Source: an uncultured Pseudomonadales bacterium | GTDB taxonomy: Bacteria; Patescibacteriota; Microgenomatia; UBA1400; PJMF01 | Direction of reading: 5' to 3' | Length of the DNA: 64,000 nt | NCBI GenBank assembly: GCA_964583625.1 | Contig: CAZOVA010000001.1 | Coordinates: forward strand, 76,465 to 140,464 | Part shown: in pieces, positions 1-64,000 of the stretch | Layout: each line of letters begins with the position of its first letter | How positions within the stretch are numbered: the first letter of the stretch is position 1 | The notes under the pieces: model-generated | Told to the model about the DNA's origin: nothing | The model's database searches: none | Seen by the model: the letters and a program-made list of their open reading frames with translations, nothing else | Made by a program: the position numbers and the translations under genes

Positions 1-2
1 AG

Positions 3-176
3 CAATTAAGCGGGCATTGGAAGATAAAAGATCCTAAAATGAGGGACTTAAACCAAGAGTGTCAAAAAATTCTTTCAACTCTCAACTTTTCCATAAACTT
101 TCACCACATTCCTAGAGAAGAGAATGCTCTTGCTGACGAACTAGTAAATTTAACTCTAGATCAGCAAGAAAAATAA
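3..176 (+). CDS. 3' end of an RNase H-like gene (partial, 5' end outside the window)
   Basis: Frame 3 translation ...HIPREENALADELVNLTLDQQEK* ends with TAA at 174-176. The REENxxADxLAN-like C-terminus is typical of RNase HI-family proteins, recalled from memory. Confidence 0.4.
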   Translation, partial: QLSGHWKIKDPKMRDLNQECQKILSTLNFSINFHHIPREENALADELVNLTLDQQEK

Positions 177-204
177 TTATTATTGCATAATTAGCGCATT
201 ATTC

Positions 205-3204
205 TTGCAAAGCCAAGTAAGCCCCCTTTTTGCCTTTTTGTTTTTTTTATGTCATAATAAAAAATTCATGACTCAATTTTTAATTACCCAGTTCAGCGAA
301 TCTTGGCCTAAAATTTTAGTCTTAGGACAGGAAGGAGTCTTTTCTCAAAAACTCCAAACTCTTTTGCAAGAAAAAGGTTTTCGAACTGAATTTGCTAATG
401 CTGGCCAATTTTCTACAGACGAGAGTCTACAAGAAGAAATTAGTAAAAAAAACTACTATAAAATTATCTGGCTTTTTGGTTGGCAGCCAGAAGCTGAGCC
501 CTTTAAAAAAGTTGTTCACTGGTTGAATGAGAGGCTTGAACCCACCTTAGTTATTGCTAGACTTGACACTATTCCAGATATTGATGATAAAGCTTTTTCC
601 TTAGAACGGCGACAATGGGACAAGCAAATCCGAGCAATCAATTATTTTGCTCAAAATCTTTCCAAAGCCTCTCTTTTAATTGGCCAAGACATTATTTCTT
701 CCGATTTCAACCACTTAGGCTTAAGCTTTCTTCTCCGCGGACACAAGGAAGGAAAAATATTTTCTCCAGAAATTGACTTTCGCTTTATTAATCTAGAAAG
801 GTTTTTACATCAAGTTTCTAATATCATTTTTGCGCCATACACCAATAAAAAAATGGTTTTTCAGTCAGATAAAATTCCTTATCGGCGTCTTGAAAAACAT
901 CTTCTTTCGTTAAGTCAGGCCCCCCTAGAAGTTATTTCTCGTCCCTCTTCTCCAGCAAAAGCAGAGCTAATTTTTCAACCTGAAATTTTGTTTGGATCAG
1001 GGAGTTTAGATTTTTTTAATGAAGATTTTTTTTATCGTCTACAGGAGAAGTTTTTAATAACACCCCCGTCATTTATTTCCCCTCCTGCTAAAATAAAAAC
1101 AAAAAAAGTTTTTTCCATTAAAGAAGAGAAAATAATTCTTCCTCTAAAACAGAACAAGTCTTTATTAAAGCCTCTACCTTCAGTTGCCTTCTTGACCGTA
1201 ATTGTTCCCAACTGCAATTTTTTAACTGATGGAGTTTTGGTTTGTCGCCCTGAAGTTAAGAGTAAAATTATCGTTCCTCCCCTACCAATTATTGGTTCAA
1301 AAGCTGACACCCATTTTTCCCCAGAGTATCAAAAATATTTAAATGGCTTAGTTCGTCAAGCTCCAACAAGAAAGCCCCAAAGAAAGCTTTCTCCAGTAGT
1401 TTCTCCACAAAAGCTTTTTAATCAAGCAAAAGAACGACCCCTAATTAAGAAAGAACAAAAGGTTGTTTATAAACAACAAAAAGCTCAACCAGTTCTGGTG
1501 AAAAAAAAGACTGCTTCTAAAATTGGTTGGCAGAAAATTGCCACCCCCTTTGTTCTGGCGCTTATTTGTTTATTTATCTATTTTGGTTTTTTACTCCCAA
1601 AACAAAGTGCTTATTCTCAGCAACCTATTCTTCAGAGTTTTTTTCAAGCCTGCCTGACTCCAGACTGTCTCAATGAACAGAATCAAGATTTGTGGCAAAA
1701 CTTAAAAACTCAAGCCCAGTCGACTAATCAGGAGGTGATGTTTATTAATCATTTCGAAAACTTTTTTACACAAAGAAATATTTTAAATCAACAAATGTCG
1801 CGTTTTTACCGAGTAATGATGAATTCCGAACCGGGGACGGCAACAGCAGAGGTGCAGCTAGTTCAAAATAGTCTTTTCACCACTCTTGAGAGTTTAGACC
1901 AGCTGCAAACAACCCTCACTCAAATTAAGGGTAGCTCAGTTAACAGCAGTCTTTTGCCAGATTTAGAAAGACTGTCGCAGCAACTAACCAAGATTAAGAA
2001 CAATTTCTTGCTTTGGCAAAAATATCAGGAAGTTTTCACTCTTTTAGCACAACAAGAAAAAACCAAGCTTTTAGTTTTATTATTAAATAACCAAACACTT
2101 TTAAGCCAAGGAGGAGAGCTTCTTGCTTTAAGTGAGATCGATGTTCAAGCAGGGACCTTTCAAAAAAGCCAACAAATACCGCTTTCTCGTCTTGCCCAAA
2201 ACCAAGCTGTCAAGGTTGAAGATAGTCGCTTTTTTTCTGCTTCTACTAGTAGTCTTCTCAGCCTACAACGACTTCCTTTGCAAGAAAATTTTTCTGCTTT
2301 AGCCAGTAAGACTCAAAAAATTCTCCAAGTTTCTCAAGATCTTCAGCTGGATCTAATTTTTAGCTTTAATTTAAATAGCTATGTGTCTCTTTTAGCTGTT
2401 TTAGAACAAAAAGAACCCGATCTTCTCTATCAGGAATTAAGCTTAGAGTTGAAAGAAAAAACTAGTCTTGAGCAAGAAAAAATTCTTTTAGACAAATATC
2501 AAGAGTTGGCTAAAAAGATGAAAGAAATCTCTCCTCAAAAAACCGCCAATTTAATTTTTACTTTCTTAGAAGAAATTGAGTCTCAAGAAATTCTTTTTTA
2601 TAGTGATCAGCCGGCTCTAAAACAACTTTTTGATAACCTTTCCCTTTCAGGGCAAGTTAATGCTCGTGCTTGTCCCTCTTTGCTGGGCGGAAGCGCTTGT
2701 TTTATCGATCATTTTGTTCAATTTCGCTCTAGTCTCAACGGTCAAGAGTCAAGCTTGCAAAACATTAATCACTCTATTGAGCTTGACAGTAAACAGACCA
2801 AACATGAAAGACAGATAGTCTTAGAAAACCCCTCTCAAGAGGAGAAAATAGAGTTTTGGCAGTTTGTCTTTCCTTCACTAGCTCAAGACATTATTGTGAC
2901 CATTGACGGGCAGAAAAGAACGGTTGATGAGCAAAACGGCTTTAAACTCACCTTGCCAGCTCAAAGCAAACAAATAATTAAGATTAGCTTTTATATTAAT
3001 AGGGTTTTGCCCGACGACAATTTTGTGTATAGTTTTTCTGAAAAAAAACAAAGCGGAGAAAGAAATCAAAGTTTCAATTTAAATATTAAAAATTCTCTCC
3101 CCTATTCTCCTAAAGTGATTGCTCCTTATGCCACTATTGATGGCAAGCAAATTAATTTTTCTTCAGTCAAGAACCAAAGCTTTTTGGGGGCCGTTGCTTT
3201 TTAG
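205..3204 (+). CDS. large hypothetical protein (999 aa) with a single internal TM segment; function unknown
   Basis: Long uninterrupted ORF with host-like codon usage and a hydrophobic segment (IATPFVLALICLFIYFGFLLP) mid-protein. The real start may be the internal Met at about 268. Confidence 0.6.
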   Translation: MQSQVSPLFAFLFFLCHNKKFMTQFLITQFSESWPKILVLGQEGVFSQKLQTLLQEKGFRTEFANAGQFSTDESLQEEISKKNYYKIIWLFGWQPEAEPFKKVVHWLNERLEPTLVIARLDTIPDIDDKAFSLERRQWDKQIRAINYFAQNLSKASLLIGQDIISSDFNHLGLSFLLRGHKEGKIFSPEIDFRFINLERFLHQVSNIIFAPYTNKKMVFQSDKIPYRRLEKHLLSLSQAPLEVISRPSSPAKAELIFQPEILFGSGSLDFFNEDFFYRLQEKFLITPPSFISPPAKIKTKKVFSIKEEKIILPLKQNKSLLKPLPSVAFLTVIVPNCNFLTDGVLVCRPEVKSKIIVPPLPIIGSKADTHFSPEYQKYLNGLVRQAPTRKPQRKLSPVVSPQKLFNQAKERPLIKKEQKVVYKQQKAQPVLVKKKTASKIGWQKIATPFVLALICLFIYFGFLLPKQSAYSQQPILQSFFQACLTPDCLNEQNQDLWQNLKTQAQSTNQEVMFINHFENFFTQRNILNQQMSRFYRVMMNSEPGTATAEVQLVQNSLFTTLESLDQLQTTLTQIKGSSVNSSLLPDLERLSQQLTKIKNNFLLWQKYQEVFTLLAQQEKTKLLVLLLNNQTLLSQGGELLALSEIDVQAGTFQKSQQIPLSRLAQNQAVKVEDSRFFSASTSSLLSLQRLPLQENFSALASKTQKILQVSQDLQLDLIFSFNLNSYVSLLAVLEQKEPDLLYQELSLELKEKTSLEQEKILLDKYQELAKKMKEISPQKTANLIFTFLEEIESQEILFYSDQPALKQLFDNLSLSGQVNARACPSLLGGSACFIDHFVQFRSSLNGQESSLQNINHSIELDSKQTKHERQIVLENPSQEEKIEFWQFVFPSLAQDIIVTIDGQKRTVDEQNGFKLTLPAQSKQIIKISFYINRVLPDDNFVYSFSEKKQSGERNQSFNLNIKNSLPYSPKVIAPYATIDGKQINFSSVKNQSFLGAVAF

Positions 3205-3237
3205 ACTAACCACAAAGATTCTTTAGTAGCTGGTCGT

Positions 3238-3248
3238 TATGGTATAAT
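3238..3248 (+). promoter_or_regulatory. extended -10 promoter element TATGGTATAAT upstream of the bL25 gene
   Basis: TGnTATAAT motif about 30 nt upstream of the ATG at 3279. The identical 11-mer recurs upstream of secY and the S10 operon. Confidence 0.4.
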
Positions 3249-3278
3249 AACCCTTCTTGAAAAAGAAAAGAAAGTTTT

Positions 3279-3941
3279 ATGACAGAAAAATATAAGCTCA
3301 AAGTCAAAAGAAGAGACACTCAAGTTAAGGGAAAAAAATATCAAAATGAAGGTTTTATCTTGGGAAACATTTTTGGTCTAGGAAAAAGTCAAGCGATTGC
3401 TCTTCCAGCTAAAGAAACAAGAAAACTTTTTCACGAGATTGGTGAATCCAGTGTTATTTATCTTACTTTAGATGAGGATAAAAAAGAAATTCCTGTCTTA
3501 TTAGATGAAACTCAGGCAGACCCCCTCAATGGTTCTTTAATTCATATTGCTTTAAAGAAAGTAGACCTGAAGGAAAAAGTCGAAGCCGCTGTTGCCTTTG
3601 AAGTCATTGGGGAATTTTCTGTTCCAGAAGCCCTTTATTTATTATTAAAACAAGAAGTAGAAGTGGAAGCTCTACCCACAGATTTGCCAGAATCTTTTAT
3701 TCTAGATGTAAGCAAATTTACCAAGATTGGTGAGCAGATAACTTTTGCCGATCTTGAATACGATCGAGAGAAAGTCACTCTTTTAGTTGAAGATCAAGAT
3801 GAGCCAGTCATTATTGTTTCTGAGGTCAAAGAAGAGATTGAGGAAGAGCCGGTAGTCGAAGAAGCTGCTCCAGCAGAAGGAGAAGCTGAGACGGTCGCCC
3901 AAGAAGAAACTGAGGAATCACCAACCGCAGAACAAAAATAA
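3279..3941 (+). CDS. rplY: 50S ribosomal protein bL25 / general stress protein Ctc form
   Basis: N-terminal L25 fold signature (KLKVKRRDTQVKGKK...ILGNIFG...ALP) plus Ctc-type C-terminal domain and acidic tail. Confidence 0.7.
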   Translation: MTEKYKLKVKRRDTQVKGKKYQNEGFILGNIFGLGKSQAIALPAKETRKLFHEIGESSVIYLTLDEDKKEIPVLLDETQADPLNGSLIHIALKKVDLKEKVEAAVAFEVIGEFSVPEALYLLLKQEVEVEALPTDLPESFILDVSKFTKIGEQITFADLEYDREKVTLLVEDQDEPVIIVSEVKEEIEEEPVVEEAAPAEGEAETVAQEETEESPTAEQK

Positions 3942-3947
3942 CTATTT

Positions 3948-4607
3948 TTAGTTGAAGAAAATTTCGTTGGGGTCCATTTTTTTAGCCTCATTCAGCCAGA
4001 AGTGATAGTTTTGCCAATCATTGAGATAAAAATGAGCTAGAGCAAGATTAACTTTCTCCGCTTGACTAAAATTCTCTGCAAAAAAAGACTCTGTTTTAGT
4101 GTAAAGGTTTTGAGTACGCCAATAACTCTCTGGTCTTTTAACCAAGGTTCTTGTCTGAGCGTTTATTTCTGTTGGCAAAGCTAATATTTCCACTTTCCGC
4201 TCAACTTTTAAATCGACTGTTTCTTTTTCTATCGACCGCGTTCTAATATTGACCAGTAAAAGAGGTAATTGAGCTAAAATCAAAAAAACAAGCGCTAGAA
4301 AAACCCAAGCTTCATTTCCTTGTGAAAAAAAACTAATTTTTTTAGGCCAAAAACTTGGTTTTTTGGCTTTCTTATGAGTTTGTTGGTATTTTATTAAAAC
4401 CAAGTTTTTGGGGCTTTTTAAGGTTTTCTTGAGCCATTTCTTTTTTAACCAAACTGACCATAAGAAAAAATAAATTAAGTCGCCAAAAATTAATAACCCC
4501 AAATTTAGAAAAACGAAAGGTAAGAAAAATCTTCGCCAAGTCTTTTTTACCTTAGTCTCTTGCCGGAAAATTTGTTGGCCAATTTTCGGTTGCCAATATA
4601 GTTTCAT
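3948..4607 (-). CDS. hypothetical membrane protein (219 aa)
   Basis: ORF with 2-3 hydrophobic helices. The 5' end overlaps the valS 3' end by about 56 nt, so the true start is uncertain. Confidence 0.4.
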   Translation of the reverse strand: MKLYWQPKIGQQIFRQETKVKKTWRRFFLPFVFLNLGLLIFGDLIYFFLWSVWLKKKWLKKTLKSPKNLVLIKYQQTHKKAKKPSFWPKKISFFSQGNEAWVFLALVFLILAQLPLLLVNIRTRSIEKETVDLKVERKVEILALPTEINAQTRTLVKRPESYWRTQNLYTKTESFFAENFSQAEKVNLALAHFYLNDWQNYHFWLNEAKKMDPNEIFFN

Positions 4608-6840
4608 GATTTTCTATTTTAGCAAATTCTTGCCAAATTTGCTCAGTCACGTAAGGAATAAAAGGGTGGAGTAATTTAAGAAAAACTAGTAAGCCCTCTT
4701 TTAGTGATGAGTATGATAGCTGACCGTTCTTATTTTTTTCAATTGCTTGATCACAAAAGAAGTGCCAAAACTGGTCGTATAAATAATCAGCGGCCAAACC
4801 AATTTTGTAATCTTGAAGCATTTTAGTACCAGTTTTAATTATTTCTTGCATTTTTACTGCAAAAGCCAGATTTTCTTTTTCCAATGACTCTTTTGTTTTT
4901 TCTTTAGTCTTTTTATCTGAAATAAGAATAAAGCGGGCAGCGTTCCAGACCTTATTGGTAAAATTTCTTGCCGCCTTAAAATCGCCCTCACTGATAGATT
5001 TATCTAGACCAGCGCTAGACCTGATTAGAAGAGCCATTCTTAAGGCATCAGCTCCATACTTTTCTACAATCTCCAAAGGATCGATCACATTTCCTTTGGA
5101 CTTGCTCATCTTTTGGCCCTTTTGGTCTCTTACCAGTCCATGAAGATAAATCCGAGAGAAGGGGAGACTGCCAGTTTCAAAAAAGCCAATCATCAGCATT
5201 CTCATCACCCAAAAAGGAAGAATGTCATAACCTGTCTCTAAAATACTATTAGGGTAAAACTTTTCAAAGTCTCCAGGTTGAGTGTTTTTCAAAGTAGCAA
5301 AAGGCCACTGACTAGAGGAAAACCAAGTATCAAAGGTGTCCGTCTCTTGGATGCATTCATCTTCATTGAGATGAGTTTTTTCAGTTTTGATAATAAATTT
5401 AGCCTCAATTGGGGCTTTAAGAGTTTGTAAACCAGACTTAATCAATCCAGGCTGATAGTCTTTTAAAATTTCTCCCAATTTGCCCTTAATTAAAAACCCA
5501 CCATTAGCTAAAGGTTTTAAATCATAATTACCGCTTTTCTCAGGAGAAGCTTTTTTTATAAGAGAAATAATATCAATATTAGGATTATCTTTAATACGAT
5601 AAAAAATTGGTATTCTGATCCCCCAGACTATTTGTCGAGAGATATTCCAATCTCTTAAATTAGTTAGCCAGTGTCGAAGAATTTTGTCATATCCTGGCCC
5701 GTCAATTTTAATTTTTCCTTCATCTAGTCTTTTTAAGATGGGCCTCACTAGGGGAGCGACTTTAATAAAAAATTGAGTTAAGGGGAGAGGTTCTAATACT
5801 CCGCTGCAACGATAGCAACAAGCTATTTGAGTTTCGTAATCATAGTCAATTTTCTCTATTAAGCCTAATTTGTCCAATCTATCCACTATTTTTTCACGAG
5901 CTACGGCCACTTTTTGTCCTGCAAACTCTCCAGCGAGCTCTGTCATTTTGCCGTCAAAACCAATCACTTGTTTGGGACCAGGAATGGCCTCTTTATGTCT
6001 TTTCCAGACCTCAAAATCATTATGGTCGTGAGCGGGAGTGATTTTTACTACTCCTGTCCCAAATTTGGGGTCAACATATTCATCAGCTATCACTTTGATT
6101 TTAAACAAACCATTGACGCCAAGAGCCTCGATTTCTTGATTAATATATTTTTGGTAGCGTTTATCTTGAGGATGAACCGCCACAGCTGTGTCTCCAAATT
6201 TAGTTTCTGGTCTGGTAGTGGCTAAAACGAAAGGACCGTATTTTAAATAATAAAGTGGAACTTTTTTTGTTAGATGTTTTGCCTCTAAATCAGAAAAAGC
6301 TGTCCCACATTTAGGGCAATAATTAACTAGCTTTAAATCGCGATACACCAATTCTTTTTCCGCTAAATGACAAAAAGTTTTTTCCACTGTTTTAACAATA
6401 TCTTGATCTAAAGTAAATTTTTTCCTGGACCAATCCAAAGAAAAACCAAGTTTTTTTAGTTGTGTTTGAGCAATAGTGGTGTTTTCTTGGACATAGTCCC
6501 AAATCAATTGAAAAAGCGTCTGACGATCAAACTGAAAGCGCGACTGACCTTGTTTTTGCAGTTTTTTTTCAAAAACGAACTGAGTTTCAATTCCCGCATG
6601 ATCAAAACCCGGCAGCCAAAGAGTGTCTTCTCCTAGAAGACGGTGAAAGCGAATAAGCACATCTTCAATTGCATACATGGCGTGGCCAATATGAAGGGGG
6701 TCATTAGCATTAGGAGGAGGCAAAACAATACAATAAGATTTTTTATTTGAGATTTTAGCTTCAGGAGTAAAAGCTTTTTTTCCTTCCCAAAAAGCAGTAA
6801 TTTTATCTTCGTATTGTTGATGTTGATATTTTGAGTCCAT
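4552..6840 (-). CDS. valS: valine--tRNA ligase (class I aaRS), short CPR-type form lacking the C-terminal coiled coil
   Basis: PPPNANDPLHIGHA (HIGH motif), LWLPGFDHAGIETQ and KMSKSKGNVIDP (KMSKS motif). Overall ValRS-like order of motifs. Confidence 0.9.
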   Translation of the reverse strand: MDSKYQHQQYEDKITAFWEGKKAFTPEAKISNKKSYCIVLPPPNANDPLHIGHAMYAIEDVLIRFHRLLGEDTLWLPGFDHAGIETQFVFEKKLQKQGQSRFQFDRQTLFQLIWDYVQENTTIAQTQLKKLGFSLDWSRKKFTLDQDIVKTVEKTFCHLAEKELVYRDLKLVNYCPKCGTAFSDLEAKHLTKKVPLYYLKYGPFVLATTRPETKFGDTAVAVHPQDKRYQKYINQEIEALGVNGLFKIKVIADEYVDPKFGTGVVKITPAHDHNDFEVWKRHKEAIPGPKQVIGFDGKMTELAGEFAGQKVAVAREKIVDRLDKLGLIEKIDYDYETQIACCYRCSGVLEPLPLTQFFIKVAPLVRPILKRLDEGKIKIDGPGYDKILRHWLTNLRDWNISRQIVWGIRIPIFYRIKDNPNIDIISLIKKASPEKSGNYDLKPLANGGFLIKGKLGEILKDYQPGLIKSGLQTLKAPIEAKFIIKTEKTHLNEDECIQETDTFDTWFSSSQWPFATLKNTQPGDFEKFYPNSILETGYDILPFWVMRMLMIGFFETGSLPFSRIYLHGLVRDQKGQKMSKSKGNVIDPLEIVEKYGADALRMALLIRSSAGLDKSISEGDFKAARNFTNKVWNAARFILISDKKTKEKTKESLEKENLAFAVKMQEIIKTGTKMLQDYKIGLAADYLYDQFWHFFCDQAIEKNKNGQLSYSSLKEGLLVFLKLLHPFIPYVTEQIWQEFAKIENHETILATENWPTNFPARD

Positions 6841-6902
6841 TGTTTTTATATTATAGCAGAGCTTTTATAAGAGATTCTCATTTTTTCTTGTTCTGTCAAA
6901 AT

Positions 6903-6932
6903 TTGACAAGCATTTTTTATTTATGCTATACT
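6903..6932 (+). promoter_or_regulatory. sigma70-like promoter (TTGACA-18-TATACT) for the Pro-rich gene, overlapping a 7-bp inverted repeat TGTCAAA-A-TTTGACA
   Basis: Direct reading of the divergent valS/Pro-rich intergenic region. Confidence 0.35.
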
Positions 6933-6967
6933 TAACAAATCACCGGCTAGCTAGAGGAAAAATTAAA

Positions 6968-7585
6968 ATGAATGATAAAATTAACTCCCTTTTGGAGCAA
7001 CTTAAAACAGAGGTAAAAAACTATATTGAGGAGGAGGTCTCCCGTCGGAGTGGAGAAGAAGTAACCGCCAACGACTCTCAACCAGAAAAAGAGCTTCCCG
7101 TCTCTGAAGTCAGTATTCCTCCTATGCCGGAGCCAACTCGATTAGAGAATAATCCAGTGACCGAGCAGACGGAAAAATTTCCTCTTGAGGGGCAAGAAAG
7201 TACTCAGCCATTTGTGTCTGAACCTCCCGTTCCCATGCCAAATTTTTCTGATTTGAGCAATCTGCCTGATTTACCAGGAATAACTCCAGTTGAGGAAAAT
7301 ATCGACAAATCAGACACTCTTAGCCCCCTTCAAACAACTGATCCTATCAATCCTGTTGATCCAGCTACTGATCAGACTGCAACCTCTCCAGAATTCAATA
7401 ATCCTCAGCCGGACTTTAATACCCCAGTATCAGATTTGCCAGAACCTCAGTTCCAGACGCCAGTGACCCAAGAAAATGGAGAACTAAACAATCAAAACTC
7501 TGTTCCTCAAGTGAGTCAAGAAAATCAAGGGTTTCCAGTAGCTAGAGGTCTTTTAGGTAAAGTTTTAAATAAAAAAAATCAATAA
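6968..7585 (+). CDS. hypothetical protein with N-terminal coiled-coil and long Pro/Gln/Thr-rich disordered region
   Basis: ORF 6923..7585, but AGAGGAAA lies 9 nt upstream of the ATG at 6968. Low-complexity P-rich C-terminal two thirds. Confidence 0.6.
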   Translation: MNDKINSLLEQLKTEVKNYIEEEVSRRSGEEVTANDSQPEKELPVSEVSIPPMPEPTRLENNPVTEQTEKFPLEGQESTQPFVSEPPVPMPNFSDLSNLPDLPGITPVEENIDKSDTLSPLQTTDPINPVDPATDQTATSPEFNNPQPDFNTPVSDLPEPQFQTPVTQENGELNNQNSVPQVSQENQGFPVARGLLGKVLNKKNQ

Positions 7586-7632
7586 ATAGCTTGTTTTTTG
7601 CTTTATCTTATGTCATAATCTTCTTATAGATT

Positions 7633-8310
7633 ATGAATGATGTTATTTTTCAAAAAAGCAATAGTTCAAACTCATCTGTTGTAGAAGAGAAAGTGCCAGT
7701 TTTAGATCAAAAATCATCTGCTCAATTAGTGAGCAAATATGGTATAGATATGATTTCTGAAGCGGAGAATTTAGCTGAGGCAGCTTATATTTCTTGGTTA
7801 GAAGCAATGATTGCTTATGAAGAACGGGACTGGCAAAAATCACTAGATATCTTTAATTTGTGCAATTTCTGGGATAAGAACTGGGTTTATGAGGGAATGA
7901 TGGGGATTACTTTATCTTTATTAGACAAATATGATTTAGCTATTAATTACCTAAGCTCAGCCATAAAAATGCAAAAAGGCAATCCTCTCTTATATCCAGA
8001 ACTACAAGCAAATATGGATCAAAAGCAAATCTTTTACGATTTAGTCAAATATCTAACTTTATCTTTGTTTGTTTCAGGGCAATATGAATTAGCCAATCAA
8101 TGGTTGGACTATTTTTCTAAGGAATTCTCTCCAGACCCCATGTTTCAAATACAAATAGCAGGTTTTCTTTCTGAATTAGGAAATTATAATGGTGCTACCT
8201 CTCTTATCCGTCAAGCTTTGCCAAAACTGGAGACGGAAGTTTCTTTTGAACAAAAAACACACTTTTTAAACCTAAGTAAGGAAATCTTAGAAAGTATTAA
8301 AAACAATTAG
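7633..8310 (+). CDS. hypothetical protein, TPR-like helical repeats
   Basis: Repeating A/Y/W/L spacing (AEAAYISWLEAMIAYEERDWQKSLDIF...) suggestive of tetratricopeptide repeats. Confidence 0.55.
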   Translation: MNDVIFQKSNSSNSSVVEEKVPVLDQKSSAQLVSKYGIDMISEAENLAEAAYISWLEAMIAYEERDWQKSLDIFNLCNFWDKNWVYEGMMGITLSLLDKYDLAINYLSSAIKMQKGNPLLYPELQANMDQKQIFYDLVKYLTLSLFVSGQYELANQWLDYFSKEFSPDPMFQIQIAGFLSELGNYNGATSLIRQALPKLETEVSFEQKTHFLNLSKEILESIKNN

Positions 8311-8363
8311 CCTCACATGATATAATAAGATGGCTTTGTTATACTTGTGAAAGAATAAATTTT

Positions 8364-11300
8364 ATGAACGAATTTTCTCCTTACAAATTTGACTCAGAAA
8401 AACTTGATAAACTCTCAAGAGCTTCAACTGAAGACAAGCAGGAGCAAAAGGACAAGCTTCGTTCTGAGTATATATTAAGGATTTTCTCCAAACAGGCCAG
8501 CAGCGAATATGCCTTTCAAGACGAAACTTTTACTCTGAGGCAAATTCGAGGAGAAATCCGTTCGTTGAGTGGTCAAAAGGATACCAAAGAAAAACTTCAA
8601 AAAATAAATGAGTTGGTAAAAAAAATTCAAACCAAAATTGATAGTATGGATGTTCTTATTAATACTGAAAAATTAGATATTCAAGATTCTACAGAGCTAG
8701 ATCCCTCTATGCAAGAACTGGAGAAAGATGATCCTGATTGGAAAAAAAACTATTCTAAAAAAGTTTCCCCTTTGGTAGAAGAGCAAATGGCTTGGAGATA
8801 TTTATTAGAAGAAATTGATAAAATAAAAACGAGAGACAAACCCACTGAAGAGAGAGAAGGAGAAGATGAAGCTAGTGAGGAAAGTAGGTCTAGATCGAGA
8901 GAAGAAACGAGGAGAGAAGAGGGAGTTGACTTTTCCGAGGTAGAAAGAAAAGCTTTGGCGTTTCTTGAGAATCAAGACGAAAAAAACAAAGACTTAGATA
9001 TAGAGGATGCCAAAATTGTAGAGCTAATAAAAGAGCTTAGAAAAGAAATTCCTAAACAAGAATTAATTCTTGAAACTAGAAAAAAACAATATGAAAGAGC
9101 ATCAGAAGGTAAAGATAAGAGCAAGAGTGAGATAAGAGAGGCTTTGGATGCATTTGTCGAGGAAAAAGAAAGACTGCGTCTTTTTGTTGAAACTGTCGCT
9201 AAATATGAAAGACTAAAACAACAAAAAGAAGGGAGGATTACCCCAGCTGATAAAAAGAATTATGTAGAAGAAATAGACTTTGAAAGTAGAGGGTACAATG
9301 GCTTAGAGCTTAAAGAAAAAATTGTAAATGAGTGTTTAGAGCAAGGGGAAAATAAGTTAAGAAATTTAACTAGTATTATTTATTTAGTTAAAAAATTAAA
9401 CTCAGAAAACTTAGTCTCAGGAACTGAGGACTTGATAAAGATTCTTGAAGATTTGAGCGAAAGAGAAGAAAATAAGGGCAAGCTTGCCGATTATTTAGAT
9501 AGTCAAGAACCGGAAGGACTATTTGAAAAAACAGGCAGTGCGATAAAAAATCTTGAACTTGGTCCGAAGATCACAGTGAACGTTGATTATCCTGAAGGAC
9601 TAGACGATGAGGAAAAAAATCGGTATAAAACAGCGGCAAGAAATAACATCAGCGAAGAATACAGAGATTTAATAAAAGACACCGTTTATTCTTGTCTTGC
9701 AAAAATGATCGTCGATTTAGAGATTTCTTTTGAGGGAGCAGACATGATTAGCTCAAAAGCAAGAGAGTTTGATAACAAATTTCTTACAATTGATCAGATT
9801 CTAGGAGTGATGAACTCTTATAAGGGCTTTTTTGAAGTAACAGACACTTCAAATATGGCTATTACTAAAGTTCTAGAAAAAAGAAAAGAACAGCTTTTGC
9901 AGAGCATGGAAGCAAGGGGGGTAGACAAAGATTTTATAGCGGGCTTTATGAGTCAAATTGACAATATTAAAGATGCTCTAGATTTTGGTTTTTTAAGAAA
10001 TGATGTTCTCAACTACCGTTATTTAGGTGCCAGGTGGACCAAAGATGCTGAAGGAAACAGAATTCCACAGGTGGTGGAAAGAATGTCTTCAGTTATTAGT
10101 ATTGGTAAAAAAGGCATCGATGCTCAAAGAGTTAATACCAACATTAATGGCGAACAACAAACAATGAAAATAGGGGAGTATTTTGATAACCGTTTGGAGT
10201 GGTCAGATGAAATGGGCATCTTACAACAAATACTATGTGTAGTGAAGCAAGAATTAATGAAACAACCGATAGGAAGTGGTCTAAGATCTAAAAACGGAGC
10301 TGATGAAAGCAAGTACTCTATGGCCAACCTTTTTAATTCTCAGGAAAAAGTTAATGACCTAATTGGAGATGTGATTGAAGGAAGAGTACAGTATACGTTT
10401 TTTAACGGAGAACCAATTAAATGCAAAAATAAAGAAGGAAGATTTGAGGAGATAAATATTGCCAAAACCATCAAAGAGATGAACTTAGGCTCAGAAGAGA
10501 AAGCTATCCTAATGCAAATGGCGATGATGTTAGCATCGGCTCGTGACTTTGGTGGCGATGCTACCAGCTATCATATGGCTTATAACCTTACAGCCAGTAA
10601 ACTTCCTCCAGAGGCTACCGATCCTCGAACTTTTGATAAGCCTGCAGCTGGTATTTATTATGAAAGTAGAAATAATCAAGAGAAAATTCCTTCCTGCTTT
10701 TTTGTTTTAACTAATTTAGAAGCTGGCTCTCTCTTTAACAGAGAAGACGCTGACTCTCCAGGATTTATCGAAAAATATGAAATCGCTGCTAAGGCAACAA
10801 CCGCCTGGGCCCGCTTGATGGCAGAATTTCCTCAATTGCAGAACATACAGTTCCTTGAGGGGACTAGAAGTGATAACAAAGAAGCGAATACTGATGAGCG
10901 CTATGTTCTAAAACCAGCAGAGCTATCTCCTGAAGATAATGAGGGAAGACAAACATATAAAGATTACTGTGTTTGTCATAGCTTCGATGGCAGAGTTCTT
11001 CCTTCAATTGGGCATTTCGTTTCTCAAAGAGAAAGAAAGCTTGAACAAAAAACTGGTGATGAGAAAAAACAAATTGACGCTTCCACTTATCCCCCAGACG
11101 CTTATCTTAAGTTATTTGCTGCTCATCAAAGACTTTTCGAAAGAGGGGATTTGGCCACTAACTTGGAAGAAGTAAAGAGAAAGTTCTTTACTCCAGAGGG
11201 AGAAATAAAACATGATGACATTGTTCAAGAGATATCAAGCTGTAATACAGACATTGCCATATTAATGTCTTATTTAGGTCCTTGGAAAGAAAAAACCAAG

Positions 11301-11903
11301 CTTTGTCTTTCTTCTGATGTATTAGGAGAAATTAAAGGAACAGAAGCTTTGAAAAATTTTTCAGTTGATGATTCTGACATGAGCAGGTTTCATGAGGCAC
11401 ACAAAGCTGCCTATATGACTTTTGTAATGGCTTTGCGACTCTCTGTTCCTGGGGAAATTGATTATATTAAAAATCGTCTTATGAGTGGTGAGGCTTCTCG
11501 AAATCTTCTAAATAATAGAAGATATAAAATGAAAATTATCGCTATGAGAGAAGCGATTCTCCAGGGAGTCAATGATCCTGATAGAAAAGGAGGGTTGAAA
11601 GAAGAGTTTCGTCGTCACCTAATTGATGGAATGAAAGTAGATCTGAGAACTAGGGGAGGCTATGATCGAATGTTTGTTGGAGCAGTCAAATTTAATGATT
11701 GGTTAATTGAATTAGCCAATAGTAACAAGGAGTACCTGCGACCAGTCTCTAAAATTTTACCAGGATATCTAGAAGTGAGAGAGGGAGGGAAATTGGTTAG
11801 ATTAGAGGTTCCCAAAGAAGGCTGGATGAGGCGCAAATGGTTTCAGGAGGACCGTCTCAGAATGCCCTCAAGTCCTTTTTTAAGAAGAGTCCCAGAAAAA
11901 TAA
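8364..11903 (+). CDS. giant acidic, K/E-rich cytoplasmic hypothetical protein (1179 aa); no TM, no signal peptide, no Walker motifs seen
   Basis: Single uninterrupted ORF with coiled-coil-like N-terminal third. Confidence 0.7.
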   Translation: MNEFSPYKFDSEKLDKLSRASTEDKQEQKDKLRSEYILRIFSKQASSEYAFQDETFTLRQIRGEIRSLSGQKDTKEKLQKINELVKKIQTKIDSMDVLINTEKLDIQDSTELDPSMQELEKDDPDWKKNYSKKVSPLVEEQMAWRYLLEEIDKIKTRDKPTEEREGEDEASEESRSRSREETRREEGVDFSEVERKALAFLENQDEKNKDLDIEDAKIVELIKELRKEIPKQELILETRKKQYERASEGKDKSKSEIREALDAFVEEKERLRLFVETVAKYERLKQQKEGRITPADKKNYVEEIDFESRGYNGLELKEKIVNECLEQGENKLRNLTSIIYLVKKLNSENLVSGTEDLIKILEDLSEREENKGKLADYLDSQEPEGLFEKTGSAIKNLELGPKITVNVDYPEGLDDEEKNRYKTAARNNISEEYRDLIKDTVYSCLAKMIVDLEISFEGADMISSKAREFDNKFLTIDQILGVMNSYKGFFEVTDTSNMAITKVLEKRKEQLLQSMEARGVDKDFIAGFMSQIDNIKDALDFGFLRNDVLNYRYLGARWTKDAEGNRIPQVVERMSSVISIGKKGIDAQRVNTNINGEQQTMKIGEYFDNRLEWSDEMGILQQILCVVKQELMKQPIGSGLRSKNGADESKYSMANLFNSQEKVNDLIGDVIEGRVQYTFFNGEPIKCKNKEGRFEEINIAKTIKEMNLGSEEKAILMQMAMMLASARDFGGDATSYHMAYNLTASKLPPEATDPRTFDKPAAGIYYESRNNQEKIPSCFFVLTNLEAGSLFNREDADSPGFIEKYEIAAKATTAWARLMAEFPQLQNIQFLEGTRSDNKEANTDERYVLKPAELSPEDNEGRQTYKDYCVCHSFDGRVLPSIGHFVSQRERKLEQKTGDEKKQIDASTYPPDAYLKLFAAHQRLFERGDLATNLEEVKRKFFTPEGEIKHDDIVQEISSCNTDIAILMSYLGPWKEKTKLCLSSDVLGEIKGTEALKNFSVDDSDMSRFHEAHKAAYMTFVMALRLSVPGEIDYIKNRLMSGEASRNLLNNRRYKMKIIAMREAILQGVNDPDRKGGLKEEFRRHLIDGMKVDLRTRGGYDRMFVGAVKFNDWLIELANSNKEYLRPVSKILPGYLEVREGGKLVRLEVPKEGWMRRKWFQEDRLRMPSSPFLRRVPEK

Positions 11904-12008
11904 TATCAGCGACTATCTATTTTTTAGTATGAAGCTTTAGTTTTAGAGTTTATCAGAAAGCACCCTATTTTTCTGTAAGTTTTGCAGAAAATCGAGGATT
12001 TTTAAATA

Positions 12009-14087
12009 TTACTTTTCTGCCAAATCATCACTTGGGAGTTTTGTTCTTGCTGGATTGTTCGCTTCCTCTCCCGCTTTAGCTCCATCAAATGAGCCAGTAG
12101 CCCCGTCAGCGGTAAAGCTTTTCTTTTTAAACAAGTAGCTTGGATATTTAGCCCCATTATCGAGCCAACTCTTAAAGCTTTTGTTTTCATTCAACCATTT
12201 GTCTACTTCTCCTGTGTCTCTTCTCGCACTAGTTAAATGATCCTTTAATTTTTCAGCCCTTTGGACAATTTTTTTATATTTATCTATATGCCATTTTGAA
12301 GGTTCCACAGAGGGTTTAAAAACCGATTTTGCCACATTGATAAAATTTCCAGAGCCGAGATCTCTTCCTATTACTGAATATTTTATAGTGCTTGATCTGC
12401 CTTTTCTATAAGCACTTTTTCCATAATCTATTAATCCTCTACGAAAACTAGCATCTGGATCTATTCCCATTCCTTTTCGGAAAGCACCTCGGGACCCTTC
12501 ATAGGAGTCTCTTATACTTAAACCAGATCTCTTTAGGTCTGAAAAACTTTTAGCCTTTTCTTTTATTCCTGAACCAAGAGGCCTTAATAGCCCTCCGCCA
12601 ACTGCTCCAGCTGTACCAACCGCTATTGAGGCCCCCAGAGGAGCTTGTTTTCTGAAGTTTTGCCCAGCTGCAGTGGCAATTTCACCAAAGAAGCCCTCGT
12701 TGCCACCGCCCAATTTTTTCTTGATATTATTAACAATCTCTGGCATAGCCAATAAAATGCCCAAAGAGACAATTGTTCCCACCGAGCCAGTTACTTTATC
12801 TCCAGAATAATCTCCATTATTAAAAATCAAATAGGGGGCTAAAAACCCTCTAGGTCTTTCACTCTCTTGAGCAATAGCTCTTCCTAGTGGAGCTTCACTG
12901 ACAGTTTGAGCTTGAAAAAAATTATTGACGGTGGAATTAATTACCAACATAAAAAAAGTAATTACAAAAGGAGACAGATTGGCAATAATAGACATAATCC
13001 ACCTTTGAAAACTCTTACTTCCAGGGATAGCAGTCAACATGAGACTAAAGGGGGCAAAAATAATATTCATGATGACTATAGCATATGATCTCAAGAGTAA
13101 AAACAAAAGACGAAAGAGATTAACAGCAATGGCGATAATAATAATTGCCGTCGCTAGAACACCAGTAAGAGTTGAAAGCACACCTTTAAAGATGCCCACT
13201 ATACCACCTATACTTGCAAATAAGCCTTCAGATATAGTATTAACAGATCCAAAGACATTTCCTAAATCTCCAATCAACACCATGTTCATGACCGTACCGA
13301 AATTACCATTAACCAAACTATTAGCACTAGTATTGCCACTGAAATTTAAAAAAGTGGTGAAGGCATACATGATCCAATACATTAAATCGATTAAGAAGCC
13401 AGCAATCGCATAAGAGAAGGTGACAGCAATTAAAGCTAAGACAATTCTTGGCAGCGCTTGTTGAGCCGTGACCGCTGCTTGCCCACCAATTTTTTGACGG
13501 AAAAGAATCATAAAACTGATAGCGATAATCACAACTGTAAAGAAAATGTAGGCAATATTGCGGAACATTCGCCAGAGTTGCAAATAAGGAGTAAGAGAAT
13601 AATAGCCAAAACCCTGGGCATAAGCAGGTGAAATAACACCTAGATTTTTGAGCGATTCAGCCACAAAATAAGTTCCGCTGGCTGGGGGTTGATAAGTCCA
13701 AGCAAAAATTTTCCCCATTTGACCCATTAAACCACCAGTATTAGTGGTCCCGCCACCAACGGTGGCTGAGGGAGTCCCGATTAGTAGGCCAGTATAGCCT
13801 AAAACTTGAGAAGTCTGCATGGAAGAGGTAAAACAGTCTAGATTGGCGACATTACATTTAGCTCCCTCGAAAAAATCTAGAGTTCTTGTCTCAGACTCCA
13901 CATATTCAGTATTGAGTTGAGTAATTTTAACTTGAGAAGGGCTAGCAAGACTAGGATCGGAGATAGTAATAACCTGATTGTCGTTTTGGGCAAAAATTCT
14001 TCCCCCAATAAGAACTATTACAGCTAAACCAACCAAAATAAAGGAAACATTAGTAACCAATCGCCCCAATTTTTTCGGCATCTTCAT
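12009..14087 (-). CDS. polytopic membrane protein (692 aa) with signal peptide, about 6-7 TM helices and a Gly-rich hydrophilic C-terminal tail; VirB6/TrbL-like topology (tentative)
   Basis: N-terminal signal (LVGLAVIVLIGG), a cluster of TM helices at residues about 180-400, Gly-rich stretches (GGGTTNTGG, GTAGAVGGGLL). Assignment rests on topology resemblance only. Confidence 0.6.
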   Translation of the reverse strand: MKMPKKLGRLVTNVSFILVGLAVIVLIGGRIFAQNDNQVITISDPSLASPSQVKITQLNTEYVESETRTLDFFEGAKCNVANLDCFTSSMQTSQVLGYTGLLIGTPSATVGGGTTNTGGLMGQMGKIFAWTYQPPASGTYFVAESLKNLGVISPAYAQGFGYYSLTPYLQLWRMFRNIAYIFFTVVIIAISFMILFRQKIGGQAAVTAQQALPRIVLALIAVTFSYAIAGFLIDLMYWIMYAFTTFLNFSGNTSANSLVNGNFGTVMNMVLIGDLGNVFGSVNTISEGLFASIGGIVGIFKGVLSTLTGVLATAIIIIAIAVNLFRLLFLLLRSYAIVIMNIIFAPFSLMLTAIPGSKSFQRWIMSIIANLSPFVITFFMLVINSTVNNFFQAQTVSEAPLGRAIAQESERPRGFLAPYLIFNNGDYSGDKVTGSVGTIVSLGILLAMPEIVNNIKKKLGGGNEGFFGEIATAAGQNFRKQAPLGASIAVGTAGAVGGGLLRPLGSGIKEKAKSFSDLKRSGLSIRDSYEGSRGAFRKGMGIDPDASFRRGLIDYGKSAYRKGRSSTIKYSVIGRDLGSGNFINVAKSVFKPSVEPSKWHIDKYKKIVQRAEKLKDHLTSARRDTGEVDKWLNENKSFKSWLDNGAKYPSYLFKKKSFTADGATGSFDGAKAGEEANNPARTKLPSDDLAEK

Positions 14088-14144
14088 AAACTGTTAGTCA
14101 TTATAGCGCAACTTCTATTTTCATGCAAGACTATTTTACTGTTA

Positions 14145-15245
14145 TTATTCCAAAAAATCTTGTAACTTTTTTCTACGGCTAGGATTACGCAAATTTCTCA
14201 ATGCTTTGCTTTCAATTTGGCGAATTCTTTCTCTGGTGACGCCAAACTCTTTCCCCACCTCTTCCAAAGTCATCATTCGACTATTGGATAAACCAAATCT
14301 CATCCGCAACACTTTTGCCTCGCGATCATTAAGGCCCTCAAGGATATCTTCAATATTTTCAGCTAACATTTGTCGGCTAGCACTATCATAAGGGGTAGCC
14401 ATGCGATTGTCGGCCACAAAATCGCCCAAAACGCTATCTTCTTCACCGTCATCGCCCACGGGAGATTCTAAAGAAACGGTATTTTGCGAGATTTTATAAA
14501 TTTCTCTTACTCTATCTGGGGTAAGGTTCATTTCTCTAGCAATCTCATCAATTGTGGGCTCGCGCCCCAATTCTTGCATAATCTTGCGACTGGTACGCAT
14601 AAGAGCATTAATGGTTTCAACCATATGAACGGGGACGCGGATAGTTCTCGCTTGGTCAGCAATTGAGCGAGTGATAGCTTGTCTAATCCACCAAGTAGCA
14701 TAAGTAGAAAACTTAAAACCCTTAGTCCAATCATACTTATCGACTGCTCGAATCAAACCCTTATTGCCTTCTTGAATTAAGTCTAAGAAACTCATTCCTC
14801 GACCAATATACTTTTTTGCAATCGCTACCACTAGCCTTAAATTGGCATTGATTATTTTTTGTTTAGCTCTCTCGCTTCCTTTTTCTACCTGCTGAGCCAG
14901 ACGGATTTCCTCTTCACGAGAAAGAAGAGAGACTCGACCAATTTCTTTTAAATACATCCTGACCGGATCAGAAACAGTGCTATTATTAAAATTGGCAATA
15001 GTTTCCAATTCGCTTTTGAGCAAATCGGCTGTTTCTTGTCCACATTCTTCTTTGGCTACAGACTCGCAAATGGTGATACTAGCTCTTTCCGCTCGATCAT
15101 AAAAACTATCCAAAGCTTCAATATACAGTTCTGGCTCAATGAAGGTCTGTAGAATATCTTCTTGAGAAATATTACCGTTTTCTCGACCTTTGGCGAAGAG
15201 TTTTTCGATGTCGACAGCTAGAGCTTTGGGAAGTTTTTTACTCAT
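14145..15245 (-). CDS. rpoD: RNA polymerase primary sigma factor (sigma-70 family)
   Basis: Region 1.2/2 ([26 protein letters not shown]), region 2.4 ([28 protein letters not shown]), region 4 ([29 protein letters not shown]). Confidence 0.9.
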
Positions 15246-15334
15246 ATTATAAAGATGCGATATTATAACATAAGATAGAGTCTTTTTATGCTACAATAAA
15301 TCTGAAAAATCAAATCAAAATTAGAAAAACCTTC

Positions 15335-16465
15335 ATGTCTTACAAAGTAGCTTTAGTCCATGATTTTTTGGCAGAATATGGTGGGGCGGAAAGAGTAGTG
15401 GAAGCGCTGCATCAGCTTTTTCCCAAAGCTCCCCTTTATGTCGCTTTTGCTGACCTAAGTTCTTTTGGCAGTCAGCGGAAAAATTTTTCCAAAATGGACA
15501 TTCGTTTTACTTGGCTACAATATATTCCCTTCGTTAGTCGCTGGCGCTCACCTTTGCGTCTTTTAGCACCAGGCGCTTTCGCCAAATTAAACTTATCAAC
15601 TTATGATGTAGTGGTTTCTTCCAGCAATGCCTACCACGCCAAGTCCGTTAAAGTCCCCAAAGGAATTCATTTATGTTATTGTCACACTCCGCCACGATCA
15701 CTTTATGGCTTTGACGCCTCTAGTAATTGGCAAAAAAACCCCTTAGTTAAATTGGGTGGACAGTTAATAAATCATTTTTTAAGACAAAAAGATTTTCTCG
15801 CCGCACAAAAAATTGATCAGATTATAGTTAACTCGCAAACAGTGGCTCAGAGAGTTAAAAAATACTGGCGACGGGAGAGTGTAGTCATTTATCCGCCCGT
15901 AGCTTTGGTGGAAAAGGCTCCTAAAATCTCTCCCTTAAAAAAAAGAAATTACTATCTTTTTGTCAATCGCTTAAATTATGCGAAACATCCAGAAATCGCC
16001 ATTCAAGCTTGTTTAGATTTACATCTGCCTTTAAAAATAGTTGGAGTTGGTCCCTTAAGGTCTAGTTTGGAGCAGCTCAGTCAAAAAGATCGGACCTCTC
16101 AGATTGAATTTTTGGGAGGAGTAGGGGATGAAGAACTAGTCAAGCTTTATAGTGGAGCTAAAGCGGTACTTTATCCAGTTATCGACGAGGATTTTGGCAT
16201 TGTCCCGATTGAGGCCATGGCTTTTGGCACCCCAGTTATTGCTCATCGTTCTGGTGGACCAACGGAAACTATTATTGAAAATAAAACTGGAGTCTTTTTT
16301 GATGATTTAAAAGTAGCCAGTCTTAAAGAGGCGATACAAAGAGCTGAGCAAATAAGTTTTGACTTCCAAACCCTCCATCGCCAAGCTTTAAAATTTAGCC
16401 AAAAAAACTTTCAGGATAAAATTCTCAATTTAGTGGAAAAAACAATTGCCAATAAACGAAAATAA
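15335..16465 (+). CDS. glycosyltransferase family 4 (GT-B, GT1/GT4 clan)
   Basis: MSYKVALVHDFLAEYGGAERVVEAL N-terminus and C-terminal EDFGIVPIEAMAFGTPVIA motif (EX7E-like). Confidence 0.8.
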   Translation: MSYKVALVHDFLAEYGGAERVVEALHQLFPKAPLYVAFADLSSFGSQRKNFSKMDIRFTWLQYIPFVSRWRSPLRLLAPGAFAKLNLSTYDVVVSSSNAYHAKSVKVPKGIHLCYCHTPPRSLYGFDASSNWQKNPLVKLGGQLINHFLRQKDFLAAQKIDQIIVNSQTVAQRVKKYWRRESVVIYPPVALVEKAPKISPLKKRNYYLFVNRLNYAKHPEIAIQACLDLHLPLKIVGVGPLRSSLEQLSQKDRTSQIEFLGGVGDEELVKLYSGAKAVLYPVIDEDFGIVPIEAMAFGTPVIAHRSGGPTETIIENKTGVFFDDLKVASLKEAIQRAEQISFDFQTLHRQALKFSQKNFQDKILNLVEKTIANKRK

Positions 16466-16469
16466 GTCC

Positions 16470-17165
16470 CTAAAAGTCCCGATCAATTAATCGGGCGATT
16501 TCTAGATCAAAAGGAAAAGTAACCTTCAAATTTTTGTGGTCGTTTTCCACCACTCGAACTTTTTTTTGCAAAAATTTTGTAACCAGTTCGCTTTCATCAG
16601 TCATTTTTTGATAATTAGCTTCCAAAGCTCGATCATAGGCTTGCAAAATTAGTTTTCTTTTAAAAACTTGAGGTGTTTGCGCTTGCCAAATTTGCTCCCG
16701 ATTGGCGGCATCATAATTATCTTTTTTTTGATCAACAATTTTGATACTATCAGTTGCTCGTGCCGCGACTAAGGCAGCCCCTGTCTTTTCAGCCACCTTG
16801 AAACTTTCAACAATCGTCTTTTTTTTAATCAATGGGCGAGCTCCATCATGAATAGCCACAATTTCTCCTTTGCTAGCCTTGATGCCCGCGAGTGAAGACT
16901 GCCAACGCTCTTTTCCTTGTCCATCAATAATTCTAATCCTTTTCTCTTGAGGAAATTTTTCTTTGAGCAGTTTTTCATAAAGGCTTAATTTGGTGGCATT
17001 AGCTACCACAACAATTTCGTCAACAATCGGCAAGAGAAAAGCCTCAATGCTTTTTTCCAAAATTTTTTTACCATTAATCTCCATCAACAACTTATCAGTG
17101 CCAAACCTAGTGCCATTGCCAGCGGCAGTGATTACAACGCTATTTTTTATTTTTTTCTTAGGCAT
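16470..17165 (-). CDS. IspD/TarI-family cytidylyltransferase (2-C-methylerythritol-4-P or ribitol-5-P cytidylyltransferase-like)
   Basis: VITAAGNGTRFG nucleotide-binding loop and IHDGARPL motif. The glycosyltransferase context favours a CDP-alditol (TarI-like) role, which is inference. Confidence 0.65.
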   Translation of the reverse strand: MPKKKIKNSVVITAAGNGTRFGTDKLLMEINGKKILEKSIEAFLLPIVDEIVVVANATKLSLYEKLLKEKFPQEKRIRIIDGQGKERWQSSLAGIKASKGEIVAIHDGARPLIKKKTIVESFKVAEKTGAALVAARATDSIKIVDQKKDNYDAANREQIWQAQTPQVFKRKLILQAYDRALEANYQKMTDESELVTKFLQKKVRVVENDHKNLKVTFPFDLEIARLIDRDF

Positions 17166-17227
17166 AACTTATAATTAGTCGTGAAAGCAATTGCAAATCA
17201 TGCAAAAAGATCGCTTATAATAACTCT

Positions 17228-18073
17228 ATGTCGCCAAAATTTTCACTCATCGTTGTTAATTATAATAGCGCGACTCAAACTTTGGCTATGATTAATTCTT
17301 TTTTGAAGAATCATACAAAGAGCTCCGTTAAGTTTGAAATTGTTATTGTTGACAATCATTCAAAGCCAGCAGATAAAAATTTATTAAAAGATAATTTAAA
17401 AAAAATAGACTTTGGAGCAATAAAAACCTTTTTTTTACCCACCAATATTGGCTTTGGCCAAGCAAACAATTTAGCCGTTAAGCACAGTAGAGGAGAGTTT
17501 TTACTTTTTCTTAATCCAGATACTATTTGTCTTGAGAGCCTAGCGCCACTTTTTACCATGCTCGAAAAAGAAGAGATAGGAATAGTTGCTCCACAATTAG
17601 TTTTGAGTGACGGTAGACAACAAGCGGAAGCACAAGGAGATTTTCCCAATCTTTTGACTATTTTTAAAAAGAAGCTCTTTTTTTTGTCAATAAAAAAAGC
17701 AACTCAGCCTAAATTTAATAATGAAAAAAAGAAAAAAATTATTAGGTGTGATTGGTTATCTGCTGGCTGTTTTGCTTGTCGAAAGAACCTTTTTGAGTTA
17801 TTAGGCGGATTTGACCCACAATTTTTTATGTATTTTGAAGATATTGACTTATGTCGGCGCGCTAGCAACTTGCAAAAGCAAAACTATTTATTGCCGTCAT
17901 TGTCAGTTATTCATTTAGGAGGAGAAAGAAAAACAATGACTAGAGCGCGCCGGCGCGCTTATTTTTCTTCGCAAAAAAAATACTTTCAATCTTGGCATCC
18001 TTGGCAATTACCTTTATTGCTTTTTTTTCGCTTCCCGTATCAAGTTTTTTGTTTTTTAACCGACTCGCCATGA
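17228..18073 (+). CDS. glycosyltransferase family 2
   Basis: FSLIVVNYNSATQT N-terminus and DxD-containing GT-A core. 4-nt ATGA overlap with the next gene. Confidence 0.8.
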   Translation: MSPKFSLIVVNYNSATQTLAMINSFLKNHTKSSVKFEIVIVDNHSKPADKNLLKDNLKKIDFGAIKTFFLPTNIGFGQANNLAVKHSRGEFLLFLNPDTICLESLAPLFTMLEKEEIGIVAPQLVLSDGRQQAEAQGDFPNLLTIFKKKLFFLSIKKATQPKFNNEKKKKIIRCDWLSAGCFACRKNLFELLGGFDPQFFMYFEDIDLCRRASNLQKQNYLLPSLSVIHLGGERKTMTRARRRAYFSSQKKYFQSWHPWQLPLLLFFRFPYQVFCFLTDSP

Positions 18074-19347
18074 AAAAATTTTCTCGTCTTCTAGTATTAA
18101 CAATTTTAGGCTCTCTTGCATTAGGACAGCTTACTCGCTGGCAAATCAATCCTACCACTGCTTTTTATTTTCATGACTTTTTGCTGGTTATTTTTCTTCT
18201 TTTTCATTTACCGAGTCTGTATAAACAAGTGATTAGTTTAAGTAAAAGCATTTTTTCTCAACTAAAAAATTTTACTATAGTAAAAAAGTTAAACTTAGCC
18301 CTTTTAACTATTTTTTTGTTAGTTTTTTTATATCAAACCTTTAGCTATTTACTGCCCGCTTTATACTTTTTACGCTTTTTTGCCTATATTATTTTTTTGC
18401 TCCAAGTTTATCAACAAAGACTTTTTACGCAAAAGGAATGGCAAAAAATTTTCACCTGTTTTTTCTTTAGTTTGGCACTGATCGGTTTAGGACAGTATCT
18501 TTTTTTACCAGATACCAGTTATTTGGAAAATTGGGGTTGGGACGATCATCGTTATCGCTTAATTGGTAGTTGGTTTGATCCCTCTTTTCAAGGCTTAGCT
18601 TATGTTTTCGGTCTTGTGTTTACTTTTGCTTTAGGGAAAAATAAGAAAACTAAAAATTGGTTTTTGTTTTTATTACTTTTTGCCGTTCTACTTTTAACTT
18701 ATTCCCGTTCTTCTTTTTTAGCGCTTTTGCTTATTTTTCTAGCTTATCTATTGAGTTGCCGACTTTTAATTTTAAAAGAAAAGAAGTTGGCTTTTAATAA
18801 AAATATTTTACTGTTTATTTTTACTCTCGGCTTCTTTTTTTTATTAAGCTACTTTCTTTTTGTCTACCAAGCAAGAAACTATTTATCGGATTCTACTAAT
18901 TTATTGCGGACCAATTCTTTAGTCCTTCGTTATCAAAATTTTTATCAACAACTTCAAAGTTTTACAGTCAAAACCTGGTTTTTTGGCGATGGTTTTTTAG
19001 GTATTGGCCAAAAAGAACCTTTTTCTTTTAGTAATAATGATCTTTTTTGGTCGAAATGGCTTTTGGCAAAAGAAAATCTGACAGTAGCTAAAAAAACTTT
19101 ACCGATAGCTGATAATTTTCTCATTCTTTTGATTAAAAGTTTTGGTTTGCCAATAGCGATTTTTGTTCTCTGGCAATTATGGAGACTATTCCTTTGCTGG
19201 TGGAAACAAAAATCGCCAGTTTTTTACTTAAGTCTGGCTCTTTTTATTCATGCTCAATTTAATCAAGCTGTTTTTCAGCCCTTTGTGCTTTTAACTTTTG
19301 GCTTGCTAATGATTTATTTTCTCCACCAAAAGCAAGGCAGTAAATAA
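18070..19347 (+). CDS. polytopic membrane protein, O-antigen ligase / Wzy-like polymerase family (tentative)
   Basis: About 10-12 TM helices with a large loop. Start chosen at MKKFSRLLV (ATG 18070), which overlaps the GT2 stop codon. Confidence 0.5.
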   Translation: MKKFSRLLVLTILGSLALGQLTRWQINPTTAFYFHDFLLVIFLLFHLPSLYKQVISLSKSIFSQLKNFTIVKKLNLALLTIFLLVFLYQTFSYLLPALYFLRFFAYIIFLLQVYQQRLFTQKEWQKIFTCFFFSLALIGLGQYLFLPDTSYLENWGWDDHRYRLIGSWFDPSFQGLAYVFGLVFTFALGKNKKTKNWFLFLLLFAVLLLTYSRSSFLALLLIFLAYLLSCRLLILKEKKLAFNKNILLFIFTLGFFFLLSYFLFVYQARNYLSDSTNLLRTNSLVLRYQNFYQQLQSFTVKTWFFGDGFLGIGQKEPFSFSNNDLFWSKWLLAKENLTVAKKTLPIADNFLILLIKSFGLPIAIFVLWQLWRLFLCWWKQKSPVFYLSLALFIHAQFNQAVFQPFVLLTFGLLMIYFLHQKQGSK

Positions 19348-19500
19348 AAATTTTAATCTTTAGTAAAATTTTTGGTGATTGAATAATTAGCAAATCTATT
19401 AATTGTTTTAGTTCAAAAATTGAATTTTTAAGTGGACGTTTTCTTAAAAAATTGCTTTTGAAGTAAGGTATAATAACCTTGCTTGAGTTTTTTAAAATTT

Positions 19501-19574
19501 CGGAGTGTAGCTCAGATGGCTAGAGTGCGCGCTTTGGGAGCGTGAGGTCGCAGGTTCGAATCCTGTCACTCCGA
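19501..19574 (+). tRNA. tRNA-Pro (anticodon UGG)
   Basis: Manual fold: 7-bp acceptor CGGAGTG/CACTCCG, D-arm GCTC/GAGT, anticodon stem CGCGC/GCGTG with loop TTTGGGA, 5-nt variable loop, T-arm GCAGG-TTCGAAT-CCTGT, discriminator A, no encoded CCA. Strong resemblance to E. coli tRNA-Pro 3' half. Confidence 0.85.
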
Positions 19575-19704
19575 CATTTGCCTTTTTGAAAATAGAACTT
19601 AGATTTTAGTTTTCCTCTTTTCCAGTTTAATTTTTCAATTTCGTTTAGTATTGTCGTTGATTTCTAATACTTGATGTTTTTTTCTCCACTCAACATTTTA
19701 TTCC

Positions 19705-19733
19705 TTGACAAATCTTATCTGGTAAAATATAAT
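19705..19733 (+). promoter_or_regulatory. perfect consensus sigma70 promoter TTGACA-17-TATAAT
   Basis: ttccTTGACAaatcttatctggtaaaaTATAATttg, about 160 nt upstream of the GTG start of the radical-SAM gene. Confidence 0.55.
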
Positions 19734-19748
19734 TTGTCTATGTTTGTG

Positions 19749-19860
19749 CTACTAATAAGAGGTAATTTTGTCTTATAGTAGTACATCAGTTCTTTCACAT
19801 GATGATTTAAAGATGGCTTTAAATTGGTGGGTATCTTGCCCGCCAGCTTAAAGCCATCTT
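19749..19860 (+). promoter_or_regulatory. structured 5' leader: hairpin 1 (19749-19781, 11 bp with 1-nt bulge) and extended hairpin 2 (19810-19860; 13-bp perfect outer stem AAGATGGCTTTAA/TTAAAGCCATCTT, inner 7-bp stem TGGTGGG/CCCGCCA, 7-nt loop)
   Basis: Base-pairing read directly from the sequence. Ends about 12 nt before the SD AAAGGAGGAG. No U-tract, so not an intrinsic terminator. Confidence 0.35.
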
Positions 19861-19892
19861 GAGATAGTTGGCTAAAAAGGAGGAGAGTAAAA

Positions 19893-20840
19893 GTGGCAAT
19901 TCAATCACTTAGCATTAATCTGACAAAAATGACTAATTATGGAACACTTATTTGTGATGGAAAATGTCCGCAGTGTATTGCCAAAGCAACTTGGAAAACT
20001 GGCGTTCCAAACAATGATCTGATTTCACTCAATCTAAGCAAAGCCCTTAACTATGCCAAACTTCACGGGGTAGATACGGTCGTTTTTACTGGCTCTGTTG
20101 AGCCCTGCATTTGTTCTGAACTCATTTCGCTGGTTTGCCGCGTCAAAGACGCTGGCATTCCATCCATTGAAATTCAAACAAATGGTTACAAAATTTCGCA
20201 GGACAACTATGATCTGCTAAAAAAACTAAAACAGGCAGGACTCACAACAGTGGCGATTTCGGTCAACCACATTGATCCGATTGAGAACAATCGACGCATG
20301 GGCTTCAAAGATAATAGTTACAATTACAAAAACCTTCTTACTAAAATCAAATCTCTCGGTGGGATTTTAGGAAGAGTTTCCTTCAACTTAACTAAGGGAA
20401 GCTTTTTCGAAGACAGACTGAGCATGCTCGGTCTTGAAGAGGGAATGTCTTTCCCAGAACAATTCGTAGAACAACATTTTGTTCCCTGGGCTAAAGAAAT
20501 GAGCGCTATCGGCGCTCATCAGTTGACATTAAGAACAATGGGGAAAGCACTTAATCCGCTCAACACTGATGAAGCGCGAGCGGTTGGGCAGTGGGTCGAC
20601 GACAATCCATTTCCCGAAGATTACAGACTTGCCATTTTTAATTATATTCAAAACGGCAAGTTTCCTCGATTGCGTCGTCTTTACTATGGTCCTTATGTTT
20701 ATAGTTTTTTTGGTATGACTATTGTAGGGACCACCTGTAAACAAGAAGAAACAGTAAACGAAAACGAAATTCGTGGTATCATACTCCAGCCAGATGGGAA
20801 TGTCCATCATAGCTGGGATTATCCAAGCATCATCATTTGA
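19893..20840 (+). CDS. radical SAM protein, NrdG/QueE-like activase subclass with about 150-aa C-terminal extension; orphan (no nrdD or que genes nearby)
   Basis: GTG start with strong SD. CDGKCPQCIAKATW matches the CxxxCPxCxxKxTW cluster of class III RNR activase NrdG and the CDYSCSWCDSAFTW of QueE (from memory). Downstream TVVFTGSVEP and IQTNGYKI resemble the GG-EP and TNG radical-SAM core motifs. Confidence 0.6.
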   Translation: MAIQSLSINLTKMTNYGTLICDGKCPQCIAKATWKTGVPNNDLISLNLSKALNYAKLHGVDTVVFTGSVEPCICSELISLVCRVKDAGIPSIEIQTNGYKISQDNYDLLKKLKQAGLTTVAISVNHIDPIENNRRMGFKDNSYNYKNLLTKIKSLGGILGRVSFNLTKGSFFEDRLSMLGLEEGMSFPEQFVEQHFVPWAKEMSAIGAHQLTLRTMGKALNPLNTDEARAVGQWVDDNPFPEDYRLAIFNYIQNGKFPRLRRLYYGPYVYSFFGMTIVGTTCKQEETVNENEIRGIILQPDGNVHHSWDYPSIII

Positions 20841-20846
20841 AAAATT

Positions 20847-20881
20847 ACCCCGTATTGCTTAGGCGACACGGGGTATTTTAT
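20847..20881 (+). terminator. rho-independent terminator (ACCCCGT-N14-ACGGGGT + ATTTTATT), possibly bidirectional for the convergent KamA-like gene
   Basis: 7-bp GC-rich stem followed by T-tract, 6 nt after the stop codon. Confidence 0.55.
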
Positions 20882-20950
20882 TGGACTTAGGTCTAAAACT
20901 TTTCAGTTGCATATTTTTTTCAATATCTATTCATCATTTTCATAAATTTC

Positions 20951-21913
20951 TTATATTAAATCATCATAAACTATTTCTTCAGAGTGATGATTTAGAGCCA
21001 AATATTTATTCTCCCCAATTTTTTTTAAGCTAGCAACCGGAACTTTCCCTTTCCCCGCTGGTAAATCTAAGTAATAAGTAAAAAGGTCTTTTTTAGGTAG
21101 TTGTTTTTGTAATTGCTGGTAAAGTTTTAGTCCTTCTTCAATTGAAAGGCGAAAGTGGGAAATTCCTGGGGCTTGATCCAAGTGGTAAAGGCGATAAGGT
21201 TCAATTTTTAATTCGACTAGTCGTTTACACAAATCTGCCAAAGTCTTTGCTTCATCATTAACTCCCTTCAACAAAACAGTTTGCGTTTTGAGCTGTACCT
21301 GGGGAAAATTTTTCTGAACTTTCTTTATTAGTTGAATAAAAGCTGGTGAAATTTCTTTTGGATGATTTAAATGAATTACTAAAATTACTTTTTTATCAGC
21401 AAAAGAGAAAAATTTTGTCAGCTGATTGACTGTTAAACTTTCTGGCGCAAAAACTGGCAGGCGAGAGTGATAGCGAATGGTTAGTAGTTGTTTTTGCGCC
21501 ACAACCATTTCCTTTAAAGCAGCAATTTTTTGTTGACCAGCTAAGAGTGGATCACCACCAGATAAAATTAACTCATTAATCTCTTGATGTTTTTGCAGAT
21601 ATAAACCAATTTTTTTCCACTGAAGGGCTGTTTCTTTGTGAAGCAAGTCACTTTCTCTTCGGAAGCAAAAACGACAATGTCCAGCGCAGGTATGATTAAA
21701 AATAAGTAAAGCTTTGGTTGGATAACGATGAATTAATCCTGGTAAAACTTCGTCTACTTTGTCTCCAATCGGATCAGTTTTTTCTTCTTTTAGAACATTT
21801 TTTTCCTTTTCACTAATAAGGATCATTTTAGCTAAGGGGCAATTTTCTAAATTTTGCCAGTCTATTAATTGGCGATAAAAAGGAGAAATTTGTTCAGAAA
21901 AAAGATTGGTCAT
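20951..21913 (-). CDS. KamA-family radical SAM protein (lysine 2,3-aminomutase / EpmB-like)
   Basis: NHTCAGHCRFCFRRES matches the KamA/EpmB CxxxCRFCFRR cluster (E. coli EpmB has CRYCFRRHF). Confidence 0.6.
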   Translation of the reverse strand: MTNLFSEQISPFYRQLIDWQNLENCPLAKMILISEKEKNVLKEEKTDPIGDKVDEVLPGLIHRYPTKALLIFNHTCAGHCRFCFRRESDLLHKETALQWKKIGLYLQKHQEINELILSGGDPLLAGQQKIAALKEMVVAQKQLLTIRYHSRLPVFAPESLTVNQLTKFFSFADKKVILVIHLNHPKEISPAFIQLIKKVQKNFPQVQLKTQTVLLKGVNDEAKTLADLCKRLVELKIEPYRLYHLDQAPGISHFRLSIEEGLKLYQQLQKQLPKKDLFTYYLDLPAGKGKVPVASLKKIGENKYLALNHHSEEIVYDDLI

Positions 21914-21930
21914 TTTTAGTGAAAATATGA

Positions 21931-23766
21931 CTAACTATATTGACTAGCCACCTGTAAGTCTCTTTTACGCAAACGCAAAGATTTAGGGGTGACCTCCAAA
22001 AGTTCATCTTCGGCTAAGTAAGAAAGCGACTGCTCCAAAGACATCACTTTAGCGGGGGACAAACGGATTAGGACATCGGCATTGGAACGTACATTGGTCA
22101 TTTTTTTACCTTTGCACAAATTAATGGCGATATCCTCCTTTTTGGAGTTTTCTCCCACAATCATGCCCGCATAAATTGGCGTTCCAGGAGTAACAAAGGC
22201 AACACCGCGGTCTTCTAGTCTTGCTAAATCATAGCTTAAAGCATTACCTGTCTGCGAGGCAATCAAAACACCATTTCTCTGCCAGGTCATTTTTTCTCCG
22301 ACTGGCCGGTAACCCAAAAATAAAGAATTAACTATTCCTAAACCTGAGGTTTGAGTTTGAAAATCACTTCTAAAACCAATTAAGTTGGCGCTACTGATTT
22401 CATATTCGCAACGCACTCCGTTTTTTAAATTGCGTAAATTGTGAAAAATAGCTTTTCTCTCTCCCATGCTACTAGTAATAACACCCATATATTCTTCTGG
22501 CGCTTCAATAGTCAAAAGTTCCCAAGGTTCCGTTTGTTGTCCAGACTCGTTTTTATAGATAACTTCAGGTCTGCCAACGCTAAACTCATAACCTTCACGG
22601 CGCATATTTTCAATCAAAATCGCCAAATGCAATTCTCCTCGACCAGAAACAAGGAAAGATTCACTTGTTTCTCCCAAAGCTAGGCGCAAACCAACATTAC
22701 GTTCAAGTTCTTTCTCCAAACGAGCCTTGAGTTGTCTGGAGGTATTAAATTCTCCTTCTTGTCCGACGAAGGGAGAGGTAGAAACTAAAAATTGCATCTG
22801 GATGGTCGGCTCACTAATCGCTAGAGCAGGTAAGGGCTCAAGAACTTGGGGATCGCAAAGAGTGTCGGAAATTTTTGCTTGTTCAAAACCAGTCAGAGCG
22901 ACAATGTCTCCACTACTAGCCTTTTCAATTGGTTTCTTATTTAAGCCAAAAAATTCAAATAAAAACTCCACTTTGCCTGTCTGACTTCTTTCTTTTTCCT
23001 GATGATGAACCAAAGTCAGCTGTTGACCTTTAGTGATAGTACCGCGATTGATTTTTCCAATAATATATTGGCCTTTATATTCGTCAAAATCAATATTACT
23101 AACTTGCATTCTCGTTGGTCCTGTTAAAATTTCTGGAGCAGGAATATATTTCAAAATACCCGCAAAAAGAGGTTGGAGATCCTGACTGTCAGTAATTTTC
23201 ATTGAATTATCCGCTAAAGTTTCCACTTGTTGTCCAGCAATTCCTTCTCGTCCAATAGCATAATAAATCGGAAAGTCCAATTGAGACTCATCAATAGCTA
23301 AGTCCAAAAATAAATCATTAATTTCATTAATAACTTCACCCGCCCTTTGATCTTTACGATCTACTTTATTGATAATAACGATTGGTTTAAGTCCCAATTT
23401 AAGAGCCAAGCTCAAAACAAAACGAGTTTGTGAGAGCACCCCTTCAGAGGAATCAACCAAAAGGATACAGCCTTCGGCCATATTAAGAACTCTTTCAACT
23501 TCTCCTGAAAAGTCAGCGTGGCCGGGAGTATCAATAATATTAATTTTATAGTCTTGCCAATGAACAGCCGTGTTTTTGGCCAAAATGGTAACTCCCCTCT
23601 CTCTTTCAATCGCATCACGATCGAGAATAGTGGTTTGTTGCATTTCTGCCTGATGAGCAGCAAAAGTATGGGCTTGTTTTAGCAAACCGTCTACAAGAGT
23701 AGTCTTACCATGGTCGACATGCGCAATAATCGCAATATTGCGAATTTTGGCGCTTTTTTCATTCAT
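21931..23766 (-). CDS. typA: translational GTPase TypA/BipA
   Basis: [23 protein letters not shown]1 motif, DTPGHADF, NKVDR; about 610 aa with BipA-specific C-terminal domain. Confidence 0.85.
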   Translation of the reverse strand: MNEKSAKIRNIAIIAHVDHGKTTLVDGLLKQAHTFAAHQAEMQQTTILDRDAIERERGVTILAKNTAVHWQDYKINIIDTPGHADFSGEVERVLNMAEGCILLVDSSEGVLSQTRFVLSLALKLGLKPIVIINKVDRKDQRAGEVINEINDLFLDLAIDESQLDFPIYYAIGREGIAGQQVETLADNSMKITDSQDLQPLFAGILKYIPAPEILTGPTRMQVSNIDFDEYKGQYIIGKINRGTITKGQQLTLVHHQEKERSQTGKVEFLFEFFGLNKKPIEKASSGDIVALTGFEQAKISDTLCDPQVLEPLPALAISEPTIQMQFLVSTSPFVGQEGEFNTSRQLKARLEKELERNVGLRLALGETSESFLVSGRGELHLAILIENMRREGYEFSVGRPEVIYKNESGQQTEPWELLTIEAPEEYMGVITSSMGERKAIFHNLRNLKNGVRCEYEISSANLIGFRSDFQTQTSGLGIVNSLFLGYRPVGEKMTWQRNGVLIASQTGNALSYDLARLEDRGVAFVTPGTPIYAGMIVGENSKKEDIAINLCKGKKMTNVRSNADVLIRLSPAKVMSLEQSLSYLAEDELLEVTPKSLRLRKRDLQVASQYS

Positions 23767-23779
23767 AAATTATGTAAAA

Positions 23780-24037
23780 TTATTTACCTGAACTTAATTT
23801 ATCATGCATCCGAGCAATAATGTCAGGAGAAATATTTTTCATCTTTTTTAAGCCACGTAAACGGCGACGAAGTCGACGATTGTCATTGACATTATTTTTA
23901 CGTACTTGAGAAGGTTTGAGATGATATTGTCGATCACGAACCAAAGTGTTGACATCCAAAGAAACACTAATTTTTTTAAAGCGTTTGATCAAGTCATTAA
24001 CTGATTCATTTCCACGGTTTTTAACCACAATAGTCAT
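23780..24037 (-). CDS. rpsU: 30S ribosomal protein bS21
   Basis: Small basic protein with (I/V)VVKxxxxESxDxLIKRFKK N-terminus and Arg-rich C-terminus typical of S21. SD GGAGGTGA upstream. A putative TGTTATAAT extended -10 on the minus strand at about 24081-24089. Confidence 0.65.
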   Translation of the reverse strand: MTIVVKNRGNESVNDLIKRFKKISVSLDVNTLVRDRQYHLKPSQVRKNNVNDNRRLRRRLRGLKKMKNISPDIIARMHDKLSSGK

Positions 24038-24253
24038 AGATTCTCACCTCCCTTCCAGATTAAAAAATTATTTAAGACTTGCTATTATAACACAAGACAA
24101 CAATTTTATTTCGCTCTCTTTTTAAAAAGTATTATTAATTAAATCAAATTATGATATAATGGGTCAATTTTCATCTCTCCCATCAGGAGCAGATGAAGAG
24201 GTTCTTCAACATCAAAGGTTAAAAAAGACGAGAAAAAGGAAGGAGGAAGAAAG

Positions 24254-24748
24254 ATGTCTTACGTTACCATTCTCTATAAAAAACGATTTCCCAATCTCCG
24301 ATTCTGTTTGCAAGAGCTGATGGACATTTATCCCAATGGTATCTTTTCACTTCTGAAAGACCATGAGACTTTTCGTAGTCCAGATGTTCAGCTGAGTCTA
24401 ACGGCTGTTAGTTCTTGGTTGAACAAAGCGATCAAAAAAAACCATCGAGATTTTCGTCTCCCTAAAAAGTCTGTTAAAACCAATAAATCCAAACAAGACC
24501 CACGAGAGACTGGCGATTCGAGCGCAGATCTGAGCCAGTTTCTAAATAAAGTGACTATCAGTCTGACCGCTCACGGCAAAGTCCTAACTTGTACGACTCT
24601 CAGTCGCAAAGTGATTATCTCTCACGAGCGCATGAAATGTTTCTATAGCTGTAAGGTTTTTCTAAAATCCCATACCAGTTACCAGCCAAACGATCCGAGT
24701 GTTGGCTCTGAGTGGACCAGCAGAGGATGGGAGAAGATTATTTCTTAA
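24254..24748 (+). CDS. hypothetical basic protein (164 aa), Cys/His-containing (HERMKCFYSC), compositionally atypical (GC roughly 45-47%)
   Basis: Has its own extended -10 (TGATATAAT at about 24156-24164) and a strong SD AAGGAGGA 7 nt before the ATG. Amino-acid composition (C,H,W,S,T-rich) differs from neighbouring genes. Confidence 0.45.
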   Translation: MSYVTILYKKRFPNLRFCLQELMDIYPNGIFSLLKDHETFRSPDVQLSLTAVSSWLNKAIKKNHRDFRLPKKSVKTNKSKQDPRETGDSSADLSQFLNKVTISLTAHGKVLTCTTLSRKVIISHERMKCFYSCKVFLKSHTSYQPNDPSVGSEWTSRGWEKIIS

Positions 24749-24840
24749 TGTTCTCGTCGACATTTGAACCATTGATATTCCGCCACCCTAAGAGCTTTTT
24801 GCTTGAAGGGTGGCATTTCTCATGTTATAATACCGACCTT

Positions 24841-25077
24841 ATGCCAATTTTAAAAAATGCTAAAAAGGCTTTGCGAGCTAGCAAAAAAAAGCGCGCTATT
24901 AACCAAATGGTTAAATCCAAGTTAAAAACCAATTTTGATAAAGTCTTGAAAGGTAAGAAAATAGAGGATTTACCCGCGGCTTATAGTGCGATTGATAAGG
25001 CAGTTAAAAAAAACCTAATTCACAAACACAAAGCTGCCCGACTTAAGTCTAGAGCAACTAAAGCAACAGCGGTTTAA
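24841..25077 (+). CDS. rpsT: 30S ribosomal protein bS20
   Basis: MPILKNAKKALRASKKKRAINQ...LIHKHKAARLKSR matches S20. The ORF-track N-terminal extension was rejected. TGTTATAAT extended -10 at 24823-24831 lies only about 3 nt from the ATG, giving a near-leaderless mRNA. Confidence 0.75.
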   Translation: MPILKNAKKALRASKKKRAINQMVKSKLKTNFDKVLKGKKIEDLPAAYSAIDKAVKKNLIHKHKAARLKSRATKATAV

Positions 25078-25173
25078 TTCTCCTTAAATTTTTAAAGTAT
25101 AATTTTAGGTACTATAACTTTTGTCACTTTTTTAGGGTGGGGCAATAGTCTTAGTTTTTAAAATTTTTTTAAA

Positions 25174-26952
25174 ATGAATAAAATTCGTAATTTTTCTATC
25201 ATCGCTCACATTGATCACGGTAAAACCACTCTTACAGACCGTCTTTTAGAAATAACAGGTGGCGCTGGTCGAGAAAAAGTGGAGCGGGTGATGGATAGCA
25301 ATCCTATTGAAAAGGAAAGAGGGATCACTATCAAACTTGCGCCTGTTCGTTTGGAATATCAGGGATACCAATTAAACCTGATTGATACTCCTGGTCATGT
25401 CGATTTTAATTATGAGGTCAGTCGCTCCTTAGCTGCCTGCGAGGGAGCTGTTTTAATTGTTGATGCCACTCAAGGAGTGCAAGCTCAAACTCTTTCTAAC
25501 TATTACAAAGCGCAAAAATTGGGTTTAAAAATTATTCCTGTCATTAACAAAATTGACTTACCAATAGCCGATGTTGATAAAACTATTTTAGAATTAATGG
25601 AAGCTTTTAACTTTTCCCAAGAGGAAATTATCACTATTTCAGCAAAAACTGGAGTAAATGTTGAAAAAGTGCTCGATAGAATTATTGAGGTTGTACCTCC
25701 TCCGCGCCAAGATTTGAGTTTGCCAGCGCGAGCCTTGATTATGACAGCAGTTTTTGATCGTCATCGTGGGGCAGTGGCTTATATTAGAATGATAGACGGA
25801 CGGATTAGAAATGATGAAAGATTGTTTTTTTTAGCCACACAAAAAGACTTTCGTCCTTTAGAAATTGGTTGTTTTAGACCCCAGATGCAGTCTCTGACAG
25901 AATTGCAAGCAGGCGAAGTGGGCTATGTTTGTACAGGCTTAAAAGATATTCGTCTTTTAGCTATCGGCGATACTATCACCTTAGCTCCTCCTTCTGCTCA
26001 AGTTAAGCCTTTAGCTGGCTTTAAAAAAGTTCAAGCAGTAGTTTTTATGGAAATTTATCCCGTGGACGCTGATCTTTTTCCTGACTTACAAGATGCAGTA
26101 ACCAAATTGTCTTATCACGATGCTGCTTTAGATTTTAGCAACACTTACTCTCCTGCTTTAGGTTCAGGGATCAAAATTGGCTTTTTAGGAATTTTGCATG
26201 CTGAGATTGTTTTAGAAAGACTTAATCAAGAGTTTGGTTTGGAATTGATCGCCACGGCTCCCACAGTTGATTATAAAGTGACTCTTAAAAGCGGAGAGAT
26301 TAAGCATGTTTTTGTTCCCGCCGACTTACCCAGTCCAGAACAAATTGCTCAGATTGAAGAGCCTTTGGCTCATTTGGAGATTTTTACGCCAGAAGTTTAT
26401 GCTAGTGATATTCTTCAATTCTGTCGTAGCCGAAGAGGCGAGCTTTTAGCGAGTGAATTTACCAGTGGTAATTTAAAACTAAATATTCATTTACCCTTAT
26501 CAGAGCTGATTACAGATTTTCACGATCAATTAAAATCTTTAAGCTCAGGTTTTGCTTCTTTGGAATATGAGGTGGGCGGTTACTTGCCAGTAGAGGCAGT
26601 CAAAGTAGACATTTTACTTAATGGAGAAGTGGTGGAAGCTTTAAGTTTTATTACGATTGCTAGTGAGGCGGAACATAGAGCTAGAATAATGGTGGAAAAA
26701 TTAAAAGAAGCCGTGCCAAGACAAATGTTTGAAATTCCCGTTCAAGCAGCTCTCGGAGGAAGAATCATTGCTCGAGAAACAATCAAAGCCTATCGCAAGG
26801 ATGTGACGGCCAAACTCTATGGTGGAGATGTCACCAGGAGACAGAAACTATTAAAAAAACAAGCTAAAGGGAAGAAAAGAATGAAACAATTTGGTCAAGT
26901 AGAGCTCAATCAGGATGTTTTTCTTACCTTATTGAAGTCTAAGTTGAATTAA
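25174..26952 (+). CDS. lepA: elongation factor 4 (LepA)
   Basis: [36 protein letters not shown], and LepA-specific C-terminus (LYGGDVTRRQKLLKKQAKGKKRMKQFG). Confidence 0.9.
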   Translation: MNKIRNFSIIAHIDHGKTTLTDRLLEITGGAGREKVERVMDSNPIEKERGITIKLAPVRLEYQGYQLNLIDTPGHVDFNYEVSRSLAACEGAVLIVDATQGVQAQTLSNYYKAQKLGLKIIPVINKIDLPIADVDKTILELMEAFNFSQEEIITISAKTGVNVEKVLDRIIEVVPPPRQDLSLPARALIMTAVFDRHRGAVAYIRMIDGRIRNDERLFFLATQKDFRPLEIGCFRPQMQSLTELQAGEVGYVCTGLKDIRLLAIGDTITLAPPSAQVKPLAGFKKVQAVVFMEIYPVDADLFPDLQDAVTKLSYHDAALDFSNTYSPALGSGIKIGFLGILHAEIVLERLNQEFGLELIATAPTVDYKVTLKSGEIKHVFVPADLPSPEQIAQIEEPLAHLEIFTPEVYASDILQFCRSRRGELLASEFTSGNLKLNIHLPLSELITDFHDQLKSLSSGFASLEYEVGGYLPVEAVKVDILLNGEVVEALSFITIASEAEHRARIMVEKLKEAVPRQMFEIPVQAALGGRIIARETIKAYRKDVTAKLYGGDVTRRQKLLKKQAKGKKRMKQFGQVELNQDVFLTLLKSKLN

Positions 26953-26969
26953 CATAAAATATTAATATT

Positions 26970-27809
26970 ATGAAAATTAATTTGCCAGCTGGTTCAAAAC
27001 ACAAAGGACAAAATGGCAAAATTTTGATTGTTGGTGGCTCGAATCTTTTTCATAGTGCTTCTTTGTGGAGTGCTAAGACAGCCGCTCATATAGTTGACAT
27101 GGTTTTTTATGCCAGTGTTAAACAAAATAATGAAATTGTCAAAAAAAATAAAGAACTTTTTTCTGATGGGATAGTAATTGATCGAGAGCAAATTTTTGCT
27201 TATGCAGCAGAAGCAGACGTAATTTTACTTGGACCAGGACTGGAGAGAGGAGAGACCAATCTTTCTCGTTTGGAAAACCTGATTAAAAATCATAAAAGCT
27301 TAACTGCTAGCGAATGGGAAAACGATACCTATCTCATAACCAATTTTATTCTAGCTTCCTTTCCAGAAAAAAAATTTGTATTAGATGCTGGCGCCTTGCA
27401 AATGTTGGAGCTAAAGTTTTTGCCTCCTCAGTCTCTTTTGACTCCTCATCAGTTAGAATGGGAAGGCTTGCAAAAGAAAGCTTCCACCAAAGAATTGGAA
27501 GCCAAACTTCAAGCAGCAACTATTTTGAGAAAAAATATTATTGATGAAGTTTGGCAAGACAATCAACTTTTAGCTACTATTAAAGGTGGCAATGCTGGCC
27601 TTACCAAGGGGGGAAGCGGCGATGTCTTAGCTGGTCTGGCGGCTGGCCTCTATGTTTTAAATGAGGCACCAGTGGCGGCCATTTTGGCTAGTCAGGCAGT
27701 CAAAAAGACAGCAGAGGAACTTTTCTCGCAAGTAGGCCCTTTTTTTACTACTACCCAACTGCTAATGTCTTTGCCCGCAGTTCTTTGGGCTTTGGCGCAG
27801 AAGAGTTAA
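26970..27809 (+). CDS. NAD(P)H-hydrate dehydratase (YjeF C-terminal / Nnr family carbohydrate-kinase fold)
   Basis: KGQNGKILIVGGS and GGNAGLTKGGSGDVLAGLAAGL motifs. Confidence 0.65.
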   Translation: MKINLPAGSKHKGQNGKILIVGGSNLFHSASLWSAKTAAHIVDMVFYASVKQNNEIVKKNKELFSDGIVIDREQIFAYAAEADVILLGPGLERGETNLSRLENLIKNHKSLTASEWENDTYLITNFILASFPEKKFVLDAGALQMLELKFLPPQSLLTPHQLEWEGLQKKASTKELEAKLQAATILRKNIIDEVWQDNQLLATIKGGNAGLTKGGSGDVLAGLAAGLYVLNEAPVAAILASQAVKKTAEELFSQVGPFFTTTQLLMSLPAVLWALAQKS

Positions 27810-28601
27810 TTGTCAATGACAAAAAGACAATTTTTACCGTGGGAAAAAAATTTTTTACACCGTCATGGTTGGGAACATGATACTATAGAGGCTTTTGAGT
27901 TATTAGGCGATGAAACTCCAGTCGAATATTTAATTGGTCAAGCTGATTTTTTAGACTTTAGTTTAATGGTCAATAGTGATGTTTTAATTCCTCGTTTGGA
28001 GACAGAAAAATTAGTTAATTTATTTGTAGAGCAATTACCACCTGAAACTTTCAAGGAAAAACTTCATATTTTAGAGCTTGGAGTGGGGAGTGGAGCGATT
28101 AGTTTGGGCTTAGCGCGCGCTTTGCAAAAAAAAAGTTTAGATTTTAATATTATAGCGACCGATATTTCTGCTGCCGCTTTAGCTGTAGCAAAGAAAAACA
28201 TTGCCAACTTTCATTTAACAGACAAAATTAGTTTATATCAAGCCGATCTTTTACATGGCTTAGAAAATCTTCTTATTAATAAAAAATGGTTTCTAATTGC
28301 TAATTTACCCTATATTCCTCTTTCCAGAAAAAACCAACTTGATATTGGCGTGATCGAATTTGAACCTCATCAAGCTCTTTTTGCTCAAAAAAAAGGTCTG
28401 TCTTTAATTTTTCAACTTTTAGATCAAATAGCTCAAATTACGAAAAAAAATATTTCTATTGAAAAAATTTATTTGGAAATAGATGAAAGCCATCAGTTGA
28501 CAGATTTTAGTTCTTGGACAAACTTTACTTGGGATCTTTTTCAAGATGAAAATGGTAAAAATCGCTATCTTGTGGGCAGCAAACTGCAAAAAGAGATTTA
28601 A
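27810..28601 (+). CDS. prmC: release-factor glutamine N5-methyltransferase PrmC (HemK)
   Basis: VLIPRLETEKLV, SAM-binding LELGVGSGAISLGLA, catalytic NLPYIP (NPPY variant). Confidence 0.7.
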   Translation: MSMTKRQFLPWEKNFLHRHGWEHDTIEAFELLGDETPVEYLIGQADFLDFSLMVNSDVLIPRLETEKLVNLFVEQLPPETFKEKLHILELGVGSGAISLGLARALQKKSLDFNIIATDISAAALAVAKKNIANFHLTDKISLYQADLLHGLENLLINKKWFLIANLPYIPLSRKNQLDIGVIEFEPHQALFAQKKGLSLIFQLLDQIAQITKKNISIEKIYLEIDESHQLTDFSSWTNFTWDLFQDENGKNRYLVGSKLQKEI

Positions 28602-28602
28602 T

Positions 28603-30024
28603 TTATTTTCTAGTTAGGTCTGAGCTTCTCACAAACCATAGGAAAATTGCTGGCGGATCATCAAGTAAGGCTTGCTGAAATGACTGATAGAGGGTCTGTC
28701 TTTCTTGCTGATCAATCGTCTTTCTCCCTCTCTCCAATAAACTATCCACCCTGGTATTTTTATATTTAGTAAAATTACTAGCTAAATCAGAGTGCCAAAG
28801 AGAATATTGGTCTGGATCAAGAGAAACTTCTTGCCCTAAAAGTAAGGTTTGAAAGTTTTGTGTATTGGGAAAGTTTTGAATTTGAATTTTGACTTGAAGA
28901 CGTAAATACTCACAGGGTTTTTTATCGGTAATTTCTTTGCTTTCCAAGCAGGCATCAACCGCCCTCTCACCTAGTTCCTCCCAATCTTTTTTAATATCAC
29001 TGGCCAAATTGAAATAAGTGGTTGTTGTAATTAACTCTATTTCAAGAGGCTTAGTGGGCAATTCAGTCAAAAGTCTTTCTACAGCTGTCTCAAAATTTTG
29101 ATCATAAGTCTTTAAACCCTTGAGATAGGCCCAAGAATCTTTCGGAATCGGACCCAAAGCTCTTTGGAAACCACTTCTTTCTTTATTAACGGCATAACTT
29201 AAAGCCAAGCGCATATTCTTTGTCAAAACTGGATCTTGATTATTGAAAAAAACCGCCAGGTATTGATCGGCGATCACTCTTTCATTGGTCGCGACTGTGG
29301 GCCAACCAGCAATTTCTTCAATATTAGTAACATCAAAAAGATAATCAATTTGTCCCATTTTGAAAGCCTCAATCGCTTGATCTTGAGTATAGTAGAAACG
29401 ATAAACATAACGTTTTCTTTCCGCTAAATCATCCAAAACAATTTCAGCTAGGTCAGTTTTAGTTCGGTCTTTATAAATTGTTTTTCTTATCTTAACTGGT
29501 TTGAGTCCAATCAAAGTGTCTGTTTGGAAAAACCTTCCAAAACTTTCTGTTTTTGGTTTTAAAAGAGGAGCAGTTAAGTATTGAGGAAAAGAAGCAAATG
29601 GTTCTGGCAATTCATAAACAATCTCTTGGTTTTCATAAATTATCGTTGTGTCACGCAAAGGATAATTTATATTGGAAATTTGTAATTTTTCACCATCCTG
29701 CCAATAAATATTTTCTGGTAAAATCACACGATACTTTTTACCTTCGTCCTCGATGATAACTTTTTCAGCTAGGTCGGGAATAAAACTTCCATCAGCATCA
29801 GCCTTGAGTAAGCCACGACTGAGTTGTTCAGTGATCATTGAGGGTAGGTTTGGCAACTGATATTCACCAATAATACCAATGAAATAAGTATTTTTTCTAG
29901 TAACCGTTTCGATTAAATAAGGGATAAGAAAGTAGAAAAGAAGCACACTGACACCACTAGCTAAAAGAAGTTGCCAGCCCCGTTTGCGCAAGTAGGCGGT
30001 GATATACCAATAGATTTTACGCAT
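28603..30024 (-). CDS. ABC-type substrate-binding protein, family 5 (peptide/nickel type), anchored by N-terminal TM; orphan (no permease or ATPase nearby)
   Basis: C-terminal half matches the SBP_bac_5 pattern (…FNNQDPVLTKNMRLALSYAVNKE…, …RVDSLLERGRKTIDQQERQTLYQSFQQALLDDPPAIFLW). Confidence 0.5.
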   Translation of the reverse strand: MRKIYWYITAYLRKRGWQLLLASGVSVLLFYFLIPYLIETVTRKNTYFIGIIGEYQLPNLPSMITEQLSRGLLKADADGSFIPDLAEKVIIEDEGKKYRVILPENIYWQDGEKLQISNINYPLRDTTIIYENQEIVYELPEPFASFPQYLTAPLLKPKTESFGRFFQTDTLIGLKPVKIRKTIYKDRTKTDLAEIVLDDLAERKRYVYRFYYTQDQAIEAFKMGQIDYLFDVTNIEEIAGWPTVATNERVIADQYLAVFFNNQDPVLTKNMRLALSYAVNKERSGFQRALGPIPKDSWAYLKGLKTYDQNFETAVERLLTELPTKPLEIELITTTTYFNLASDIKKDWEELGERAVDACLESKEITDKKPCEYLRLQVKIQIQNFPNTQNFQTLLLGQEVSLDPDQYSLWHSDLASNFTKYKNTRVDSLLERGRKTIDQQERQTLYQSFQQALLDDPPAIFLWFVRSSDLTRK

Positions 30025-30027
30025 AGA

Positions 30028-30234
30028 TTATAACGCGAGATCTAGGAGTGAGAGAAAAACAAAACCCGCGATAGAAATAATCGTAACATAAAAAATAGCC
30101 TTTTCCAAACCACGCTTGGTCGTGTAAGAGTTATTATTTCCCTCGCCCCACAAACCTAGTCCCGCGTCTTGCGTTTGCAATAAAATACAAGCAATAATAA
30201 TAATGCCCAAAAAAATTTGTAAGGTCAAAATCAT
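30028..30234 (-). CDS. secG: preprotein translocase subunit SecG
   Basis: 68 aa with two TM helices and the LLQTQDAGLG…G…YTTKRGLEKA…I SecG-like loop. Confidence 0.6.
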   Translation of the reverse strand: MILTLQIFLGIIIIACILLQTQDAGLGLWGEGNNNSYTTKRGLEKAIFYVTIISIAGFVFLSLLDLAL

Positions 30235-30248
30235 AAAACTCCTTTATA

Positions 30249-31850
30249 TTATTTTGCTACCGCCTGACTTCTAGTTTCTCTAATAACGGTCACGGTCACT
30301 GTACCTGGATAAGTCAATTTTTCTTTAATTTCATCACGAATTTTACCACTGAGAACGGCCACATCATCATCTTTGGACTTCTCTGGTTCAAGAATGATGC
30401 GCACTTCGCGGCCAGCAGCAATGGCATAAGATTTAGCGACCTCAGGATAAGCATTGGCAATTTCCTCCAGCTTTTGCAATCTCTGAACATATTCATCATA
30501 GTTTTCATATCTAGCTCCTGGTCTTGCTCCAGAAATAGCGTCAGCGATATAAACCGCTACTTGTTCTGGCCCAGAAAAATGGTCGTCTTCATGGTGTTGA
30601 GCGATAGCATCAATCACCCCTTGAGGGAGATTATATTTTTTAGCGATTTTAACGCCCAACTCTACATGACTGCCTTCTACCTCATCAGAGACTTTACCAA
30701 TATCATGAAGTAAACAACCCAATTTAACAATATTAACATTCAGTCCTAATTCATGAGCAATTTTAATACCGATTCTTGTTTCTTCCAAAGTGTGAGCAAT
30801 TAAATTTTGACCATAAGAAAAACGATATTTAAAACGACCTAAAAGCTGCATCAACTCATTAGGTAAATTGTAAATACCCAATTGATGACAAAGATTCTTA
30901 CCTTCCTCAAACATTACTTTATCAATTTCTTTTTTGGTTTTAGCCACAATTTCTTCAATTCTTGCTGGCTGCACACGACCATCCTTAATTAGTTTTTCCA
31001 AAGAAATTTTGGCAATCTCTCGACGAACTGGATCAAAACAAGAAAGTTTGACTTCAGTTGGTGAAGCATCTAAATCGACGTCAACGCCGGTAATTCTTTC
31101 AAAAGCGTGAATATTACGACCGTTTTTACCAATAATTTTGCCTTTGGCGTCTTCACTGGGAAGGGTAACTGTTGACATGGTATATTCTGGCACATAATCA
31201 GTGGCCCCATATTTCATTGCTTCAATCAAAATCTCCTTGACTTTGCTATCAGCTTCCGCTCGGGCCTCTTCTTCCTTTTGATGAATGATTTGCGCCATGT
31301 CTTTAACGGCCCGTTTTTTTGTTTGGTCGATTAAATACTCCTGAGCTTGAGTTTTAGTCATGCCAGCCAATTCTTCCAAACGAGCTAAGACCTTCTTTTT
31401 GGTTTCTTCCACTTGGGTTTGTAAGTCACGCAGTTTCTCTTTTTCTTTTTCTAAGTATTCTTCTTTCTGATCCATTTGGGACAAACGCGCATCAATGCGG
31501 TCTAGCTTCAAAGTGAGGGTCCTTTGTTGCTCCTCTACTTGACGCAAAACGGCCTGCGCTTCTTTTTCTGCCTGACTACGCAAACTCAAAGCTTCAGACT
31601 TAGCTTCGACAATAATTTCTTTGGCCTGAGCTTGTGCCTCTCTTTTGAGGCTTTGTACTTCCAGCAAAGTTTTAGCGTCTGGTTGACTAATTACTGGTTT
31701 TACAGTTTGGGGCAAATGCCCCCTTTTGTCTATTTGTCCAGCTGTCTTTTTTTTGACTGGTGGACTTATTTTTTTGACTCCTGCGGGAGCCTTTACATTA
31801 CTTTTGCCTTTGGAGGCAAAAAGAGTTGATAAATTATTAAAAAATGCCAT
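30249..31850 (-). CDS. rny: ribonuclease Y
   Basis: N-terminal TM plus coiled coil, KH domain (IIGKNGRNIHAFERITGVDVDLD), HD domain (HTLEETRIGIKIAHELG…LLHDIGK). Confidence 0.85.
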   Translation of the reverse strand: MAFFNNLSTLFASKGKSNVKAPAGVKKISPPVKKKTAGQIDKRGHLPQTVKPVISQPDAKTLLEVQSLKREAQAQAKEIIVEAKSEALSLRSQAEKEAQAVLRQVEEQQRTLTLKLDRIDARLSQMDQKEEYLEKEKEKLRDLQTQVEETKKKVLARLEELAGMTKTQAQEYLIDQTKKRAVKDMAQIIHQKEEEARAEADSKVKEILIEAMKYGATDYVPEYTMSTVTLPSEDAKGKIIGKNGRNIHAFERITGVDVDLDASPTEVKLSCFDPVRREIAKISLEKLIKDGRVQPARIEEIVAKTKKEIDKVMFEEGKNLCHQLGIYNLPNELMQLLGRFKYRFSYGQNLIAHTLEETRIGIKIAHELGLNVNIVKLGCLLHDIGKVSDEVEGSHVELGVKIAKKYNLPQGVIDAIAQHHEDDHFSGPEQVAVYIADAISGARPGARYENYDEYVQRLQKLEEIANAYPEVAKSYAIAAGREVRIILEPEKSKDDDVAVLSGKIRDEIKEKLTYPGTVTVTVIRETRSQAVAK

Positions 31851-32321
31851 ATCTCTCCTTATTCTATTTATTTTAGAGAGAAGCTATTTTTTTGATAAGA
31901 AAAAACTTTAGGCTCGAAAAAAATAATGATGAGCCCCAAAGGGAAATGGTTTTACACTAAATTTTTTTAGTAAGTTTAGTAAATAAAAACTCATATTTTC
32001 AAATTAATATCTTAATTAGCTTCTCAGAATAAGTCGATTATAACAAAAAAAGCCCCTTTTGTCAATGTGCCGACTGGTTATTACCAGATAAACGCAGAGT
32101 AAAATAGCTGTCTTTTAAATAAAAGTTACTTTTAGTGATTTAGCGTCGGAGATTTTCAGCTCGCAGTCAATAATCAGATTATTAAAATAATTACTTCTTT
32201 TAAGCTTGAATAAATCAGGTAACAAACTGCTAAAGCCTCCAGAGCAAGACAAAGAATAAAAATTTTGATTTTTTATTATTTGAGAAATGAAAGAAAAATT
32301 CTTAGTCTTTTTCTCTAATCA

Positions 32322-32332
32322 TATGGTATAAT
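32322..32332 (+). promoter_or_regulatory. extended -10 element TATGGTATAAT immediately upstream of secY (very short leader)
   Basis: Same 11-mer as upstream of rplY and rpsJ. Only about 15 nt to the secY ATG at 32348 and no SD. Confidence 0.35.
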
Positions 32333-32347
32333 AATCGCTTGTTGTTT

Positions 32348-33634
32348 ATGAATCAAGTTAAACAATTCTTCCAAAAAATCATCAATTCTCCAGAACTTAA
32401 ACGCAAAGCTTTATTTACGCTACTGATTTTTATTGTCGCTCGTTTTCTTGCTCAAGTCCCTTTACCCACGATTGACATTGCCCGTTTGCAGATGATTTTT
32501 AGCAATAGCGACTTTCTTAGTTTTCTTAATATTATTTCTGGGGGAACTTTATCCTCTTTTTCCATTGTCGCTATTGGAATCAGTCCTTATATTACCTCTT
32601 CCATTGTGTTTCAGTTGCTAGCGATGATTTGGCCCAAGTTCAAAGAAATGCAAAAAGATGGAGAGAAGGGTAGAGCCAAACTCAATCAATATACCAGATT
32701 GCTATCTTTACCTTTGGCTATTTTCCAATCTTTTTCCATTATTGCTATTTTAAGAAGTCAGAGTTTGCTTTTGAGTAATAACTGGCAAGCAATTATGGTT
32801 TTAATTTTGTTTTTAACGGTTGGTTCCTTTATTATGCTTTGGCTGGGAGAATTAATTACTGCCAAAGGTTTAGGAAATGGTATTTCTATGATTATGTTGC
32901 TGGGTATTTTAGGACAATTGCCGACAACTTTCGCTCAAGGAATTCAATTGTCAAAAACTGGCCAATGGTTTCTGCTTTTGGCAGTCAGTGCTGGTATTGT
33001 TGCTATTGTTGGCATTGTTGTTTTTGTTAATCAAGCGGTACGCAAAGTGCCGATTCATTATGCCAAAAGAATTCAAGGGAACCGACAAATTGGAGGACAA
33101 ACAACTTTTTTCCCGATCAAACTTAATTCTGTTGGCGTTATGCCTATTATTTTTTCTGTCACCTTAATGACTATCCCCGCCGTCATCGGTCGTGCTTTGA
33201 CTAGTTTGGAAAGTCCTTTTTGGCAGAATTTTGGTGAAAAATTACAAGTCCTTTTCTCTCAGAACAATTCTTTTTATATCGTCCTTTATTTTGGCATTGT
33301 TTTTGTTCTTTCATATTTTTCTGCTTTGCTTTTTTTCAATGCTCGAGATATCAGTGAGGAATTAAAAAAATCAGGTGCCTTTATTGCGGGAGTAAGACCT
33401 GGACAACAAACCCAGACTTTTTTTGAAAGAGTGATTAAACGTCTAACATTCGTTGACGGTCTTTTTCTTGGTTCAGTAGCTGTTCTGCCTTTTATTTTGC
33501 AAAAAATTACTGGTTTAAACTCTTTGGCGATTGGCGGGACAAGCCTTTTGATTGCTGTTTCTGTTATTTTAGAAGTTAATAAAATCGTGGATGGTGCCGC
33601 TGTCGGGCAGGATTACGATAAATATTTATCATAA
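32348..33634 (+). CDS. secY: preprotein translocase subunit SecY
   Basis: 10-TM SecY with characteristic N-terminus (…ELKRKALFTLLIFIVARFLAQVPLP…). ATG at 32348 preferred over the track's TTG at 32339. Confidence 0.9.
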   Translation: MNQVKQFFQKIINSPELKRKALFTLLIFIVARFLAQVPLPTIDIARLQMIFSNSDFLSFLNIISGGTLSSFSIVAIGISPYITSSIVFQLLAMIWPKFKEMQKDGEKGRAKLNQYTRLLSLPLAIFQSFSIIAILRSQSLLLSNNWQAIMVLILFLTVGSFIMLWLGELITAKGLGNGISMIMLLGILGQLPTTFAQGIQLSKTGQWFLLLAVSAGIVAIVGIVVFVNQAVRKVPIHYAKRIQGNRQIGGQTTFFPIKLNSVGVMPIIFSVTLMTIPAVIGRALTSLESPFWQNFGEKLQVLFSQNNSFYIVLYFGIVFVLSYFSALLFFNARDISEELKKSGAFIAGVRPGQQTQTFFERVIKRLTFVDGLFLGSVAVLPFILQKITGLNSLAIGGTSLLIAVSVILEVNKIVDGAAVGQDYDKYLS

Positions 33635-33652
33635 AAAAGGAAAGTAAAAAGC

Positions 33653-34207
33653 ATGAGAATTGTTTTAATTGGAATTCAAGGGGCTGGTAAGTCAACTCAG
33701 GGAAATTTATTGTCTGAAAAAATTAACGTACCCTATCTTTCTTCTGGTCATATTTTTCGACAAATGGCCAAAGCTAAGACTCCCACTGGCAGAATGCTCA
33801 AAGAAACCCTTAATTCTGGTTCTTTAGTTTCTGACGAAATGACGATCAATGTGGTTTTGGAATATCTAGCTAAACCAGAATATGCTAATGGCTATGTTTT
33901 GGACGGCTTTCCTCGGACTCAGGCCCAAGCGGAGGTTTTTAATGGGGGAGTGGATAGAGTGGTTTTTTTGGATGTTTCTGATCGCGAGGCGCTTTGGCGG
34001 ATTTCTGGACGTGTTTCTGATCGCGAAGACGAGACCTTGCAAGCGATTCGCAAAAGAATAGAACTTTTCCATGCTTGGACACAACCAGTTTTAGATTATT
34101 ATGCTGCTCAGAGAAAATTAATCACTATTGACGGAGAACAGACAGTGGAAGAAGTTTTCGCTGATATTTGCCGTCATCTAAACATCAATTTAGAAAATGA
34201 TAAATAA
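33653..34207 (+). CDS. adk: adenylate kinase (short form, no Zn-lid)
   Basis: MRIVLIGIQGAGKSTQG P-loop, GYVLDGFPRTQAQA. Confidence 0.9.
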   Translation: MRIVLIGIQGAGKSTQGNLLSEKINVPYLSSGHIFRQMAKAKTPTGRMLKETLNSGSLVSDEMTINVVLEYLAKPEYANGYVLDGFPRTQAQAEVFNGGVDRVVFLDVSDREALWRISGRVSDREDETLQAIRKRIELFHAWTQPVLDYYAAQRKLITIDGEQTVEEVFADICRHLNINLENDK

Positions 34208-34925
34208 ATTCAGCGCCATGCGTGAAGGTGGCGCCAAATTAAATAAGATAAAAAAACAATTAATCGATTTTGCTGTTATTGGTAGAAGTTTTTTAGAAAT
34301 TGAAAATCAAGCTCAAAAGTTAATTAGGGAAGAGGGAGCTGTTCCCAATTTTTCTTTGGTCCCTGGATATAAATGGGCTATTTGTATCAATAAAAATGAG
34401 GGCATTGTTCACGGTATTCCTAATGAAACCATCATCAATGACGGTGATTTAATTTCTATTGATCTAGGTTTACTTTGGCAAGGATGGAACCTTGACACCT
34501 CAATTAGTTTTATCGCTGGCAAAAGTAATAGCCAGCTTGACTATTTTTTACAAATCGGACAAAAAGCCCTCCGTAAAACTATTGCTCTCGCTCAAGCAGG
34601 CAATAGTGTTTACGATTTATCAATGATGATTGAAAAAACTATCCAAAGAGCTGGTTTTTCTCCTAGCTATCAATTAGCTGGTCATTTTATTGGTAAAAAA
34701 CTTCATGAAGATCCATTAATCCCTTGCGTCGGGCGCAAAGTAGATAGAAAAAAACTTCTAAAAGTGGGGGACTCCTTAGCCATCGAAGTAATGTATGCTG
34801 CTGGTGAATGTGATTTAGTTTTAGCTGCTGATGGTTGGACTTATGAAACCGCTGACAAAAGTCTAACAGCTCTATTTGAAGAAACTGTTTTTATCACAGC
34901 AAAGGGACCACAAATTTTAACTTAA
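34197..34925 (+). CDS. map: methionine aminopeptidase type I
   Basis: Pita-bread fold motifs (…IVHGIPNETIINDGDLISIDLG…, …HFIGKKLHEDP…EVMYAAGE). Confidence 0.85.
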   Translation: MINKFSAMREGGAKLNKIKKQLIDFAVIGRSFLEIENQAQKLIREEGAVPNFSLVPGYKWAICINKNEGIVHGIPNETIINDGDLISIDLGLLWQGWNLDTSISFIAGKSNSQLDYFLQIGQKALRKTIALAQAGNSVYDLSMMIEKTIQRAGFSPSYQLAGHFIGKKLHEDPLIPCVGRKVDRKKLLKVGDSLAIEVMYAAGECDLVLAADGWTYETADKSLTALFEETVFITAKGPQILT

Positions 34926-35032
34926 TAAGATTTTATAAAAATTTGTCTAATCAGCGTTTTTCAGTTATTAGGCAAAATAGTTGTCCCAGTTATTGAAGAA
35001 AACTTTAACAGAATTGTCTATCTCTAAAATAA

Positions 35033-38000
35033 TTATCCAAAAAGAGTGCGAACGATTTGTCGTAAATTTCTCTTTTCTTTTTTCCTGTCTTGCCAAAAAA
35101 GATAGCCGAAGCCAGCAAGGGTGCCTAGCCACAAAATCATTCCTCCATAAGCCCAAATTTGAGGCCAATAATAAATTTTAACTAGCCATTGACCTCTGTC
35201 TACAGTCCAAGCATTGGCCCAACCGTTAAAAACCTGTGGTTTTTTAACTATTTTTTCCCCAGTTTCCTGATTGATAAACTTAGCCCGCCAAAGAGGATCA
35301 TAGCTTTGATGAAAAACTAATAAGTTGTTTTCGCTCTGACCAGCAAAAGTTAATTCATAACTAGCACTATTGTTTTTATGATATGCTCCTATCTGCGCCA
35401 CACTACTCACTTTTGCCAAATTTCTCTGTTGAGCGTAGATTTTACCTAGTCTTTGAATATTGACAGGAATAAAAATGAGCTCTGTCAAAGTATTTTCACT
35501 TTTCTGTCCAAAGGAATTAGTTTCAAAATTAAAAAATAATTCTTGGTAATTTTTTTTGTTCTGACTCATGAGATTATAAGTGATATCAAAATCACCTTCT
35601 GGCAAGAGTGTTTCTAAAAATCTTTGACCATTACTATCTTGAATGACGGCCATTTTCCAACTTCTTCCAGCCAAATTTTGTCCCTTCATTCTGAGCAAAT
35701 AATCGCTTCCATTATTAAAGTTTTCTGCCCTTATAGTTAGACAAGCATTACCCATTTTTTCAGCCCGCAACCAAAGTTTAGCTTCATTTTTTGCATTAAG
35801 ATTTTCGACTTCTCCTTCCTGAGAACAATTACCAATTTCCATTTTTTGCTTCAAATCAACTGCCTGTTCAAAACTTCGGTCAATTACTAATTCTAAATTT
35901 TTATTAGCTTCTTCTAAAACAAGAGAGGTGGTTTTTTTTAATGGTTCCAAGTAATTAGGGGTAAAAGTATAAGAAAAGGCGTTTTGGTAATTAATAATAT
36001 AAGAAATTTTCTCTGTTCTTTCTTGCGCATTAATTTTTCGATCATCGACAACAGTGATTTTCTGATTTTTATTTGGTAAAAATTGAAAAACGGCCACTTT
36101 ACTTTCTCCTTGAGCTAGAAAAACCACTTCTTGATTAAATTCCACCATAACTCTTTCAGCGCCCACCGAACTAATATCAATCTCCATATTTTGCAATTGA
36201 GGAATTTCAATTTTTTGTTTTCCATTATTAATATAGGTGCGAGGATAATCTAATAATAAATTCCCTCCCTCAAAACTTAGACGAACGGGAGTAATATAAG
36301 TCTCATTGTCTGCCAAAGCGGGCAGAGTCAGAGTCATGTTTTCCTGAGTAATTTTTTCACCTTTTAGAACTACTGTTTGGTCATGCCAACGGACCAGATC
36401 TTCGTTTTGTTCGGTGGTCAAAAAGGCAAAAGGATAAGTCAAGTCAGCTGTCTTTGAGAGTAAATAATCGCCACTATTTTCATAAAGAAAGTCTCTTTGT
36501 CCAGCAATAATATTTTTATTATTAACCAGTGAATATTTATCTGCTGCTTTGAAAAGAGCAGCTTCAGGATAAAACTGATACAGACTAAGAAAATCTTTTT
36601 GCCAGATCAGTTGACCACCACTAGCGCTTAAAAAGTCCTTTATTTCTTGATATTGCGCTCCTTTACCTTCATTAATAAAAGCACTTTCATCAAGTAAAAA
36701 TAAGCTTAAATTATATTGTTGCAAAACTTGAGAAAAAAGACTTTCGTTTTCTTGATTAAGAGCCAGATTCAACTGTCGATAAACTGTTTCATTAGTATTA
36801 ACCCAACGATCAAATTCTCTATCCAATAAAGCTTGAGGTAAACCGAACCACAGCCAGCCAGCTCCTTGATAACCACTCGTTTGCCAATCATGATAGGTCC
36901 AGCCGCTATAACTGAGCATTGGCAGTTTAACGACTACTTGTTCCTGATTGAGAAAGGTCAAAAAACTATAGAGTTCGTCATATTGTTTTGGAAAAGTGAC
37001 CTTCATTTTGTCACTCATTAAATGACCTGTCAAAGCCGGTAAATGAGCTAGCAATAAAAGCGTTATCGCCAATAGATTGACGGTAGTTGTTATTGTTCTT
37101 TTAGTTTCCCATTTTTTGGTTAATAATTCTTGAATAAAAACTAAGCCATTGGCAAAAAATACTACCAAAGCGAAAAGATAAATAATAGAAAACTTGGTAA
37201 AAGGAAAACGAATAGCTTCTTTTAGCAGAGGGAGTGAGCGAATTAATTGATATAGCCACTTGAGAGGAAAATTAAGATTGATTAAGAAAAAAAGACTTCC
37301 CAGAAAAACAGCCAGCAGAGCCAATGTTTGCCAAGTTTGTTTTTTCCAAGATTTATAAATACCAGCAAAAGCAATAATGACAAAAACATATTGTAAGAAA
37401 AATAAATGCGTTTTCTGATAATAAGAATTCCATTCGTCAAAAAGTGGGACAAATTCTCCTTTTTGCCAGTCTAAATCCTTCCAGTTAAAAAGGAAGTTTT
37501 TTCCTGTCAAAACTTGAGGTAACCAACCATAAGCTTGATTATTCCAAAAAGCCTCAGGAGAAAAATTTTGACTAATTTTTGCTTTACTAACATAATGAGA
37601 ATGAAAAATACTGTAATAAAAATTTGGCAATAACCAATAGCTATTGGCGGCTAAAACTAGAAAAATAAGAATTAAGATAGCTTTGATTTTTTTACGCCAG
37701 CCACCTCTTTTAGCCCAAAGCAGGAAAAACGTGTAAAGAAAAACAAAAGGCAGATACATATAGAAAAGGGTGGCGGTATGCGCGGCCGGCGCTGCCAAAG
37801 TTAAAACCACGAAAAACCAAAAATATTCCTGCAATCTGCCTCTTTCCACCGCTTTTTGCAAAGTGAGAAAAACCCAGGGTAAAGTCGCAAAGTGGACGGC
37901 GAACATTTCTAAAGGAACATAAAATTGTTGCAGAGTAATTAAGTTTAGTAGATAAAAAACTGCCGCCGCCGCTGCTGGCCAGGTAGTAAATTTTGTCTGG

Positions 38001-38362
38001 CGTAAAAAACAGAGAGTGAGAAAATAGTAGACGCCGATTCCACCTGTCACATAACAGATGAAAAAGAAAAGATAGCGATTAAGATTATTAGGAAATATTT
38101 GTAAAAGCCAAACTATTGGCAGTCTGACGATTTCCGCCAAGTGAGCTTGAGAAGCAGGAGCACCTAAACCCTGATGCGGTTGCCAAGCCCCCCAAAAAGT
38201 CCTTTGAAAGTATTGCGTTAAATTAAGTTCTGGCTGAAGAGTATCCCAACCGCTCAAAGTGGTTCCTGGTTTGATATTAATAATAGTGACCCAAAGAGCT
38301 ACTAAAACAATCGTTAGTAAAGGAAGATAAAGTTTAATTTTGGACCACCAAGAAGAGATCAT
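35033..38362 (-). CDS. large integral membrane protein (1109 aa): N-terminal roughly 450-aa polytopic domain plus large extracytoplasmic C-terminal domain; GT-C/Emb/YfhO-like architecture (tentative)
   Basis: At least 10 predicted TM helices followed by a long beta-rich soluble region. 4-nt overlap with the upstream GT-C gene. Confidence 0.5.
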   Translation of the reverse strand: MISSWWSKIKLYLPLLTIVLVALWVTIINIKPGTTLSGWDTLQPELNLTQYFQRTFWGAWQPHQGLGAPASQAHLAEIVRLPIVWLLQIFPNNLNRYLFFFICYVTGGIGVYYFLTLCFLRQTKFTTWPAAAAAVFYLLNLITLQQFYVPLEMFAVHFATLPWVFLTLQKAVERGRLQEYFWFFVVLTLAAPAAHTATLFYMYLPFVFLYTFFLLWAKRGGWRKKIKAILILIFLVLAANSYWLLPNFYYSIFHSHYVSKAKISQNFSPEAFWNNQAYGWLPQVLTGKNFLFNWKDLDWQKGEFVPLFDEWNSYYQKTHLFFLQYVFVIIAFAGIYKSWKKQTWQTLALLAVFLGSLFFLINLNFPLKWLYQLIRSLPLLKEAIRFPFTKFSIIYLFALVVFFANGLVFIQELLTKKWETKRTITTTVNLLAITLLLLAHLPALTGHLMSDKMKVTFPKQYDELYSFLTFLNQEQVVVKLPMLSYSGWTYHDWQTSGYQGAGWLWFGLPQALLDREFDRWVNTNETVYRQLNLALNQENESLFSQVLQQYNLSLFLLDESAFINEGKGAQYQEIKDFLSASGGQLIWQKDFLSLYQFYPEAALFKAADKYSLVNNKNIIAGQRDFLYENSGDYLLSKTADLTYPFAFLTTEQNEDLVRWHDQTVVLKGEKITQENMTLTLPALADNETYITPVRLSFEGGNLLLDYPRTYINNGKQKIEIPQLQNMEIDISSVGAERVMVEFNQEVVFLAQGESKVAVFQFLPNKNQKITVVDDRKINAQERTEKISYIINYQNAFSYTFTPNYLEPLKKTTSLVLEEANKNLELVIDRSFEQAVDLKQKMEIGNCSQEGEVENLNAKNEAKLWLRAEKMGNACLTIRAENFNNGSDYLLRMKGQNLAGRSWKMAVIQDSNGQRFLETLLPEGDFDITYNLMSQNKKNYQELFFNFETNSFGQKSENTLTELIFIPVNIQRLGKIYAQQRNLAKVSSVAQIGAYHKNNSASYELTFAGQSENNLLVFHQSYDPLWRAKFINQETGEKIVKKPQVFNGWANAWTVDRGQWLVKIYYWPQIWAYGGMILWLGTLAGFGYLFWQDRKKEKRNLRQIVRTLFG

Positions 38363-39957
38363 TTTACCCTCCTCATCAGTAATAACGGTCCATCACCACT
38401 TTGGTATTCAAAAACCTTTTCAAAGCGCGCGCTTTGGAGTAAGTAACTTTGCGCGAGACCAAGATTGGCCAAAGCGCGCGAGGCAGTCACGCCAGTTACT
38501 TGTGGTGAAACAATAAAATAAGCAAAATTATCCAAGTAGCTTTGCAAAACTGCCTCATTGTTAAAGTCAAGATCTCCTGGCACAGAAATAAAGGTAAAAT
38601 TGGGGATTTTTTTCTTGACCGTCAAGTAATGGAGGGTAGAAGCAGAGAGGTGAGGTTGATCTACTTGCAAAAGGACCTGAGATTTTTTGCCTCCAGCTAG
38701 TTTGACTAAATCTTCCAAAAGGAGGTGATTGGCTGAAGCATCTGGCTGCGGATAAGCGACAACAGTGTCACCAGTATTGATAATATCAATCCAGCCCAGA
38801 GGGCCAAAATTGAAAGCTCTTTGATAAGTGGGCAATAAGTGAAAGCTCAAAATAAAATAGAAAATGATCAACCAAGACAAAGCTAAACCACCCAAGAATT
38901 TTTTCCATTTTGCCCCATTCACTATTTCTACTGCCGCCGCCATCATCAAAGGGACCAATAGTGGCAAGTCGTAACGAATGTCTTTATTTGATAACAAGCT
39001 AAAAAAGATATAAATAAAAATCAAATAGGTAGCTAGAAGTTTTTTATATTTATTTTTCTTTTGATAAAAATAACTACCATTGAGAACTAAGAGAATGACG
39101 CCAGGAATAAGTCCAACCTGGAACCCTAAAAACTCCCATAAATAAAACCGCCAATTTTCTATAGACCACAAAACTTGAGGATCATCAATTTCGCCAGTAG
39201 TAGAAATTCTTGCTTGTTCTAAAATTGACTGCCAATTAGCTAGATACCAGGGAACAATCAAAACTAAGACAATAGCTATGAGCAAGAGAACCTGCCGCCA
39301 GACCTTACTCCAAAGTTTGTTTTTATATATTTTGTAAAGAACAAAAATTGCTGGTATAAAAAGAAAGACTAGTCCTGTCCATTTAGTTAAAAACACTCCG
39401 GCAACACTCAAAGCAAGAAAAATTGTTTCTCTTTTTTTGCTTAAAAATTGACTTTGCCACAAAAAATACCAACTCCAAACAACAAAAGCAAGCAAAGGAA
39501 TGTCAAGAAGAAACCAACGGGAATTGGTATAAATTACTGGTGAAAAAAGTAAAAAGGCGGCACTTAAAAGACCGATCCAGCGATTCCCCCACAATTTATT
39601 GCTCAACTTATAAATAGCAGTGGCTGTCAATAAAAGATAGAGAGTAATTAGAATAGCTCCCACTTGAACTTCACGCCCAAAAAACCTCATGCCAATTGCC
39701 ACTTGCCAATGAATGAGGGGAGGGTAGTAACTAGATATCTGCCAAAAACTTTTTTTAACTTTTGCTGGTTGAGCCCATTTATCAACAAATTCCATGCTTA
39801 GACGAGTATGTCCAGCTTGATCCCAAGAAGGAATTTGTCGGTCTAAGCTAATCCAGATAAGATTGACTAAAAGATGCAGACTCAAAAGCAATAAAAAAAG
39901 TCTCTGTGGCCAATCCAGATTGCGCCAAAATTTTATTATCACTCTTAAATTATACAA
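38359..39957 (-). CDS. GT-C fold glycosyltransferase, ArnT/PMT-like (GT39/GT83-like)
   Basis: Polytopic membrane protein with a first-loop acidic motif (IPSWDQAGHTRLSMEF) resembling the DE motif of PMT/ArnT-family transferases. Confidence 0.5.
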   Translation of the reverse strand: MYNLRVIIKFWRNLDWPQRLFLLLLSLHLLVNLIWISLDRQIPSWDQAGHTRLSMEFVDKWAQPAKVKKSFWQISSYYPPLIHWQVAIGMRFFGREVQVGAILITLYLLLTATAIYKLSNKLWGNRWIGLLSAAFLLFSPVIYTNSRWFLLDIPLLAFVVWSWYFLWQSQFLSKKRETIFLALSVAGVFLTKWTGLVFLFIPAIFVLYKIYKNKLWSKVWRQVLLLIAIVLVLIVPWYLANWQSILEQARISTTGEIDDPQVLWSIENWRFYLWEFLGFQVGLIPGVILLVLNGSYFYQKKNKYKKLLATYLIFIYIFFSLLSNKDIRYDLPLLVPLMMAAAVEIVNGAKWKKFLGGLALSWLIIFYFILSFHLLPTYQRAFNFGPLGWIDIINTGDTVVAYPQPDASANHLLLEDLVKLAGGKKSQVLLQVDQPHLSASTLHYLTVKKKIPNFTFISVPGDLDFNNEAVLQSYLDNFAYFIVSPQVTGVTASRALANLGLAQSYLLQSARFEKVFEYQSGDGPLLLMRRVK

Positions 39958-39983
39958 ATAAAAAAGTTTTTAAGCAAGAAAAA

Positions 39984-40002
39984 CCCTGGACGTAGTCCAG
40001 GG
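39984..40002 (-). terminator. hairpin CCCTGGAC-gta-GTCCAGGG flanked by T/A tracts; terminator for the 555-aa gene (bidirectional geometry)
   Basis: 8-bp perfect stem. The minus-strand reading is followed by TTTTTCTTGC. Confidence 0.5.
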
Positions 40003-40024
40003 TTTGATCTTTTGATTTTATTGC

Positions 40025-41692
40025 TTAATTGTTTGGTAGACCAATGACTTCGGTGGGATTAAAAACCACCTTATTACTCTCCCGATCGAGGGTAAAAGTG
40101 CCAGCCACTTTGGTTTTAATTGAGCCGTCCTGATCATACTCAGCAAAGACAGCCGTCAAACCTTGATAGGGCTGCATATCCAAATGATGTTGACCCTCAG
40201 TCAGTTGGCGGAAAATATCACCCACCTCGGAGATTTGAGAAAGCTTTCCCTCTTGTCCAGTTATCTCAATCAATTGTCCAGCGGGGATGTTTCCCTTGCC
40301 ATTGGTAATTGTTTCTAAGTGGGCAGGGATTTTGGCAAAACTAAGAGTGTTCCACCATTTGGCGTCCTGTCTCTCTTCTGGCGTTATTAAATTACCATTA
40401 ATACTAATTGAGCCATCCCCGGAAATCTTCAAAACTTGTTCCTTGATAGAGGCGGGGATGGTGACGTCCACTCGATCAATCAACCGCAAATCATTTTCGC
40501 CTGCAACATTGGCATTGGAATAACGAAACTCTTGCTCGTCAACACTTGGATCCCAGAAAGAAGTAACGAATTTTTCAATAACTTGTCCTTGCGGGCTAGA
40601 AAATTCAATTTTACTTTGTAAATCCATCTCTGAACGACGAGGATCAATATAGTTGTTTTCGGCAGTTCCTCCAATTGGTAAAGCATCAATAAAGGTCTGC
40701 CGGGCAAGTGATTCTTCGCCGGCCATTACTTCTTGTGCCATTGAAGAGGCTTCTTGCTCTGTTGTGGGGAGCTTGTCGACACCAATAACTTCGGTGGGAT
40801 TGAAAACAATTTTTCCTTGTTCATTGGCCATAAATGTCCCTTTTACTTGCTGGGCAATCTCACCATTCTCTGCAAAAACAGTAAAAGCAGCATTAATTCC
40901 TGTATAAGGTCTTTTTTCTCCGTCTTCCAGCAAATGTTCTTGTCCTTCTTGCAGTTGAAAAGAGATATCTCTTCTTTCGGCCTCTAGTGAAGGTCTCTCA
41001 CCATTAATAAATAGTTGACCAGAAGGGCGATTACCATGACCATCGGTCATCACTTCTACTCCAGCAGGGAACACGCCGATATTAAGATTGTTCCAATAGC
41101 CACTATCTTGTTGTTGATCGGAACGGACCAAACCCTCTTGTGTGCCCAAAGAACCATCACCAGATATTTTTAAGGTTTGTTCCTGACTAGAAGCAGGAAT
41201 AAAATTAATAATTTTATCTACCAAATACTGACCCTCAGATTCTCTATTGGAAGAGAGGAAGGGGACACTTTCTGCCTGAGCATCAAATAAGGAAAGAATA
41301 AACTGTTTGACTTCTGGACCTTGTTCACCTACCACCTCAATATTATTGATAAAGTCGGCTTTGGCTTTCTCAGGATCAAGAAATTGTTTCTCCTGTGGTC
41401 CATCAGCCACTAATTCATTGAGAAAAGCTTGTCTTTGCTCTGTTTCTCCGGCGAGACCTTCTTCCAGCCAAGCTAAGTTTTCTTGCGAAGGCATAGTGCC
41501 AGCCGTTTCCAATTTTGTTTTTGTATCTGTTTTGCTATTAGGGTCGCTAGCTGCCTCAGCTTTTTGTCCACCGCCACCACTAAAAGCTAGACCAATAGCT
41601 GTTACAATGGCGGCCGCTCCCCTGGCAAGTTTCTTTTTCTCTTTTTTCTTAAACTCTTCTTCCGTCCCCGGATATCCTTGTTCTAAGGCCAT
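40025..41692 (-). CDS. secreted/anchored hypothetical protein built from two homologous roughly 235-aa repeats
   Basis: N-terminal basic + hydrophobic + AEA signal. Internal duplication visible (…KISGDGSLGTQEGLV…KIVFNPTEVIGVDKLP… versus …KISGDGSISINGNLI…KVVFNPTEVIGLPNN). Confidence 0.6.
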   Translation of the reverse strand: MALEQGYPGTEEEFKKKEKKKLARGAAAIVTAIGLAFSGGGGQKAEAASDPNSKTDTKTKLETAGTMPSQENLAWLEEGLAGETEQRQAFLNELVADGPQEKQFLDPEKAKADFINNIEVVGEQGPEVKQFILSLFDAQAESVPFLSSNRESEGQYLVDKIINFIPASSQEQTLKISGDGSLGTQEGLVRSDQQQDSGYWNNLNIGVFPAGVEVMTDGHGNRPSGQLFINGERPSLEAERRDISFQLQEGQEHLLEDGEKRPYTGINAAFTVFAENGEIAQQVKGTFMANEQGKIVFNPTEVIGVDKLPTTEQEASSMAQEVMAGEESLARQTFIDALPIGGTAENNYIDPRRSEMDLQSKIEFSSPQGQVIEKFVTSFWDPSVDEQEFRYSNANVAGENDLRLIDRVDVTIPASIKEQVLKISGDGSISINGNLITPEERQDAKWWNTLSFAKIPAHLETITNGKGNIPAGQLIEITGQEGKLSQISEVGDIFRQLTEGQHHLDMQPYQGLTAVFAEYDQDGSIKTKVAGTFTLDRESNKVVFNPTEVIGLPNN

Positions 41693-41817
41693 AAGAACTC
41701 CTTTATTTGCTAGTCGATAATAATTTCATTATATCATAAGATACTTTTAGAGAGAAAATTTGCTTTTATTTAATTAAATAATTTAGTTAAATAGTTTGAT
41801 GTTTTCTTAAAAAGAAA

Positions 41818-41863
41818 GACCCCCGTTTTAAGGCGGGGGTCAGTCGAGAGCAACGCGCTCTCA
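41818..41863 (-). terminator. two tandem stem-loops (GACCCCCG-N8-CGGGGGTC and GAGAGC-N5-GCTCTC) immediately 3' of the GC-rich gene; the first is followed on the minus strand by a T-rich tract
   Basis: Read directly; positions approximate to about 1 nt. Confidence 0.5.
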
Positions 41864-41870
41864 GAAGTAC

Positions 41871-42590
41871 TTACCTGATCGGGTTGAGGGCGACGGTGTC
41901 GCCCATCTTAACGATCACAAAGTCATAGGTGCCGTCGTTGGCCAGGATGCGCACATCCAGGCCGTCGTACGGCTTGTTCTTCAGGTGCTCCACGGGAAGG
42001 AGAACCTGGATCCCAAGATCCCGGTATTCAGCCCAAGCATAGGGCTTAACACCGGCATCGAAGAGCTGGATGCTAGGCACCCAGCCCTTGCTGAAAACGA
42101 GCATCAGCTCGCCGTCAGCCGGGATGGTCATGAAGAACAAGGTATTCCTGCTGGGGTCTCCACCTTGGAGAGTCTCACCCAGCTTCTGTCCGTTCAAGAA
42201 CACCTCAACGAACGAACCGCTGATCTTGAGGACCTGTCCCGCTTTCACGGGGGTCCTCGCCACCTTGAGACCGTTTTCCTCAACGACGGTCAAGCCGTCG
42301 TTGAGCCACACAAAGTGTGGATTTTGATTCTCAATCTGGAAATATTGCCCCCAAGTAATGCGTTCAGCATCACTCAGGTTGACAATCCAGCCAGGCCCAT
42401 CATAGGTCTGAGTAGCTTGCTGCTGGAGATCCAAGGTCGCCAACAACTGCGCCACTTGCTCAGGGGTGCCGTAGAATACGGCCCCGCTGGGTAAGGTGAC
42501 AGGCACGAGTCCCGCGCCTTCCGCGAGGACGGTATTGGCGCCCAGCGCCAGGAGGATCAGGACAACAACGAGGATCATCAGTTTTTTCAT
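41871..42590 (-). CDS. secreted hypothetical protein encoded on a high-GC (about 57%) insert. Signal peptide MKKLMILVVVLILLALGANTVLA. An alternative in-frame upstream start at 42680 also carries an SD
   Basis: Codon usage (CTG, GCC, GGC, GTC) and GC content are sharply different from flanking genes. AAGGAGGG lies 7 nt before the ATG at 42590, and AAGGAGGT 7 nt before the ATG at 42680. Confidence 0.7.
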   Translation of the reverse strand: MKKLMILVVVLILLALGANTVLAEGAGLVPVTLPSGAVFYGTPEQVAQLLATLDLQQQATQTYDGPGWIVNLSDAERITWGQYFQIENQNPHFVWLNDGLTVVEENGLKVARTPVKAGQVLKISGSFVEVFLNGQKLGETLQGGDPSRNTLFFMTIPADGELMLVFSKGWVPSIQLFDAGVKPYAWAEYRDLGIQVLLPVEHLKNKPYDGLDVRILANDGTYDFVIVKMGDTVALNPIR

Positions 42591-42730
42591 GGGGTTTCCC
42601 TCCTTCTTAGCGCCTTGAGCGCTCTTTGTGGGGTTGATCCCCACCGTGGGTTCCTTGGTGTGCACGAACAGCTTCTTCATGATTTTTACCTCCTTCGGTG
42701 GGGATCATGGACCCCGTTTAGTCAGACCTT

Positions 42731-42795
42731 GCTATCGCGAATAGCTAAGATCTGCCACTCAAAACTCAAGTCTTAAGTTCTCAGTGGCAGATCCT
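42731..42795 (-). promoter_or_regulatory. pair of palindromes upstream of the GC-rich gene: GCTATCGCGAATAGC-like and an 11-bp inverted repeat GATCTGCCACT-N23-AGTGGCAGATC
   Basis: Read directly; coordinates approximate. Located about 50-110 nt upstream of the longer start codon. Confidence 0.3.
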
Positions 42796-43063
42796 ATACT
42801 AGGTTCAAGCAAGAAATAACTACACCAAAGTGGTTTCACTATTTTGACTTTGTTATAAGTATCTTCTGTTAAAAAGCGTGTTTAAGAAATATTGCTATTT
42901 CTTTTCACTCCCGCTTCAACTCTAAGAGTTTTTCGCCTTACCAAGCGAAATGCTTGAGAGGCAAGACCTTTCTTATGTTAAAGCGAACACATTATAGCAT
43001 AAGATATCTATTTTGTCAATAGTCAATTATTATAAGTCTAATTATTGAAGAAATAAGAAAATA

Positions 43064-43549
43064 TTAGCCCACTTTTACTTTGGCCACCTGGAGCACTTGT
43101 CCATGGAGCAGGTATCCTGGAGTAATCACTTCGGTCACAACTTCATTTTCACCTGTTTTTTCTACCGCCTCCATTTTTTCTGGATCAAACTTTCCGCCCT
43201 CAAGCTCCATTTTTTGCAGACCTTGATCCTTGAGAGTTTGCCAAAATTGTTCCACTACCAAATTGAGTCCTTGGTCTTGCAAGTTTTCCGCTGCTAAACT
43301 CAGATGAGTTAAAGGCTGTAAAAGGCTAGAGAAGACCAAAACTTGTGCAGCCTTGATCAGCTGAGTTTGATCTTCTTTTTGTCGGCGAACAAGATTTTGA
43401 TAATCGGCCAAAGCTCGAGCTGTTTGCTCTTTACATGCTGCTATTTGCTTTTTGAGTTGAGAGTTCTCTTCAGCGAGATTATTTTTTTTATCAAATTTTC
43501 CTTGGAAATCATTTTTTTTAACAGAAACTCCTTTTTTATCTTGTAACAT
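43064..43549 (-). CDS. grpE: nucleotide exchange factor GrpE (short)
   Basis: Coiled-coil N-terminus (…ALADYQNLVRRQKED…) and C-terminal beta-domain (…FDPEKMEAVEK…ITPGYLLHGQVLQVAKVKV). Confidence 0.7.
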   Translation of the reverse strand: MLQDKKGVSVKKNDFQGKFDKKNNLAEENSQLKKQIAACKEQTARALADYQNLVRRQKEDQTQLIKAAQVLVFSSLLQPLTHLSLAAENLQDQGLNLVVEQFWQTLKDQGLQKMELEGGKFDPEKMEAVEKTGENEVVTEVITPGYLLHGQVLQVAKVKVG

Positions 43550-43560
43550 AAGCTATTTTT

Positions 43561-44280
43561 CTAAATCATACTTTCCATCAATTGCTTGATATAGCGCATC
43601 ATCGGGATAACATAAGGATAGTCAAAACGACTAGAACCTAAAACGCCAAACTGATATTCGTCTTCACCAAGCATCACTTTGGAAAAAATCAAGCTGATAG
43701 GCTCTAGGTCGCGATTGCCTAATTCTTGACCATAGACGACTTGGACAGAATTTTCACTATTACCGAATTTGAAGATATCCTGCAAAACAGAGACCTCTTC
43801 AATTAAAGTCAAAACTTGACGCATCAGCGTAATATCATAAAATTCTGGCATTTGTAGTAAATTGGCATAGCCAGCGTGATAAACTTTGCACCCATTAATG
43901 ACGACGAAGCCCAAGGCGTGAGTTTGTTTGGCTAAACCTCTAGCGATTGCCCAAGCTAATTCTTCATGTTCATTGCGATTGAGCCAAATTTTTTCTTTTA
44001 CACCCACCTCATCGGCTACTGTCAAATCTTTTTCCTTCATCAGTTCATTGACATAGAGCTTGAGAGCTGAGCTGGTAGGCAAGCGACCAGAGCTAGAATG
44101 GTCTTTGGACAAATAACCTTGTTTTTCTAAAAAAACCATTTCATTACGAATAGTTGCTGGAGAAACTCCGAGATTGTATTTTTTATCCAAAGTTTCTGAA
44201 CCCACCGGCTTGGCCTCACGAATAAACTCCTCAACGATTAATTTGAGAATTTGTACTTGACGGGCTGTTAATCCGATCAT
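43561..44280 (-). CDS. hrcA: heat-inducible transcription repressor HrcA
   Basis: LTARQVQILKLIVEEFIREAKPVGSETL…SPATIRNEMVFLEKQGYLSKDHSSSGRLPT matches the HrcA N-terminal wHTH region. Confidence 0.75.
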   Translation of the reverse strand: MIGLTARQVQILKLIVEEFIREAKPVGSETLDKKYNLGVSPATIRNEMVFLEKQGYLSKDHSSSGRLPTSSALKLYVNELMKEKDLTVADEVGVKEKIWLNRNEHEELAWAIARGLAKQTHALGFVVINGCKVYHAGYANLLQMPEFYDITLMRQVLTLIEEVSVLQDIFKFGNSENSVQVVYGQELGNRDLEPISLIFSKVMLGEDEYQFGVLGSSRFDYPYVIPMMRYIKQLMESMI

Positions 44281-44384
44281 AATTATCTTTCTCTCACAAT
44301 TTCAAGTAGCAATTATATAGCAAGACTGCCAGTTTGTCAATTTTAAGCCTGATTTTGATTTTTTCATTTAGTTTTTGCTCATCA

Positions 44385-44414
44385 CTTGACAAAAGAGTTT
44401 TATTAATGATAGAA
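44385..44414 (+). promoter_or_regulatory. sigma70-like promoter TTGACA-18-TAGAAT driving the pilin-like gene array
   Basis: cacTTGACAaaagagttttattaatgaTAGAATg about 60 nt upstream of the ATG at 44474. Confidence 0.5.
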
Positions 44415-44473
44415 TGCAAGACATAACTTGCAAAAGTTACATTAGTTATTAATTGAAAGAAAGGTTTCTTTAT

Positions 44474-44893
44474 ATGAAGAAAGTCTTGAATAAGATCAGC
44501 ACAGCTGCTTCTTTGGGAGTGATTGCTTTGAGCAATGCTGGTATGGCTTTTGCTCAAGGGGGAAGAGCTGGAGTTAACATGGGCACTAATACCATTTTTC
44601 AAACTGGCGGTACAGCTGTAACTTCTGACCCCACGGTTTTGATTAAAAATGTAGTTAATCTGATTTTAATTTTGGCAGGCGCCTTAGTGTTTGCCTATTT
44701 AATCTGGGGAGCGATTAAATGGATTACTTCTGGTGGTGATAAATCCAAAGTGGAAGAAGCTAGAAATAAAATTACTTCAGCTATCGTCGGTCTTTTGATT
44801 TTAGCCGCTGTTTGGGCCATCTTCAACTTGGTCCTCACCATTGCTTTCGGAGCTGGAGACATGACGATCAAGTCATTAAACACTGCCACCTAA
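44474..44893 (+). CDS. pilin-like small membrane protein 1 (signal peptide plus two-TM hairpin); TrbC/VirB2-like T4SS pilin architecture
   Basis: MKKVLNKISTAASLGVIALSNAGMAFA-QG signal. Hairpin VLIKNVVNLILILAGALVFAYLIWGAI-KWITSGGDKSKVEEARNK-ITSAIVGLLILAAVWAIFNLVLTIAFG. No G/FTLIE type IV prepilin motif. Confidence 0.55.
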   Translation: MKKVLNKISTAASLGVIALSNAGMAFAQGGRAGVNMGTNTIFQTGGTAVTSDPTVLIKNVVNLILILAGALVFAYLIWGAIKWITSGGDKSKVEEARNKITSAIVGLLILAAVWAIFNLVLTIAFGAGDMTIKSLNTAT

Positions 44894-44926
44894 TTTGCTA
44901 ATTTTTAAAATATAAAAATTCTCAAA

Positions 44927-44951
44927 CCCCTCTTAAAAAAGAGGGGTTTTT
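44927..44951 (+). terminator. rho-independent terminator CCCCTCTT-aaaa-AAGAGGGG + TTTTTG
   Basis: 8-bp stem plus U-tract directly after pilin-like gene 1. A second promoter (TTGACA-17-TACACT, about 44954-44982) follows. Confidence 0.6.
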
Positions 44952-45004
44952 GTTTGACAAAGAGCCTCTTGTTTGATACACTCATCCTCATGAACTTTAA
45001 ATTT

Positions 45005-45448
45005 ATGAAAAAATTTCACTTAAAATCACCAATGGTCTTATTTTTGTCGGTCATTTTGTTTTTTGGACAAATACAGGCGGCGAGTCCAAATCCGAGTCCA
45101 AATCCGAGTCCAAATCCTAATACTGCTTATGCAATTGACTCTTTTAAACCTCAAAATATGAATGTAGCAACTGATGCCTCTAGTTTGATTGTTAATATTG
45201 TCAATACAGTAATTATGGTGGCTGTTATTTTAGCTTTTGTTTATTTACTCTACGGAGGTTTGTCGATGATCACCTCTGAAGGTGATGCGGCCAAAAAAGC
45301 CACCGCCAGACAAAGAATGACTTGGGCAGCGATTGGATTATTGATTTTTGCTGGTTCTTGGGCAATATTCAATTTAATCACCACCGTCGCTTTTGGCGGC
45401 ACAGACGTAGAATTGCCAGTATTTACTGACGAACAAGCTAATACTTAG
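45005..45448 (+). CDS. pilin-like small membrane protein 2 (paralog), with (SPNP)3 linker
   Basis: Start at MKKFHLKSPMVLFLSVILFFGQIQA-AS. Same TM1-loop(SEGDAAK)-TM2 core. The track's upstream extension was rejected because the promoter lies inside it. Confidence 0.55.
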   Translation: MKKFHLKSPMVLFLSVILFFGQIQAASPNPSPNPSPNPNTAYAIDSFKPQNMNVATDASSLIVNIVNTVIMVAVILAFVYLLYGGLSMITSEGDAAKKATARQRMTWAAIGLLIFAGSWAIFNLITTVAFGGTDVELPVFTDEQANT

Positions 45449-45469
45449 TGTAATAAAGAAAGATACTAT

Positions 45470-46430
45470 TAAAATTATGAAAAAAGGTTTCTTAAAAATT
45501 GGTAAAAGTCTTTTACTAAGTTTTTCTCTTTTAGCTTTGGCTTTTGTTCCAGTAGCGGCTCAAACCGACGAGAAAATCAAGGTGAGCACCTTTACTCAAT
45601 CAGCTGGTGATAAAGTGCCTACTAGTTCTACTGTTTTAATCACCAATATCGTCAATACTGTCTTAATTGTGGCTGCCGCTTTAGTTTTTGCCTATTTAAT
45701 CTATGGAGCTATTAGCTGGATTACTTCAGGTGGTGATAAATCCAAAGTAGAAACAGCCAGAAATAGAATTACCTCTGCCGCTTTAGGAATTCTCATTCTT
45801 GCTTCTGTTTGGGCCATCTACAATCTAGTTTTAACAATTGCTTTTGGCGGTCAAGATTTGCAAATTAAGAATTTGAATGAAGGAGTGGCAAACAGAATAA
45901 ATCAAGGAACCAGAAAAGACGAAACGGATAAAAGAGAAAAAGAAAGAGCTATATAAACTAGCCGTAACGAGGTAAAACTTTGAAAGTAAAAAAGGTAAAG
46001 AAAGGTATTAAAATAAAATTATGAAAAAAGGTTTCTTAAAAATTGGTAAAAGTCTTTTACTAAGTTTTTCTCTTTTAGCTTTGGCTTTTGTTCCAGTAGC
46101 GGCTCAAACCGACGAGAAAATCAAGGTGAGCACCTTTACTCAATCAGCTGGTGATAAAGTGCCTACTAGTTCTACTGTTTTAATCACCAATATCGTCAAT
46201 ACTGTCTTAATTGTGGCTGCCGCTTTAGTTTTTGCCTATTTAATCTATGGAGCTATTAGCTGGATTACTTCAGGTGGTGATAAATCCAAAGTAGAAACAG
46301 CCAGAAATAGAATTACCTCTGCCGCTTTAGGAATTCTCATTCTTGCTTCTGTTTGGGCCATCTACAATCTAGTTTTAACAATTGCTTTTGGCGGTCAAGA
46401 TTTGCAAATTAAGAATTTGAATGAAGGAGT
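45470..46430 (+). repeat. 417-bp perfect tandem duplication (45470-45886 = 46014-46430, period 544 bp) spanning 7 nt of 5' UTR plus the first 137 codons of pilin-like genes 3 and 4
   Basis: Sequences identical by eye over the whole interval. They diverge exactly at the C-terminal tail. Confidence 0.8.
45477..45956 (+). CDS. pilin-like small membrane protein 3 (paralog), charged C-terminal tail
   Basis: MKKGFLKIGKSLLLSFSLLALAFVPVAA-QT signal. Conserved hairpin core. Tail …NRINQGTRKDETDKREKERAI. Confidence 0.55.
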   Translation: MKKGFLKIGKSLLLSFSLLALAFVPVAAQTDEKIKVSTFTQSAGDKVPTSSTVLITNIVNTVLIVAAALVFAYLIYGAISWITSGGDKSKVETARNRITSAALGILILASVWAIYNLVLTIAFGGQDLQIKNLNEGVANRINQGTRKDETDKREKERAI

Positions 46431-46533
46431 AGCGGAAAATGCTGCTCCCCTTGGCGGCGGCGTTGGAGGTGGCGCCCTTGGCGGCGGCGTTGGAGGTGGC
46501 GCAGGTTCTGTTGTCATGACTGCTGCTGAATAG
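46021..46533 (+). CDS. pilin-like small membrane protein 4 (paralog), Gly-rich C-terminal tail (GGGVGGGALGGGVGGGAGS) encoded by a 27-bp x2 tandem repeat
   Basis: Identical to gene 3 through residue about 137, then …ENAAPLGGGVGGGALGGGVGGGAGSVVMTAAE. Confidence 0.55.
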   Translation: MKKGFLKIGKSLLLSFSLLALAFVPVAAQTDEKIKVSTFTQSAGDKVPTSSTVLITNIVNTVLIVAAALVFAYLIYGAISWITSGGDKSKVETARNRITSAALGILILASVWAIYNLVLTIAFGGQDLQIKNLNEGVAENAAPLGGGVGGGALGGGVGGGAGSVVMTAAE

Positions 46534-46570
46534 TAATATTTAAAAAGAAAGTAAGGCTTAAAAAATAACT

Positions 46571-46597
46571 CCCTCACTTGTAAAAGTGAGGGTTTTT
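46571..46597 (+). terminator. rho-independent terminator CCCTCACTT-gtaa-AAGTGAGGG + TTTTT (end of pilin array; bidirectional with respect to recO)
   Basis: 9-bp perfect stem plus U-tract. Confidence 0.6.
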
Positions 46598-46610
46598 AGT
46601 TTGCTAATAA

Positions 46611-47147
46611 TCAAGCTCGTAAATATTCAAAACTGTGCAAAGTTCGCCCAGTCAATTCACTCACTAGAGAACTAACAGAGCACTGCATTTCTTTTTGTTG
46701 ATCCCAATAACCTAGTTCTGCCAATAAGGCTTGGAAAGACTCTTTTATTTTTTGATTGTTCATGTTTTGTAAGAGTAGTTCCCTCAAACTCAGCACTTGC
46801 TGAAAGAGATGAGGAGAAAGCTCTTCTTCAGTCAATAATAAATCAATAATCTCCAAATAAAGCAGAAAACGACGCAAACGACTTAAAGAGAAGCGAGTTT
46901 CGCCGATAGTGCCCACGAGGCAGGCTTGAGTTAAAATAGGCCAAGATTTGGTTTTAACAAGTTGCACTTGAACCAAATTGCCTGGTTCAAGATAGGGTCT
47001 TTTTTTGGAGTTTAACTTGCAAGTGCCTTTGGCAACAGTAATAATTTTTCCCAGCTCGCAAGTGAGAAGAGTGACCAATAGGTCACTCTCTCTACTTTTT
47101 TTCACTTTGATCACAATCGCTAAAAGATTGCGACTTTTATATTTCAC
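46611..47147 (-). CDS. recO: DNA repair protein RecO, truncated form lacking the C-terminal zinc-finger region
   Basis: N-terminal OB-fold pattern (LLAIVIKVKKSRESDLLVTLLTCELGKIITVAKGTCKLNSKKRPYLEPGNLVQVQL) and helical domain (RFLLYLEIIDLL…). Confidence 0.5.
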   Translation of the reverse strand: MKYKSRNLLAIVIKVKKSRESDLLVTLLTCELGKIITVAKGTCKLNSKKRPYLEPGNLVQVQLVKTKSWPILTQACLVGTIGETRFSLSRLRRFLLYLEIIDLLLTEEELSPHLFQQVLSLRELLLQNMNNQKIKESFQALLAELGYWDQQKEMQCSVSSLVSELTGRTLHSFEYLRA

Positions 47148-47152
47148 CGTTT

Positions 47153-48184
47153 TTATTCTTCGTCTTCTTGACGGGCTTTCTTCAATTTCTCATCTAATTT
47201 GTTCAGCTTTTCTTCTTCTAGATCGAGCATTTTGGCATATTTTTTACGAGTAGTAACGCTGACGATGATAATTAAAATAATTACTAATAAGATGGCTAAG
47301 ATAGTGCGAACGGGCACAATCCAAAACCGAGCTTCTACTGGTACTAGCTCTTTACCGCTGCTTGCCCCATAAATACCACTCAAGTGGGCAGTGTAGCGAC
47401 CGAAACCCCAATGAGCATTCCATTCGCCCTTCATCTCTCTTTCACTATCAGGAAAGATATTTTTTTGTTCTGGAGCTAAGGTAGCCATTTCTTTGCCAAA
47501 CATATTTTTAATGACAATTTTTGTTTCTGGACGAATATGTAAGCTAGAATTATTTTCTATTTTGTAACTATAAGCAACTGGGCCAAATTCGCTAAATTTT
47601 TTGAAAGCAAAATCTTTTATTTCAGCTTCTTCGGCGATTTCTCCATCAACTACGACATAGAGAAGTGTTCCTACTTGAGCAGTAATTTTAGCCCCAGTAG
47701 TTTCTGTTTCTCCTGTTCCCATTGCTGGTTTGTGTAAAACCATAGCATAACGTCCCCCTGGAAGAGCATCTTCTGGCACATTAATAGTGACCATTAAAGC
47801 AGCTGAGCCATAAGGCTTCAAAGCTACATTATTGGGAGTGACTGTCAGCCATTGAGCCAAGCTCCATTTACTACTCACTTCATCCTCAACAGCAATCGGC
47901 GTTTCTCCGTCTGGAGCGATAATAAAATCACGAGCAAAAGTTTCCACGGTGGCGGGATAAGCTGAAGGATTGCGAACTTCAATAGTAGTTTGAGTTTTTT
48001 GTCCTGGCTTAACCACTAAGCTGTAATCATCACCTAAGCGGGGAGGAACGGCAGTCAGAGCAATTTCTCCAGGGTTGGCCACAGGAGGAGTGTCTGTTTG
48101 GGCCCAAATTTGACTGGAGAAAAGACCTAAAAATCCCCCAACTATTAGTAGGGTGAGAGAGGAGATTTTATTAATTGATTTCAT
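47153..48184 (-). CDS. cell-surface protein with signal peptide, about 280-aa ectodomain, C-terminal TM anchor and charged tail; resembles the DUF916/CscA-type anchored surface protein architecture
   Basis: MKSINKISSLTLLIVGGFLGLFSSQIWA-QT signal. C-terminal ILAILLVIILIIIV TM plus KK/EE-rich tail. Confidence 0.55.
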   Translation of the reverse strand: MKSINKISSLTLLIVGGFLGLFSSQIWAQTDTPPVANPGEIALTAVPPRLGDDYSLVVKPGQKTQTTIEVRNPSAYPATVETFARDFIIAPDGETPIAVEDEVSSKWSLAQWLTVTPNNVALKPYGSAALMVTINVPEDALPGGRYAMVLHKPAMGTGETETTGAKITAQVGTLLYVVVDGEIAEEAEIKDFAFKKFSEFGPVAYSYKIENNSSLHIRPETKIVIKNMFGKEMATLAPEQKNIFPDSEREMKGEWNAHWGFGRYTAHLSGIYGASSGKELVPVEARFWIVPVRTILAILLVIILIIIVSVTTRKKYAKMLDLEEEKLNKLDEKLKKARQEDEE

Positions 48185-48203
48185 AAAGTTTTATTTCCCT
48201 TTC

Positions 48204-49631
48204 TTAAAAAGATGCTGTTACTGTATAAGTGACACTGGTATTATATTTTCCAGGAATATTTGTATTGGAAGAATTAATTTTATAACAAAGATTAACAATG
48301 TCGCCATTGGTAGAACGAAGGTTATTAATAATTTGCAAAGTAGTTTCTCCGTCAGCTTTGTCAGCAAAACTGCTCCAACCGCTAGCTCCGCCAGCAGCAT
48401 TAACACCATTGTAAGTAAAATTGGGAGTAACATTAGGAATATTACCGTTCAAGTATTTATCTCCATCTACCACTTCCATAGAGAAACCAAAGTTTCCTGT
48501 AGTCGCTGGGGCGGTCCAGGCTGTCGCAGTTCCTGGAGTACCAAAATTAGGAATACAAATATCATTACCTAAACCATTTCCTGGGCAACCATCACCATCC
48601 AAACTCATCTGGTCACTGCCAATAGCGGTCACTACATAGCCATTAGCAGCATTAGTAGTGACAGTTAGCTTTTGTGCTGCCTGGGAAAACTGAAGATTGC
48701 TAATCGAACCAAAAGGAACGAGTGATCCCGTAGTGCTAGCAGAAGTGCTAGCTCCACAAGCAGCAACACTATTACCTACACCCTCAATTTTGAAACTTAA
48801 CTGCGGAGCTACTCTGACAACCATTTTGACAGCATTAGCAAAACCGACAGCTGTTGTTTCAGTAAAAACATTTACTCCGGCCCTTTCTTGTTTTAAAGAG
48901 ATCAACATGGAATTAAAGTCACCGACAGTGTCTCCGATTTTAGCCGTCGGATTAATCAAGCCTGTAACGACGAACTCCAATTGCTGATTGGCGGAGGCGG
49001 TCGCCTCAGTGTATTGACAACTAAAAAGATGATTGGGATTGGTTGTCCCGCCTGTTCCCACTGGGGCAGAGGTGGCCGTATAACCAGCTGGGCAAGTGAT
49101 GCTGGCATTGGTATTGAAATCAAAACCATCAATATCTGGTAAACCATCATTAGCAATTGCGGCACTAGCAGTAGCTGCTGGAAAATTAATAGTCAAAATA
49201 TCATTTTGTTGGAGATTGGTAACAGTCGCTTTAATTTTGATAGGACCGCTAGCTCGATGATAAACAGGCGTACCAGCAGCAATATTAGCTGTGGCTAGCA
49301 AACCGTCAAGGGGAATTTCATTATTCTTCAAAAGAGCACTACTAGTAGCTACCTTATAAATAATATTCCCAATTAAGACACTGTCACCATTAATTAATTG
49401 TTGACTAGAAACTGAATAGATCCCCTGAGCTTCATTAGCCACTGTTTCTATCAAAGCTAAGGAAGTATAGGCAACATTACCGCTAGCTAGTTTTCCTCTA
49501 AATGAAAGTCTAGAATTACTTGGAAAAATTTCTACTTGGTTTTGAGCAGCCGCTCTTTCGGGAATAAATAAGATAAGAGAGATAAGAATAAATACGGTCA
49601 ATTTAATCGAAAAATTCTTAAATAATTTCAT
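48204..49631 (-). CDS. secreted Thr/Asn/Gly/Ala-rich beta-rich surface protein (475 aa); possible partner of the anchored protein (WxL/Csc-like arrangement, tentative)
   Basis: Signal peptide MKLFKNFSIKLTVFILISLILFIPERAAA-QN. Low-complexity T/G/N-rich body. No LPXTG motif. Confidence 0.55.
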   Translation of the reverse strand: MKLFKNFSIKLTVFILISLILFIPERAAAQNQVEIFPSNSRLSFRGKLASGNVAYTSLALIETVANEAQGIYSVSSQQLINGDSVLIGNIIYKVATSSALLKNNEIPLDGLLATANIAAGTPVYHRASGPIKIKATVTNLQQNDILTINFPAATASAAIANDGLPDIDGFDFNTNASITCPAGYTATSAPVGTGGTTNPNHLFSCQYTEATASANQQLEFVVTGLINPTAKIGDTVGDFNSMLISLKQERAGVNVFTETTAVGFANAVKMVVRVAPQLSFKIEGVGNSVAACGASTSASTTGSLVPFGSISNLQFSQAAQKLTVTTNAANGYVVTAIGSDQMSLDGDGCPGNGLGNDICIPNFGTPGTATAWTAPATTGNFGFSMEVVDGDKYLNGNIPNVTPNFTYNGVNAAGGASGWSSFADKADGETTLQIINNLRSTNGDIVNLCYKINSSNTNIPGKYNTSVTYTVTASF

Positions 49632-49782
49632 AGTATTTACTTACTAAATTTTCTTTTTCCAACACAAAACTACTTTTTCAAAAGTACTCCATTCCATTTT
49701 ATCTCAATTTTTTAAAAAAGGCAAGACCTATTTTATTTTTGGGCTTTTTTAGTAAGAAAAAAATGATTTTTATTTAAAACGG

Positions 49783-49815
49783 TCAACAAAAACCCCCACT
49801 AATATTTAGTGGGGG
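49783..49815 (-). terminator. rho-independent terminator of the tuf/str operon (TAGTGGGGG/CCCCCACTA stem followed by TTTTTGTTG on the minus strand)
   Basis: 9-bp stem plus T-tract 25 nt after the tuf stop. Confidence 0.6.
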
Positions 49816-49838
49816 TTTAAAATTTATAAATAATTTTT

Positions 49839-51029
49839 TTATTTAATAATTTTGGTGATAGCTCCCGCACCCACGGTGTGACCTCCTTCGCGGATAGCAA
49901 AGCGCAAACCGTCGGCCATCGCCACCGGAGCGATCAGTTTAACGGTAATAGCAGCATTGTCTCCTGGCATAACCATTTCTAAACCATCAGCCAATTTGAT
50001 TTCACCAGTGACATCAGTGGTTCGAATATAAAACTGCGGTCGATAGCCATTGGTGAAGGGTTTGTGGCGTCCACCTTCTTCTTTGGTCAAAATATAAACC
50101 TGCGCTTCAAACTCAGTATGAGCAGTGACACTGTTTGGTTTGGCTAAAACCTGACCACGCTCAACGTCATCTTTTTCAATACCGCGCAAGAGAATACCAA
50201 CATTATCACCAGCTTCACCAGTATCCAAAAGTTTGTGGAACATTTCCACTCCAGTAACGACTGACTTTTTCTTTTCTTTTAGACCAATGATTTCTACTTC
50301 TTCGCCGACTTTAACTACACCAGACTCAATTCTACCAGTAACGACTGTTCCACGGCCAGAGATAGAGAAGACATCCTCAATTGGCATCAAAAAAGGTTTA
50401 TCAAGATCTCTTTTAGGATCGGGGATATATTCGTCGACTGTCTTCATTAATTCCATGATTTTGTCTTGGGCAGCAGCGTCTCCCTCCAAAGCTTTCAAAG
50501 CAGAAACACGGACGATAGGAGTCTTTTCTCCATCATAACCGTATTTTGTTAACAAATCACGCACTTCCATTTCCACCAAATCTAAAAGTTCAGCATCGTC
50601 AACCATATCACATTTGTTCAATGCCACCACAATTTTTGGTACGTTCACTTGTTTAGCCAAAAGAATATGTTCTCTAGTCTGAGGCATGGGACCATCGGTG
50701 GCTGCGACCACTAAGATTGCGCCATCCATTTGAGCGGCGCCAGTGATCATATTTTTAATATAGTCAGCGTGTCCAGGAGCATCGATGTGAGCATAATGAC
50801 GCTTTTCAGTTTCATATTCTAGATGGGAGATATTAATAGTCACTCCTCTTTTAGCTTCTTCTGGAGCATTATCAATATCCAAATAACCCATAGCCTTGTT
50901 GATATCTGTGGGTAATTTTGCTGCTAAAGTGGTAGTAATTGCTGCCGATAGGGTGGTTTTTCCATGATCGACGTGACCAATAGTACCAACATTCACATGA
51001 GTTTTTTTGCGTTCATATTTCTCCGCCAT
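49839..51029 (-). CDS. tuf: elongation factor Tu
   Basis: Canonical EF-Tu sequence ([10 protein letters not shown]…[26 protein letters not shown]…). Confidence 0.95.
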
Positions 51030-51146
51030 AAAAACCTTTCTTTATTATTATTGTTTTCTAATTATTAATTTTTATTACTTCAATTTTAAAATCCGAACTT
51101 GTCGATTATAACATAATTTAAGGGCTATTTTCATTTTTTCACCATT

Positions 51147-53303
51147 TTAATCATCAGCCCGTCCACGACTACGCCAATCACCTCTCTCTTCAACAATTTT
51201 TTGCGTCATGGCCTGAGGAACCTCATCATAATGAGAGGGGAGCATTACGCTAGTGGCTCGTCCTTGAGTTAAGCCACGCAAAGTGGTGACATAACCCTGC
51301 ATTTGCGAGAGGGGGACCAAAGCTCGAATAATGGTGACGGGACCTCTGCTTGTACTACCTTGGATTTGGGCTCGTCTTCCACCCAAATCACCAATTACAT
51401 CACCCATAAATTCTTCAGGAGTACTAACTTCTAGATTCATAATTGGCTCAATCAAAACCATATCAGCATTTTTTACCGCTTCCCTCATTCCTAGCGATCC
51501 AGCCATTTTAAAAGCCAATTCGCTTGAGTCAACATCATGGTAGGAACCGTCGTACAAAGTGACTTTGATATCTGTCATAGGATAGCCAGCTAAAAAGCCA
51601 CGACTGAGAGCTTCTTGCACTCCTTTGTTGGTCGGTTCGATAAACTCTCTTGGAACTCGACCCCCAGTAATTTCATTGACAAACTCATAACCAGTGCCTC
51701 GATCTTTAGGTTCAATTTTCAAGAGGACATGACCATACTGACCGTGACCACCAGTTTGTTTGATATATTTTCCTTCTCCCTTAGACTCTTGACGAATAGT
51801 TTCTCGATAAGCTACTTGAGGGCTACCGACATTACAGTCTACTTTAAACTCTCTTTTCATTCTATCAACCAAAACATCCAAATGGAGTTCTCCCATTCCT
51901 CCGATGACTGTCTGTCCCGTTTCTTTGTTAATTTCAATAGAGAAGGTGGGATCTTCTTCAGAAAGTTTGGCCAAAGCTAAACCCATTTTTTCTTGATCAG
52001 ATTTAGTCTTTGGTTCGATCGCTAAAGAAATAACTGGTTCGGCAAAGGTAATTCCTTCCAGCACAATGGGTTTGTTTTCATCAGCCAAGGTGTCTCCAGT
52101 TTTGGTGGCTTTGAGACCAACGATTGCCACAATTTCTCCAGCTCTTGCCTCATCAATTTCTTCTCTTTGATTGGCATGCATCAAAAGTAATCGTCCCACT
52201 CTTTCCTTTTCTCGGCGGAAGGGATTATAAACATAACTTCCAGCCTTGAGAGTACCAGAATAAATTCTAAAATAAGTCAAACGTCCCACGTGAGGATCGG
52301 TTTGAATTTTAAAAGCCAAACCGCAGAAATTTTCTTCTGGAGTTAATTGGCGCACTTCCTCTTCTTCAGTTTTAGGATTAATCCCTTTGATATGATCAAT
52401 GTCTGCTGGCGCAGGTAAGTATTCCACTACTCCGTCGAGCAACATTTGTACACCGGTATTTTTAAGAGAAGAACCAGCAAAAATCGGTACCAATTTATAA
52501 GCAATAACCGCCTTACGCAAAGCCGCTTTTAATTCATTGACAGCAATTTCTTTGCCTTCTAGATATTTTTCCATCAAATCATCATCGGTTTCTGCAATTG
52601 CCTCTACCAAACCCAAACGGACCTCTTCTAATTTATCTTTTAGTTCAGCGGGGATCTCAATTTCTTCTGGTTCGTCTTCAGCTTTTTGATCAAAAGCCCA
52701 AGCCTTCCTTTCCAAAATTTGAATTATTCCGCGAAAATCATTTTCCGCGCCAATAGGCAAGACCATAATTGCTGGCTTAACGCCAAATTTATTTTTAATG
52801 TCATCAATAGTTGCAAAAAAATCTGCTCCCAACTTATCCATCTTATTAATGAAGCAAACTCTAGGCACATTATATTTATCGGCTTGACGCCAGACTGTTT
52901 CCGATTGTGACTGAACGCCTTCGGAAGCGTCCAAAACGGTAATGCCTCCATCCAAGACTCGCAGAGATCTTTCTACCTCAGCTGTGAAGTCGACGTGGCC
53001 AGGAGTATCAATAATATTAAAACGGTATTTTTCTTTGGGTAGGTTACTTTCAAAATGAGGGGTCCAAAAAGTGGTGGTCGCCGCCGAAACAATAGTGATC
53101 CCTCTTTCTTGTTCCTGAGCCATCCAATCCATAGTGGCCGTTCCCTCATGAGTTTCACCAATTTTATAAGTCCGACCAGTGTAAAAAAGAATTCTCTCAG
53201 TTGTAGTCGTTTTTCCCGCATCAATATGCGCAATTACTCCAATATTACGGATTCTATCTAATGAGACATGATCATTGGTTTTTACGGTTTGTTGTTGAGC
53301 CAT
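51147..53303 (-). CDS. fusA: elongation factor G
   Basis: [34 protein letters not shown], and full five-domain EF-G length. Confidence 0.95.
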
Positions 53304-53337
53304 AACTTAGTTTTTCTGTAATTCTTATTTTTATAAT

Positions 53338-53814
53338 TTACCAACGGAAGTGAGCAAAAGCGCGATTGGCCTCAGCTGCCTTATGAGCGGCTTCTTTTTT
53401 GGCAATTGCTCCGCCTTCATTATTAAGAGCATCTAGCATCTCTGCCGCCAGCTTATCTTCAAATGAAGTAAATTGCTTATTGGGTCTTTTATTAGCTTCT
53501 TGTACCAACCAACGCAAAGCCAAAGAAAAACCTCTTTGACTTTTAACTGGCATAGGAACTTGATAAGCCGCTCCACCAACTCTACGAGAACGGACTTCCA
53601 TTTCTGGAGTTAGGGCGGTCACCACTTCTTCAAAAACTTCGATTGGTTTTTTGCCAGTTTTTTTAACAACTTGGTCCAAGGCTTGGTAAACCAAACCTTC
53701 AGCAATATTTTTTTTGCCATCCACCATCACATAATTGATTAATTTGGCAATTTTAATACTATTAAACTTTTTATCTGGAATGATAGTTCTGAAATTTGTT
53801 TTTTTAGTTCTCAT
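53338..53814 (-). CDS. rpsG: 30S ribosomal protein uS7
   Basis: S7 signature including …EVRSRRVGGAAYQVP…AHFRW C-terminus. Confidence 0.9.
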   Translation of the reverse strand: MRTKKTNFRTIIPDKKFNSIKIAKLINYVMVDGKKNIAEGLVYQALDQVVKKTGKKPIEVFEEVVTALTPEMEVRSRRVGGAAYQVPMPVKSQRGFSLALRWLVQEANKRPNKQFTSFEDKLAAEMLDALNNEGGAIAKKEAAHKAAEANRAFAHFRW

Positions 53815-53852
53815 ATTTTTCTTCTCCTTGATGTTTTCAAGAATACTTTAAT

Positions 53853-54266
53853 TTATTTTTTTTGTTTTTTAACTCCATACTTGCTACGGGAAGTCATGCG
53901 TTTTTCTACTCCCGCGCAATCAAATTTCCCTCTGACAATATGATATTTGACACCAGGTAAATCTTTGACTCTACCACCACGCACCAAAACGATGCTGTGT
54001 TCAGAAAGATTATGACCTTCTCCTTGAATATAGGCGGTTACTTCCACTTTATTTGAGAGACGCACTCTAGCTACTTTACGCAAAGCTGAGTTTGGTTTTT
54101 TTGGAGTCATGGTTTTTACCAAAGTACAAACTCCCCGTTTTTGAGGACTAGAAGTGCTCACCATTTTACTGGTGACATTATTATAGCTTTTGCGCAGGGC
54201 AGTTCCTTTGATTCTTTTTGGTTTGTCTGTCCGCCCCTTACGAATTAATTGATTAATTGTTGGCAT
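53853..54266 (-). CDS. rpsL: 30S ribosomal protein uS12 (with about 13-aa N-terminal insertion)
   Basis: [11 protein letters not shown]…[10 protein letters not shown]…[12 protein letters not shown]…[17 protein letters not shown]. Confidence 0.9.
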
Positions 54267-54282
54267 TTTTATAAATCCTCTA

Positions 54283-54552
54283 TTATTTGCTCAATTTTAA
54301 TTTCTTCATTAGTTTTTCTTGCCTCTCTGGACTAACTCTGGCTAAGAAATTTAATAGACGACGTCTTTTGGCCACTTGTTTGAGTAGTCCCAAGCGCGAA
54401 TGATTGTCTTTTTTGTGAGACTTTAAGTGTTGAGTTAATTGTTCAATCGAAGCCGTCAAAAGAGCAATTTGCACTTCTGGAGAGCCAGTATCATGTTCGT
54501 CTTGACGAAACTTCTCAATAATAGAGAGTTTCTCTTCTTTATTTAGAGACAT
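54283..54552 (-). CDS. rpsO: 30S ribosomal protein uS15, placed immediately upstream of rpsL
   Basis: [49 protein letters not shown]. Confidence 0.85.
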
Positions 54553-54562
54553 GGTATCCTTT

Positions 54563-54604
54563 CTTTTTCCTGGTTGACAACAGTTTTTTAAAAACCGTCA
54601 TTGT
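54563..54604 (-). promoter_or_regulatory. imperfect palindrome/hairpin in the rpsO 5' leader (GTTGACAA-N20-TTGTCAAC with internal GTTTTTTAAAAAC), ending about 10 nt before the start codon and SD; candidate S15 autoregulatory structure
   Basis: Read directly from the sequence. S15 autoregulates by binding a structured leader in other bacteria. Confidence 0.3.
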
Positions 54605-54661
54605 CAACTAGTAACCATATTTTTATTAAATAATATTCACTTTTGCAAGTGAAGAAGGTGA

Positions 54662-54689
54662 ATTATAACACATCTTGAAAGAGCGTCAA
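54662..54689 (-). promoter_or_regulatory. minus-strand promoter for the rpsO-str unit (TTGACG-16-TGtTATAAT)
   Basis: Reverse complement of 54662-54689 reads ttgacgctctttcaagatgtgttataat. Confidence 0.4.
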
Positions 54690-54782
54690 GTCCTGAAAAT
54701 AGTAAAGACAATCAATTTTTATTGATAATTTAAATATAATAAGGACAGGAATTTTTATCTTATCTTAATTAAACATTAACTC

Positions 54783-54812
54783 TTGTAAGAAAAAGAACCC
54801 TTGTGCTATAAT
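54783..54812 (+). promoter_or_regulatory. promoter TTGTAA-18-TGcTATAAT for the beta-propeller-repeat gene
   Basis: Read directly from the sequence. Confidence 0.4.
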
Positions 54813-54855
54813 TATTTCCAGTTTTTGTCAAGATTTTTTTAAATAAAAACTTTGA

Positions 54856-56625
54856 TTGTTTATGTTTACTAAAAATTTACCTATAAAGGTTCGGTCTTTG
54901 TTCTATGACGGTATTTTTACTCAGTTAACGAAGTTTACTTTTATTTTCCTTATTCTTTGTTTCTTTTTAAGGAGTGATGCTAGGGCGCAAACCACAGTTG
55001 AGCAACAATGGGTGAAAAGTTTTGGCGGAGGCAGTGAAGACCTCTTTCTTTCTTTAGTTACTACTAATGATGGTGGTTATTTAGTCGCCGGGCAAAGCAA
55101 ATCTACTAATGCCGGTTTTACCAATCAAGGAGGATTTGATGCCATCATTGTTAAATACGATAGTGCTGATAATCAAGAGTGGGTAAAGAACTTTGGCGGC
55201 AGCGGTAATGATTATTTTACTTACATTGTTAAGGCCAATGATGGTGGCTATTTAGCTGCCGGAATAAGTAGCTCTACTAATGCCGGTTTTACCAATCAAG
55301 GAGGATTTGATGCCATCATTGTTAAATATGATAGTAATTACGTCCAACAATGGGTGAAAAATTTTGGGGGTGGCAATATTGATGCTTTTAAATTCCTTAA
55401 TGCCACCAATGATGGTGGTTATTTGGCTGTTGGTTATAGTTATTCCACCAATGCTAGTTTTGTTAATAAAGGAAGTTCTGATGCCATCATTATTAAATAC
55501 GACAGCGCTGGTAATCAAGAGTGGGCAAAGAACTTTGGTGGAGGCAGTGATGATTATTTTTTTGCCTCTATTTCTAACTCTGAGAATGGTTATTTGGCTG
55601 TTGGTTATAGTTATTCCACCAATGCCGGCTTCACTAATAAAGGGGGGATTGATGCTGTTTTAGTTAAATACGACAGTGCTGGCAATCAGCAATGGGTGAA
55701 AAATTTTGGGGGAAGTGGTAGTGATGATTTTTACTCTCTGATTAATACCGGTGATGGTGGCTATTTAGCTAGTGGTGATAGCAGTTCCACCAATGCCGGC
55801 TTCACTAATAAAGGGGGGATTGATGCTGTTTTAGTTAAATACGACAGTGCTGGCAATCAGCAATGGGTGAAAAATTTTGGGGGTGGAGGCAGTGATCACT
55901 TTTTTTCTCCTATTAATACCAGCGATGGCGGGTATTTGGTAACTGGCAATAGCGGTTCCACCAATGCTGGCTTCACTAATAAAGGGGGAATTGATACTAT
56001 TTTAGTTAAATACGACAGTGCTGGCAATCAGCAATGGGTGAAAAATTTTGGTGGGGGCAGTGATGACGGCTCTGCTTGCCTCATTGCCAATAGCAGCGGT
56101 GATTATTTGCTGGTTGGTGATAGCCGTTCCACCAATGCCGGATTCACTAATAAAGGAATGAATGACGGCGTTTTAATCAAGTACAAAACCTATCTGCTCT
56201 CGGCCTATCCTCAAGCTCAATTAGATTACCAAGCACCTGACCCTCAACTTCCCTTTAATATCAAAGAACTAAGTCCCAAAGACCAAGAAACCAGTATTAG
56301 TGGTCAATTAATAGCCAATAAAGAAACTAAAACTTATAATTTAAGTTTAGAACTGAAAGATGGTAATACTTTAATTAAAACCTATACTTTAAATAACTTT
56401 CAAGTACCTGCTAATAATACTAAAACCTTTAACTTTACCATTCCCACCATTGATTTTAATCCTTCAGTCTCCAACTTTACCTTTCAAGGTCCACATGTTC
56501 TTAAAATTACCGATACTAGTAATAATCTAACCACTACCCTTAACTGGAATCTTACCTTTTCTTTTCCTGCCTATAATATCTTGCATCAAATCAATGGTGG
56601 GAATTATATTAGGGTGTATAGATAG
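54856..56625 (+). CDS. secreted beta-propeller repeat protein (about 13 tandem roughly 46-aa SBBP-like repeats) plus C-terminal beta-sandwich-like domain
   Basis: Repeat unit WVKNFGGGSDD…DGGYL..G.S.STNAGFTNKGGIDA.LVKYDSAGNQQ recurs about 13 times. Several copies are near-identical at the DNA level (for example about 55617-55710 versus 55782-55875). Confidence 0.65.
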   Translation: MFMFTKNLPIKVRSLFYDGIFTQLTKFTFIFLILCFFLRSDARAQTTVEQQWVKSFGGGSEDLFLSLVTTNDGGYLVAGQSKSTNAGFTNQGGFDAIIVKYDSADNQEWVKNFGGSGNDYFTYIVKANDGGYLAAGISSSTNAGFTNQGGFDAIIVKYDSNYVQQWVKNFGGGNIDAFKFLNATNDGGYLAVGYSYSTNASFVNKGSSDAIIIKYDSAGNQEWAKNFGGGSDDYFFASISNSENGYLAVGYSYSTNAGFTNKGGIDAVLVKYDSAGNQQWVKNFGGSGSDDFYSLINTGDGGYLASGDSSSTNAGFTNKGGIDAVLVKYDSAGNQQWVKNFGGGGSDHFFSPINTSDGGYLVTGNSGSTNAGFTNKGGIDTILVKYDSAGNQQWVKNFGGGSDDGSACLIANSSGDYLLVGDSRSTNAGFTNKGMNDGVLIKYKTYLLSAYPQAQLDYQAPDPQLPFNIKELSPKDQETSISGQLIANKETKTYNLSLELKDGNTLIKTYTLNNFQVPANNTKTFNFTIPTIDFNPSVSNFTFQGPHVLKITDTSNNLTTTLNWNLTFSFPAYNILHQINGGNYIRVYR

Positions 56626-56731
56626 CTTTTGCTTTTTTAGTTTCATATTTTAGCCAAAAAAACAACAGAGCCTATTTCTAGTTAAAACAAAAAAAGTATT
56701 TCTATACTGTTTGAAGAAAAAAGTTTTTAGC

Positions 56732-57205
56732 TTATCGGGCTGGCGATTTTGTTGCCGCCTTGGTGGCCACCTTTGCTTCACTAGAGGCTGACAAAATCGC
56801 CTGAACTAAACCTTCAATAAAATGAACATTGAGTTGTCCTTCGGTAGTAGCTTCAGTCTCCACTTCTATCTCTTTGATAGAAGGGGCAAGGGAAGAAGTA
56901 ATTTGTGCTTTATTCTTTTCTTCTTGCACCGCTTGCCACTGTTGATCCGAGTAAGTTCTGACAGTTAGCATAATTCTTTCCCATTCTGGTCGAAAAACAT
57001 TCAAGAGGAGGAAAATGGCCGTGACCCAGATAAAAAACCAAACAATACACATAATAATCAATTTTTTAACTGGTGATTTTGATTCAGCTTCTTTGGTTAA
57101 GCCATTATTATTATTGCCTGTTTGACTCACGAGAGGAGCCGTGCTTTTTGTTGGTTTTTTTACTTCTTTGGTGGGCAAACGAAACTTAAGCTTATCTTTT
57201 TTCAT
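56732..57205 (-). CDS. hypothetical bitopic membrane protein (157 aa)
   Basis: Basic N-terminus, one TM (LIIMCIVWFFIWVTAIFLLLNVF), A/K-rich C-terminus. Confidence 0.5.
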   Translation of the reverse strand: MKKDKLKFRLPTKEVKKPTKSTAPLVSQTGNNNNGLTKEAESKSPVKKLIIMCIVWFFIWVTAIFLLLNVFRPEWERIMLTVRTYSDQQWQAVQEEKNKAQITSSLAPSIKEIEVETEATTEGQLNVHFIEGLVQAILSASSEAKVATKAATKSPAR

Positions 57206-57363
57206 AAAAATTATTTACCCATTATAACAATATTTCCTTAGAAAAGAAAAATTTTAATTTATTTAAGCTTAATTCCTCTTGAAAAGAGAAGAATTATATT
57301 TTCATTTTACTCAATAAGACAACTAAAATCAGGCAGACAGCGATTTTTCTTGAAAATTACCTC

Positions 57364-57391
57364 TTGACGATCTATTCAACTATGGTATAAT
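57364..57391 (+). promoter_or_regulatory. S10 operon promoter TTGACG-16-TGgTATAAT (contains the recurring TATGGTATAAT 11-mer)
   Basis: ctcTTGACGatctattcaactaTGGTATAATcc about 110 nt upstream of rpsJ. Confidence 0.5.
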
Positions 57392-57499
57392 CCCCATTCT
57401 TATTAACAAATTTAGCAAGGCTTCGTCAACTGTTACAAATCTCAACAGATTGTATATAAGGATGGGCGAATATCGGTTGCCAAACCGGAAAAGGAAATC

Positions 57500-57829
57500 A
57501 TGGCTAGTAAAAACGATAAAAAAAGCGCTTACAAAATTCGAGTGCGTCTCAAATCATACGATCATCGGGTGATTGATGAGGCCGCCAATAAAGTTTTGGA
57601 TACTGCTTTGACTACTGGTGCTCAGGTAATCGGCCCAGTTCCTTTGCCCACAGAAAAAAAATGGTTTACGGTTCTAACTTCCCCGCATACAGACAAAGAT
57701 GCGCAGGAGCACTATGTGATTAGAACTCACAAAAGAGTTATTGACATCGTGGAACCAACCAATAAAACTATAGATAATTTAATTCATCTCGAATTACCAT
57801 CTGGAGTTGATATTCAAGTAAAAATGTAA
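57500..57829 (+). CDS. rpsJ: 30S ribosomal protein uS10
   Basis: [15 protein letters not shown]…[16 protein letters not shown]…; SD AAAGGAAA. Confidence 0.9.
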
Positions 57830-57847
57830 GAGATTTGGAAAAATTTT

Positions 57848-58708
57848 ATGATTCAGACTTTTTTTGCCACTAAAAAATCTATGACCCAAGCTTGGGATAA
57901 GCAAGGACGTCGAGTGGCGATTACCAAATTAATTGTTGAACCAAATCTCGTTGTTGGTGAAAGAATGACTCAAGTAAAAACCGACAAAACTCTGGCTTCT
58001 TCCTGGAAAGAACAGAAAATTTTGGAAATCGGTTATGGACAGAAAAAATTGAAAAATCAAACCAAACCTTTGCGCTCACGCCTCCAAAAACTTAATTTTA
58101 CTACTGGAGTCCGACAAATTGTCGGCGTTCGCGTGGACGGGAATGATACCTTGTCTCCTGGACAAGCTTTACCAGTAGAACAAATCCTCAAAGTAGGCAG
58201 TTTGGTCAAAGTTCGTGGCACGACCAAGGGTCGTGGCTTTGCGGGCGCAGTGAAGCGTTATGGTTTTGCTGGTGGTCCAAAAACTCACGGTCAGTCAGAT
58301 CGTTTGCGAGCAGTGGGATCTATTGGTAATCGTACTACTCCTGGTAGAGTGTGGTTGGGAAAGAGAATGCCAGGTCATTACGGTGATGAAAAACAGACCG
58401 TTAGTGGTTTAGTGATTGCCCACTTTGATCAAGACAAACAGGAACTGTGGGTGACAGGAACTATTCCTGGGGCCTTCAATTCATTGGTACAAATCACTTT
58501 GACTGGTAAAAACAAGAAAAATTTTGCTCTAAATTTATCTTCCTCTCAAAATGAGGAAAAAGCAGAAGAGGAAAAAGGAGAAAAAGAAATAGCAGTTGAA
58601 ACTAAAACAGAGCCAAGTGAAAAAACTAAAACCGAAGTTTCCGCGGAAAGTCAAGATCAGGTAAAAACTGAAGAAAAAAAAGAAACTCAAGAGGAGAAAG
58701 AAGCTTAA
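57848..58708 (+). CDS. rplC: 50S ribosomal protein uL3 with about 75-aa K/E-rich C-terminal extension
   Basis: L3 core (…GTTKGRGFAGAVKRYGFAGGPKTHGQS…) then a low-complexity EEK-rich tail. Confidence 0.9.
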   Translation: MIQTFFATKKSMTQAWDKQGRRVAITKLIVEPNLVVGERMTQVKTDKTLASSWKEQKILEIGYGQKKLKNQTKPLRSRLQKLNFTTGVRQIVGVRVDGNDTLSPGQALPVEQILKVGSLVKVRGTTKGRGFAGAVKRYGFAGGPKTHGQSDRLRAVGSIGNRTTPGRVWLGKRMPGHYGDEKQTVSGLVIAHFDQDKQELWVTGTIPGAFNSLVQITLTGKNKKNFALNLSSSQNEEKAEEEKGEKEIAVETKTEPSEKTKTEVSAESQDQVKTEEKKETQEEKEA

Positions 58709-58711
58709 GTC

Positions 58712-59311
58712 ATGCAAAAAAGTCAAGAATTTGATAAAAAACTTTTCGCTGGTGAGATTAAAGAAGAGCTGATTGCTCAAGCAGCCCAAGTATTCTTAAG
58801 TAATCAGAGACAAGTAACAGCCAAAACCAAAACTCGGAGCGAAGTGCGTTTTACCAAGAAAAAATGGTATCGCCAAAAAGGAACAGGCAATGCTCGTCAC
58901 GGAGCTCGCACACCAGCTATTTTTGTTGGGGGCGGAGTTTCTCATGGACCCAATGGTCAGCAAAATTATCAACGACAGCTTAATAGCAAAATGAAGAAAA
59001 AAGCTCTTTTAAGCGCTTTGGCTTTGCAGGCAGATAAGATTTTTATTGATGATGTTTTTACCAAAGTAGACGGCAAAACTAAGTCAGCAGTCAAGGCTTT
59101 GGCCGACAATTTAAAAAATAATCAACGTTTGCTTTTGGTAGTGGAAGAAAAAACTCCTGATCTTTTGCGTAGTTACAATAATTTGGAACAGGTATTTTTG
59201 GTCACTAGTCGTTATTTAAATCTTATGCATATTCTCAATGCTGACCAAATTATTATTAATCCCAATGGCGCTAAAGCTTTAGCGGCAAGGTTATTAGAGG
59301 AGGGTAAATAA
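58712..59311 (+). CDS. rplD: 50S ribosomal protein uL4
   Basis: …KGTGNARHGARTPAIFVGGGVSHGP…. Confidence 0.9.
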   Translation: MQKSQEFDKKLFAGEIKEELIAQAAQVFLSNQRQVTAKTKTRSEVRFTKKKWYRQKGTGNARHGARTPAIFVGGGVSHGPNGQQNYQRQLNSKMKKKALLSALALQADKIFIDDVFTKVDGKTKSAVKALADNLKNNQRLLLVVEEKTPDLLRSYNNLEQVFLVTSRYLNLMHILNADQIIINPNGAKALAARLLEEGK

Positions 59312-59616
59312 TGAGTAGTCCTTTTATTATCAAAAGCCCTTTGGTAACCGAAAAAACTTTGCAGTTGGCAGAAAAAGAAAATACTTATGTCTTTTTTGTA
59401 TCTCCAGATGCAGAAAAAAATCAAATTAAAAAAATGATTCGTGATTTATTTAAAGTAGAAGTAAAGTCAGTCAATACTGTTTTAGGTTATCGGGGCAATA
59501 AAAAAACTGGTCGTAAACGTCTAACAGTTAGTTGTCAAAGACATAAAAAAGCTTTGGTTAAACTCAAATCAGGACAAAAAATCGAGCTTTTTGATGTGGA
59601 AGGTAAAGCGGAGTAA
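59311..59616 (+). CDS. rplW: 50S ribosomal protein uL23
   Basis: IIKSPLVTEKT…YVFFVSPDAEKNQIKKMIRDLFKVEV. Confidence 0.85.
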   Translation: MSSPFIIKSPLVTEKTLQLAEKENTYVFFVSPDAEKNQIKKMIRDLFKVEVKSVNTVLGYRGNKKTGRKRLTVSCQRHKKALVKLKSGQKIELFDVEGKAE

Positions 59617-59622
59617 AAGATT

Positions 59623-60453
59623 ATGTTAAAAAAAGTTAAACCAACTAGCAGCGGTCGACGCAACCGAGTCGATATAAAAACTCCTGGCCTTTCTAGTACC
59701 AAGCCAGAAAAGTCATTATTGAAAAAAGGTCACTCCAAACGTCAAGGGCGTGGTTATAAGGGCAGAATTACAGTCAGACATCGTGGTGGTGGCGTGAAGC
59801 GTCTTTATCGAAAAGTTGATTTCAAACGTAATAAAATTGGAGTAGAGGGAGTGGTCAAACAAATCGAATACGATCCACATCGTTCTGCTCATATTGCTTT
59901 GGTTTATTATCTCGATGGTGAAAAGCGCTATGTTTTGGCCACTGAGGGAATGAAAGCTGGCGATCGGATTTTACATCAAGAAAAAGCTGAAGTAAAAGCT
60001 GGTAATACTATGCCTTTGCAACACATTCCTCTTGGTATGCCAATTCACAATTTAGAATTAGAACCAGGAAGAGGAGCTAAATTGGTGCGTAGTGCTGGCG
60101 CAGGAGCGATTATTCAGTCCAAAGATGAGAAATTTGCGACTGTTCTACTACCTTCTAAAGAAATTCGTTTATTCAAACTCGACTGTTTAGCGACTATTGG
60201 TCAGATCGGTAATAGCGATCATAAAAATGAAAAACTCGGCAAAGCTGGTCGTCGTCGCTTGATGGGCATTCGTCCTGGAGTGCGTGGCACAGCTCAACAT
60301 CCAGGATCTCATCCTCATGGTGGTGGTGAGGGTCGAACAGGAATTGGTATGCCTCATCCCAAGACTCCTTGGGGCAAACCCGCTCTAGGTTTTAAAACCC
60401 GTAAAAAAAGTAAATCACGCAAAATGATTGTCAGAGACAGAAGGATAAAATAA
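59623..60453 (+). CDS. rplB: 50S ribosomal protein uL2
   Basis: …[18 protein letters not shown]…[25 protein letters not shown]…. Confidence 0.95.
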
Positions 60454-60454
60454 T

Positions 60455-60739
60455 ATGAGTCGCAGTATCAAAAAAGGTCCATTTATTGATGAAAAATTGC
60501 TCAAGAAAGTTTTGGCTCAAAAAGCTGATGGTGGTAAGGTAGCGATCAAGACTTGGTCTCGTACCTGTGTCATTCCACCAGAATTTGTCGGTCACACTTT
60601 TAGCATTCATCAAGGAAAAAAATTCATTGATGTTTTTATTACAGAAACTATGGTCGGCCATAAATTGGGAGAATTCGCTCCCACCAGAACCTTCAAAGGT
60701 CATGGTCGGATTGTTAAACGGGTATTGACCAAAACTTAA
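60455..60739 (+). CDS. rpsS: 30S ribosomal protein uS19
   Basis: [18 protein letters not shown]…[34 protein letters not shown]. Confidence 0.9.
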
Positions 60740-60760
60740 ACTTGATGGGAAAAGAATTTT

Positions 60761-61270
60761 ATGACAATTATTATTGCTGAACAAAAAAATCTTCGCCAGT
60801 CGTCACGTAAAGTGCGTCTGGTGGCCAATCAAGTAAAAAAACTTACCTTGAGTCAAGCGGTGGAACAATTAGCTCTGATACAAAGAAAAAGTTCTTTGGC
60901 AATTCTGAAAGTTTGTCGTCAAGCGCTAGCCAATGCTTCACACAATTATCAACTAGAGGCTGAGCAATTATTCTTAAAAGACATTGTTATTAGTGATGGA
61001 CCAATCTTGAAAAGAATGCGAGCTGTCAGTCGTGGAAGAGGCCACTCCATTCAAAAAAGAACTTGCCACGTCAAAGTTATCTTGATAACTGCTGATGAAA
61101 AAACAAAACCAACTTTGAAAAAAGTTACTCAAAAACCAGCAAAAGCAGTAGTTAAGCAAAATACTTCAACCAAAAGTGAAAAACAAACCAAGGTTGAAAA
61201 AACTAAGCTTCAAAAAACTTCTATTAAGCCAGCAAAAGATAAAAAAGCGAAGGTAAAGGAAAATAAATAA
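60761..61270 (+). CDS. rplV: 50S ribosomal protein uL22 with about 55-aa Lys-rich C-terminal extension
   Basis: L22 core (…RKVRLVANQVKKLTLSQAVEQLALIQRKSSLAI…) plus K-rich tail. Confidence 0.9.
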   Translation: MTIIIAEQKNLRQSSRKVRLVANQVKKLTLSQAVEQLALIQRKSSLAILKVCRQALANASHNYQLEAEQLFLKDIVISDGPILKRMRAVSRGRGHSIQKRTCHVKVILITADEKTKPTLKKVTQKPAKAVVKQNTSTKSEKQTKVEKTKLQKTSIKPAKDKKAKVKENK

Positions 61271-61271
61271 T

Positions 61272-61916
61272 ATGGGACAAAAAGTAAATCCAATCGGCTA
61301 TCGTGTGGGGGTAACCCAAAAAGCGAAATCTAAATGGTTTGCGCCAAAAGGGGACTATGGTGCCCTTTTATTGCAAGATAAAAAATTGCGCCTTCTCCTC
61401 AATCGAGAATTGAAGAATGCTGGTCTAGTGAAGTCTGAAATTGAGCGCTCAGTCAATTCTTTACGTTTGACTATTTTTGTTTCACGCCCCGGAGTTGTTA
61501 TTGGTAAGGGAGGATCTAGTTTGGAAATTTTACGTAAAAAAATTGATAAATTGATTATAGATAAAAAAGGTGAAAAAACCAAAGTTGATATTAAAGTCGA
61601 AGAAGTTAAAAGACCAGACTTATCAGCCAAATTGGTGGCAGAAAGAATTGCTGATCAAATTATCAAGCGCTTTCCTCATCGACGAGCGATTTCTCAAGCT
61701 TTGGAAAAAGCTATGGCTGCTGGAGCTAAAGGTATTAAAATCCAATTGGCTGGCAGAATTGGAGGAGCGGAAATTTCTCGAACAGAGAAATATTTTGAAG
61801 GGAGCATTCCCACTCAAACTTTGAGAGCTAATATTGATTATTTTGAAATGCCAATCCACACTAAATCTGGCTATGTCGGAGTTAAGGTCTGGATTTACAA
61901 AGGACAACTTTTTTAA
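61272..61916 (+). CDS. rpsC: 30S ribosomal protein uS3
   Basis: MGQKVNPIGYRVGVTQ…; KH domain. Confidence 0.95.
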   Translation: MGQKVNPIGYRVGVTQKAKSKWFAPKGDYGALLLQDKKLRLLLNRELKNAGLVKSEIERSVNSLRLTIFVSRPGVVIGKGGSSLEILRKKIDKLIIDKKGEKTKVDIKVEEVKRPDLSAKLVAERIADQIIKRFPHRRAISQALEKAMAAGAKGIKIQLAGRIGGAEISRTEKYFEGSIPTQTLRANIDYFEMPIHTKSGYVGVKVWIYKGQLF

Positions 61917-61928
61917 GGATTAAAATTT

Positions 61929-62339
61929 ATGTTACAACCCAAGAAAAGAAAATATCGTAAAAGTTTTCGAGGTAAAACCCGCGGTTTAGCCATGCGTGGC
62001 AATACAATTGCTTTTGGTGATTTTGGGTTGAAAGTTTTGGAAGCTGGCCGTTTAAGTGACCGTGAAATTGAAGCCGCTCGTAAAAAAATCACTTTTGCTA
62101 CTAAAAAGGCAGGCAAATATTGGATTCGCGTTTTTCCTCACCGTCCAGTGACAAAAAAACCAGTGGGAGTAAAAATGGGGAGCGGTAAGGGAGATATTGA
62201 TCATTATGTCGCTATAGTGAAACCAGGAGCAATCATTTTTGAACTCGGTGGCGTCAATTTATTAACAGCCAAAGAGGCTTTTATTAAAGCGGGACGCAAA
62301 CTCTCAGTCAAAACTACGCTAGTAAGCAAGGAAAATTAA
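61929..62339 (+). CDS. rplP: 50S ribosomal protein uL16
   Basis: MLQPKKRKYRKSFRGKTRG…. Confidence 0.95.
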   Translation: MLQPKKRKYRKSFRGKTRGLAMRGNTIAFGDFGLKVLEAGRLSDREIEAARKKITFATKKAGKYWIRVFPHRPVTKKPVGVKMGSGKGDIDHYVAIVKPGAIIFELGGVNLLTAKEAFIKAGRKLSVKTTLVSKEN

Positions 62340-62343
62340 ACCT

Positions 62344-62550
62344 ATGAAACATCAAGAATTAAAAAACTGGCGGGAAAAAGACGAGACAGCAATCAAGGCA
62401 GAAATTAAGTCTTTATCAGAAAAATTAACTAGTGCTTATTTAGCCAAAAGCGCTCGCAAACTGAACAATGTTGGTCTGATTAAAACTTTTAAAACTGATA
62501 TCGCTCGATTGAAAACTATTTTACGTGAGCGGGAAATGGAAAGAACTTAA
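62344..62550 (+). CDS. rpmC: 50S ribosomal protein uL29
   Basis: MKHQELKNWREKDETAIKAEIKSL… coiled-coil L29. Confidence 0.85.
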   Translation: MKHQELKNWREKDETAIKAEIKSLSEKLTSAYLAKSARKLNNVGLIKTFKTDIARLKTILREREMERT

Positions 62551-62554
62551 ATTT

Positions 62555-62785
62555 ATGAAAACTTTGACCGGAACTATAGTTTCTTTGAAAAACACCGATA
62601 CAGCCTTGGTAGAAGTAGAAAATCGCTATCAACACCCACTTTATAAAAAATTTCTACGCAAAACCAAGAGATACGCTTGTCAAGTAGATAAGGGCTCCAA
62701 ATTAACTTTGGGACAAAAAGTAACAATTGTCTCTTGCCGACCGATCAGTAAAACTAAAACTTTTAAGGTTGTTAAGGAAAAATAA
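62555..62785 (+). CDS. rpsQ: 30S ribosomal protein uS17
   Basis: [45 protein letters not shown]… Start moved to the ATG at 62555, just after the L29 stop. Confidence 0.85.
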
Positions 62786-62787
62786 TT

Positions 62788-63162
62788 ATGATTCAACTTC
62801 GTTCTGTTTTACAAGTCGCCGATAATTCTGGAGCTAAAAACTTGCGTGTTATCTGTGTCCATGGTGGCTCCAAACGTCGTTTTGGTTATCTAGCAAATAA
62901 AATTACTGCTTCAGTGATCAAAGCCGACCCCAATGGCACCGTTAAAAAAGGAGAAAAGGTCAAGGCAGTTGTCGTCCGCACCCGCAAAGAATATCAACGT
63001 CCAGGCGGAGAGCTGGTTCGTTTTAGCGACAATGCCGCCGTGATTATTACTTCTTTGGAAAATTTAGATCCAGTTGGCACTAGAGTTTTTGGCCCAGTGG
63101 CTCGTGAGGTGAAAAACGCTGGTTTTACAAAAATTGCCAATTTAGCAGCGGAGGTACTCTAA
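62788..63162 (+). CDS. rplN: 50S ribosomal protein uL14
   Basis: [27 protein letters not shown]…. Confidence 0.95.
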
Positions 63163-63163
63163 T

Positions 63164-63478
63164 ATGAAATTTAAAATTAATGATCAAGTAATTGTGACCG
63201 CAGGCAAAGACAAAGGTAAAAAAGCTAAAATTACCAAAGTTTTGCCAAAGGTTGATAAAGTGATCGTCGCTGGCGCTAATCTTTACACCAAGCATTTACG
63301 TAAAATGCCAGGAAAAGCTGGAGAAATAGTCAAAAAAGAAAGACCCTTGTCAGTTGCTAAGATCGCGATCTTAAATGAAAAGGGTCAACCAGACAGAATC
63401 GGTTATTTGCTCAAAGATGGTAAAAAAGTGCGAATTTTTAGAAAAACCAAAACTATTATTGATGAGAAAAAAAGATAA
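63164..63478 (+). CDS. rplX: 50S ribosomal protein uL24
   Basis: KFKINDQVIVTAGKDKGKKAKITKV… KOW motif. Confidence 0.9.
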   Translation: MKFKINDQVIVTAGKDKGKKAKITKVLPKVDKVIVAGANLYTKHLRKMPGKAGEIVKKERPLSVAKIAILNEKGQPDRIGYLLKDGKKVRIFRKTKTIIDEKKR

Positions 63479-63484
63479 GCTTAT

Positions 63485-64000
63485 ATGAATAGACTTAAAG
63501 AAAGATATCAAAAAGAAATTGTTGCTACTTTACAAAAAGAGCTCAATTATAAAAGCAGCTTTCAAGTGCCTCGATTGAAAAAGATCGTGGTCAATATGGG
63601 TGTGACCGATCCCGCTGATCCTCGAGCTCGCAGTCAGATTATGCCCAATCTCAAAGCTCAAATTGCTTTAATTTCTGGCCAAGAACCACAAATCACCAAA
63701 GCCAAGAAAGCAATTTCCAACTTTAAGTTGCGTCAAGGAGATCCGATGGGAGTCATGGTGACTTTGCGCGGAGAAAGAATGTGGGAGTTTTTGGATAAAC
63801 TAATTGCTATTGTCTTGCCGAGAGTCAAAGATTTTCGTGGAGTCAGTCGCACCGCTTTTGATGGTCAGGGAAACTATAGTTTGGGGATTGAAGAACAAAT
63901 TATTTTTCCTGAAATAGCTTATGATCAAATTGATCGAGTACGAAGCTTGCAGGTAAATTTTATTACCAATAGTAGCGACCAAGAAGCTTACCGTCTATTG
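63485..64000 (+). CDS. rplE: 50S ribosomal protein uL5 (3' end beyond the window)
   Basis: MNRLKERYQKEIVATLQKELNYKSSFQVPRLKKIVVNMGV… continues in frame to the window edge. Confidence 0.85.
   Translation, partial: MNRLKERYQKEIVATLQKELNYKSSFQVPRLKKIVVNMGVTDPADPRARSQIMPNLKAQIALISGQEPQITKAKKAISNFKLRQGDPMGVMVTLRGERMWEFLDKLIAIVLPRVKDFRGVSRTAFDGQGNYSLGIEEQIIFPEIAYDQIDRVRSLQVNFITNSSDQEAYRLL

Follow-up and report, generated by a model that had tools for sequence, protein, structure and literature searches.

The question raised by this locus is whether a 692-aa membrane protein and three genes that converge on it belong to a T4SS, and what the largest of the three products, an acidic protein of 1179 aa (the giant), does beside it. 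The genes lie in a 64,000-nt stretch of DNA from an uncultured bacterium (the window). The initial annotation of the window regarded them as a possible secretion module.

Organisation of the locus and its small genes

The ORF map of the window agrees with that given in the initial annotation, with three genes on the plus strand followed by the 692-aa ORF on the minus strand (Table 1). The 1179-aa and 692-aa genes are tail-to-tail and separated by a gap of 105 bp. The promoter-like site upstream of the three genes was the best one found by a promoter scan of positions 6700–15400, and 36 nt separate its end at 6932 from the ATG at 6968. The longest ORF form of the 205-aa gene begins at 6923; the start at 6968 is supported because the promoter is near-consensus and the orthologs start with MNDKI... 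at the equivalent position. The hairpin in the convergent gap is possibly a weak bidirectional terminator, and was missed by a terminator scan that is GC-biased. On the other side of the 692-aa gene (hereafter also the VirB6-like gene, see below), the adjacency to rpoD is repeated in six loci of the window's sub-lineage. The other genes around the VirB6-like gene in this genome are housekeeping genes (ValRS, RpoD, L25).

Table 1. Coordinates of features in the window (positions counted from its first nucleotide).
Feature	Position	Strand	Remarks
Sigma-70-type promoter-like site	6903..6932	+	TTGACA, 18-nt spacer, TG-extended TATACT; 11/12 matches; upstream of three-gene operon
205-aa acidic Pro-rich protein	6968..7585	+	Orthologs at same position in L001 and L012 (BLAST E 3e-11)
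225-aa TPR-like helical-repeat protein	7633..8310	+	Small family; in the window's sub-lineage its gene immediately precedes that of the giant
1179-aa acidic soluble giant, mostly alpha-helical	8364..11903	+	Represents the hypervariable partner that faces the VirB6-like gene tail-to-tail
Giant N-terminal module, ~aa 1–190	8364..8933	+	Common to giants P0124, P0125 and P0126, which have unrelated bodies
Giant C-terminal region, aa 877–1179	10992..11900	+	Weak collinear profile similarity to main giant family
AT-rich 10-bp hairpin with flanking T and A runs	11969..11991	.	Inside the 105-bp convergent gap
692-aa divergent 'extended VirB6'-class polytopic membrane protein (probable)	12009..14087	-	Fold, synteny, architecture
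Gly-rich basic hydrophilic tail, aa 461–692 (232 aa)	12012..12707	-	12.9% Gly, net +16; predicted cytoplasmic
Seven-helix membrane core, aa 166–460	12708..13592	-	Invariant AP..LM..A.PG...F..W motif; part matching TrwI/VirB6 and DotA
Extracytoplasmic domain, aa 34–165 (~130 aa)	13593..13988	-	Cys78 and Cys85; conserved PPAS..YVAD and PAYAQG motifs
Signal peptide or N-terminal anchor, aa 1–33	13989..14087	-	Hydrophobic segment at 10–28; predicted cleavage after A33
rpoD (primary sigma-70)	14145..15245	-	57 bp upstream of the VirB6-like gene, co-directional; context, not claimed as T4SS part
Four VirB2-like T4SS pilin genes	44453-44893, 44954-45448, 45477-45956, 46021-46533	+	PF18895

The 205-aa protein is probably disordered, as had been proposed earlier; it contains 14% Pro, has a net charge of -22 and lacks a hydrophobic segment. 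It gave no family match in Pfam or NCBIfam. Conservation is seen in a helix at the N-terminus (MNDKI..L..LK.E..Y..EV), in the motif V.PPMPxPT and, at the C-terminus, in GF..A(R/K)GLL..VL.K.

The 225-aa protein, first described as a TPR protein, is better termed TPR-like. Its matches to the TPR HMMs (TPR_2, TPR_12 and TPR_1) are all below the gathering score, the best being TPR_2 with 19 bits vs 27, and a match to LcrH_SycD is weak (E 0.021). An HMM built from the homologs in L001, L012, L013 and L014 finds the protein with E 3.5e-10, and the profile of this five-member family matched only TPR/PPR solenoids in the PDB, including a designer PPR protein (1.5e-14), BBS4 (6.9e-6), CTPR3Y3 (2wqh; 0.0062) and CTPR3 (1na0; 0.016). 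Both the TPR-like and the Pro-rich genes are restricted to a small sub-lineage.

The 692-aa membrane protein and the T4SS genes of the genome

The layout attributed to the 692-aa protein in the initial annotation, i.e. a signal, a periplasmic domain, six or seven TM segments and a Gly-rich tail, was recovered as a signal-like segment, an ectodomain, seven hydrophobic segments (within residues 178–452; 7–10 across family members) and a basic Gly-rich tail. Comparison of 48 homologs indicated that the signal is probably cleaved after the nearly invariant A33, which is kept in at least 90% of them; W363 is present in 48 of 48. The tail varies in sequence and length across the family (28–385 aa, median 159) and is net-basic in all 77 members (medians +9 and 15.7% Gly). 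The AF2 model is well predicted in the helical core (pLDDT 75–94) and has low pLDDT in the extracytoplasmic domain, with a mean of only 66 overall.

Sequence searches did not place the protein in a known family. The PF04610 HMM (gathering score 25.9 bits), proposed as a check when the VirB6/TrbL resemblance was first pointed out, gave no match at E <= 1 to the protein or to any of the 48 family members, and the same HMM matched all seven VirB6/TrbL proteins used as a control (best E 8e-50). A sequence search against PDB chains likewise gave no match. In hhalign, the 48-sequence family was aligned with the seven VirB6/TrbL proteins, a shallow reference from Proteobacteria only, over 79 columns with E 0.016 and a probability of 2.9%. 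In this alignment the best-conserved motifs of the two families coincide, W363 lying opposite W197 of Agrobacterium VirB6, and the short conserved motif that ends in this invariant Trp lines up with VirB6 GP..F..T[RQ]..W.

A Foldseek search with the AF2 model gave TrwI/VirB6 as all of the top 8 among 350,542 PDB chains (best E 0.011, probability 1.00, target TM-score 0.47). By two independent structure-search methods, T4SS chains of the VirB6 class rank highest in the whole PDB. The fold scores are modest, and chance matches can occur for all-helical membrane folds. The protein has the membrane core of at least five helices that the VirB6/TrbL family requires. Its architecture is that of an 'extended VirB6', defined by at least five hydrophobic helices and at least one large central or C-proximal hydrophilic domain (PMC12857230); DotA is classed as a counterpart of VirB6 (PMC12857230).

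The 692-aa family is present in 527 species genomes, some of them recorded as Pacebacteria or Woesebacteria. Its neighbours in 77 loci include VirB2-like pilin arrays (64 loci), a 296-aa protein (66) and a 979-aa protein (62). In sampled loci the gene lies ~10 kb from PrgI, TrsD and VirB4. PrgI-like and M23-peptidase genes occur downstream of it, the PrgI-like neighbour cluster being found in 15 loci, and a single sampled locus, on the JGI contig with P0062, shows the order PrgI-like - TraC-like - VirB4. No other TrbL/VirB6-annotated polytopic protein was found in the sampled clusters, and hydropathy counts over the conserved neighbour families revealed no other that is comparably polytopic. 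The earlier assignment to VirB6/TrbL is thus upheld by gene neighbourhood and not by PF04610.

An unrelated permease or envelope-biogenesis protein located near pilin genes, e.g. a pilin-specific insertase or transporter, would also be consistent with the failure of PF04610, the hhalign value of only 0.016, the modest fold scores and the position of the gene between rpoD and non-T4SS genes in this genome. However, transporter and insertase families were equally unmatched in Pfam and NCBIfam scans, and such a protein would be expected neither to retrieve VirB6-class chains at the top of the PDB by two methods nor to align its most conserved motif with that of VirB6. It would also leave the clusters with no VirB6 candidate, and this explanation is considered very unlikely. 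The 692-aa protein is likely a VirB6-class subunit that is too diverged for detection by Pfam and NCBIfam sequence models. Few VirB6 proteins have been reported from Microgenomatia, 'suggesting extreme sequence divergence' (PMC12102498).

The initial annotation had further noted a pilin-like array at 44 kb and speculated on a fragmented T4SS. The four genes of the array (44453-46533) are PF18895 (T4SS_pilin) paralogs, all with 32–47.7 bits against a cut-off of 26.6 (E 1.7e-12 to 1.3e-7), and each product has a signal and two TM segments. An HMM made from pilins encoded beside the VirB6-like gene in other genomes finds all four at 1e-28 to 1e-35. Most relatives have the array immediately beside the VirB6-like gene; in this genome it is displaced, and ~30 kb separate the two.

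A VirB4 ATPase is encoded in the same genome (L091:2596-4665; NF045971, CD1110 family, 376.3 bits, E 2.9e-112) with a score above the curated whole-protein cut-off of 325 bits, and it also matches Pfam P-loop_TraG, DUF87 and AAA_10. L091 was assigned to the genome of the window on the strength of identical proteins encoded in both. The gene adjoins dnaA, ~5 kb before the start of the window on the same contig; hence a lack of T4SS ATPases, named in advance as an argument against the idea, was not observed. A location of virB4 near dnaA has been reported (PMC12102498). Because VirB4 beside dnaA and the four PF18895 pilins occur in one genome, the idea of a fragmented T4SS holds. Since the PrgI-like, TrsD-like and VirB4 genes beside dnaA (~17 kb from the VirB6-like gene), the VirB6-like gene itself and the 44-kb pilins are separate, the T4SS of this lineage is divided into at least three chromosomal pieces.

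The 692-aa protein would thus be the VirB6-class membrane subunit of a Patescibacteria-type (MPF-FATA-like) T4SS. Following removal of its Sec signal, the ectodomain would face outward, likely with a Cys78-Cys85 disulfide, and the basic tail would extend into the cytoplasm. The seven helices would form the membrane core and may provide the base or protochannel for assembly of the VirB2-like pilins, by analogy with the TrwI and DotA pentamers. The PrgI/VirB3-like, TrsD-like and VirB4 proteins encoded near dnaA would be the energising and anchoring parts.

Variability of the convergent giant

The giant is K/E-rich with a net charge of -27. Neither a TM-like segment nor a Walker A motif was found in it, which agrees with its earlier description as lacking TM and nucleotide-binding motifs, and no toxin or enzymatic domain was detected. 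A search of 1.84 billion representative proteins yielded only five relatives. With a pLDDT of 48, the AF2 model of the giant is unusable, and the Foldseek matches are insignificant and mostly to HEAT/ARM solenoids.

Similarity of the giant to P0124, P0125 and P0126 (E 2e-20 to 2e-29) is confined to aa 1–193. The body of P0126 resembles the L001 giant (1e-96), and that of P0124 the L016 giant (2e-44). Judged from these alignments, the giants are mosaics, with N-terminal modules swapped between unrelated bodies. The C-terminal region of the window giant is weakly similar to other giants in hhalign, with E 3.2e-4 vs the L001-type group and 6.2e-4 vs 25 main-family giants, and in a collinear BLAST alignment with E 0.012. 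The best-conserved part of the giants in general is the C-terminal half.

Downstream of the VirB6-like gene, 59 of 62 loci have a convergent ORF of 600 aa or more with a soluble acidic product. The length class is consistent across loci (~1100 aa), every giant is acidic, and a TM-like segment is absent from 58 of 64. Among pairs of loci with 40–50% identity of the VirB6-like protein, only 8% of the giants are alignable, as compared with 81% for the 979-aa partner and 100% for the 296-aa partner. The giant is more variable than even the cluster's pilins and its surface-exposed 979-aa protein. The 1179-aa protein represents, in this genome, a partner whose position is fixed and whose sequence is almost wholly replaced among relatives.

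Such a pattern might be produced if the 692-aa protein is VirB6-class and the three convergent genes are its unrelated neighbours, in a variable hotspot of fast-evolving orphans having no role in secretion. The giants do split into many BLAST clusters, that of the window is almost without relatives, the genes by their orientation are not co-transcribed with the VirB6-like gene, and the rest of the neighbourhood is housekeeping. However, genes of varied size, number and type would be expected at a hotspot, instead of one class of ORF in the same orientation at nearly every locus. Moreover, 46 giants are connected by phmmer, with residual similarity collinear within the C-terminal half. The pairing of VirB6-like gene and giant also outlasted the rearrangement that separated the VirB6-like gene from the pilins in the window's sub-lineage. 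A hotspot is thus very unlikely. The three genes, which would form one operon transcribed from the promoter at 6903-6932 and encode soluble acidic proteins dedicated to the channel, are probably tied functionally to the T4SS.

Relationship to known systems and possible roles of the giant

The Patescibacteria T4SS is known from earlier publications: Wang et al. 2023 (PMC10633639) described that of Southlakia epibionticum (SEML1_0006-0019), and Quinonero-Coronel et al. 2025 (PMC12102498) carried out a survey. The Southlakia VirB6 is essential and was itself recognised only by structure. The present system resembles these in having an MPF-FATA-type VirB4, TrsD-like and PrgI proteins, VirB2-like pilin arrays and a VirB6 seen only by structure, and in an origin-proximal location beside dnaA and dnaN. 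It differs from that of Southlakia in the dispersal of its genes over several chromosomal sites and in a VirB6-like family (580–790 aa) that is distinct from, and shorter than, the Southlakia VirB6, a protein of 1088 aa to which an ARM-repeat domain is fused. Neither paper mentions a giant of the present kind, encoded separately in convergent orientation and hypervariable. Both this divergent VirB6 family and the giant paired with it appear to be undescribed.

Like VirB6/TrbL (TrwI of R388, PDB 7o3v and 8rt9; A. tumefaciens VirB6) and DotA of the Legionella Dot/Icm system (type IVB), the 692-aa protein is a polytopic helical inner-membrane protein. Its topology is predicted to be N-out, C-in, as in TrwI and DotA, which are its best structural matches in the PDB. 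Genes for VirB2-like pilins, PrgI (VirB3-like) and VirB4 accompany the family, as they do VirB6/TrbL proteins. Unlike these, the protein gives no HMM match and is about twice as long, including the signal peptide, Cys-containing ectodomain and basic Gly-rich tail, and its host is a monoderm with no VirB5, VirB7, VirB9 or VirB10 context.

No T4SS cargo is known in this phylum, which either lacks the relaxase and coupling protein or can dispense with them. In the explanation preferred here, the giant would be recruited to the channel on its cytoplasmic side, where it would meet the basic tail, and the TPR-like protein would be an adaptor or chaperone. The giant would act as a dedicated cargo or host-interaction factor, the fast turnover of which tracks host specificity. 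In favour of this are the fixed position and hypervariability of the giants, their mosaic N-terminal modules, the basic tail in every member of the VirB6-like family, the TPR-like gene just before that of the giant, and a net charge of +5 over the final 30 residues of the giant in the window. Taken as a whole, i.e. a VirB6-class channel subunit, a dedicated operon and a giant with this role, the explanation is tentative and falls just short of an even chance. The gene order is comparable, by analogy only, with chaperone-effector pairs (the TPR class II T3SS chaperones SycD/LcrH), in that a helical-repeat gene precedes that of a large, signal-less, fast-evolving protein beside a channel gene. 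The ~190-aa N-terminal module common to unrelated bodies recalls, again by analogy, polymorphic effectors such as the LXG toxins of T7SS with their small helical targeting partners. No homology to those families was found, however, the C-terminal half is the conserved one in most giants, the small partner genes are limited to a sub-lineage, and export of the giant is putative.

Alternatively, beside a VirB6-class channel the giant may be a non-secreted cytoplasmic alpha-solenoid scaffold or gate docked on the tail. It would then be the split-gene equivalent of the ARM-repeat domains fused to Saccharimonadia VirB6 and SEML1_0011 proteins, and might organise VirB4 and TrsD or choose substrates where a coupling protein is lacking. 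Two essential Southlakia proteins have such repeats, SEML1_0013 (the 1088-aa VirB6 recognised by structure) in its C-terminal part, at 806-1085, and SEML1_0011 at 746-995. The giant is single-copy, nearly universal, of fixed position and consistent length, and mostly helical, with HEAT/ARM solenoids prevailing among its insignificant matches. Furthermore, an acidic giant faces a basic tail in all loci, and conservation lies in the C-terminal half. On the other hand, greater variability than that of the surface-exposed 979-aa protein and pilins is unusual for an internal machine part, and N-terminal modules are exchanged between unrelated bodies. No ARM or HEAT family homology was detected in the giants, and the likeness to Southlakia is by description, not sequence. 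A scaffold is thus somewhat unlikely. That the giant is cargo rather than scaffold is a choice made with less than even confidence.

The boldest form of the preferred explanation, in which the giant is the long-sought Patescibacteria T4SS cargo, translocated or tip-exposed, with the TPR-like protein as its chaperone and the basic tail as a receptor replacing the coupling protein, is doubtful. If it is true, sequence turnover and module swapping between close epibionts would be a means of setting host specificity or of countering the defences of the host.

Several observations count against cargo. One giant per genome, fixed and nearly universal, is more like a machine part, and the ARM-repeat domains fused to Southlakia VirB6 and SEML1_0011 favour a scaffold. 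Rapid divergence of helical repeat proteins does not require positive selection. Small partner genes are found only in the sub-lineage, and charge magnitudes of tail and giant are not correlated (rho -0.16, p 0.2). Across the giants, enrichment in positive charge at the C-terminus is weak, the final 30 residues being net positive in 51% of them vs a baseline of 32%.

Gene arrangement and the VirB6-like protein

The positions that the initial annotation gave for four genes, encoding a Pro-rich protein, a TPR-like protein, a 1179-aa protein (the giant) and a 692-aa VirB6-like protein, were confirmed by ORF analysis, as was the tail-to-tail arrangement of the last two. The composition and topology of the proteins also agreed with that description. 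The longest ORF of the first gene begins at 6923 and not at 6968; the latter start is supported by the promoter-like site at 6903-6932, which scores highest in this region, and by orthologs whose sequences start with MNDKI at the corresponding point. Pfam and NCBIfam models gave no significant match to any of the four proteins. The rpoD gene (primary sigma factor) lies 57 bp upstream of the VirB6-like gene and is co-directional with it, and this adjacency is the same in six loci of the window's sub-lineage (e.g. L001, L011 and L016, fetched from related genomes). The window species shows at least 99.97% identity across samples, which made microdiversity analysis uninformative.

Features of the window, in window coordinates
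Feature	Position	Strand	Length	Comment
978-aa orphan	268-3204	+	978 aa	between rnhA and L25 gene
Promoter-like site	6903-6932			TTGACA-18-TGnTATACT, 11/12 matches
Pro-rich protein gene	6968-7585	+	205 aa	
TPR-like protein gene	7633-8310	+	225 aa	
Giant gene	8364-11903	+	1179 aa	
AT-rich hairpin	11969-11991			within 105-bp gap between giant and VirB6-like genes
VirB6-like gene	12009-14087	-	692 aa	
rpoD	14145-15245	-		
Polytopic protein gene	35033-38362	-	1109 aa	8 TM segments
PMT-family glycosyltransferase gene	38359-39957	-		overlaps preceding gene by 4 bp
Pilin array	44453-46533			four ORFs
Third pilin	45477-45956			
Fourth pilin	46021-46533			
343-aa protein gene	47153-48184	-	343 aa	beside next gene
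475-aa protein gene	48204-49631	-	475 aa	secreted product

In the 692-aa protein, a signal-like segment (residues 10-28) is followed by an ectodomain containing Cys78 and Cys85. Seven hydrophobic segments lie between residues 178 and 452, and the tail contains 12.9% Gly and carries a net charge of +16. Nearly all family members share A33, and the tail is net-basic in 77/77 members. This is the architecture of an 'extended VirB6', defined by at least five hydrophobic helices and a large C-proximal hydrophilic domain (PMC12857230).

The comparison with PF04610 suggested in the initial annotation was negative, as the HMM matched 0/48 family members. No match was obtained between the profile of the 48-member alignment and PDB sequences, or by hhalign of this alignment against a single Agrobacterium VirB6. 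Against a profile of seven verified PF04610 proteins, a shallow reference drawn from Proteobacteria only, hhalign gave E 0.016 and a probability of 3%. This alignment pairs the most conserved motifs of the two families, AP..LM..A.PG...F..W, in which W363 is invariant (48/48), and GP[LIF]..F..T[RQ]..W. W197 of Agrobacterium VirB6, presumably functionally essential, was not counted as evidence here.

In the AF2 model of the 692-aa protein, the membrane core was predicted with pLDDT 75-94 (whole-model mean 66). When the model was compared by Foldseek with 350,542 PDB chains, ranks 1-8 were all R388 TrwI/VirB6, the best match having E 0.011 and probability 1.00, with modest fold scores. The predicted structure shows a VirB6-class fold. 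DotA is counted as a VirB6 counterpart in a 2025 nomenclature review (PMC12857230). By analogy with the TrwI and DotA pentamers, the seven-helix core would form the membrane base or protochannel below a VirB2-like pilus. The signal would be cleaved and the ectodomain would face outward, and the basic Gly-rich tail is predicted to lie in the cytoplasm.

T4SS genes in related genomes

The VirB6-like family comprises more than 335 clusters in a search of 5.8 billion proteins, with a Pfam annotation on none, and its members are encoded by 527 stretches in the species-representative genome collection. The record titles are often Pacebacteria, Woesebacteria or Patescibacteria, and no class rank for the relatives is given by NCBI taxonomy. 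Pacebacteria and Woesebacteria are Microgenomates (OP11), equivalent to GTDB class Microgenomatia, and the class-level taxonomy used here follows from the titles together with this assignment. The canonical gene cluster was derived from 77 loci carrying the family, in which ORFs were called by a simple longest-ORF heuristic and then clustered.

Canonical cluster of loci carrying the VirB6-like family, in order
Order	Gene or product	Occurrence	Comment
1	ECF sigma factor	some loci only	flanks the pilin array, instead of rpoD
2	Pilin array, ~150 aa each	277 genes in 64 loci	
3	~979-aa protein with N-terminal TM segment	62 loci	no family annotation
4	Soluble 296-aa protein	66 loci	divergent from VirB6-like gene; no family annotation
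5	VirB6-like gene		
6	Giant		convergent
7	Giant M23 peptidase	often	
8	PrgI-like protein		
9	TraC-like and VirB4 genes	seen in one locus with precomputed annotation	

The VirB6-like family is syntenic with T4SS genes across dozens of fetched genomes. Precomputed Pfam annotation was available for three sampled loci, and in these no other gene was annotated as TrbL/VirB6. By hydropathy counts, none of the other conserved neighbour families is polytopic to a comparable degree. In a 2025 survey, VirB6 was described as 'scarce' in Microgenomatia, 'suggesting extreme sequence divergence' (PMC12102498). The family, found in 527 species genomes, is plausibly the VirB6 subunit missing from that survey. 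OP11 is the former name of Microgenomatia (bioRxiv 10.64898/2026.06.21.733656).

Many MAGs with the CPR-type cluster, including L010, L011 and L017, are titled 'uncultured Pseudomonadales bacterium'. Other carriers are a 1.41-Mb contig titled 'Vitreimonas sp.' (L061) and the complete genome CP011212 titled 'candidate division TM6' (L064). These titles probably reflect mislabelled or mis-binned records.

T4SS genes in the window's own genome

No T4SS ATPase was found inside the window. Upstream of its first protein, on the same-organism contig (L091, positions 1-9909), there are genes for a PrgI-like protein (442 aa), a TrsD-like protein (233 aa) and VirB4 (689 aa; NF045971, 376 bits, cut-off 325). 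VirB4 directly abuts dnaA, and is followed in order by dnaA, dnaN, rpmH, yidC, khpA, rnhA and the window start. The VirB4 gene precedes the window start by ~5 kb and is ~17 kb away from the VirB6-like gene. As the window starts ~4 kb downstream of dnaA, it is origin-proximal.

The four ORFs of the 44-kb array are significant PF18895 pilins, and an HMM of the pilins that adjoin the VirB6-like gene in other genomes matched them at E 1e-28 to 1e-35, placing them in the same family. The genome thus carries VirB4, TrsD-like and PrgI-like genes together with pilins. The idea of a fragmented T4SS put forward in the initial annotation is borne out by these genes, with VirB4 upstream of the window in the published dnaA-side position, and the absence of T4SS ATPases from the genome, named there as an argument against a T4SS, does not hold. 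That Patescibacteria have a T4SS with pilin arrays and a place next to dnaA is already known. In this phylum virB4 adjoins dnaA and dnaN, and VirB2-like arrays are abundant in Microgenomatia (PMC12102498); the VirB4 beside dnaA and the pilin array of the window genome match this picture.

Partner HMMs detected no counterparts of the 296-aa and 979-aa partners in the window. The 978-aa orphan, which has no family match and falls in the length class of the 979-aa partner, was rejected as its counterpart, having no detectable similarity and no N-terminal TM segment. The 1109-aa polytopic protein, which includes a ~670-aa hydrophilic part and has no family match, was rejected as a paralog of the VirB6-like protein since it is unrelated to that family.

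The third and fourth pilins are 98.6% identical over 140 aa (36-68% in other pairs), a similarity in sequence that indicates a recent tandem duplication. The 475-aa secreted protein weakly matches NCBIfam CPR_Pam_pilin_C (Pam pilus system pilin subunit; E 8.8e-5, under the cut-off), and the 343-aa protein beside it weakly matches a WxL-interacting peptidoglycan-binding domain. The two genes may represent a second surface-filament locus next to the T4SS pilin array.

The giant and its upstream genes

The giant is K/E-rich with a net charge of -27, and has neither a hydrophobic segment nor a Walker A motif. In 1.84 billion representative proteins, exhaustive HMMER recovered no more than five relatives. 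Two of them have the body in common with it (42-46% identity, residues 199-1177) and different N-termini. The other three have only the N-terminal 150-190 residues in common, and two of these have bodies that match the L001 (1e-96) and L016 (2e-44) giants. A jackhmmer search from the window giant converged on the same five proteins. A word-indexed homolog search, with the single sequence or an alignment (A2), returned only the giant itself and overlooked its two full-length relatives. Because exhaustive HMMER did recover relatives, K/E-rich words probably saturate the candidate filter of the word index. No additional giants were recruited by a global HMM of 39 giants. An AF2 model from a six-sequence alignment was disregarded (pLDDT 48, pTM 0.30, best Foldseek PDB match E 0.34).

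Downstream of the VirB6-like gene, 59 of the 62 loci with enough sequence carry a giant of their own, a convergent ORF of 600 aa or more. The giants are net acidic in 64/64 cases and have no TM-like segment in 58/64. Among genome pairs with 40-50% VirB6-like identity, the 296-aa partner was alignable in 100%, the 979-aa partner in 81% and the giant in 8%; at a VirB6-like identity of at least 50%, only 18% of giant pairs were alignable. The VirB6-like gene has a fixed yet hypervariable soluble partner. Forty-six giants are connected by phmmer, with residual similarity mostly in the C-terminal half, and the C-terminal 250-300 residues of the window giant show weak, collinear similarity to that family in hhalign (E 3e-4 and 6e-4). 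From these links and the collinear similarity, the giants are concluded to be one family, fast-diverging, partly mosaic and tied to the VirB6-like gene. Neither a Microgenomatia VirB6-like family filling the reported gap nor its nearly universal hypervariable giant appears to have been described in the literature searched.

A partner that is nearly universal yet hypervariable shows the pattern expected of a host-facing molecule. In the one Patescibacterium tested genetically, epibiotic growth requires the T4SS; what the system carries is unknown (PMC10633639, PMC12857230). A tentative reading, placed slightly ahead of a scaffold role, is that the giant is a cargo or host-interaction factor of the T4SS. 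It would fit a variability exceeding even that of the cluster's surface-exposed parts, the swapping of modules between giants, the TPR-like gene upstream, the C-terminal net charge of +5 in the window giant, and a T4SS of unknown cargo that has no essential coupling protein or relaxase. A cytoplasmic solenoid scaffold is only slightly less likely; it would agree with the single copy and fixed position of the giant, and with the ARM-repeat domains fused to the essential VirB6 of Southlakia (1088 aa) and to SEML1_0011. The first cultured Microgenomatia strain, a host-specific ectoparasite, was reported in co-culture in a 2026 preprint, with tubular structures that are perhaps T4SS pili (bioRxiv 10.64898/2026.06.21.733656). 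Since such a co-culture now exists, the predictions of a channel subunit and of a giant acting as cargo or scaffold are directly testable.

Of 56 loci, 37 have a divergently oriented neighbour beside the giant, which therefore has no co-directional upstream partner there. The 225-aa protein has homologs encoded immediately before the giant in L001, L012, L013 and L014, and forms with them a small family (HMM E 3.5e-10) whose profile matched only TPR/PPR solenoids in the PDB. Like it, the 205-aa protein (14% Pro, net charge -22) is confined to the window's sub-lineage, and its orthologs in L001 and L012 have conserved ends and a variable, acidic middle.

Follow-up and report, generated by a model that had tools for sequence, protein, structure and literature searches.

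From profile matches and predicted folds, the closest described counterparts of the radical-SAM protein considered here are MoaA (GTP 3′,8-cyclase), viperin and the pVips (radical-SAM NTP dehydratases) and Tes (tetraether lipid synthase). The protein is encoded in a stretch of 64,000 nucleotides, hereafter the window, and Pfam and NCBIfam return only generic core matches for it. With viperin its identity is 17%, its score against NF038283 is 23.6 bits where the cutoff is 180, and the PADLOC pVip-kinase match (E 1e-4) covers the core only. Viperin differs further in its C-terminal motifs, the family of the window protein carrying C282, R294, PDG and W308, and in its setting, which is one of defence islands and kinases, whereas the family is found amid NAD salvage genes with NrtR boxes. 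An assignment as viperin or pVip was rejected on these grounds. MoaA was set aside likewise: the score against TIGR02666 is 40.2 bits (cutoff 284), there is just one conserved cysteine outside the CX3CX2C motif, the C-terminal second [4Fe-4S] cluster of MoaA is missing, and no molybdopterin genes occur among the recurrent neighbour gene clusters of the family. Tes is a protein of about 500 amino acids with extra domains and clusters and a model cutoff of 450 bits, whereas the window protein is shorter and its match is confined to the core, residues 20–136.

The NrdG and PFL-AE activases and QueE have in common with the window protein their membership of the radical-SAM superfamily and a cluster motif near the N-terminus. 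An initial annotation of this DNA had called the protein NrdG/QueE-like, a description that does not survive comparison with models, since there is no NrdG among the 26 NCBIfam matches at E ≤ 1, QueE, with its cutoff of 260 bits, scores 14.4, and the ranking of predicted folds speaks against it. The same annotation had seen no nrdD, glycyl-radical or que genes nearby, and indeed no such gene or domain is present in the Pfam-annotated ORFs of the window; neither the NrdG nor the QueE assignment was retained.

For the untranslated part of the gene, the nearest parallels are of another kind. Stabilising stem-loops at the 5′ end and long RNase III-type leader hairpins are found in the E. coli ompA 5′ UTR and in the processing sites of phages T7 and lambda. 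The leader described below is, in its predicted fold, like these elements in that a first hairpin (HP1) is placed close to the predicted 5′ end, a second (HP2) forms a helix of about 27–31 bp with few interruptions, and the ribosome-binding site (RBS) is left open. It is unlike them in having no sequence relationship to them.

Organisation of the locus

In the CPR (Patescibacteria) chromosome that carries it, the gene makes up a monocistronic unit with a promoter to itself, arranged in the order perfect promoter, leader of about 150 nt, strong Shine-Dalgarno (SD) sequence, GTG start, radical-SAM ORF and bidirectional terminator (Table 1). The initial annotation had described just such an autonomous unit, and in this it was right at every element, including the consensus promoter some 130 nt 3′ of tRNA-Pro; the measured distance from the tRNA, which is the upstream neighbour of the module, to the −35 element is 130 nt.

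Table 1. Features of the module and of its upstream neighbour, in window positions.
Feature	Position	Strand	Details
tRNA-Pro (anticodon TGG), without encoded CCA	19501–19575	+	ARAGORN; Rfam tRNA 63.4 bits
Sigma-70 consensus promoter	19705–19733	+	−35 TTGACA 19705–19710, spacer 17, −10 TATAAT 19728–19733; 12/12 match
Hairpin HP1, ~5 nt from predicted 5′ end	19745–19785	+	−17.4 kcal/mol on + vs −10.1 on −
Hairpin HP2	19800–19870	+	−35.8 kcal/mol on + vs −27.7 on −
Shine-Dalgarno AAAGGAGGAG, 7 nt 5′ of GTG	19876–19885	+	Sequence
Radical-SAM ORF, 315 aa, C21-x3-C25-x2-C28	19893–20840	+	
Bidirectional intrinsic terminator	20842–20882	both	A-tract, 8-bp GC-rich stem + inner stem, U-tract; inverted repeat I10

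The perfect promoter form TTGACA-17-TATAAT occurs four times in the window, in each case correctly oriented 5′ of a gene. Shuffled sequences gave on average 0.75 matches with at most one mismatch, and reached four in only 1 of 100 shuffles. An RpoD-type sigma factor is itself encoded within the window. Transcription is predicted from the sequence to begin near A19740, and the N-termini of family members align with the GTG at 19893. At the other end, the terminator lies between the convergent radical-SAM and KamA-like genes. Its core (20846–20875) is followed by UUUUAUU, with the upstream A-tract serving the − strand in like manner, and the hairpin has an energy of −19.8 kcal/mol on the + strand and −18.3 on the −. 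It was found by folding; a simple terminator scanner did not report the hairpin at 20842–20879.

The GC content of the gene is 0.41, compared with 0.31–0.34 in its immediate neighbours, such that an earlier claim of GC above background is correct with respect to these neighbours, but not with respect to the genes of the window as a whole, within whose range the value falls. The GC3 value of 0.38 is among the highest for ordinary genes of the window.

The radical-SAM protein and its family

Sequence comparison assigns the window protein to a radical-SAM family of about 290 amino acids that has no name, within which it is divergent and specific to its lineage. Its membership of the superfamily is seen in the CX3CX2C motif together with a PF04055 score of 49.3 bits (gathering threshold 29.5), and the predicted fold is a partial TIM barrel. 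What had been taken for a C-terminal domain of about 150 amino acids consists for the most part of the latter half of the radical-SAM barrel, leaving a family-specific extension of about 60 amino acids. Similarity to the family extends over the full length of the protein and includes the conserved R161, QxTxR, the extra cysteine C282, the C-terminal R294, PDG and W308. Of the 44 columns conserved at ≥ 80% in the family the window protein matches 37 and differs at seven, with all three cluster cysteines kept. The SAM-binding ‘GGE’ motif is one of the places of divergence, reading TGSVEP where the family has TGxGEP (G in 98%), with E70 and P71 retained.

An exhaustive HMMER search with full-length alignment places 731 representatives in the family at E ≤ 1e-3, of which 255 remain at E ≤ 1e-10. 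They occur in CPR bacteria, DPANN archaea, Melainabacteria and uncultured phages, huge ones included, and carry in databases only the labels ‘radical SAM protein’, ‘hypothetical protein’ or an automatic ‘MoaA’. Neither the window protein nor a gut-phage member has homologues among the cultured phages in GenBank; the only such matches are to two unannotated metagenomic phage records of 735 kb, at 24% identity. BFVD contains generic radical-SAM proteins only.

Association with NAD metabolism

The family is strongly linked to NAD metabolism, a connection that had been missed when the window was first read. Of 70 genomic loci, 53 have at least one NAD gene within 6 kb of the family gene, as do 23 of 60 viral loci; such a gene is directly adjacent in 43 of the genomic and 17 of the viral loci. 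The partners are PncA, NAPRT, NAD-kinase-like genes, NrtR, NadR, PnuC and NadABC; two loci (L077 and L069) have the operon NadA-NadC-RSAM-NadB, and in a closer subgroup, at 36–40% identity to the window protein, the gene is convergent with an NMNAT–NAD-kinase fusion gene. Operators of NrtR are palindromes of the 21-bp type with a GT-N7-AC core (Rodionov et al. 2008, PMC2330246). The family operons are like the regulon of that study in combining NrtR, PncA, NAPRT (PncB), NadR, PnuC and NadABC with such palindromes. Indeed, an NrtR box (TAGTGTA-N5-TACACTA) stands 5′ of operons containing the radical-SAM gene in 22 loci, and directly upstream of the gene itself at five sites. In a term search, the word ‘radical’ does not occur in the text of PMC2330246.

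The window copy differs from the regulon in having neither NrtR nor a box. Pfam annotation shows no NAD salvage genes in the 64 kb or in a further 6.7 kb upstream, and tblastn of the neighbour-cluster proteins against the window gives no match at 1e-3. The only match to the NrtR box in the window, at 48219, has three mismatches and is at chance level, and no GT-N7-AC palindrome lies in 19576–19900. Necessarily, therefore, the link to NAD comes from distant relatives of the protein (25–43% identity) and not from the window locus, a situation with parallels in the family, since 17 of the 70 genomic loci are likewise without an NAD gene within 6 kb. An HMM built from 54 NAD-adjacent members scores 137.7 bits against the window protein, which it covers end to end (profile positions 11–289 of 291), compared with 14.6 bits against the neighbouring KamA-like radical-SAM protein.

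Structure of the leader

The leader (19740–19900) folds at −56.8 kcal/mol, against −34.2 ± 3.5 kcal/mol in dinucleotide shuffles (z −6.4; none of 200 shuffles equal), and at −41.1 kcal/mol on the antisense strand. In HP2, an outer stem of 13 perfect base pairs (19810–19822/19848–19860) encloses an inner stem of 10 bp (19824–19833/19837–19846), made up of seven Watson-Crick and three G.U pairs and closed by a 3-nt loop, with eight further basal pairs below. The ‘13 + 7’ pairs of the initial annotation correspond to the outer stem and the Watson-Crick pairs of the inner one. Outside one GC-rich island, HP2 is the strongest 80-nt fold of the window (−37.4 against a mean of −12.4, s.d. 5.2, over 12,784 windows). 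In the ensemble, the pairing of both hairpins is essentially complete, the unpaired probability of the HP1 stem being about 0. The SD, by comparison, has a mean unpaired probability of 0.37, and RBS accessibility is 0.46, rank 18 of 44 genes, which is to say median. No U-tract follows HP2 in the sequence.

Scans of the leader against Rfam 15 returned no family at or above its gathering threshold; in the whole window only tRNA passes. The best sub-threshold matches were SAM_alpha (20.3 bits against 36) and hairpin-like miRNA models, and known NAD riboswitches gave no match to the leader at E ≤ 10. The SAM_alpha, or SAM-II, riboswitch (RF00521) resembles the leader in a weak match at 19817–19896, including the GCUAAAAAGG/SD stretch, and in lying 5′ of a gene for a SAM-using enzyme. 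It is unlike it in that the modelled P1 contains a mismatch and competes with the far more stable HP2, and in that the pseudoknot is only partly formable. The match was judged spurious from its score and from this competition.

Nor does the leader have recognisable relatives. No sequence homologue was found in more than 150 loci (1.8 Mb of family loci), IMG/VR or JGI metagenomes, and a covariance model of HP2 plus the SD, run over the 1.8 Mb of family loci, found only chance-level hairpins, at best 20 bits in L037 and 18.6 bits in L032. The HP2 repeat has no second copy in the window with three mismatches allowed. A repeated or mobile element was rejected on these searches. Within the species, the three assemblies compared (L001, L163 and L164) are identical in the leader. 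Small ORFs in the leader were dismissed as leader peptides, having only 27–35 codons, no SD and an overlap with the promoter or the hairpins. The arms of HP1, TTAGTAGCAC and ATAGTAGTAC, are loosely like NrtR half-sites but stand in everted orientation, and are taken to be a coincidence.

Origin of the window copy

Judged by its sequence, the window copy stands apart as an orphan, divergent and confined to its species. None of the searches found a relative above 43% identity, and three related CPR genomes lack the gene next to their KamA-like one, synteny breaking exactly at that place. The closest relative, P0002, is on a phage-like contig. Horizontal transfer from a phage-like source is the probable origin of the copy, which is proposed to be uncoupled from NrtR control. 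In other words, one half of the earlier suggestion of acquired cargo beside a tRNA is plausible, namely the acquisition. The other half, a tRNA-linked integrative island, was rejected, since no integrase domain occurs in the Pfam-annotated window ORFs that were checked and no repeat of 19531–19600, around the tRNA 3′ end, is found in the window beyond chance 9–15-mers. In one assembly of this species the conserved C-terminus is cut short by a 1-nt insertion, and the window copy may be under relaxed constraint.

Interpretation and alternatives

The best overall explanation, to which we would give a probability of roughly 0.55, is that the locus is an autonomous unit encoding an orphan member of an NAD-linked radical-SAM family, with a leader that acts on the mRNA. 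The three-cysteine [4Fe-4S] cluster would cleave SAM to yield a 5′-deoxyadenosyl radical, which would in turn take a hydrogen from a substrate of nucleotide type. The only guides to this substrate are the genomic setting of the family and its neighbours in fold, and they make a pyridine nucleotide, or an intermediate of NAD breakdown or salvage that resembles ADP-ribose, the likeliest choice; C282 is a candidate hydrogen donor. As to the leader, the evidence leans weakly towards an element for the stability or processing of the mRNA, a role suggested by its modelled shape, that is, by rigid hairpins specific to the sense strand which do not occlude the RBS. HP1 would then be a protective stem-loop at the 5′ terminus, and HP2 a long double-stranded element for stability or for RNase III-type processing. 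A ligand sensor is less likely than such action at the level of the mRNA.

A bolder proposal, tentative and to be held at well below even odds, is that the family catalyses an undescribed radical step in pyridine-nucleotide metabolism, within the NrtR regulon of CPR and DPANN organisms and carried by phages beside NAD-kinase-like and NMNAT genes, and that the window copy is a phage-derived orphan in which a dedicated promoter and a new structured leader have taken the place of NrtR control. If so, the enzyme could modify, repair or interconvert NAD(P), NaAD, NMN or ADP-ribose. To our knowledge radical-SAM enzymes have not been implicated in NAD salvage or biosynthesis. The literature searched contained no such role, nor any paper or curated model that describes a link between this family and NAD. 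That a conserved radical-SAM gene is set between PncA/NAPRT and NAD-kinase-like genes, in operons with NrtR boxes before them, in uncultured phages and in the most reduced of cellular lineages, CPR and DPANN, points to missing NAD biochemistry in salvage-dependent organisms, and may be relevant to phage–host conflict over NAD+. The window locus is a compact stand-alone version of the gene, with promoter, leader, ORF and terminator, and its leader is an orphan structured RNA.

The gene could instead be what is left of a phage gene gained by horizontal transfer, in decay and functionless in its host, with hairpins that merely came along with it. Decay of this kind would account for G69V in the GGE motif, for the seven changed columns, for the frameshifted allele and for the absence of partner NAD genes, but it is unlikely given that the window and two further assemblies (L163 and L164) have an unbroken ORF, that the 23 contigs read with the neighbouring Wzy-like gene all show the same gene arrangement, that the three cluster cysteines and most conserved positions are kept, and that the promoter, the SD and the terminator are each perfect or strong. 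It is very unlikely that the family makes modified nucleotides as a viperin-like enzyme of antiviral or anti-defence function and that the window copy is a stand-alone defence gene. Against this stand the low viperin score, with matching limited to the radical-SAM core, the place of the family in NrtR-boxed operons beside PncA, NAPRT and NadABC, and the lack of flanking defence genes in the window, although weak PADLOC pVip matches in 28 of 30 members, a patchy distribution that includes phages and a stand-alone unit with its own promoter are what such a gene might show.

Returning to the preferred reading, an autonomous unit whose leader acts on the mRNA, the remaining alternatives turn on the hairpins. 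The least probable of all is that put forward by the initial annotation, a stand-alone activase-like enzyme of the NrdG/QueE type under a riboswitch, attenuator or RNA thermometer. The CxxxCPxCxxKxTW motif is indeed present and 11 of 30 family members have sub-threshold NrdG2 matches, but the window protein itself fits neither model. The SAM-II match has an E value of 0.0097 in a search of 181 nt that becomes 0.086 over 1.6 kb, falls short of its gathering threshold, and would require HP2 to melt; HP2 is moreover a near-continuous helix with neither junction nor internal loop to accommodate a ligand. As to a thermometer or SD sequestration, the minimum free energy fold pairs the SD weakly with UUCUUU (19790–19795) and the GTG with codons 5–7, yet the accessibility of the RBS is median among window genes, and attenuation would call for the missing U-tract. 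Absence from Rfam, lack of homologues and an accessible RBS together argue against a riboswitch. The same annotation had offered a protein operator, and it is improbable that the HP2 palindrome is the DNA operator of a dimeric repressor, or a scar of recombination or insertion, with no role as RNA. The outer stem is a perfect inverted repeat and the module sits at a synteny break beside a tRNA, but the arms are 25 nt apart and 75–130 nt downstream of the predicted start, an unusual arrangement for an operator. Further, the fold is better on the sense strand by some 8–16 kcal/mol because the inner stem and HP1 use G.U pairs, which become A-C mismatches on the other strand, and the repeat is unique in the window with no repeat of the tRNA 3′ end. 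Just as improbable is a new class of cis-regulatory RNA, such as a sensor of an NAD metabolite, that replaces the NrtR control of the family. It is disfavoured by a rigid ensemble with no alternative fold, by an RBS that is not sequestered, by the empty search for known NAD riboswitches and by the lack of any sequence or structural homologue in the family loci and the viral and metagenome collections. What it would explain is a strand-specific structure in a copy outside any NrtR operator context, in a 5′ UTR that is unusually long and structured for a family in which the median upstream gap is 11.5 nt. Very stable hairpins just 5′ of the SD are also found in two unrelated family members, L044 (z −5.3) and L136 (z −3.6).

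Promoter, start and terminator of the module

The layout proposed for this region in the initial annotation is borne out, in that the tRNA, promoter, two leader hairpins (HP1 and HP2), Shine–Dalgarno sequence (SD), GTG start, ORF and terminator were all found. The overall number of promoter-like sequences in the region shows no excess, at 8 against 6.6 in shuffles. Perfect 12/12 matches number four in the window, all beginning TTGACAAA, at 19705 and, on the minus strand, at 32037, 42991 and 44312; each lies in the correct orientation 5′ of a gene, these being the radical-SAM (rSAM) gene considered here, RNase Y, the ORF of a GC-rich island and hrcA. Since shuffled sequence gives a mean of 0.75 matches with one mismatch permitted, and since an RpoD-type sigma factor gene is present in the window, the rSAM promoter is very probably real. 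The genome as a whole appears to use textbook sigma-70 promoters.

The GTG is the first start codon past a stop, and the N-termini of homologues align there. At the other end of the gene, the terminator hairpin has a similar stability on the two strands (−19.8 and −18.3), such that it can work bidirectionally, serving both the rSAM gene and its convergent KamA-like neighbour.

Features of the module, of the GC-rich island and of related loci (L numbers denote fetched loci; other coordinates are those of the window)
Feature	Position	Strand	Remarks
tRNA-Pro(TGG)	19501-19575		
AT-rich spacer	between tRNA-Pro and promoter		129 nt
Promoter	19705-19733		TTGACA-17-TATAAT, perfect 12/12
Predicted +1	~19740		inferred
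HP1	19745-19785		
HP2	19800-19870		13-bp perfect outer stem; 10-bp inner stem (7 Watson–Crick + 3 G.U); UCU loop
SD	19876-19885		AAAGGAGGAG, then GTG start at 19893
rSAM ORF	19893-20840	plus	315 aa
Terminator hairpin	20842-20882	both	A-tract 5′, U-tract 3′
KamA/EpmB-like gene	20951-23766	minus	second radical-SAM gene, aminomutase homologue, directly 3′ of BipA/TypA
GC-rich island	41800-42750		~900 bp, 52-59% GC
Island ORF	41871-42680	minus	269 aa, GC3 0.73, N-terminal signal or TM segment
Promoter 5′ of island ORF	42991-43019	minus	perfect consensus
Hairpin before rSAM SD, L044	5870-6010		Uhrbacteria genome, z −5.3
Hairpin before rSAM SD, L136	5696-5845		viral contig, z −3.6
Candidate NrtR boxes, examples among L004-L081	L012:1233-1251; L017:2901-2919; L052:142-160; L077:4141		
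rSAM and convergent operon	L165:8886-12262; L153:4143-7387		non-CPR bacterial lineage

A radical-SAM family outside curated models

In Pfam the protein matches the radical-SAM core only (PF04055, 49.3 bits, residues 18-157). Its NCBIfam matches are likewise confined to the core and fall far under every cutoff (Tes 45.3 against 450, MoaA 40.2 against 284, viperin 23.6 against 180, QueE 14.4 against 260), with no NrdG model among them, and so the earlier description of the protein as NrdG/QueE-like does not hold. What had been taken for a C-terminal domain of unknown function is rather the second half of the barrel together with a family-specific extension.

Among 5.8 billion proteins, a word-indexed search matched one sequence only, which is near-identical and belongs to the same species. 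An exhaustive HMMER search gave 731 representatives at E<=1e-3, 255 of them at E<=1e-10, which are ~285-300 aa long and align over their full length with a top identity of 43%. Invariant in the family alignments are C21/C25/C28, E70 and R161, and the motifs TGxGEP, ELQTNG and QxTxR are nearly so; there is one extra conserved cysteine, C282, and a C-terminal motif R294-x-(I/L)-x2-PDG...W308. No Pfam or NCBIfam model covers the family, whose members are named in public databases only as ‘radical SAM protein’, ‘hypothetical protein’ or, automatically, ‘MoaA’.

Association with NAD genes

To survey the family's neighbourhoods, 80 genomic and 68 viral loci with members were fetched, ORFs were called, neighbours were clustered and recurrent clusters were identified by Pfam; NadB and NadC were assigned by eye from the sequences of cluster representatives, not by profile scan. 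The recurrent neighbours are NAPRT/PncB, the nicotinamidase PncA, NadR-type NMNAT/kinase, PnuC, ADP-ribosylglycohydrolase, NrtR (a Nudix domain with the NrtR winged-helix domain), NadA in company with NadB and NadC, and an NAD-kinase-like protein (NADK), often as two or three paralogues per cluster. At least one NAD gene lies within 6 kb of the rSAM gene in 53/70 genomic and 23/60 viral loci, and directly adjoins it in 43 and 17 of these totals, respectively. The typical order in DPANN and CPR genomes is NAPRT-PncA-RSAM-(AT-like)-NADK-NrtR-PnuC-NadR and in phages Metallophos-RSAM-NADK-NMNAT, while L077 and L069 have NadA-NadC-RSAM-NadB. Directly 3′ of the rSAM gene in 19 loci (including L005, L007, L010, L018, L019, L025 and L026) is an aminotransferase-fold protein of ~310-325 aa, of class I/II with a PLP-type SxSK, which is a candidate partner enzyme. 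Among GenBank phages, only two unannotated 735-kb metagenomic records hold a member, and a distant one.

The NAD link persists in the subgroup nearest to the window protein. For its members P0003 and P0274 (36-40% identity) the gene runs convergently to one for an NMNAT-NAD-kinase fusion, and P0002 (43%) comes from a phage-like contig, where its neighbour is a metallophosphatase, an arrangement known from the NAD clusters of phages. Moreover, an HMM built from the 54 NAD-adjacent members only scores the window protein at 137.7 bits end to end (profile positions 11-289 of 291), as against 14.6 bits for the neighbouring KamA-like protein. In L165 and L153 the rSAM gene is convergent with an operon encoding the NMNAT-NAD-kinase fusion and a 625-669-aa protein in which Pfam finds no domain.

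The NrtR paper (PMC2330246) describes the regulator's sites as palindromes of 21 bp around a GT-N7-AC core. An intergenic search for palindromes of this type gave a clear box, TAGTGTA-N5-TACACTA, whose occurrences at two mismatches or fewer are intergenic in 55/63 cases. Twenty-three candidate boxes, in 22 loci, stand 5′ of an rSAM-containing operon, and at five of these (L012, L015, L017, L052 and L068) directly 5′ of the rSAM gene. The candidate operator is common to CPR bacteria and DPANN archaea, 5′ of NAD operons, which suggests the same regulon logic across the two domains and probably gene exchange between them. Full-text literature searches, NARP literature included, found no paper tying a radical-SAM enzyme to NrtR or NAD salvage, and the word ‘radical’ gave no match when the text of the NrtR paper (PMC2330246) was searched for it.

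Setting and origin of the window copy

The source organism is a CPR/Patescibacteria bacterium: homologues of the KamA-like protein are named Dojkabacteria, Gottesmanbacteria and Microgenomates, among others, T4SS pilins are present, and dnaA lies ~7 kb before the window start. At least 23 contigs, drawn from several projects, carry the neighbouring Wzy-like gene and share one gene arrangement around the module; at the DNA level, the three assemblies compared match the window at 99.96-100% identity. Neither an NAD salvage gene nor an NrtR box was found in the window or the 6.7 kb upstream.

The pairing of BipA/TypA with the KamA-like gene is kept in related CPR genomes; this gene is unrelated to the rSAM finding, though it could pass for a partner. 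In three relatives (L158, L160 and L162, KamA-like protein 57-58% identical) the block S21-BipA-KamA leads straight into T4SS pilin-RecO-...-EF-Tu-EF-G, whereas in the window the latter block occupies 44.5-53 kb, and it is the rSAM terminator that adjoins the 3′ end of KamA. The stretch from the KamA-like gene to hrcA (~20.9-44.5 kb) is inverted relative to these genomes; the split of the block therefore places the module at one junction of a ~24 kb inversion. The module is absent from the corresponding position in all three.

No repeat of the tRNA-Pro 3′ end was found in the window and no integrase among its annotated ORFs, and a classical tRNA-integrated island is accordingly rejected. Taken together with GC values at the high end of the window genes without being an outlier (GC 0.41, GC3 0.38), and with the lack of any relative above 43% identity, this favours a lineage-specific acquisition, the source of which was probably phage-like.

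The leader RNA

From predicted +1 to start codon the leader folds at −56.8 kcal/mol, against −34.2 ± 3.5 in shuffles (z −6.4), and among 12,784 80-nt windows on both strands HP2 is surpassed only by the GC-rich island at ~42 kb. There is no U-tract after HP2. In the MFE structure UUCUUU (19790-19795) forms weak pairs with the SD, and codons 5-7 pair with the GTG; with an accessibility of 0.46 (rank 18/44 among window genes), the RBS (−16..+3) nonetheless shows no special sequestration.

The leader is an orphan. It has no second copy in the window, no orthologous counterpart, no sequence or structural relatives in ~1.8 Mb of family loci, and none in IMG/VR or JGI metagenomes. The median gap upstream of the family's rSAM genes is 11.5 nt, most members being without any leader. 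Very stable hairpins right before the rSAM SD occur also in two unrelated members (L044 and L136), with no sequence similarity to the window leader.

Proposed role and alternatives

A strong promoter of constitutive type leads into a 5′ UTR with two rigid hairpins, followed by an accessible RBS, the rSAM ORF and its terminator. In the mechanism that we propose, the enzyme would use a [4Fe-4S] cluster and SAM to form a 5′-deoxyadenosyl radical, which would attack a nucleotide-type substrate, with C282 a plausible hydrogen donor. A pyridine nucleotide or an ADP-ribose-like intermediate is the putative substrate, judging by the family's gene context, NAD clusters headed by NrtR boxes, and by its fold neighbours, whose substrates are CTP, GTP or a nucleoside. 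More tentatively, the hairpins might serve mRNA stability or processing rather than ligand sensing, HP1 being placed some 5 nt after the 5′ end and HP2 forming a long helix.

A novel riboswitch would suit so strongly folded a leader, and is nonetheless improbable: in the ensemble, pairing reaches essentially 100% along both stems, which gives no sign of bistability, and the HP2 helix is near-continuous, without junction or internal loop. Rfam scans found no family at threshold; the one suggestive match, to SAM-II (20.3 bits, gathering score 36), is discounted, since it owes its score to the GCUAAAAAGG stretch near the SD and requires a P1 helix in competition with HP2. The perfect outer stem of HP2 might equally be read as a DNA operator or scar, to which we give a similarly small chance. 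The plus strand is more stable than the minus strand for the leader (−56.8 against −41.1), HP2 (−35.8 against −27.7 kcal/mol) and HP1 (−17.4 against −10.1), and the gain of 16 kcal/mol over the whole leader comes from G.U pairs, which speaks against a palindrome or operator acting purely as DNA; the hairpins are sense-strand, RNA-level features.

That the gene is an acquired one in decay is an unlikely reading too. There are two caveats to the function of this copy. It carries V69 where TGxGEP has a G at 98% conservation, and departs from the family at 7/44 conserved columns; and in L001 (SRR27449281), of the same species, a 1-nt A insertion in the A-run at 20749, either a true polymorphism or an error of assembly, shifts the reading frame over the final ~27 codons, with loss of the conserved C-terminal motif. 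A viperin-like defence function, for which the core match and the family's occurrence in phages might be cited, has comparably poor odds beside the sub-cutoff score and the NAD neighbourhood of the family. The radical-SAM superfamily is already known; this family, its C-terminal signature and its NAD association are outside the curated models and the literature found.

A GC-rich island

The island at ~42 kb lies within a genome of 35-40% GC and contains the strongest local RNA folds of the window. Its ORF, without a match in Pfam, NCBIfam or Rfam, looks like a secreted protein gene acquired horizontally from a high-GC donor.

Follow-up and report, generated by a model that had tools for sequence, protein, structure and literature searches.

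A two-gene hrcA-grpE operon with a diverged CIRCE-like operator, and a separate predicted leader-bearing transcription unit downstream, in a clade of Microgenomates

In the canonical CIRCE operon of the Bacillus subtilis type the gene order is hrcA-grpE-dnaK(-dnaJ), and an arrangement of this type is the rule in Microgenomates. A layout with only the first two genes is already known in bacteria. Caulobacter crescentus has an hrcA-grpE operon that is separate from dnaKJ (Roberts et al. 1996, J Bacteriol 178:1829, and a separate paper on the dnaKJ operon, both cited in the review PMC8119881), and the Caulobacter CIRCE site discussed in that review is located at groESL.

The locus described here lies in a window of 64 kb, by which we mean the whole stretch of DNA that was analysed, and its features are collected in Table 1. 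We consider it likely that the locus comprises an intact, self-repressed hrcA-grpE operon from which dnaK was uncoupled in the ancestor of the clade, and not by the GC-rich gene nearby, followed by a separate transcription unit that carries its own leader.

Table 1. Positions of the genes and predicted regulatory features in the window
Feature	Position	Strand	Details
hrcA-grpE promoter	44312-44340	(-)	TTGACA (44340-44335), 17-nt spacer, TATAAT (44317-44312)
Diverged CIRCE-like operator (candidate)	44306-44332	(-)	CTGGCAGTC-TTGCTATAT-AATTGCTAC; 9-N9-9 design; matrix score 21.7 bits
hrcA	43561-44280	(-)	239 aa; Pfam HrcA PF01628, E 1.2e-14
grpE	43064-43549	(-)	161 aa; Pfam GrpE PF01025, E 3.8e-25; nucleotide-exchange factor for DnaK
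Promoter of downstream unit	42991-43019	(-)	TTGACA-17-TGcTATAAT, extended -10
Structured 5' leader (predicted)	42681-42986	(-)	about 305 nt
Leader, composite hairpin	42986-42911	(-)	begins at predicted 5' end
Leader, second hairpin	42910-42874	(-)	variable A/U-rich linker next
Leader, 24-bp hairpin	42796-42746	(-)	after A/U-rich linker
Leader, small hairpin	42745-42731	(-)	
Leader, single-stranded block	42730-42718	(-)	AAGGUCUGACUAA; almost invariant
Leader, GC-rich helix	5' arm 42706-42692, 3' arm 42649-42636	(-)	3' arm inside coding region
GC3-rich gene	41871-42680	(-)	269 aa
Intrinsic terminator of GC-rich gene	41818-41841	(-)	GACCCCCG...CGGGGGTC then T-run
555-aa neighbour gene	40025-41692	(-)	own extended -10 promoter TGaTATAAT, 41735-41727

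Both hrcA and grpE are intact and adjacent, as an earlier sequence-only reading had proposed. Each polypeptide gave the expected Pfam match, the genes are on the same strand with an intergenic gap of 11 nt, and the window HrcA matched T. maritima HrcA (1STZ) with an E-value of 7e-16. The alignment covers only residues 15-131 and 234-300 of 1STZ; compared to the T. maritima protein, the window HrcA of ~240 aa lacks about 100 residues. This is the short form of the heat-shock repressor that is common to Microgenomates, with a winged helix and the HrcA C-terminal domain, and the 120 homologues listed of 3567 recorded span 212-262 aa. A single promoter precedes hrcA-grpE and a separate one serves the gene that follows, which makes hrcA-grpE one two-gene unit. 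The dN/dS within the clade is 0.03-0.08 for hrcA and 0.15-0.28 for grpE (six lineages compared), and both proteins are under purifying selection, which is strong in the case of HrcA. All seven lineages of the clade have an intact grpE, and the ratio between GrpE and HrcA divergence matches the one in dnaK-keeping outgroups (median GrpE identity of 0.59 for HrcA identities of 0.74-0.88). Since the arrangement is present on 22 contigs from several sequencing runs, it is not an assembly artefact.

No HSP70, DnaJ or GroEL is encoded in the window as judged by tblastn and by Pfam analysis of the large ORFs. The same holds for the ~9 kb that adjoin the window on the right, where ribosomal genes are found. 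All informative outgroup Microgenomates species representatives (75/75) keep hrcA-grpE-dnaK with a co-directional dnaK after grpE; because of this, the absence of dnaK at that position is a derived state. None of the seven lineages in the clade of the window (HrcA identity 76-86%) has dnaK there, and in 4/7 the GC-rich gene is missing after grpE as well. The loci L003-L007, L098, L099 and L100 (HrcA 77-84% identical) have hrcA-grpE only, without an insert and with four different downstream neighbours. Across the seven lineages six different kinds of neighbour follow grpE: the window and L101 have the leader and GC-rich gene directly adjacent, L106-L108 have a 108-aa gene, and the remaining four have a convergent GT2 gene, TGT, rpsO and a co-directional GT2 gene. 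The distribution indicates that the separation of dnaK from the operon dates back to the common ancestor of this small clade (HrcA identity of at least 76%) and was not caused by the GC-rich gene. Given the purifying selection on GrpE, dnaK probably persists at another locus elsewhere in the genome.

The hrcA-grpE promoter matches the sigma-70 consensus at 12/12 positions, and both hexamers are kept in six clade lineages. The candidate operator is interleaved with it: the left arm falls between -35 and -10, and the right arm starts within the final 3 nt of the -10 box. For scanning, 72 sites upstream of hrcA in outgroup Microgenomates were combined into a matrix (consensus TTAGCAsTC-N9-TAsTGCTAA). 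The score of 21.7 bits, part of which stems from the -10-like N9 spacer, compares to 3.8 bits for the second-best site of the window and 11.8 bits for the best of 30 shuffles, and no other high-scoring CIRCE-like site occurs in the window. The canonical element TTAGCACTC-N9-GAGTGCTAA was not found anywhere in the window when up to 3 mismatches were allowed; the operator differs from it at 6/18 positions, and its arms CTGGCAGTC and AATTGCTAC are complementary at only 5/9 positions. The arms are conserved in the clade relatives and the N9 spacer is variable, with L099 keeping TTAGCAGTT-N9-AATTGCTAA. Six lineages whose flanks cannot otherwise be aligned share the motifs yTrGCAG in the spacer between -35 and -10 and TGCTA right after the -10 box. 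A lineage-specific CIRCE variant is thus present at the position homologous to the sites of the relatives.

These results change the earlier picture in part. That dnaK is missing from its usual place is confirmed both by the window and by the outgroup comparison. The proposal that the insert displaced or replaced dnaK did not survive the alignment with related genomes that had been suggested along with it, in which cassette-free relatives share the hrcA-grpE-only layout. A relocation of dnaK in this lineage, which that reading had offered as the alternative, is the likely interpretation. The spacer after grpE had also been regarded as a possible remnant of dnaK; no similarity to DnaK, as a remnant or pseudogene, was detected at E <= 1 in the spacer or the rest of the window. 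The statement that a CIRCE element is absent holds for the canonical consensus only, and was otherwise a false negative due to divergence of the operator.

The DNA after grpE appears from its sequence signals to be a separate transcription unit with a promoter, a leader, the GC3-rich gene and a strong terminator. The promoter has a 12/12 consensus match plus a TG motif, and the same design occurs in L008 and L101. The non-coding stretch between grpE and the first ATG (42680) is 383 nt, and the terminator scan gave no terminator-like site between the grpE stop and this promoter. With the transcription start predicted from the promoter, the leader begins with a composite hairpin and ends in a conserved GC-rich helix that pairs it with the coding region and closes a loop. 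The first AUG and its ribosome-binding site GGAGG (42693-42689) lie within this loop. The stability of this ribosome-binding-site helix is about -38 kcal/mol in all three lineages that have the leader. The minimum free energy of the spacer is -144.9 kcal/mol, as compared to -99 +/- 6 kcal/mol for shuffled sequences (z = -7.6). In an alignment of three independent sequences, one for each lineage, 94.8% of cells are paired versus 38-47% with the partners slid, and compensatory changes occur in 27 of 97 pairs versus 2-6 in the slid alignments; these values were reached by 0/500 shuffles.

In the three lineages the leader always precedes the same orthologous gene. Since two other genes separate grpE from the leader in the lineage of L106/L108 and L008, the leader belongs to the downstream gene and not to grpE. 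Rfam 15 gave no family match for the spacer at gathering or E-value thresholds, the best hits being microRNA models far below threshold, and the only family found in the window was a tRNA. A search of JGI metagenomes with the leader DNA pattern returned five chance matches on contigs of 57-60% GC in which the 20-nt pattern alone matched. The sequence-only reading had described the spacer as non-coding and rich in hairpins, which agrees with the folding results, and had considered a regulatory RNA and proposed an Rfam scan; no family reached threshold, and the covariation in three lineages together with the constant downstream gene favours the regulatory role. The leader is best described as a conserved, structured and presumably cis-regulatory 5' leader that is newly recognised here.

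The 269-aa protein encoded behind the leader has a conserved N-terminal extension of 30 aa, a hydrophobic anchor or signal segment and a C-terminal beta-sandwich; a second in-frame start, at 42590, has its own ribosome-binding site. AlphaFold2 modelled residues 130-269 with pLDDT values of 75-94, and comparison of the model to the PDB gave no significant fold match (best E 0.003, TM below 0.25). The only close homologues among 1.84 billion cluster representatives are P0122 and P0243. The product, predicted to be an anchored or secreted beta-sandwich protein, evolves fast, and its gene has the highest dN of the cluster. The gene has a GC content of 0.56 and a GC3 of 0.73, as compared to 0.31 for the median GC3 of the window. 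The genes for P0122 and P0243 are syntenic with it and have GC3 values of 0.63 and 0.70, and other genes in the cassette-bearing genomes are at about 0.3-0.5 as compared to near 0.7 for the 269-aa orthologues. The terminator behind the gene has an 8-bp stem with 7 G-C pairs and a T-rich tail. The 555-aa protein encoded next to it contains two repeats that are distant homologues of the C-terminal domain in the 269-aa protein (blastp E 2e-6 and 2e-4) and has an orthologue with 57% identity in L101. A low-GC paralogue adjoins the GC-rich gene.

Two sources of the high GC content were considered and rejected. An overlapping antisense gene is not indicated, since the long antisense ORFs do not agree from one lineage to another (207, 111 and 285 codons). 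Long antisense ORFs are expected for GC3-rich genes in general. A GC-rich donor lineage did not emerge either: the only remote homologue with genomic context (P0245) occurs in an organism with 49% GC and is AT-richer than its neighbours. JGI metagenomes scanned with the protein alignment yielded no match, the automatic peptide patterns being poor.

Several other explanations must be weighed. A foreign GC-rich cassette whose insertion after grpE displaced or replaced dnaK would account for the cassette abutting grpE in the window and L101, exactly at the dnaK position of the outgroups, and for its gene being a strong compositional outlier. In the third lineage two more genes lie between grpE and the cassette, which makes the hrcA-grpE association old, and an ancestral insertion followed by rearrangements is conceivable. 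However, this scenario is improbable in view of the four clade lineages that lack both dnaK and the cassette after grpE, and the window contains no dnaK remnant. The neighbouring genes that were scanned include no integrase or transposase, the repeats around the cassette are promoter-promoter and ribosome-binding-site similarities with no direct repeats indicating insertion, and viral contigs scanned with a back-translated motif gave no match. The cassette is syntenic in three lineages in which the synonymous sites of neighbouring genes are saturated, and is therefore not a recent arrival; of the earlier description as a foreign GC-rich insert, the compositional part stands and recent foreign insertion does not. 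It is still less probable that the clade lost DnaK altogether and keeps GrpE and HrcA for another role or in decay. No clade contig fingerprint occurs among the best 120 matches to the DnaK of a relative with 63% HrcA identity (L013), which, like the lack of dnaK and dnaJ in the window and the ~9 kb past its right end, would fit a loss, but nearly all of these matches are at least 80% identical to the query (one is a 67% local match), so that the search was not a fair test. To our knowledge, DnaK is nearly universal in bacteria. The intact GrpE of seven lineages, with its low dN/dS and a rate relative to HrcA no faster than in dnaK-keeping outgroups, also argues against a loss and for a dnaK gene elsewhere.

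Regulation of both units can be read differently as well. The six mismatches to canonical CIRCE, the poor complementarity of the arms, and a matrix score inflated by the -10 box forming the N9 spacer would fit a decayed relic or mere conservation of the promoter, with hrcA-grpE now constitutive. We find this unlikely, since positions that are dispensable for sigma-70 (yTrGCAG and TGCTA) are conserved in six lineages and HrcA remains under strong purifying selection. There is also only a small chance that the spacer is a riboswitch or thermometer sensing a ligand or temperature, or a separate small RNA, instead of a leader that stabilises the mRNA and tunes translation. Its several conserved helices, the almost invariant block AAGGUCUGACUAA and the conserved helix enclosing the ribosome-binding site would suit such functions. 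Against them are the missing Rfam match and the terminator scan, which gave no terminator or attenuator inside the leader; the ribosome-binding-site helix is too stable for a thermometer, and two helices that pair the leader with the coding region show that it is not a stand-alone RNA.

On the favoured interpretation of a self-repressed operon, HrcA bound to the candidate operator would block RNA polymerase at the hrcA-grpE promoter, and stress would release HrcA so that the levels of HrcA and GrpE rise. The leader would act after transcription, its 5'-terminal hairpin probably as a stabiliser of the mRNA and the GC-rich helix that encloses the first ribosome-binding site probably as the element that determines how fast translation proceeds. 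As grpE is not followed by a terminator, read-through may also bring the GC-rich gene partly under heat-shock control.

The heat-shock part of the locus is ordinary and for heat-shock biology the result is mostly corrective: in CPR/Microgenomates the HrcA/CIRCE circuit is recognisable, with a short HrcA, and an otherwise invariant hrcA-grpE-dnaK operon is broken in one clade. As the operator consensus drifts in Microgenomates, searches with consensus strings give false negatives. The neighbouring unit offers the more useful lead, as it combines a covariation-supported RNA that matches no Rfam family with a gene of GC3 near 0.7; leader and GC anomaly together make a modest new lead. Tentatively, and with more doubt than confidence, the leader could represent a novel regulatory RNA class, in control of a dedicated expression cassette for a CPR surface protein that diversifies rapidly; the cassette would be wired to the heat-shock response via grpE read-through, with its GC-rich synonymous composition actively maintained by selection, for example for a ribonuclease-resistant or controllably translated mRNA in an AT-rich genome. 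The cassette would then be a compositional island made by selection and not by horizontal transfer. Composition held by selection would caution against calling compositional outliers in reduced genomes foreign DNA, and would provide a tractable case of mRNA-level selection in uncultivated bacteria. A DnaK-less clade with GrpE under selection is a separate reading, less likely than maintained composition and very improbable in itself.

Compared with known systems, the operon shares with the canonical CIRCE operon the repressor family, the order of hrcA and grpE and a 9-N9-9 operator at the promoter; it differs in the lack of dnaK and dnaJ, the diverged operator arms and the short HrcA. The two-gene hrcA-grpE unit with an unattached dnaK resembles that of C. 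crescentus, whereas the CIRCE-like site of the window is on the hrcA promoter itself and the Caulobacter site discussed in the review is at groESL. The layout evolved independently in this CPR clade, all relatives of which retain an operon with dnaK. Some highly expressed mRNAs for envelope proteins, such as those of E. coli ompA, Bacillus aprE and S-layer genes, have long structured 5' leaders that act as 5' stabilisers. By analogy, the very strong promoter, the hairpin at the predicted 5' end, the strong ribosome-binding site, the strong terminator and the exported product would place the downstream unit near these examples, but its leader has no sequence or Rfam relationship to them, is much longer (~305 nt) and has a conserved helix in which it pairs with codons 11-17. 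In its atypical composition (GC3 0.73 versus 0.31) the cassette resembles a horizontally acquired islet; unlike such an islet it is syntenic in three lineages, has kept its composition despite saturated synonymous sites, lacks mobility genes and flanking repeats, and has a low-GC paralogue next door.

The hrcA and grpE genes were confirmed to be intact and adjacent, with Pfam matches to both and 11 nt between them (see table). Homologues of the window genes placed the host in the Microgenomates (CPR/Patescibacteria). Since the same layout recurs on 22 contigs read, from several sequencing runs, it is not an assembly artefact. HrcA homologues recorded numbered 3567; the 120 listed were nearly all ~240 aa long, with sources including Woese-, Pace-, Levy- and Gottesmanbacteria. 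The window HrcA could be aligned to 1STZ (338 aa) over residues 15-131 and 234-300 only, thus about 100 central residues are absent, probably the inserted dimerising domain. Divergent from hrcA lie four tandem T4SS-pilin-like genes (44453-46533; PF18895). The products of the last two (45477-45956 and 46021-46533) are the same over their first ~137 residues but differ at the C-terminus, a sign of recent tandem duplication. The flanks of the unit vary, as shown by phage-like genes (tail tube, integrase) in the 5.4 kb upstream of hrcA in the related contig L100 (608-3591).

Features of the hrcA-grpE locus and the adjoining GC-rich gene (window positions)
Feature	Position	Strand	Remarks
hrcA	43561-44280	-	239 aa; PF01628, E 1.2e-14; T. 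maritima HrcA 1STZ, E 7e-16
grpE	43064-43549	-	161 aa; PF01025, E 3.8e-25; 11-nt gap after hrcA
Diverged CIRCE-like operator	44306-44332	-	CTGGCAGTC-TTGCTATAT-AATTGCTAC
hrcA-grpE promoter	44340-44312	-	perfect TTGACA-17-TATAAT; encloses CIRCE-like site
Second promoter, extended -10	43019-42991	-	perfect TTGACA-17-TGcTATAAT; 45 nt past grpE stop
Composite hairpin	42986-42911	-	begins at predicted 5' end of leader
Second leader hairpin	42910-42874	-	followed by variable A/U-rich linker
24-bp leader hairpin	42796-42746	-	
Small leader hairpin	42745-42731	-	
Single-stranded block	42730-42718	-	AAGGUCUGACUAA; almost invariant
GC-rich helix	42706-42692 with 42649-42636	-	~-38 kcal/mol in 3/3 lineages
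GC-rich gene	41871-42680	-	GC 0.56, GC3 0.73
Terminator of GC-rich gene	41841-41818	-	strong
555-aa protein	40025-41692	-	GC3 0.35; two domain copies homologous to C-terminal part of GC-rich protein

No HSP70, DnaJ or GroEL is encoded in the 64-kb window, as judged by tblastn and Pfam analysis of large ORFs, nor in the 9 kb past its right end. From 80 hrcA loci of species representatives across the Microgenomates, five were left out of the dnaK count because their contigs stop at hrcA or grpE. In all 75 others, which are outgroup loci reaching far enough downstream, grpE is followed by a co-directional dnaK, mostly then dnaJ. The window's clade was delimited by HrcA identities of 76-86% to that of the window, everything else among the matches listed being at 67% or lower, and dnaK is missing behind grpE in all seven of its lineages. 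This makes the dnaK-less operon a derived state of the whole clade. The leader and GC-rich gene follow grpE directly in the window and in L101; in L106-L108, joined to L008 via a 435-nt overlap of 100% identity, they come after genes for 108 and ~490 aa. In the other lineages grpE is followed by a GT2 glycosyltransferase gene, convergent (L003-L007) or co-directional (L100), by TGT (L098) or by rpsO (L099). The observations of the sequence-only reading largely hold, but its main interpretation, displacement of dnaK by a GC-rich insert, does not: relatives share the dnaK-less layout without an adjacent insert, the very case that it had itself set against this idea. Judged by gene order, the loss is independent of the adjacency of the GC-rich gene. 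The spc ribosomal operon is also apart from secY-adk-map in this genome, ending at ribosomal L15 followed by a 638-aa protein, with secY-adk-map ~30 kb off (32339-34925 and 62788-64000; fetched contig L104, 598-6690). Conserved operons have thus been broken more than once.

The canonical CIRCE TTAGCACTC-N9-GAGTGCTAA has no match in the window with up to three mismatches allowed. Upstream of hrcA in 72 other Microgenomates species we found TTAGCA(G/C)TC-N9-TA(G/C/T)TGCTAA, and the N9 of these outgroup sites usually contains the -10 box. A weight matrix trained on the 72 outgroup sites only gave 21.7 bits for the operator in the hrcA promoter, 3.8 for the runner-up in the window and 11.8 for the best of 30 shuffled windows. 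When six clade lineages were aligned, TTGACA, yTrGCAG and TATAATTGCTA formed the only conserved block, the rest of the upstream DNA being unalignable; L099 retains TTAGCAGTT-N9-AATTGCTAA upstream of hrcA. Together, the score, the conservation and the L099 site indicate that the operator is present but drifted, so the reported lack of CIRCE is true of the canonical form only. HrcA probably binds at this diverged site.

The distance from grpE to the first ATG (42680) is 383 nt, and no terminator-like site was found between grpE and the second promoter. The ~305-nt leader is much more strongly structured than shuffled sequences (z = -7.6) and matched no Rfam family. In L008-L012 and L101/L102 the orthologous gene has this promoter and leader in front of it, at 66-69% nucleotide identity. 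The consensus structure from three independent sequences has 97 pairs; in their alignment 94.8% of cells were paired versus 38-47% with partners slid 1-3 columns, compensatory pairs numbered 27 versus 2-6 when slid, and none of 500 shuffles matched these values. The first ribosome-binding site and AUG sit in the loop closed by the GC-rich helix; codons 11-17, for the conserved peptide T(V/L)VGI(N/D)P, make up the 3' arm of this helix. Of the two roles that had been proposed for this spacer, a remnant finds no support, as no DnaK remnant is detectable in the window; the conserved structure with its compensatory pairs favors the other, a regulatory RNA. The leader could conceivably sense a ligand or protein. 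Our working model is a cis-acting 5' UTR, in which the mRNA would gain stability from the 5'-end hairpin, and initiation would be tuned by the helix enclosing the first ribosome-binding site. The GC-rich mRNA body and 5' hairpin may also protect the transcript from cleavage favoring AU-rich RNA, for which RNase Y would be relevant; RNase Y is encoded at 30249-31850.

All other window ORFs of at least 200 codons have a GC3 of 0.38 or less. The GC-rich gene (269 aa) has two in-frame starts, each with a ribosome-binding site: the two copies of a 28-nt direct repeat (42579-42606 and 42669-42696, 90 nt apart) hold the second start, with its ATG at 42590, and the first. Initiation at the upstream ATG adds 30 conserved residues, and codons of this extension provide one helix arm; the extension is probably translated, because the two indels within it are multiples of three. 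Among 1.84 billion cluster representatives the protein has two close relatives (P0122, P0243) and two remote matches, and none in the JGI and viral collections scanned. The orthologues have GC3 values of 0.63 and 0.70, giving 0.63-0.73 in three syntenic lineages (window; L008 1289-2281; L101 1266-2120) in which other genes of these loci are at ~0.3-0.5. The shared neighborhood comprises the leader, the GC-rich gene, an optional 555-aa paralogue, a PMT-family glycosyltransferase and a ~1109-aa membrane protein. Neighbor proteins are 57-67% identical between lineages, and synonymous sites in their genes are saturated; for the GC-rich protein the identity is only 40-46%, and its dN is about twice that of the neighbors, making it the fastest-evolving protein in the cluster. 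Mobility genes or insertion repeats were not found around it. In view of the synteny, the retained GC3 at saturated synonymous sites and the lack of mobility signs, the composition is a maintained feature of a gene that evolves fast and is vertically inherited. A recent foreign insertion was rejected on the same synteny and lack of mobility genes or insertion repeats; what stands of the 'foreign' gene is its outlying GC3. Of the remote homologues, P0245 alone (L103 475-1113) came with genomic context: it adjoins clpB in a ~49%-GC biogas-fermenter organism and is AT-richer than its neighbors (GC3 0.41 versus 0.58-0.66), the mirror image of the window anomaly.

AlphaFold2 predicted a confident C-terminal beta-sandwich (pLDDT 75-94) with no significant match in the PDB. 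A hydrophobic segment near the N-terminus points to a surface protein that is anchored or secreted, which fits the strong promoter, ribosome-binding site and terminator and the glycosyltransferase neighbors. The 555-aa protein consists of an internally duplicated domain with distant homology to this beta-sandwich, and the extended -10 promoter of its gene (41727-41735) resembles that at 42991-43006.

A search with the DnaK of L013, the nearest dnaK-bearing relative, gave none of 120 matches listed on clade contigs. Almost all of those listed had 80% identity or more, and many shared contigs with outgroup HrcAs; the clade's DnaK could fall below this range. GrpE is intact in 7/7 clade lineages, with a dN/dS of 0.15-0.28 (saturated dS) versus 0.03-0.08 for HrcA, and for comparable HrcA identities its own identity equals that of outgroup pairs with dnaK in the operon (median 0.59). 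This intact, constrained GrpE with outgroup-like divergence indirectly supports the existence of a DnaK and makes its outright loss from the clade very unlikely; we consider it highly probable that dnaK was relocated elsewhere in the genome.

New here, and where the added value lies, are the covariation-supported leader RNA and the persistent GC3 island, which within the searches' reach occur in no more than three lineages, all of one CPR clade. The heat-shock part is ordinary, a lineage-specific operator variant on a known kind of arrangement: Caulobacter crescentus is reported to have hrcA and grpE as an operon of two genes, with dnaKJ at another place (Roberts et al. 1996, in the reference list of PMC8119881), and the window likewise carries hrcA-grpE as a two-gene operon without dnaKJ.
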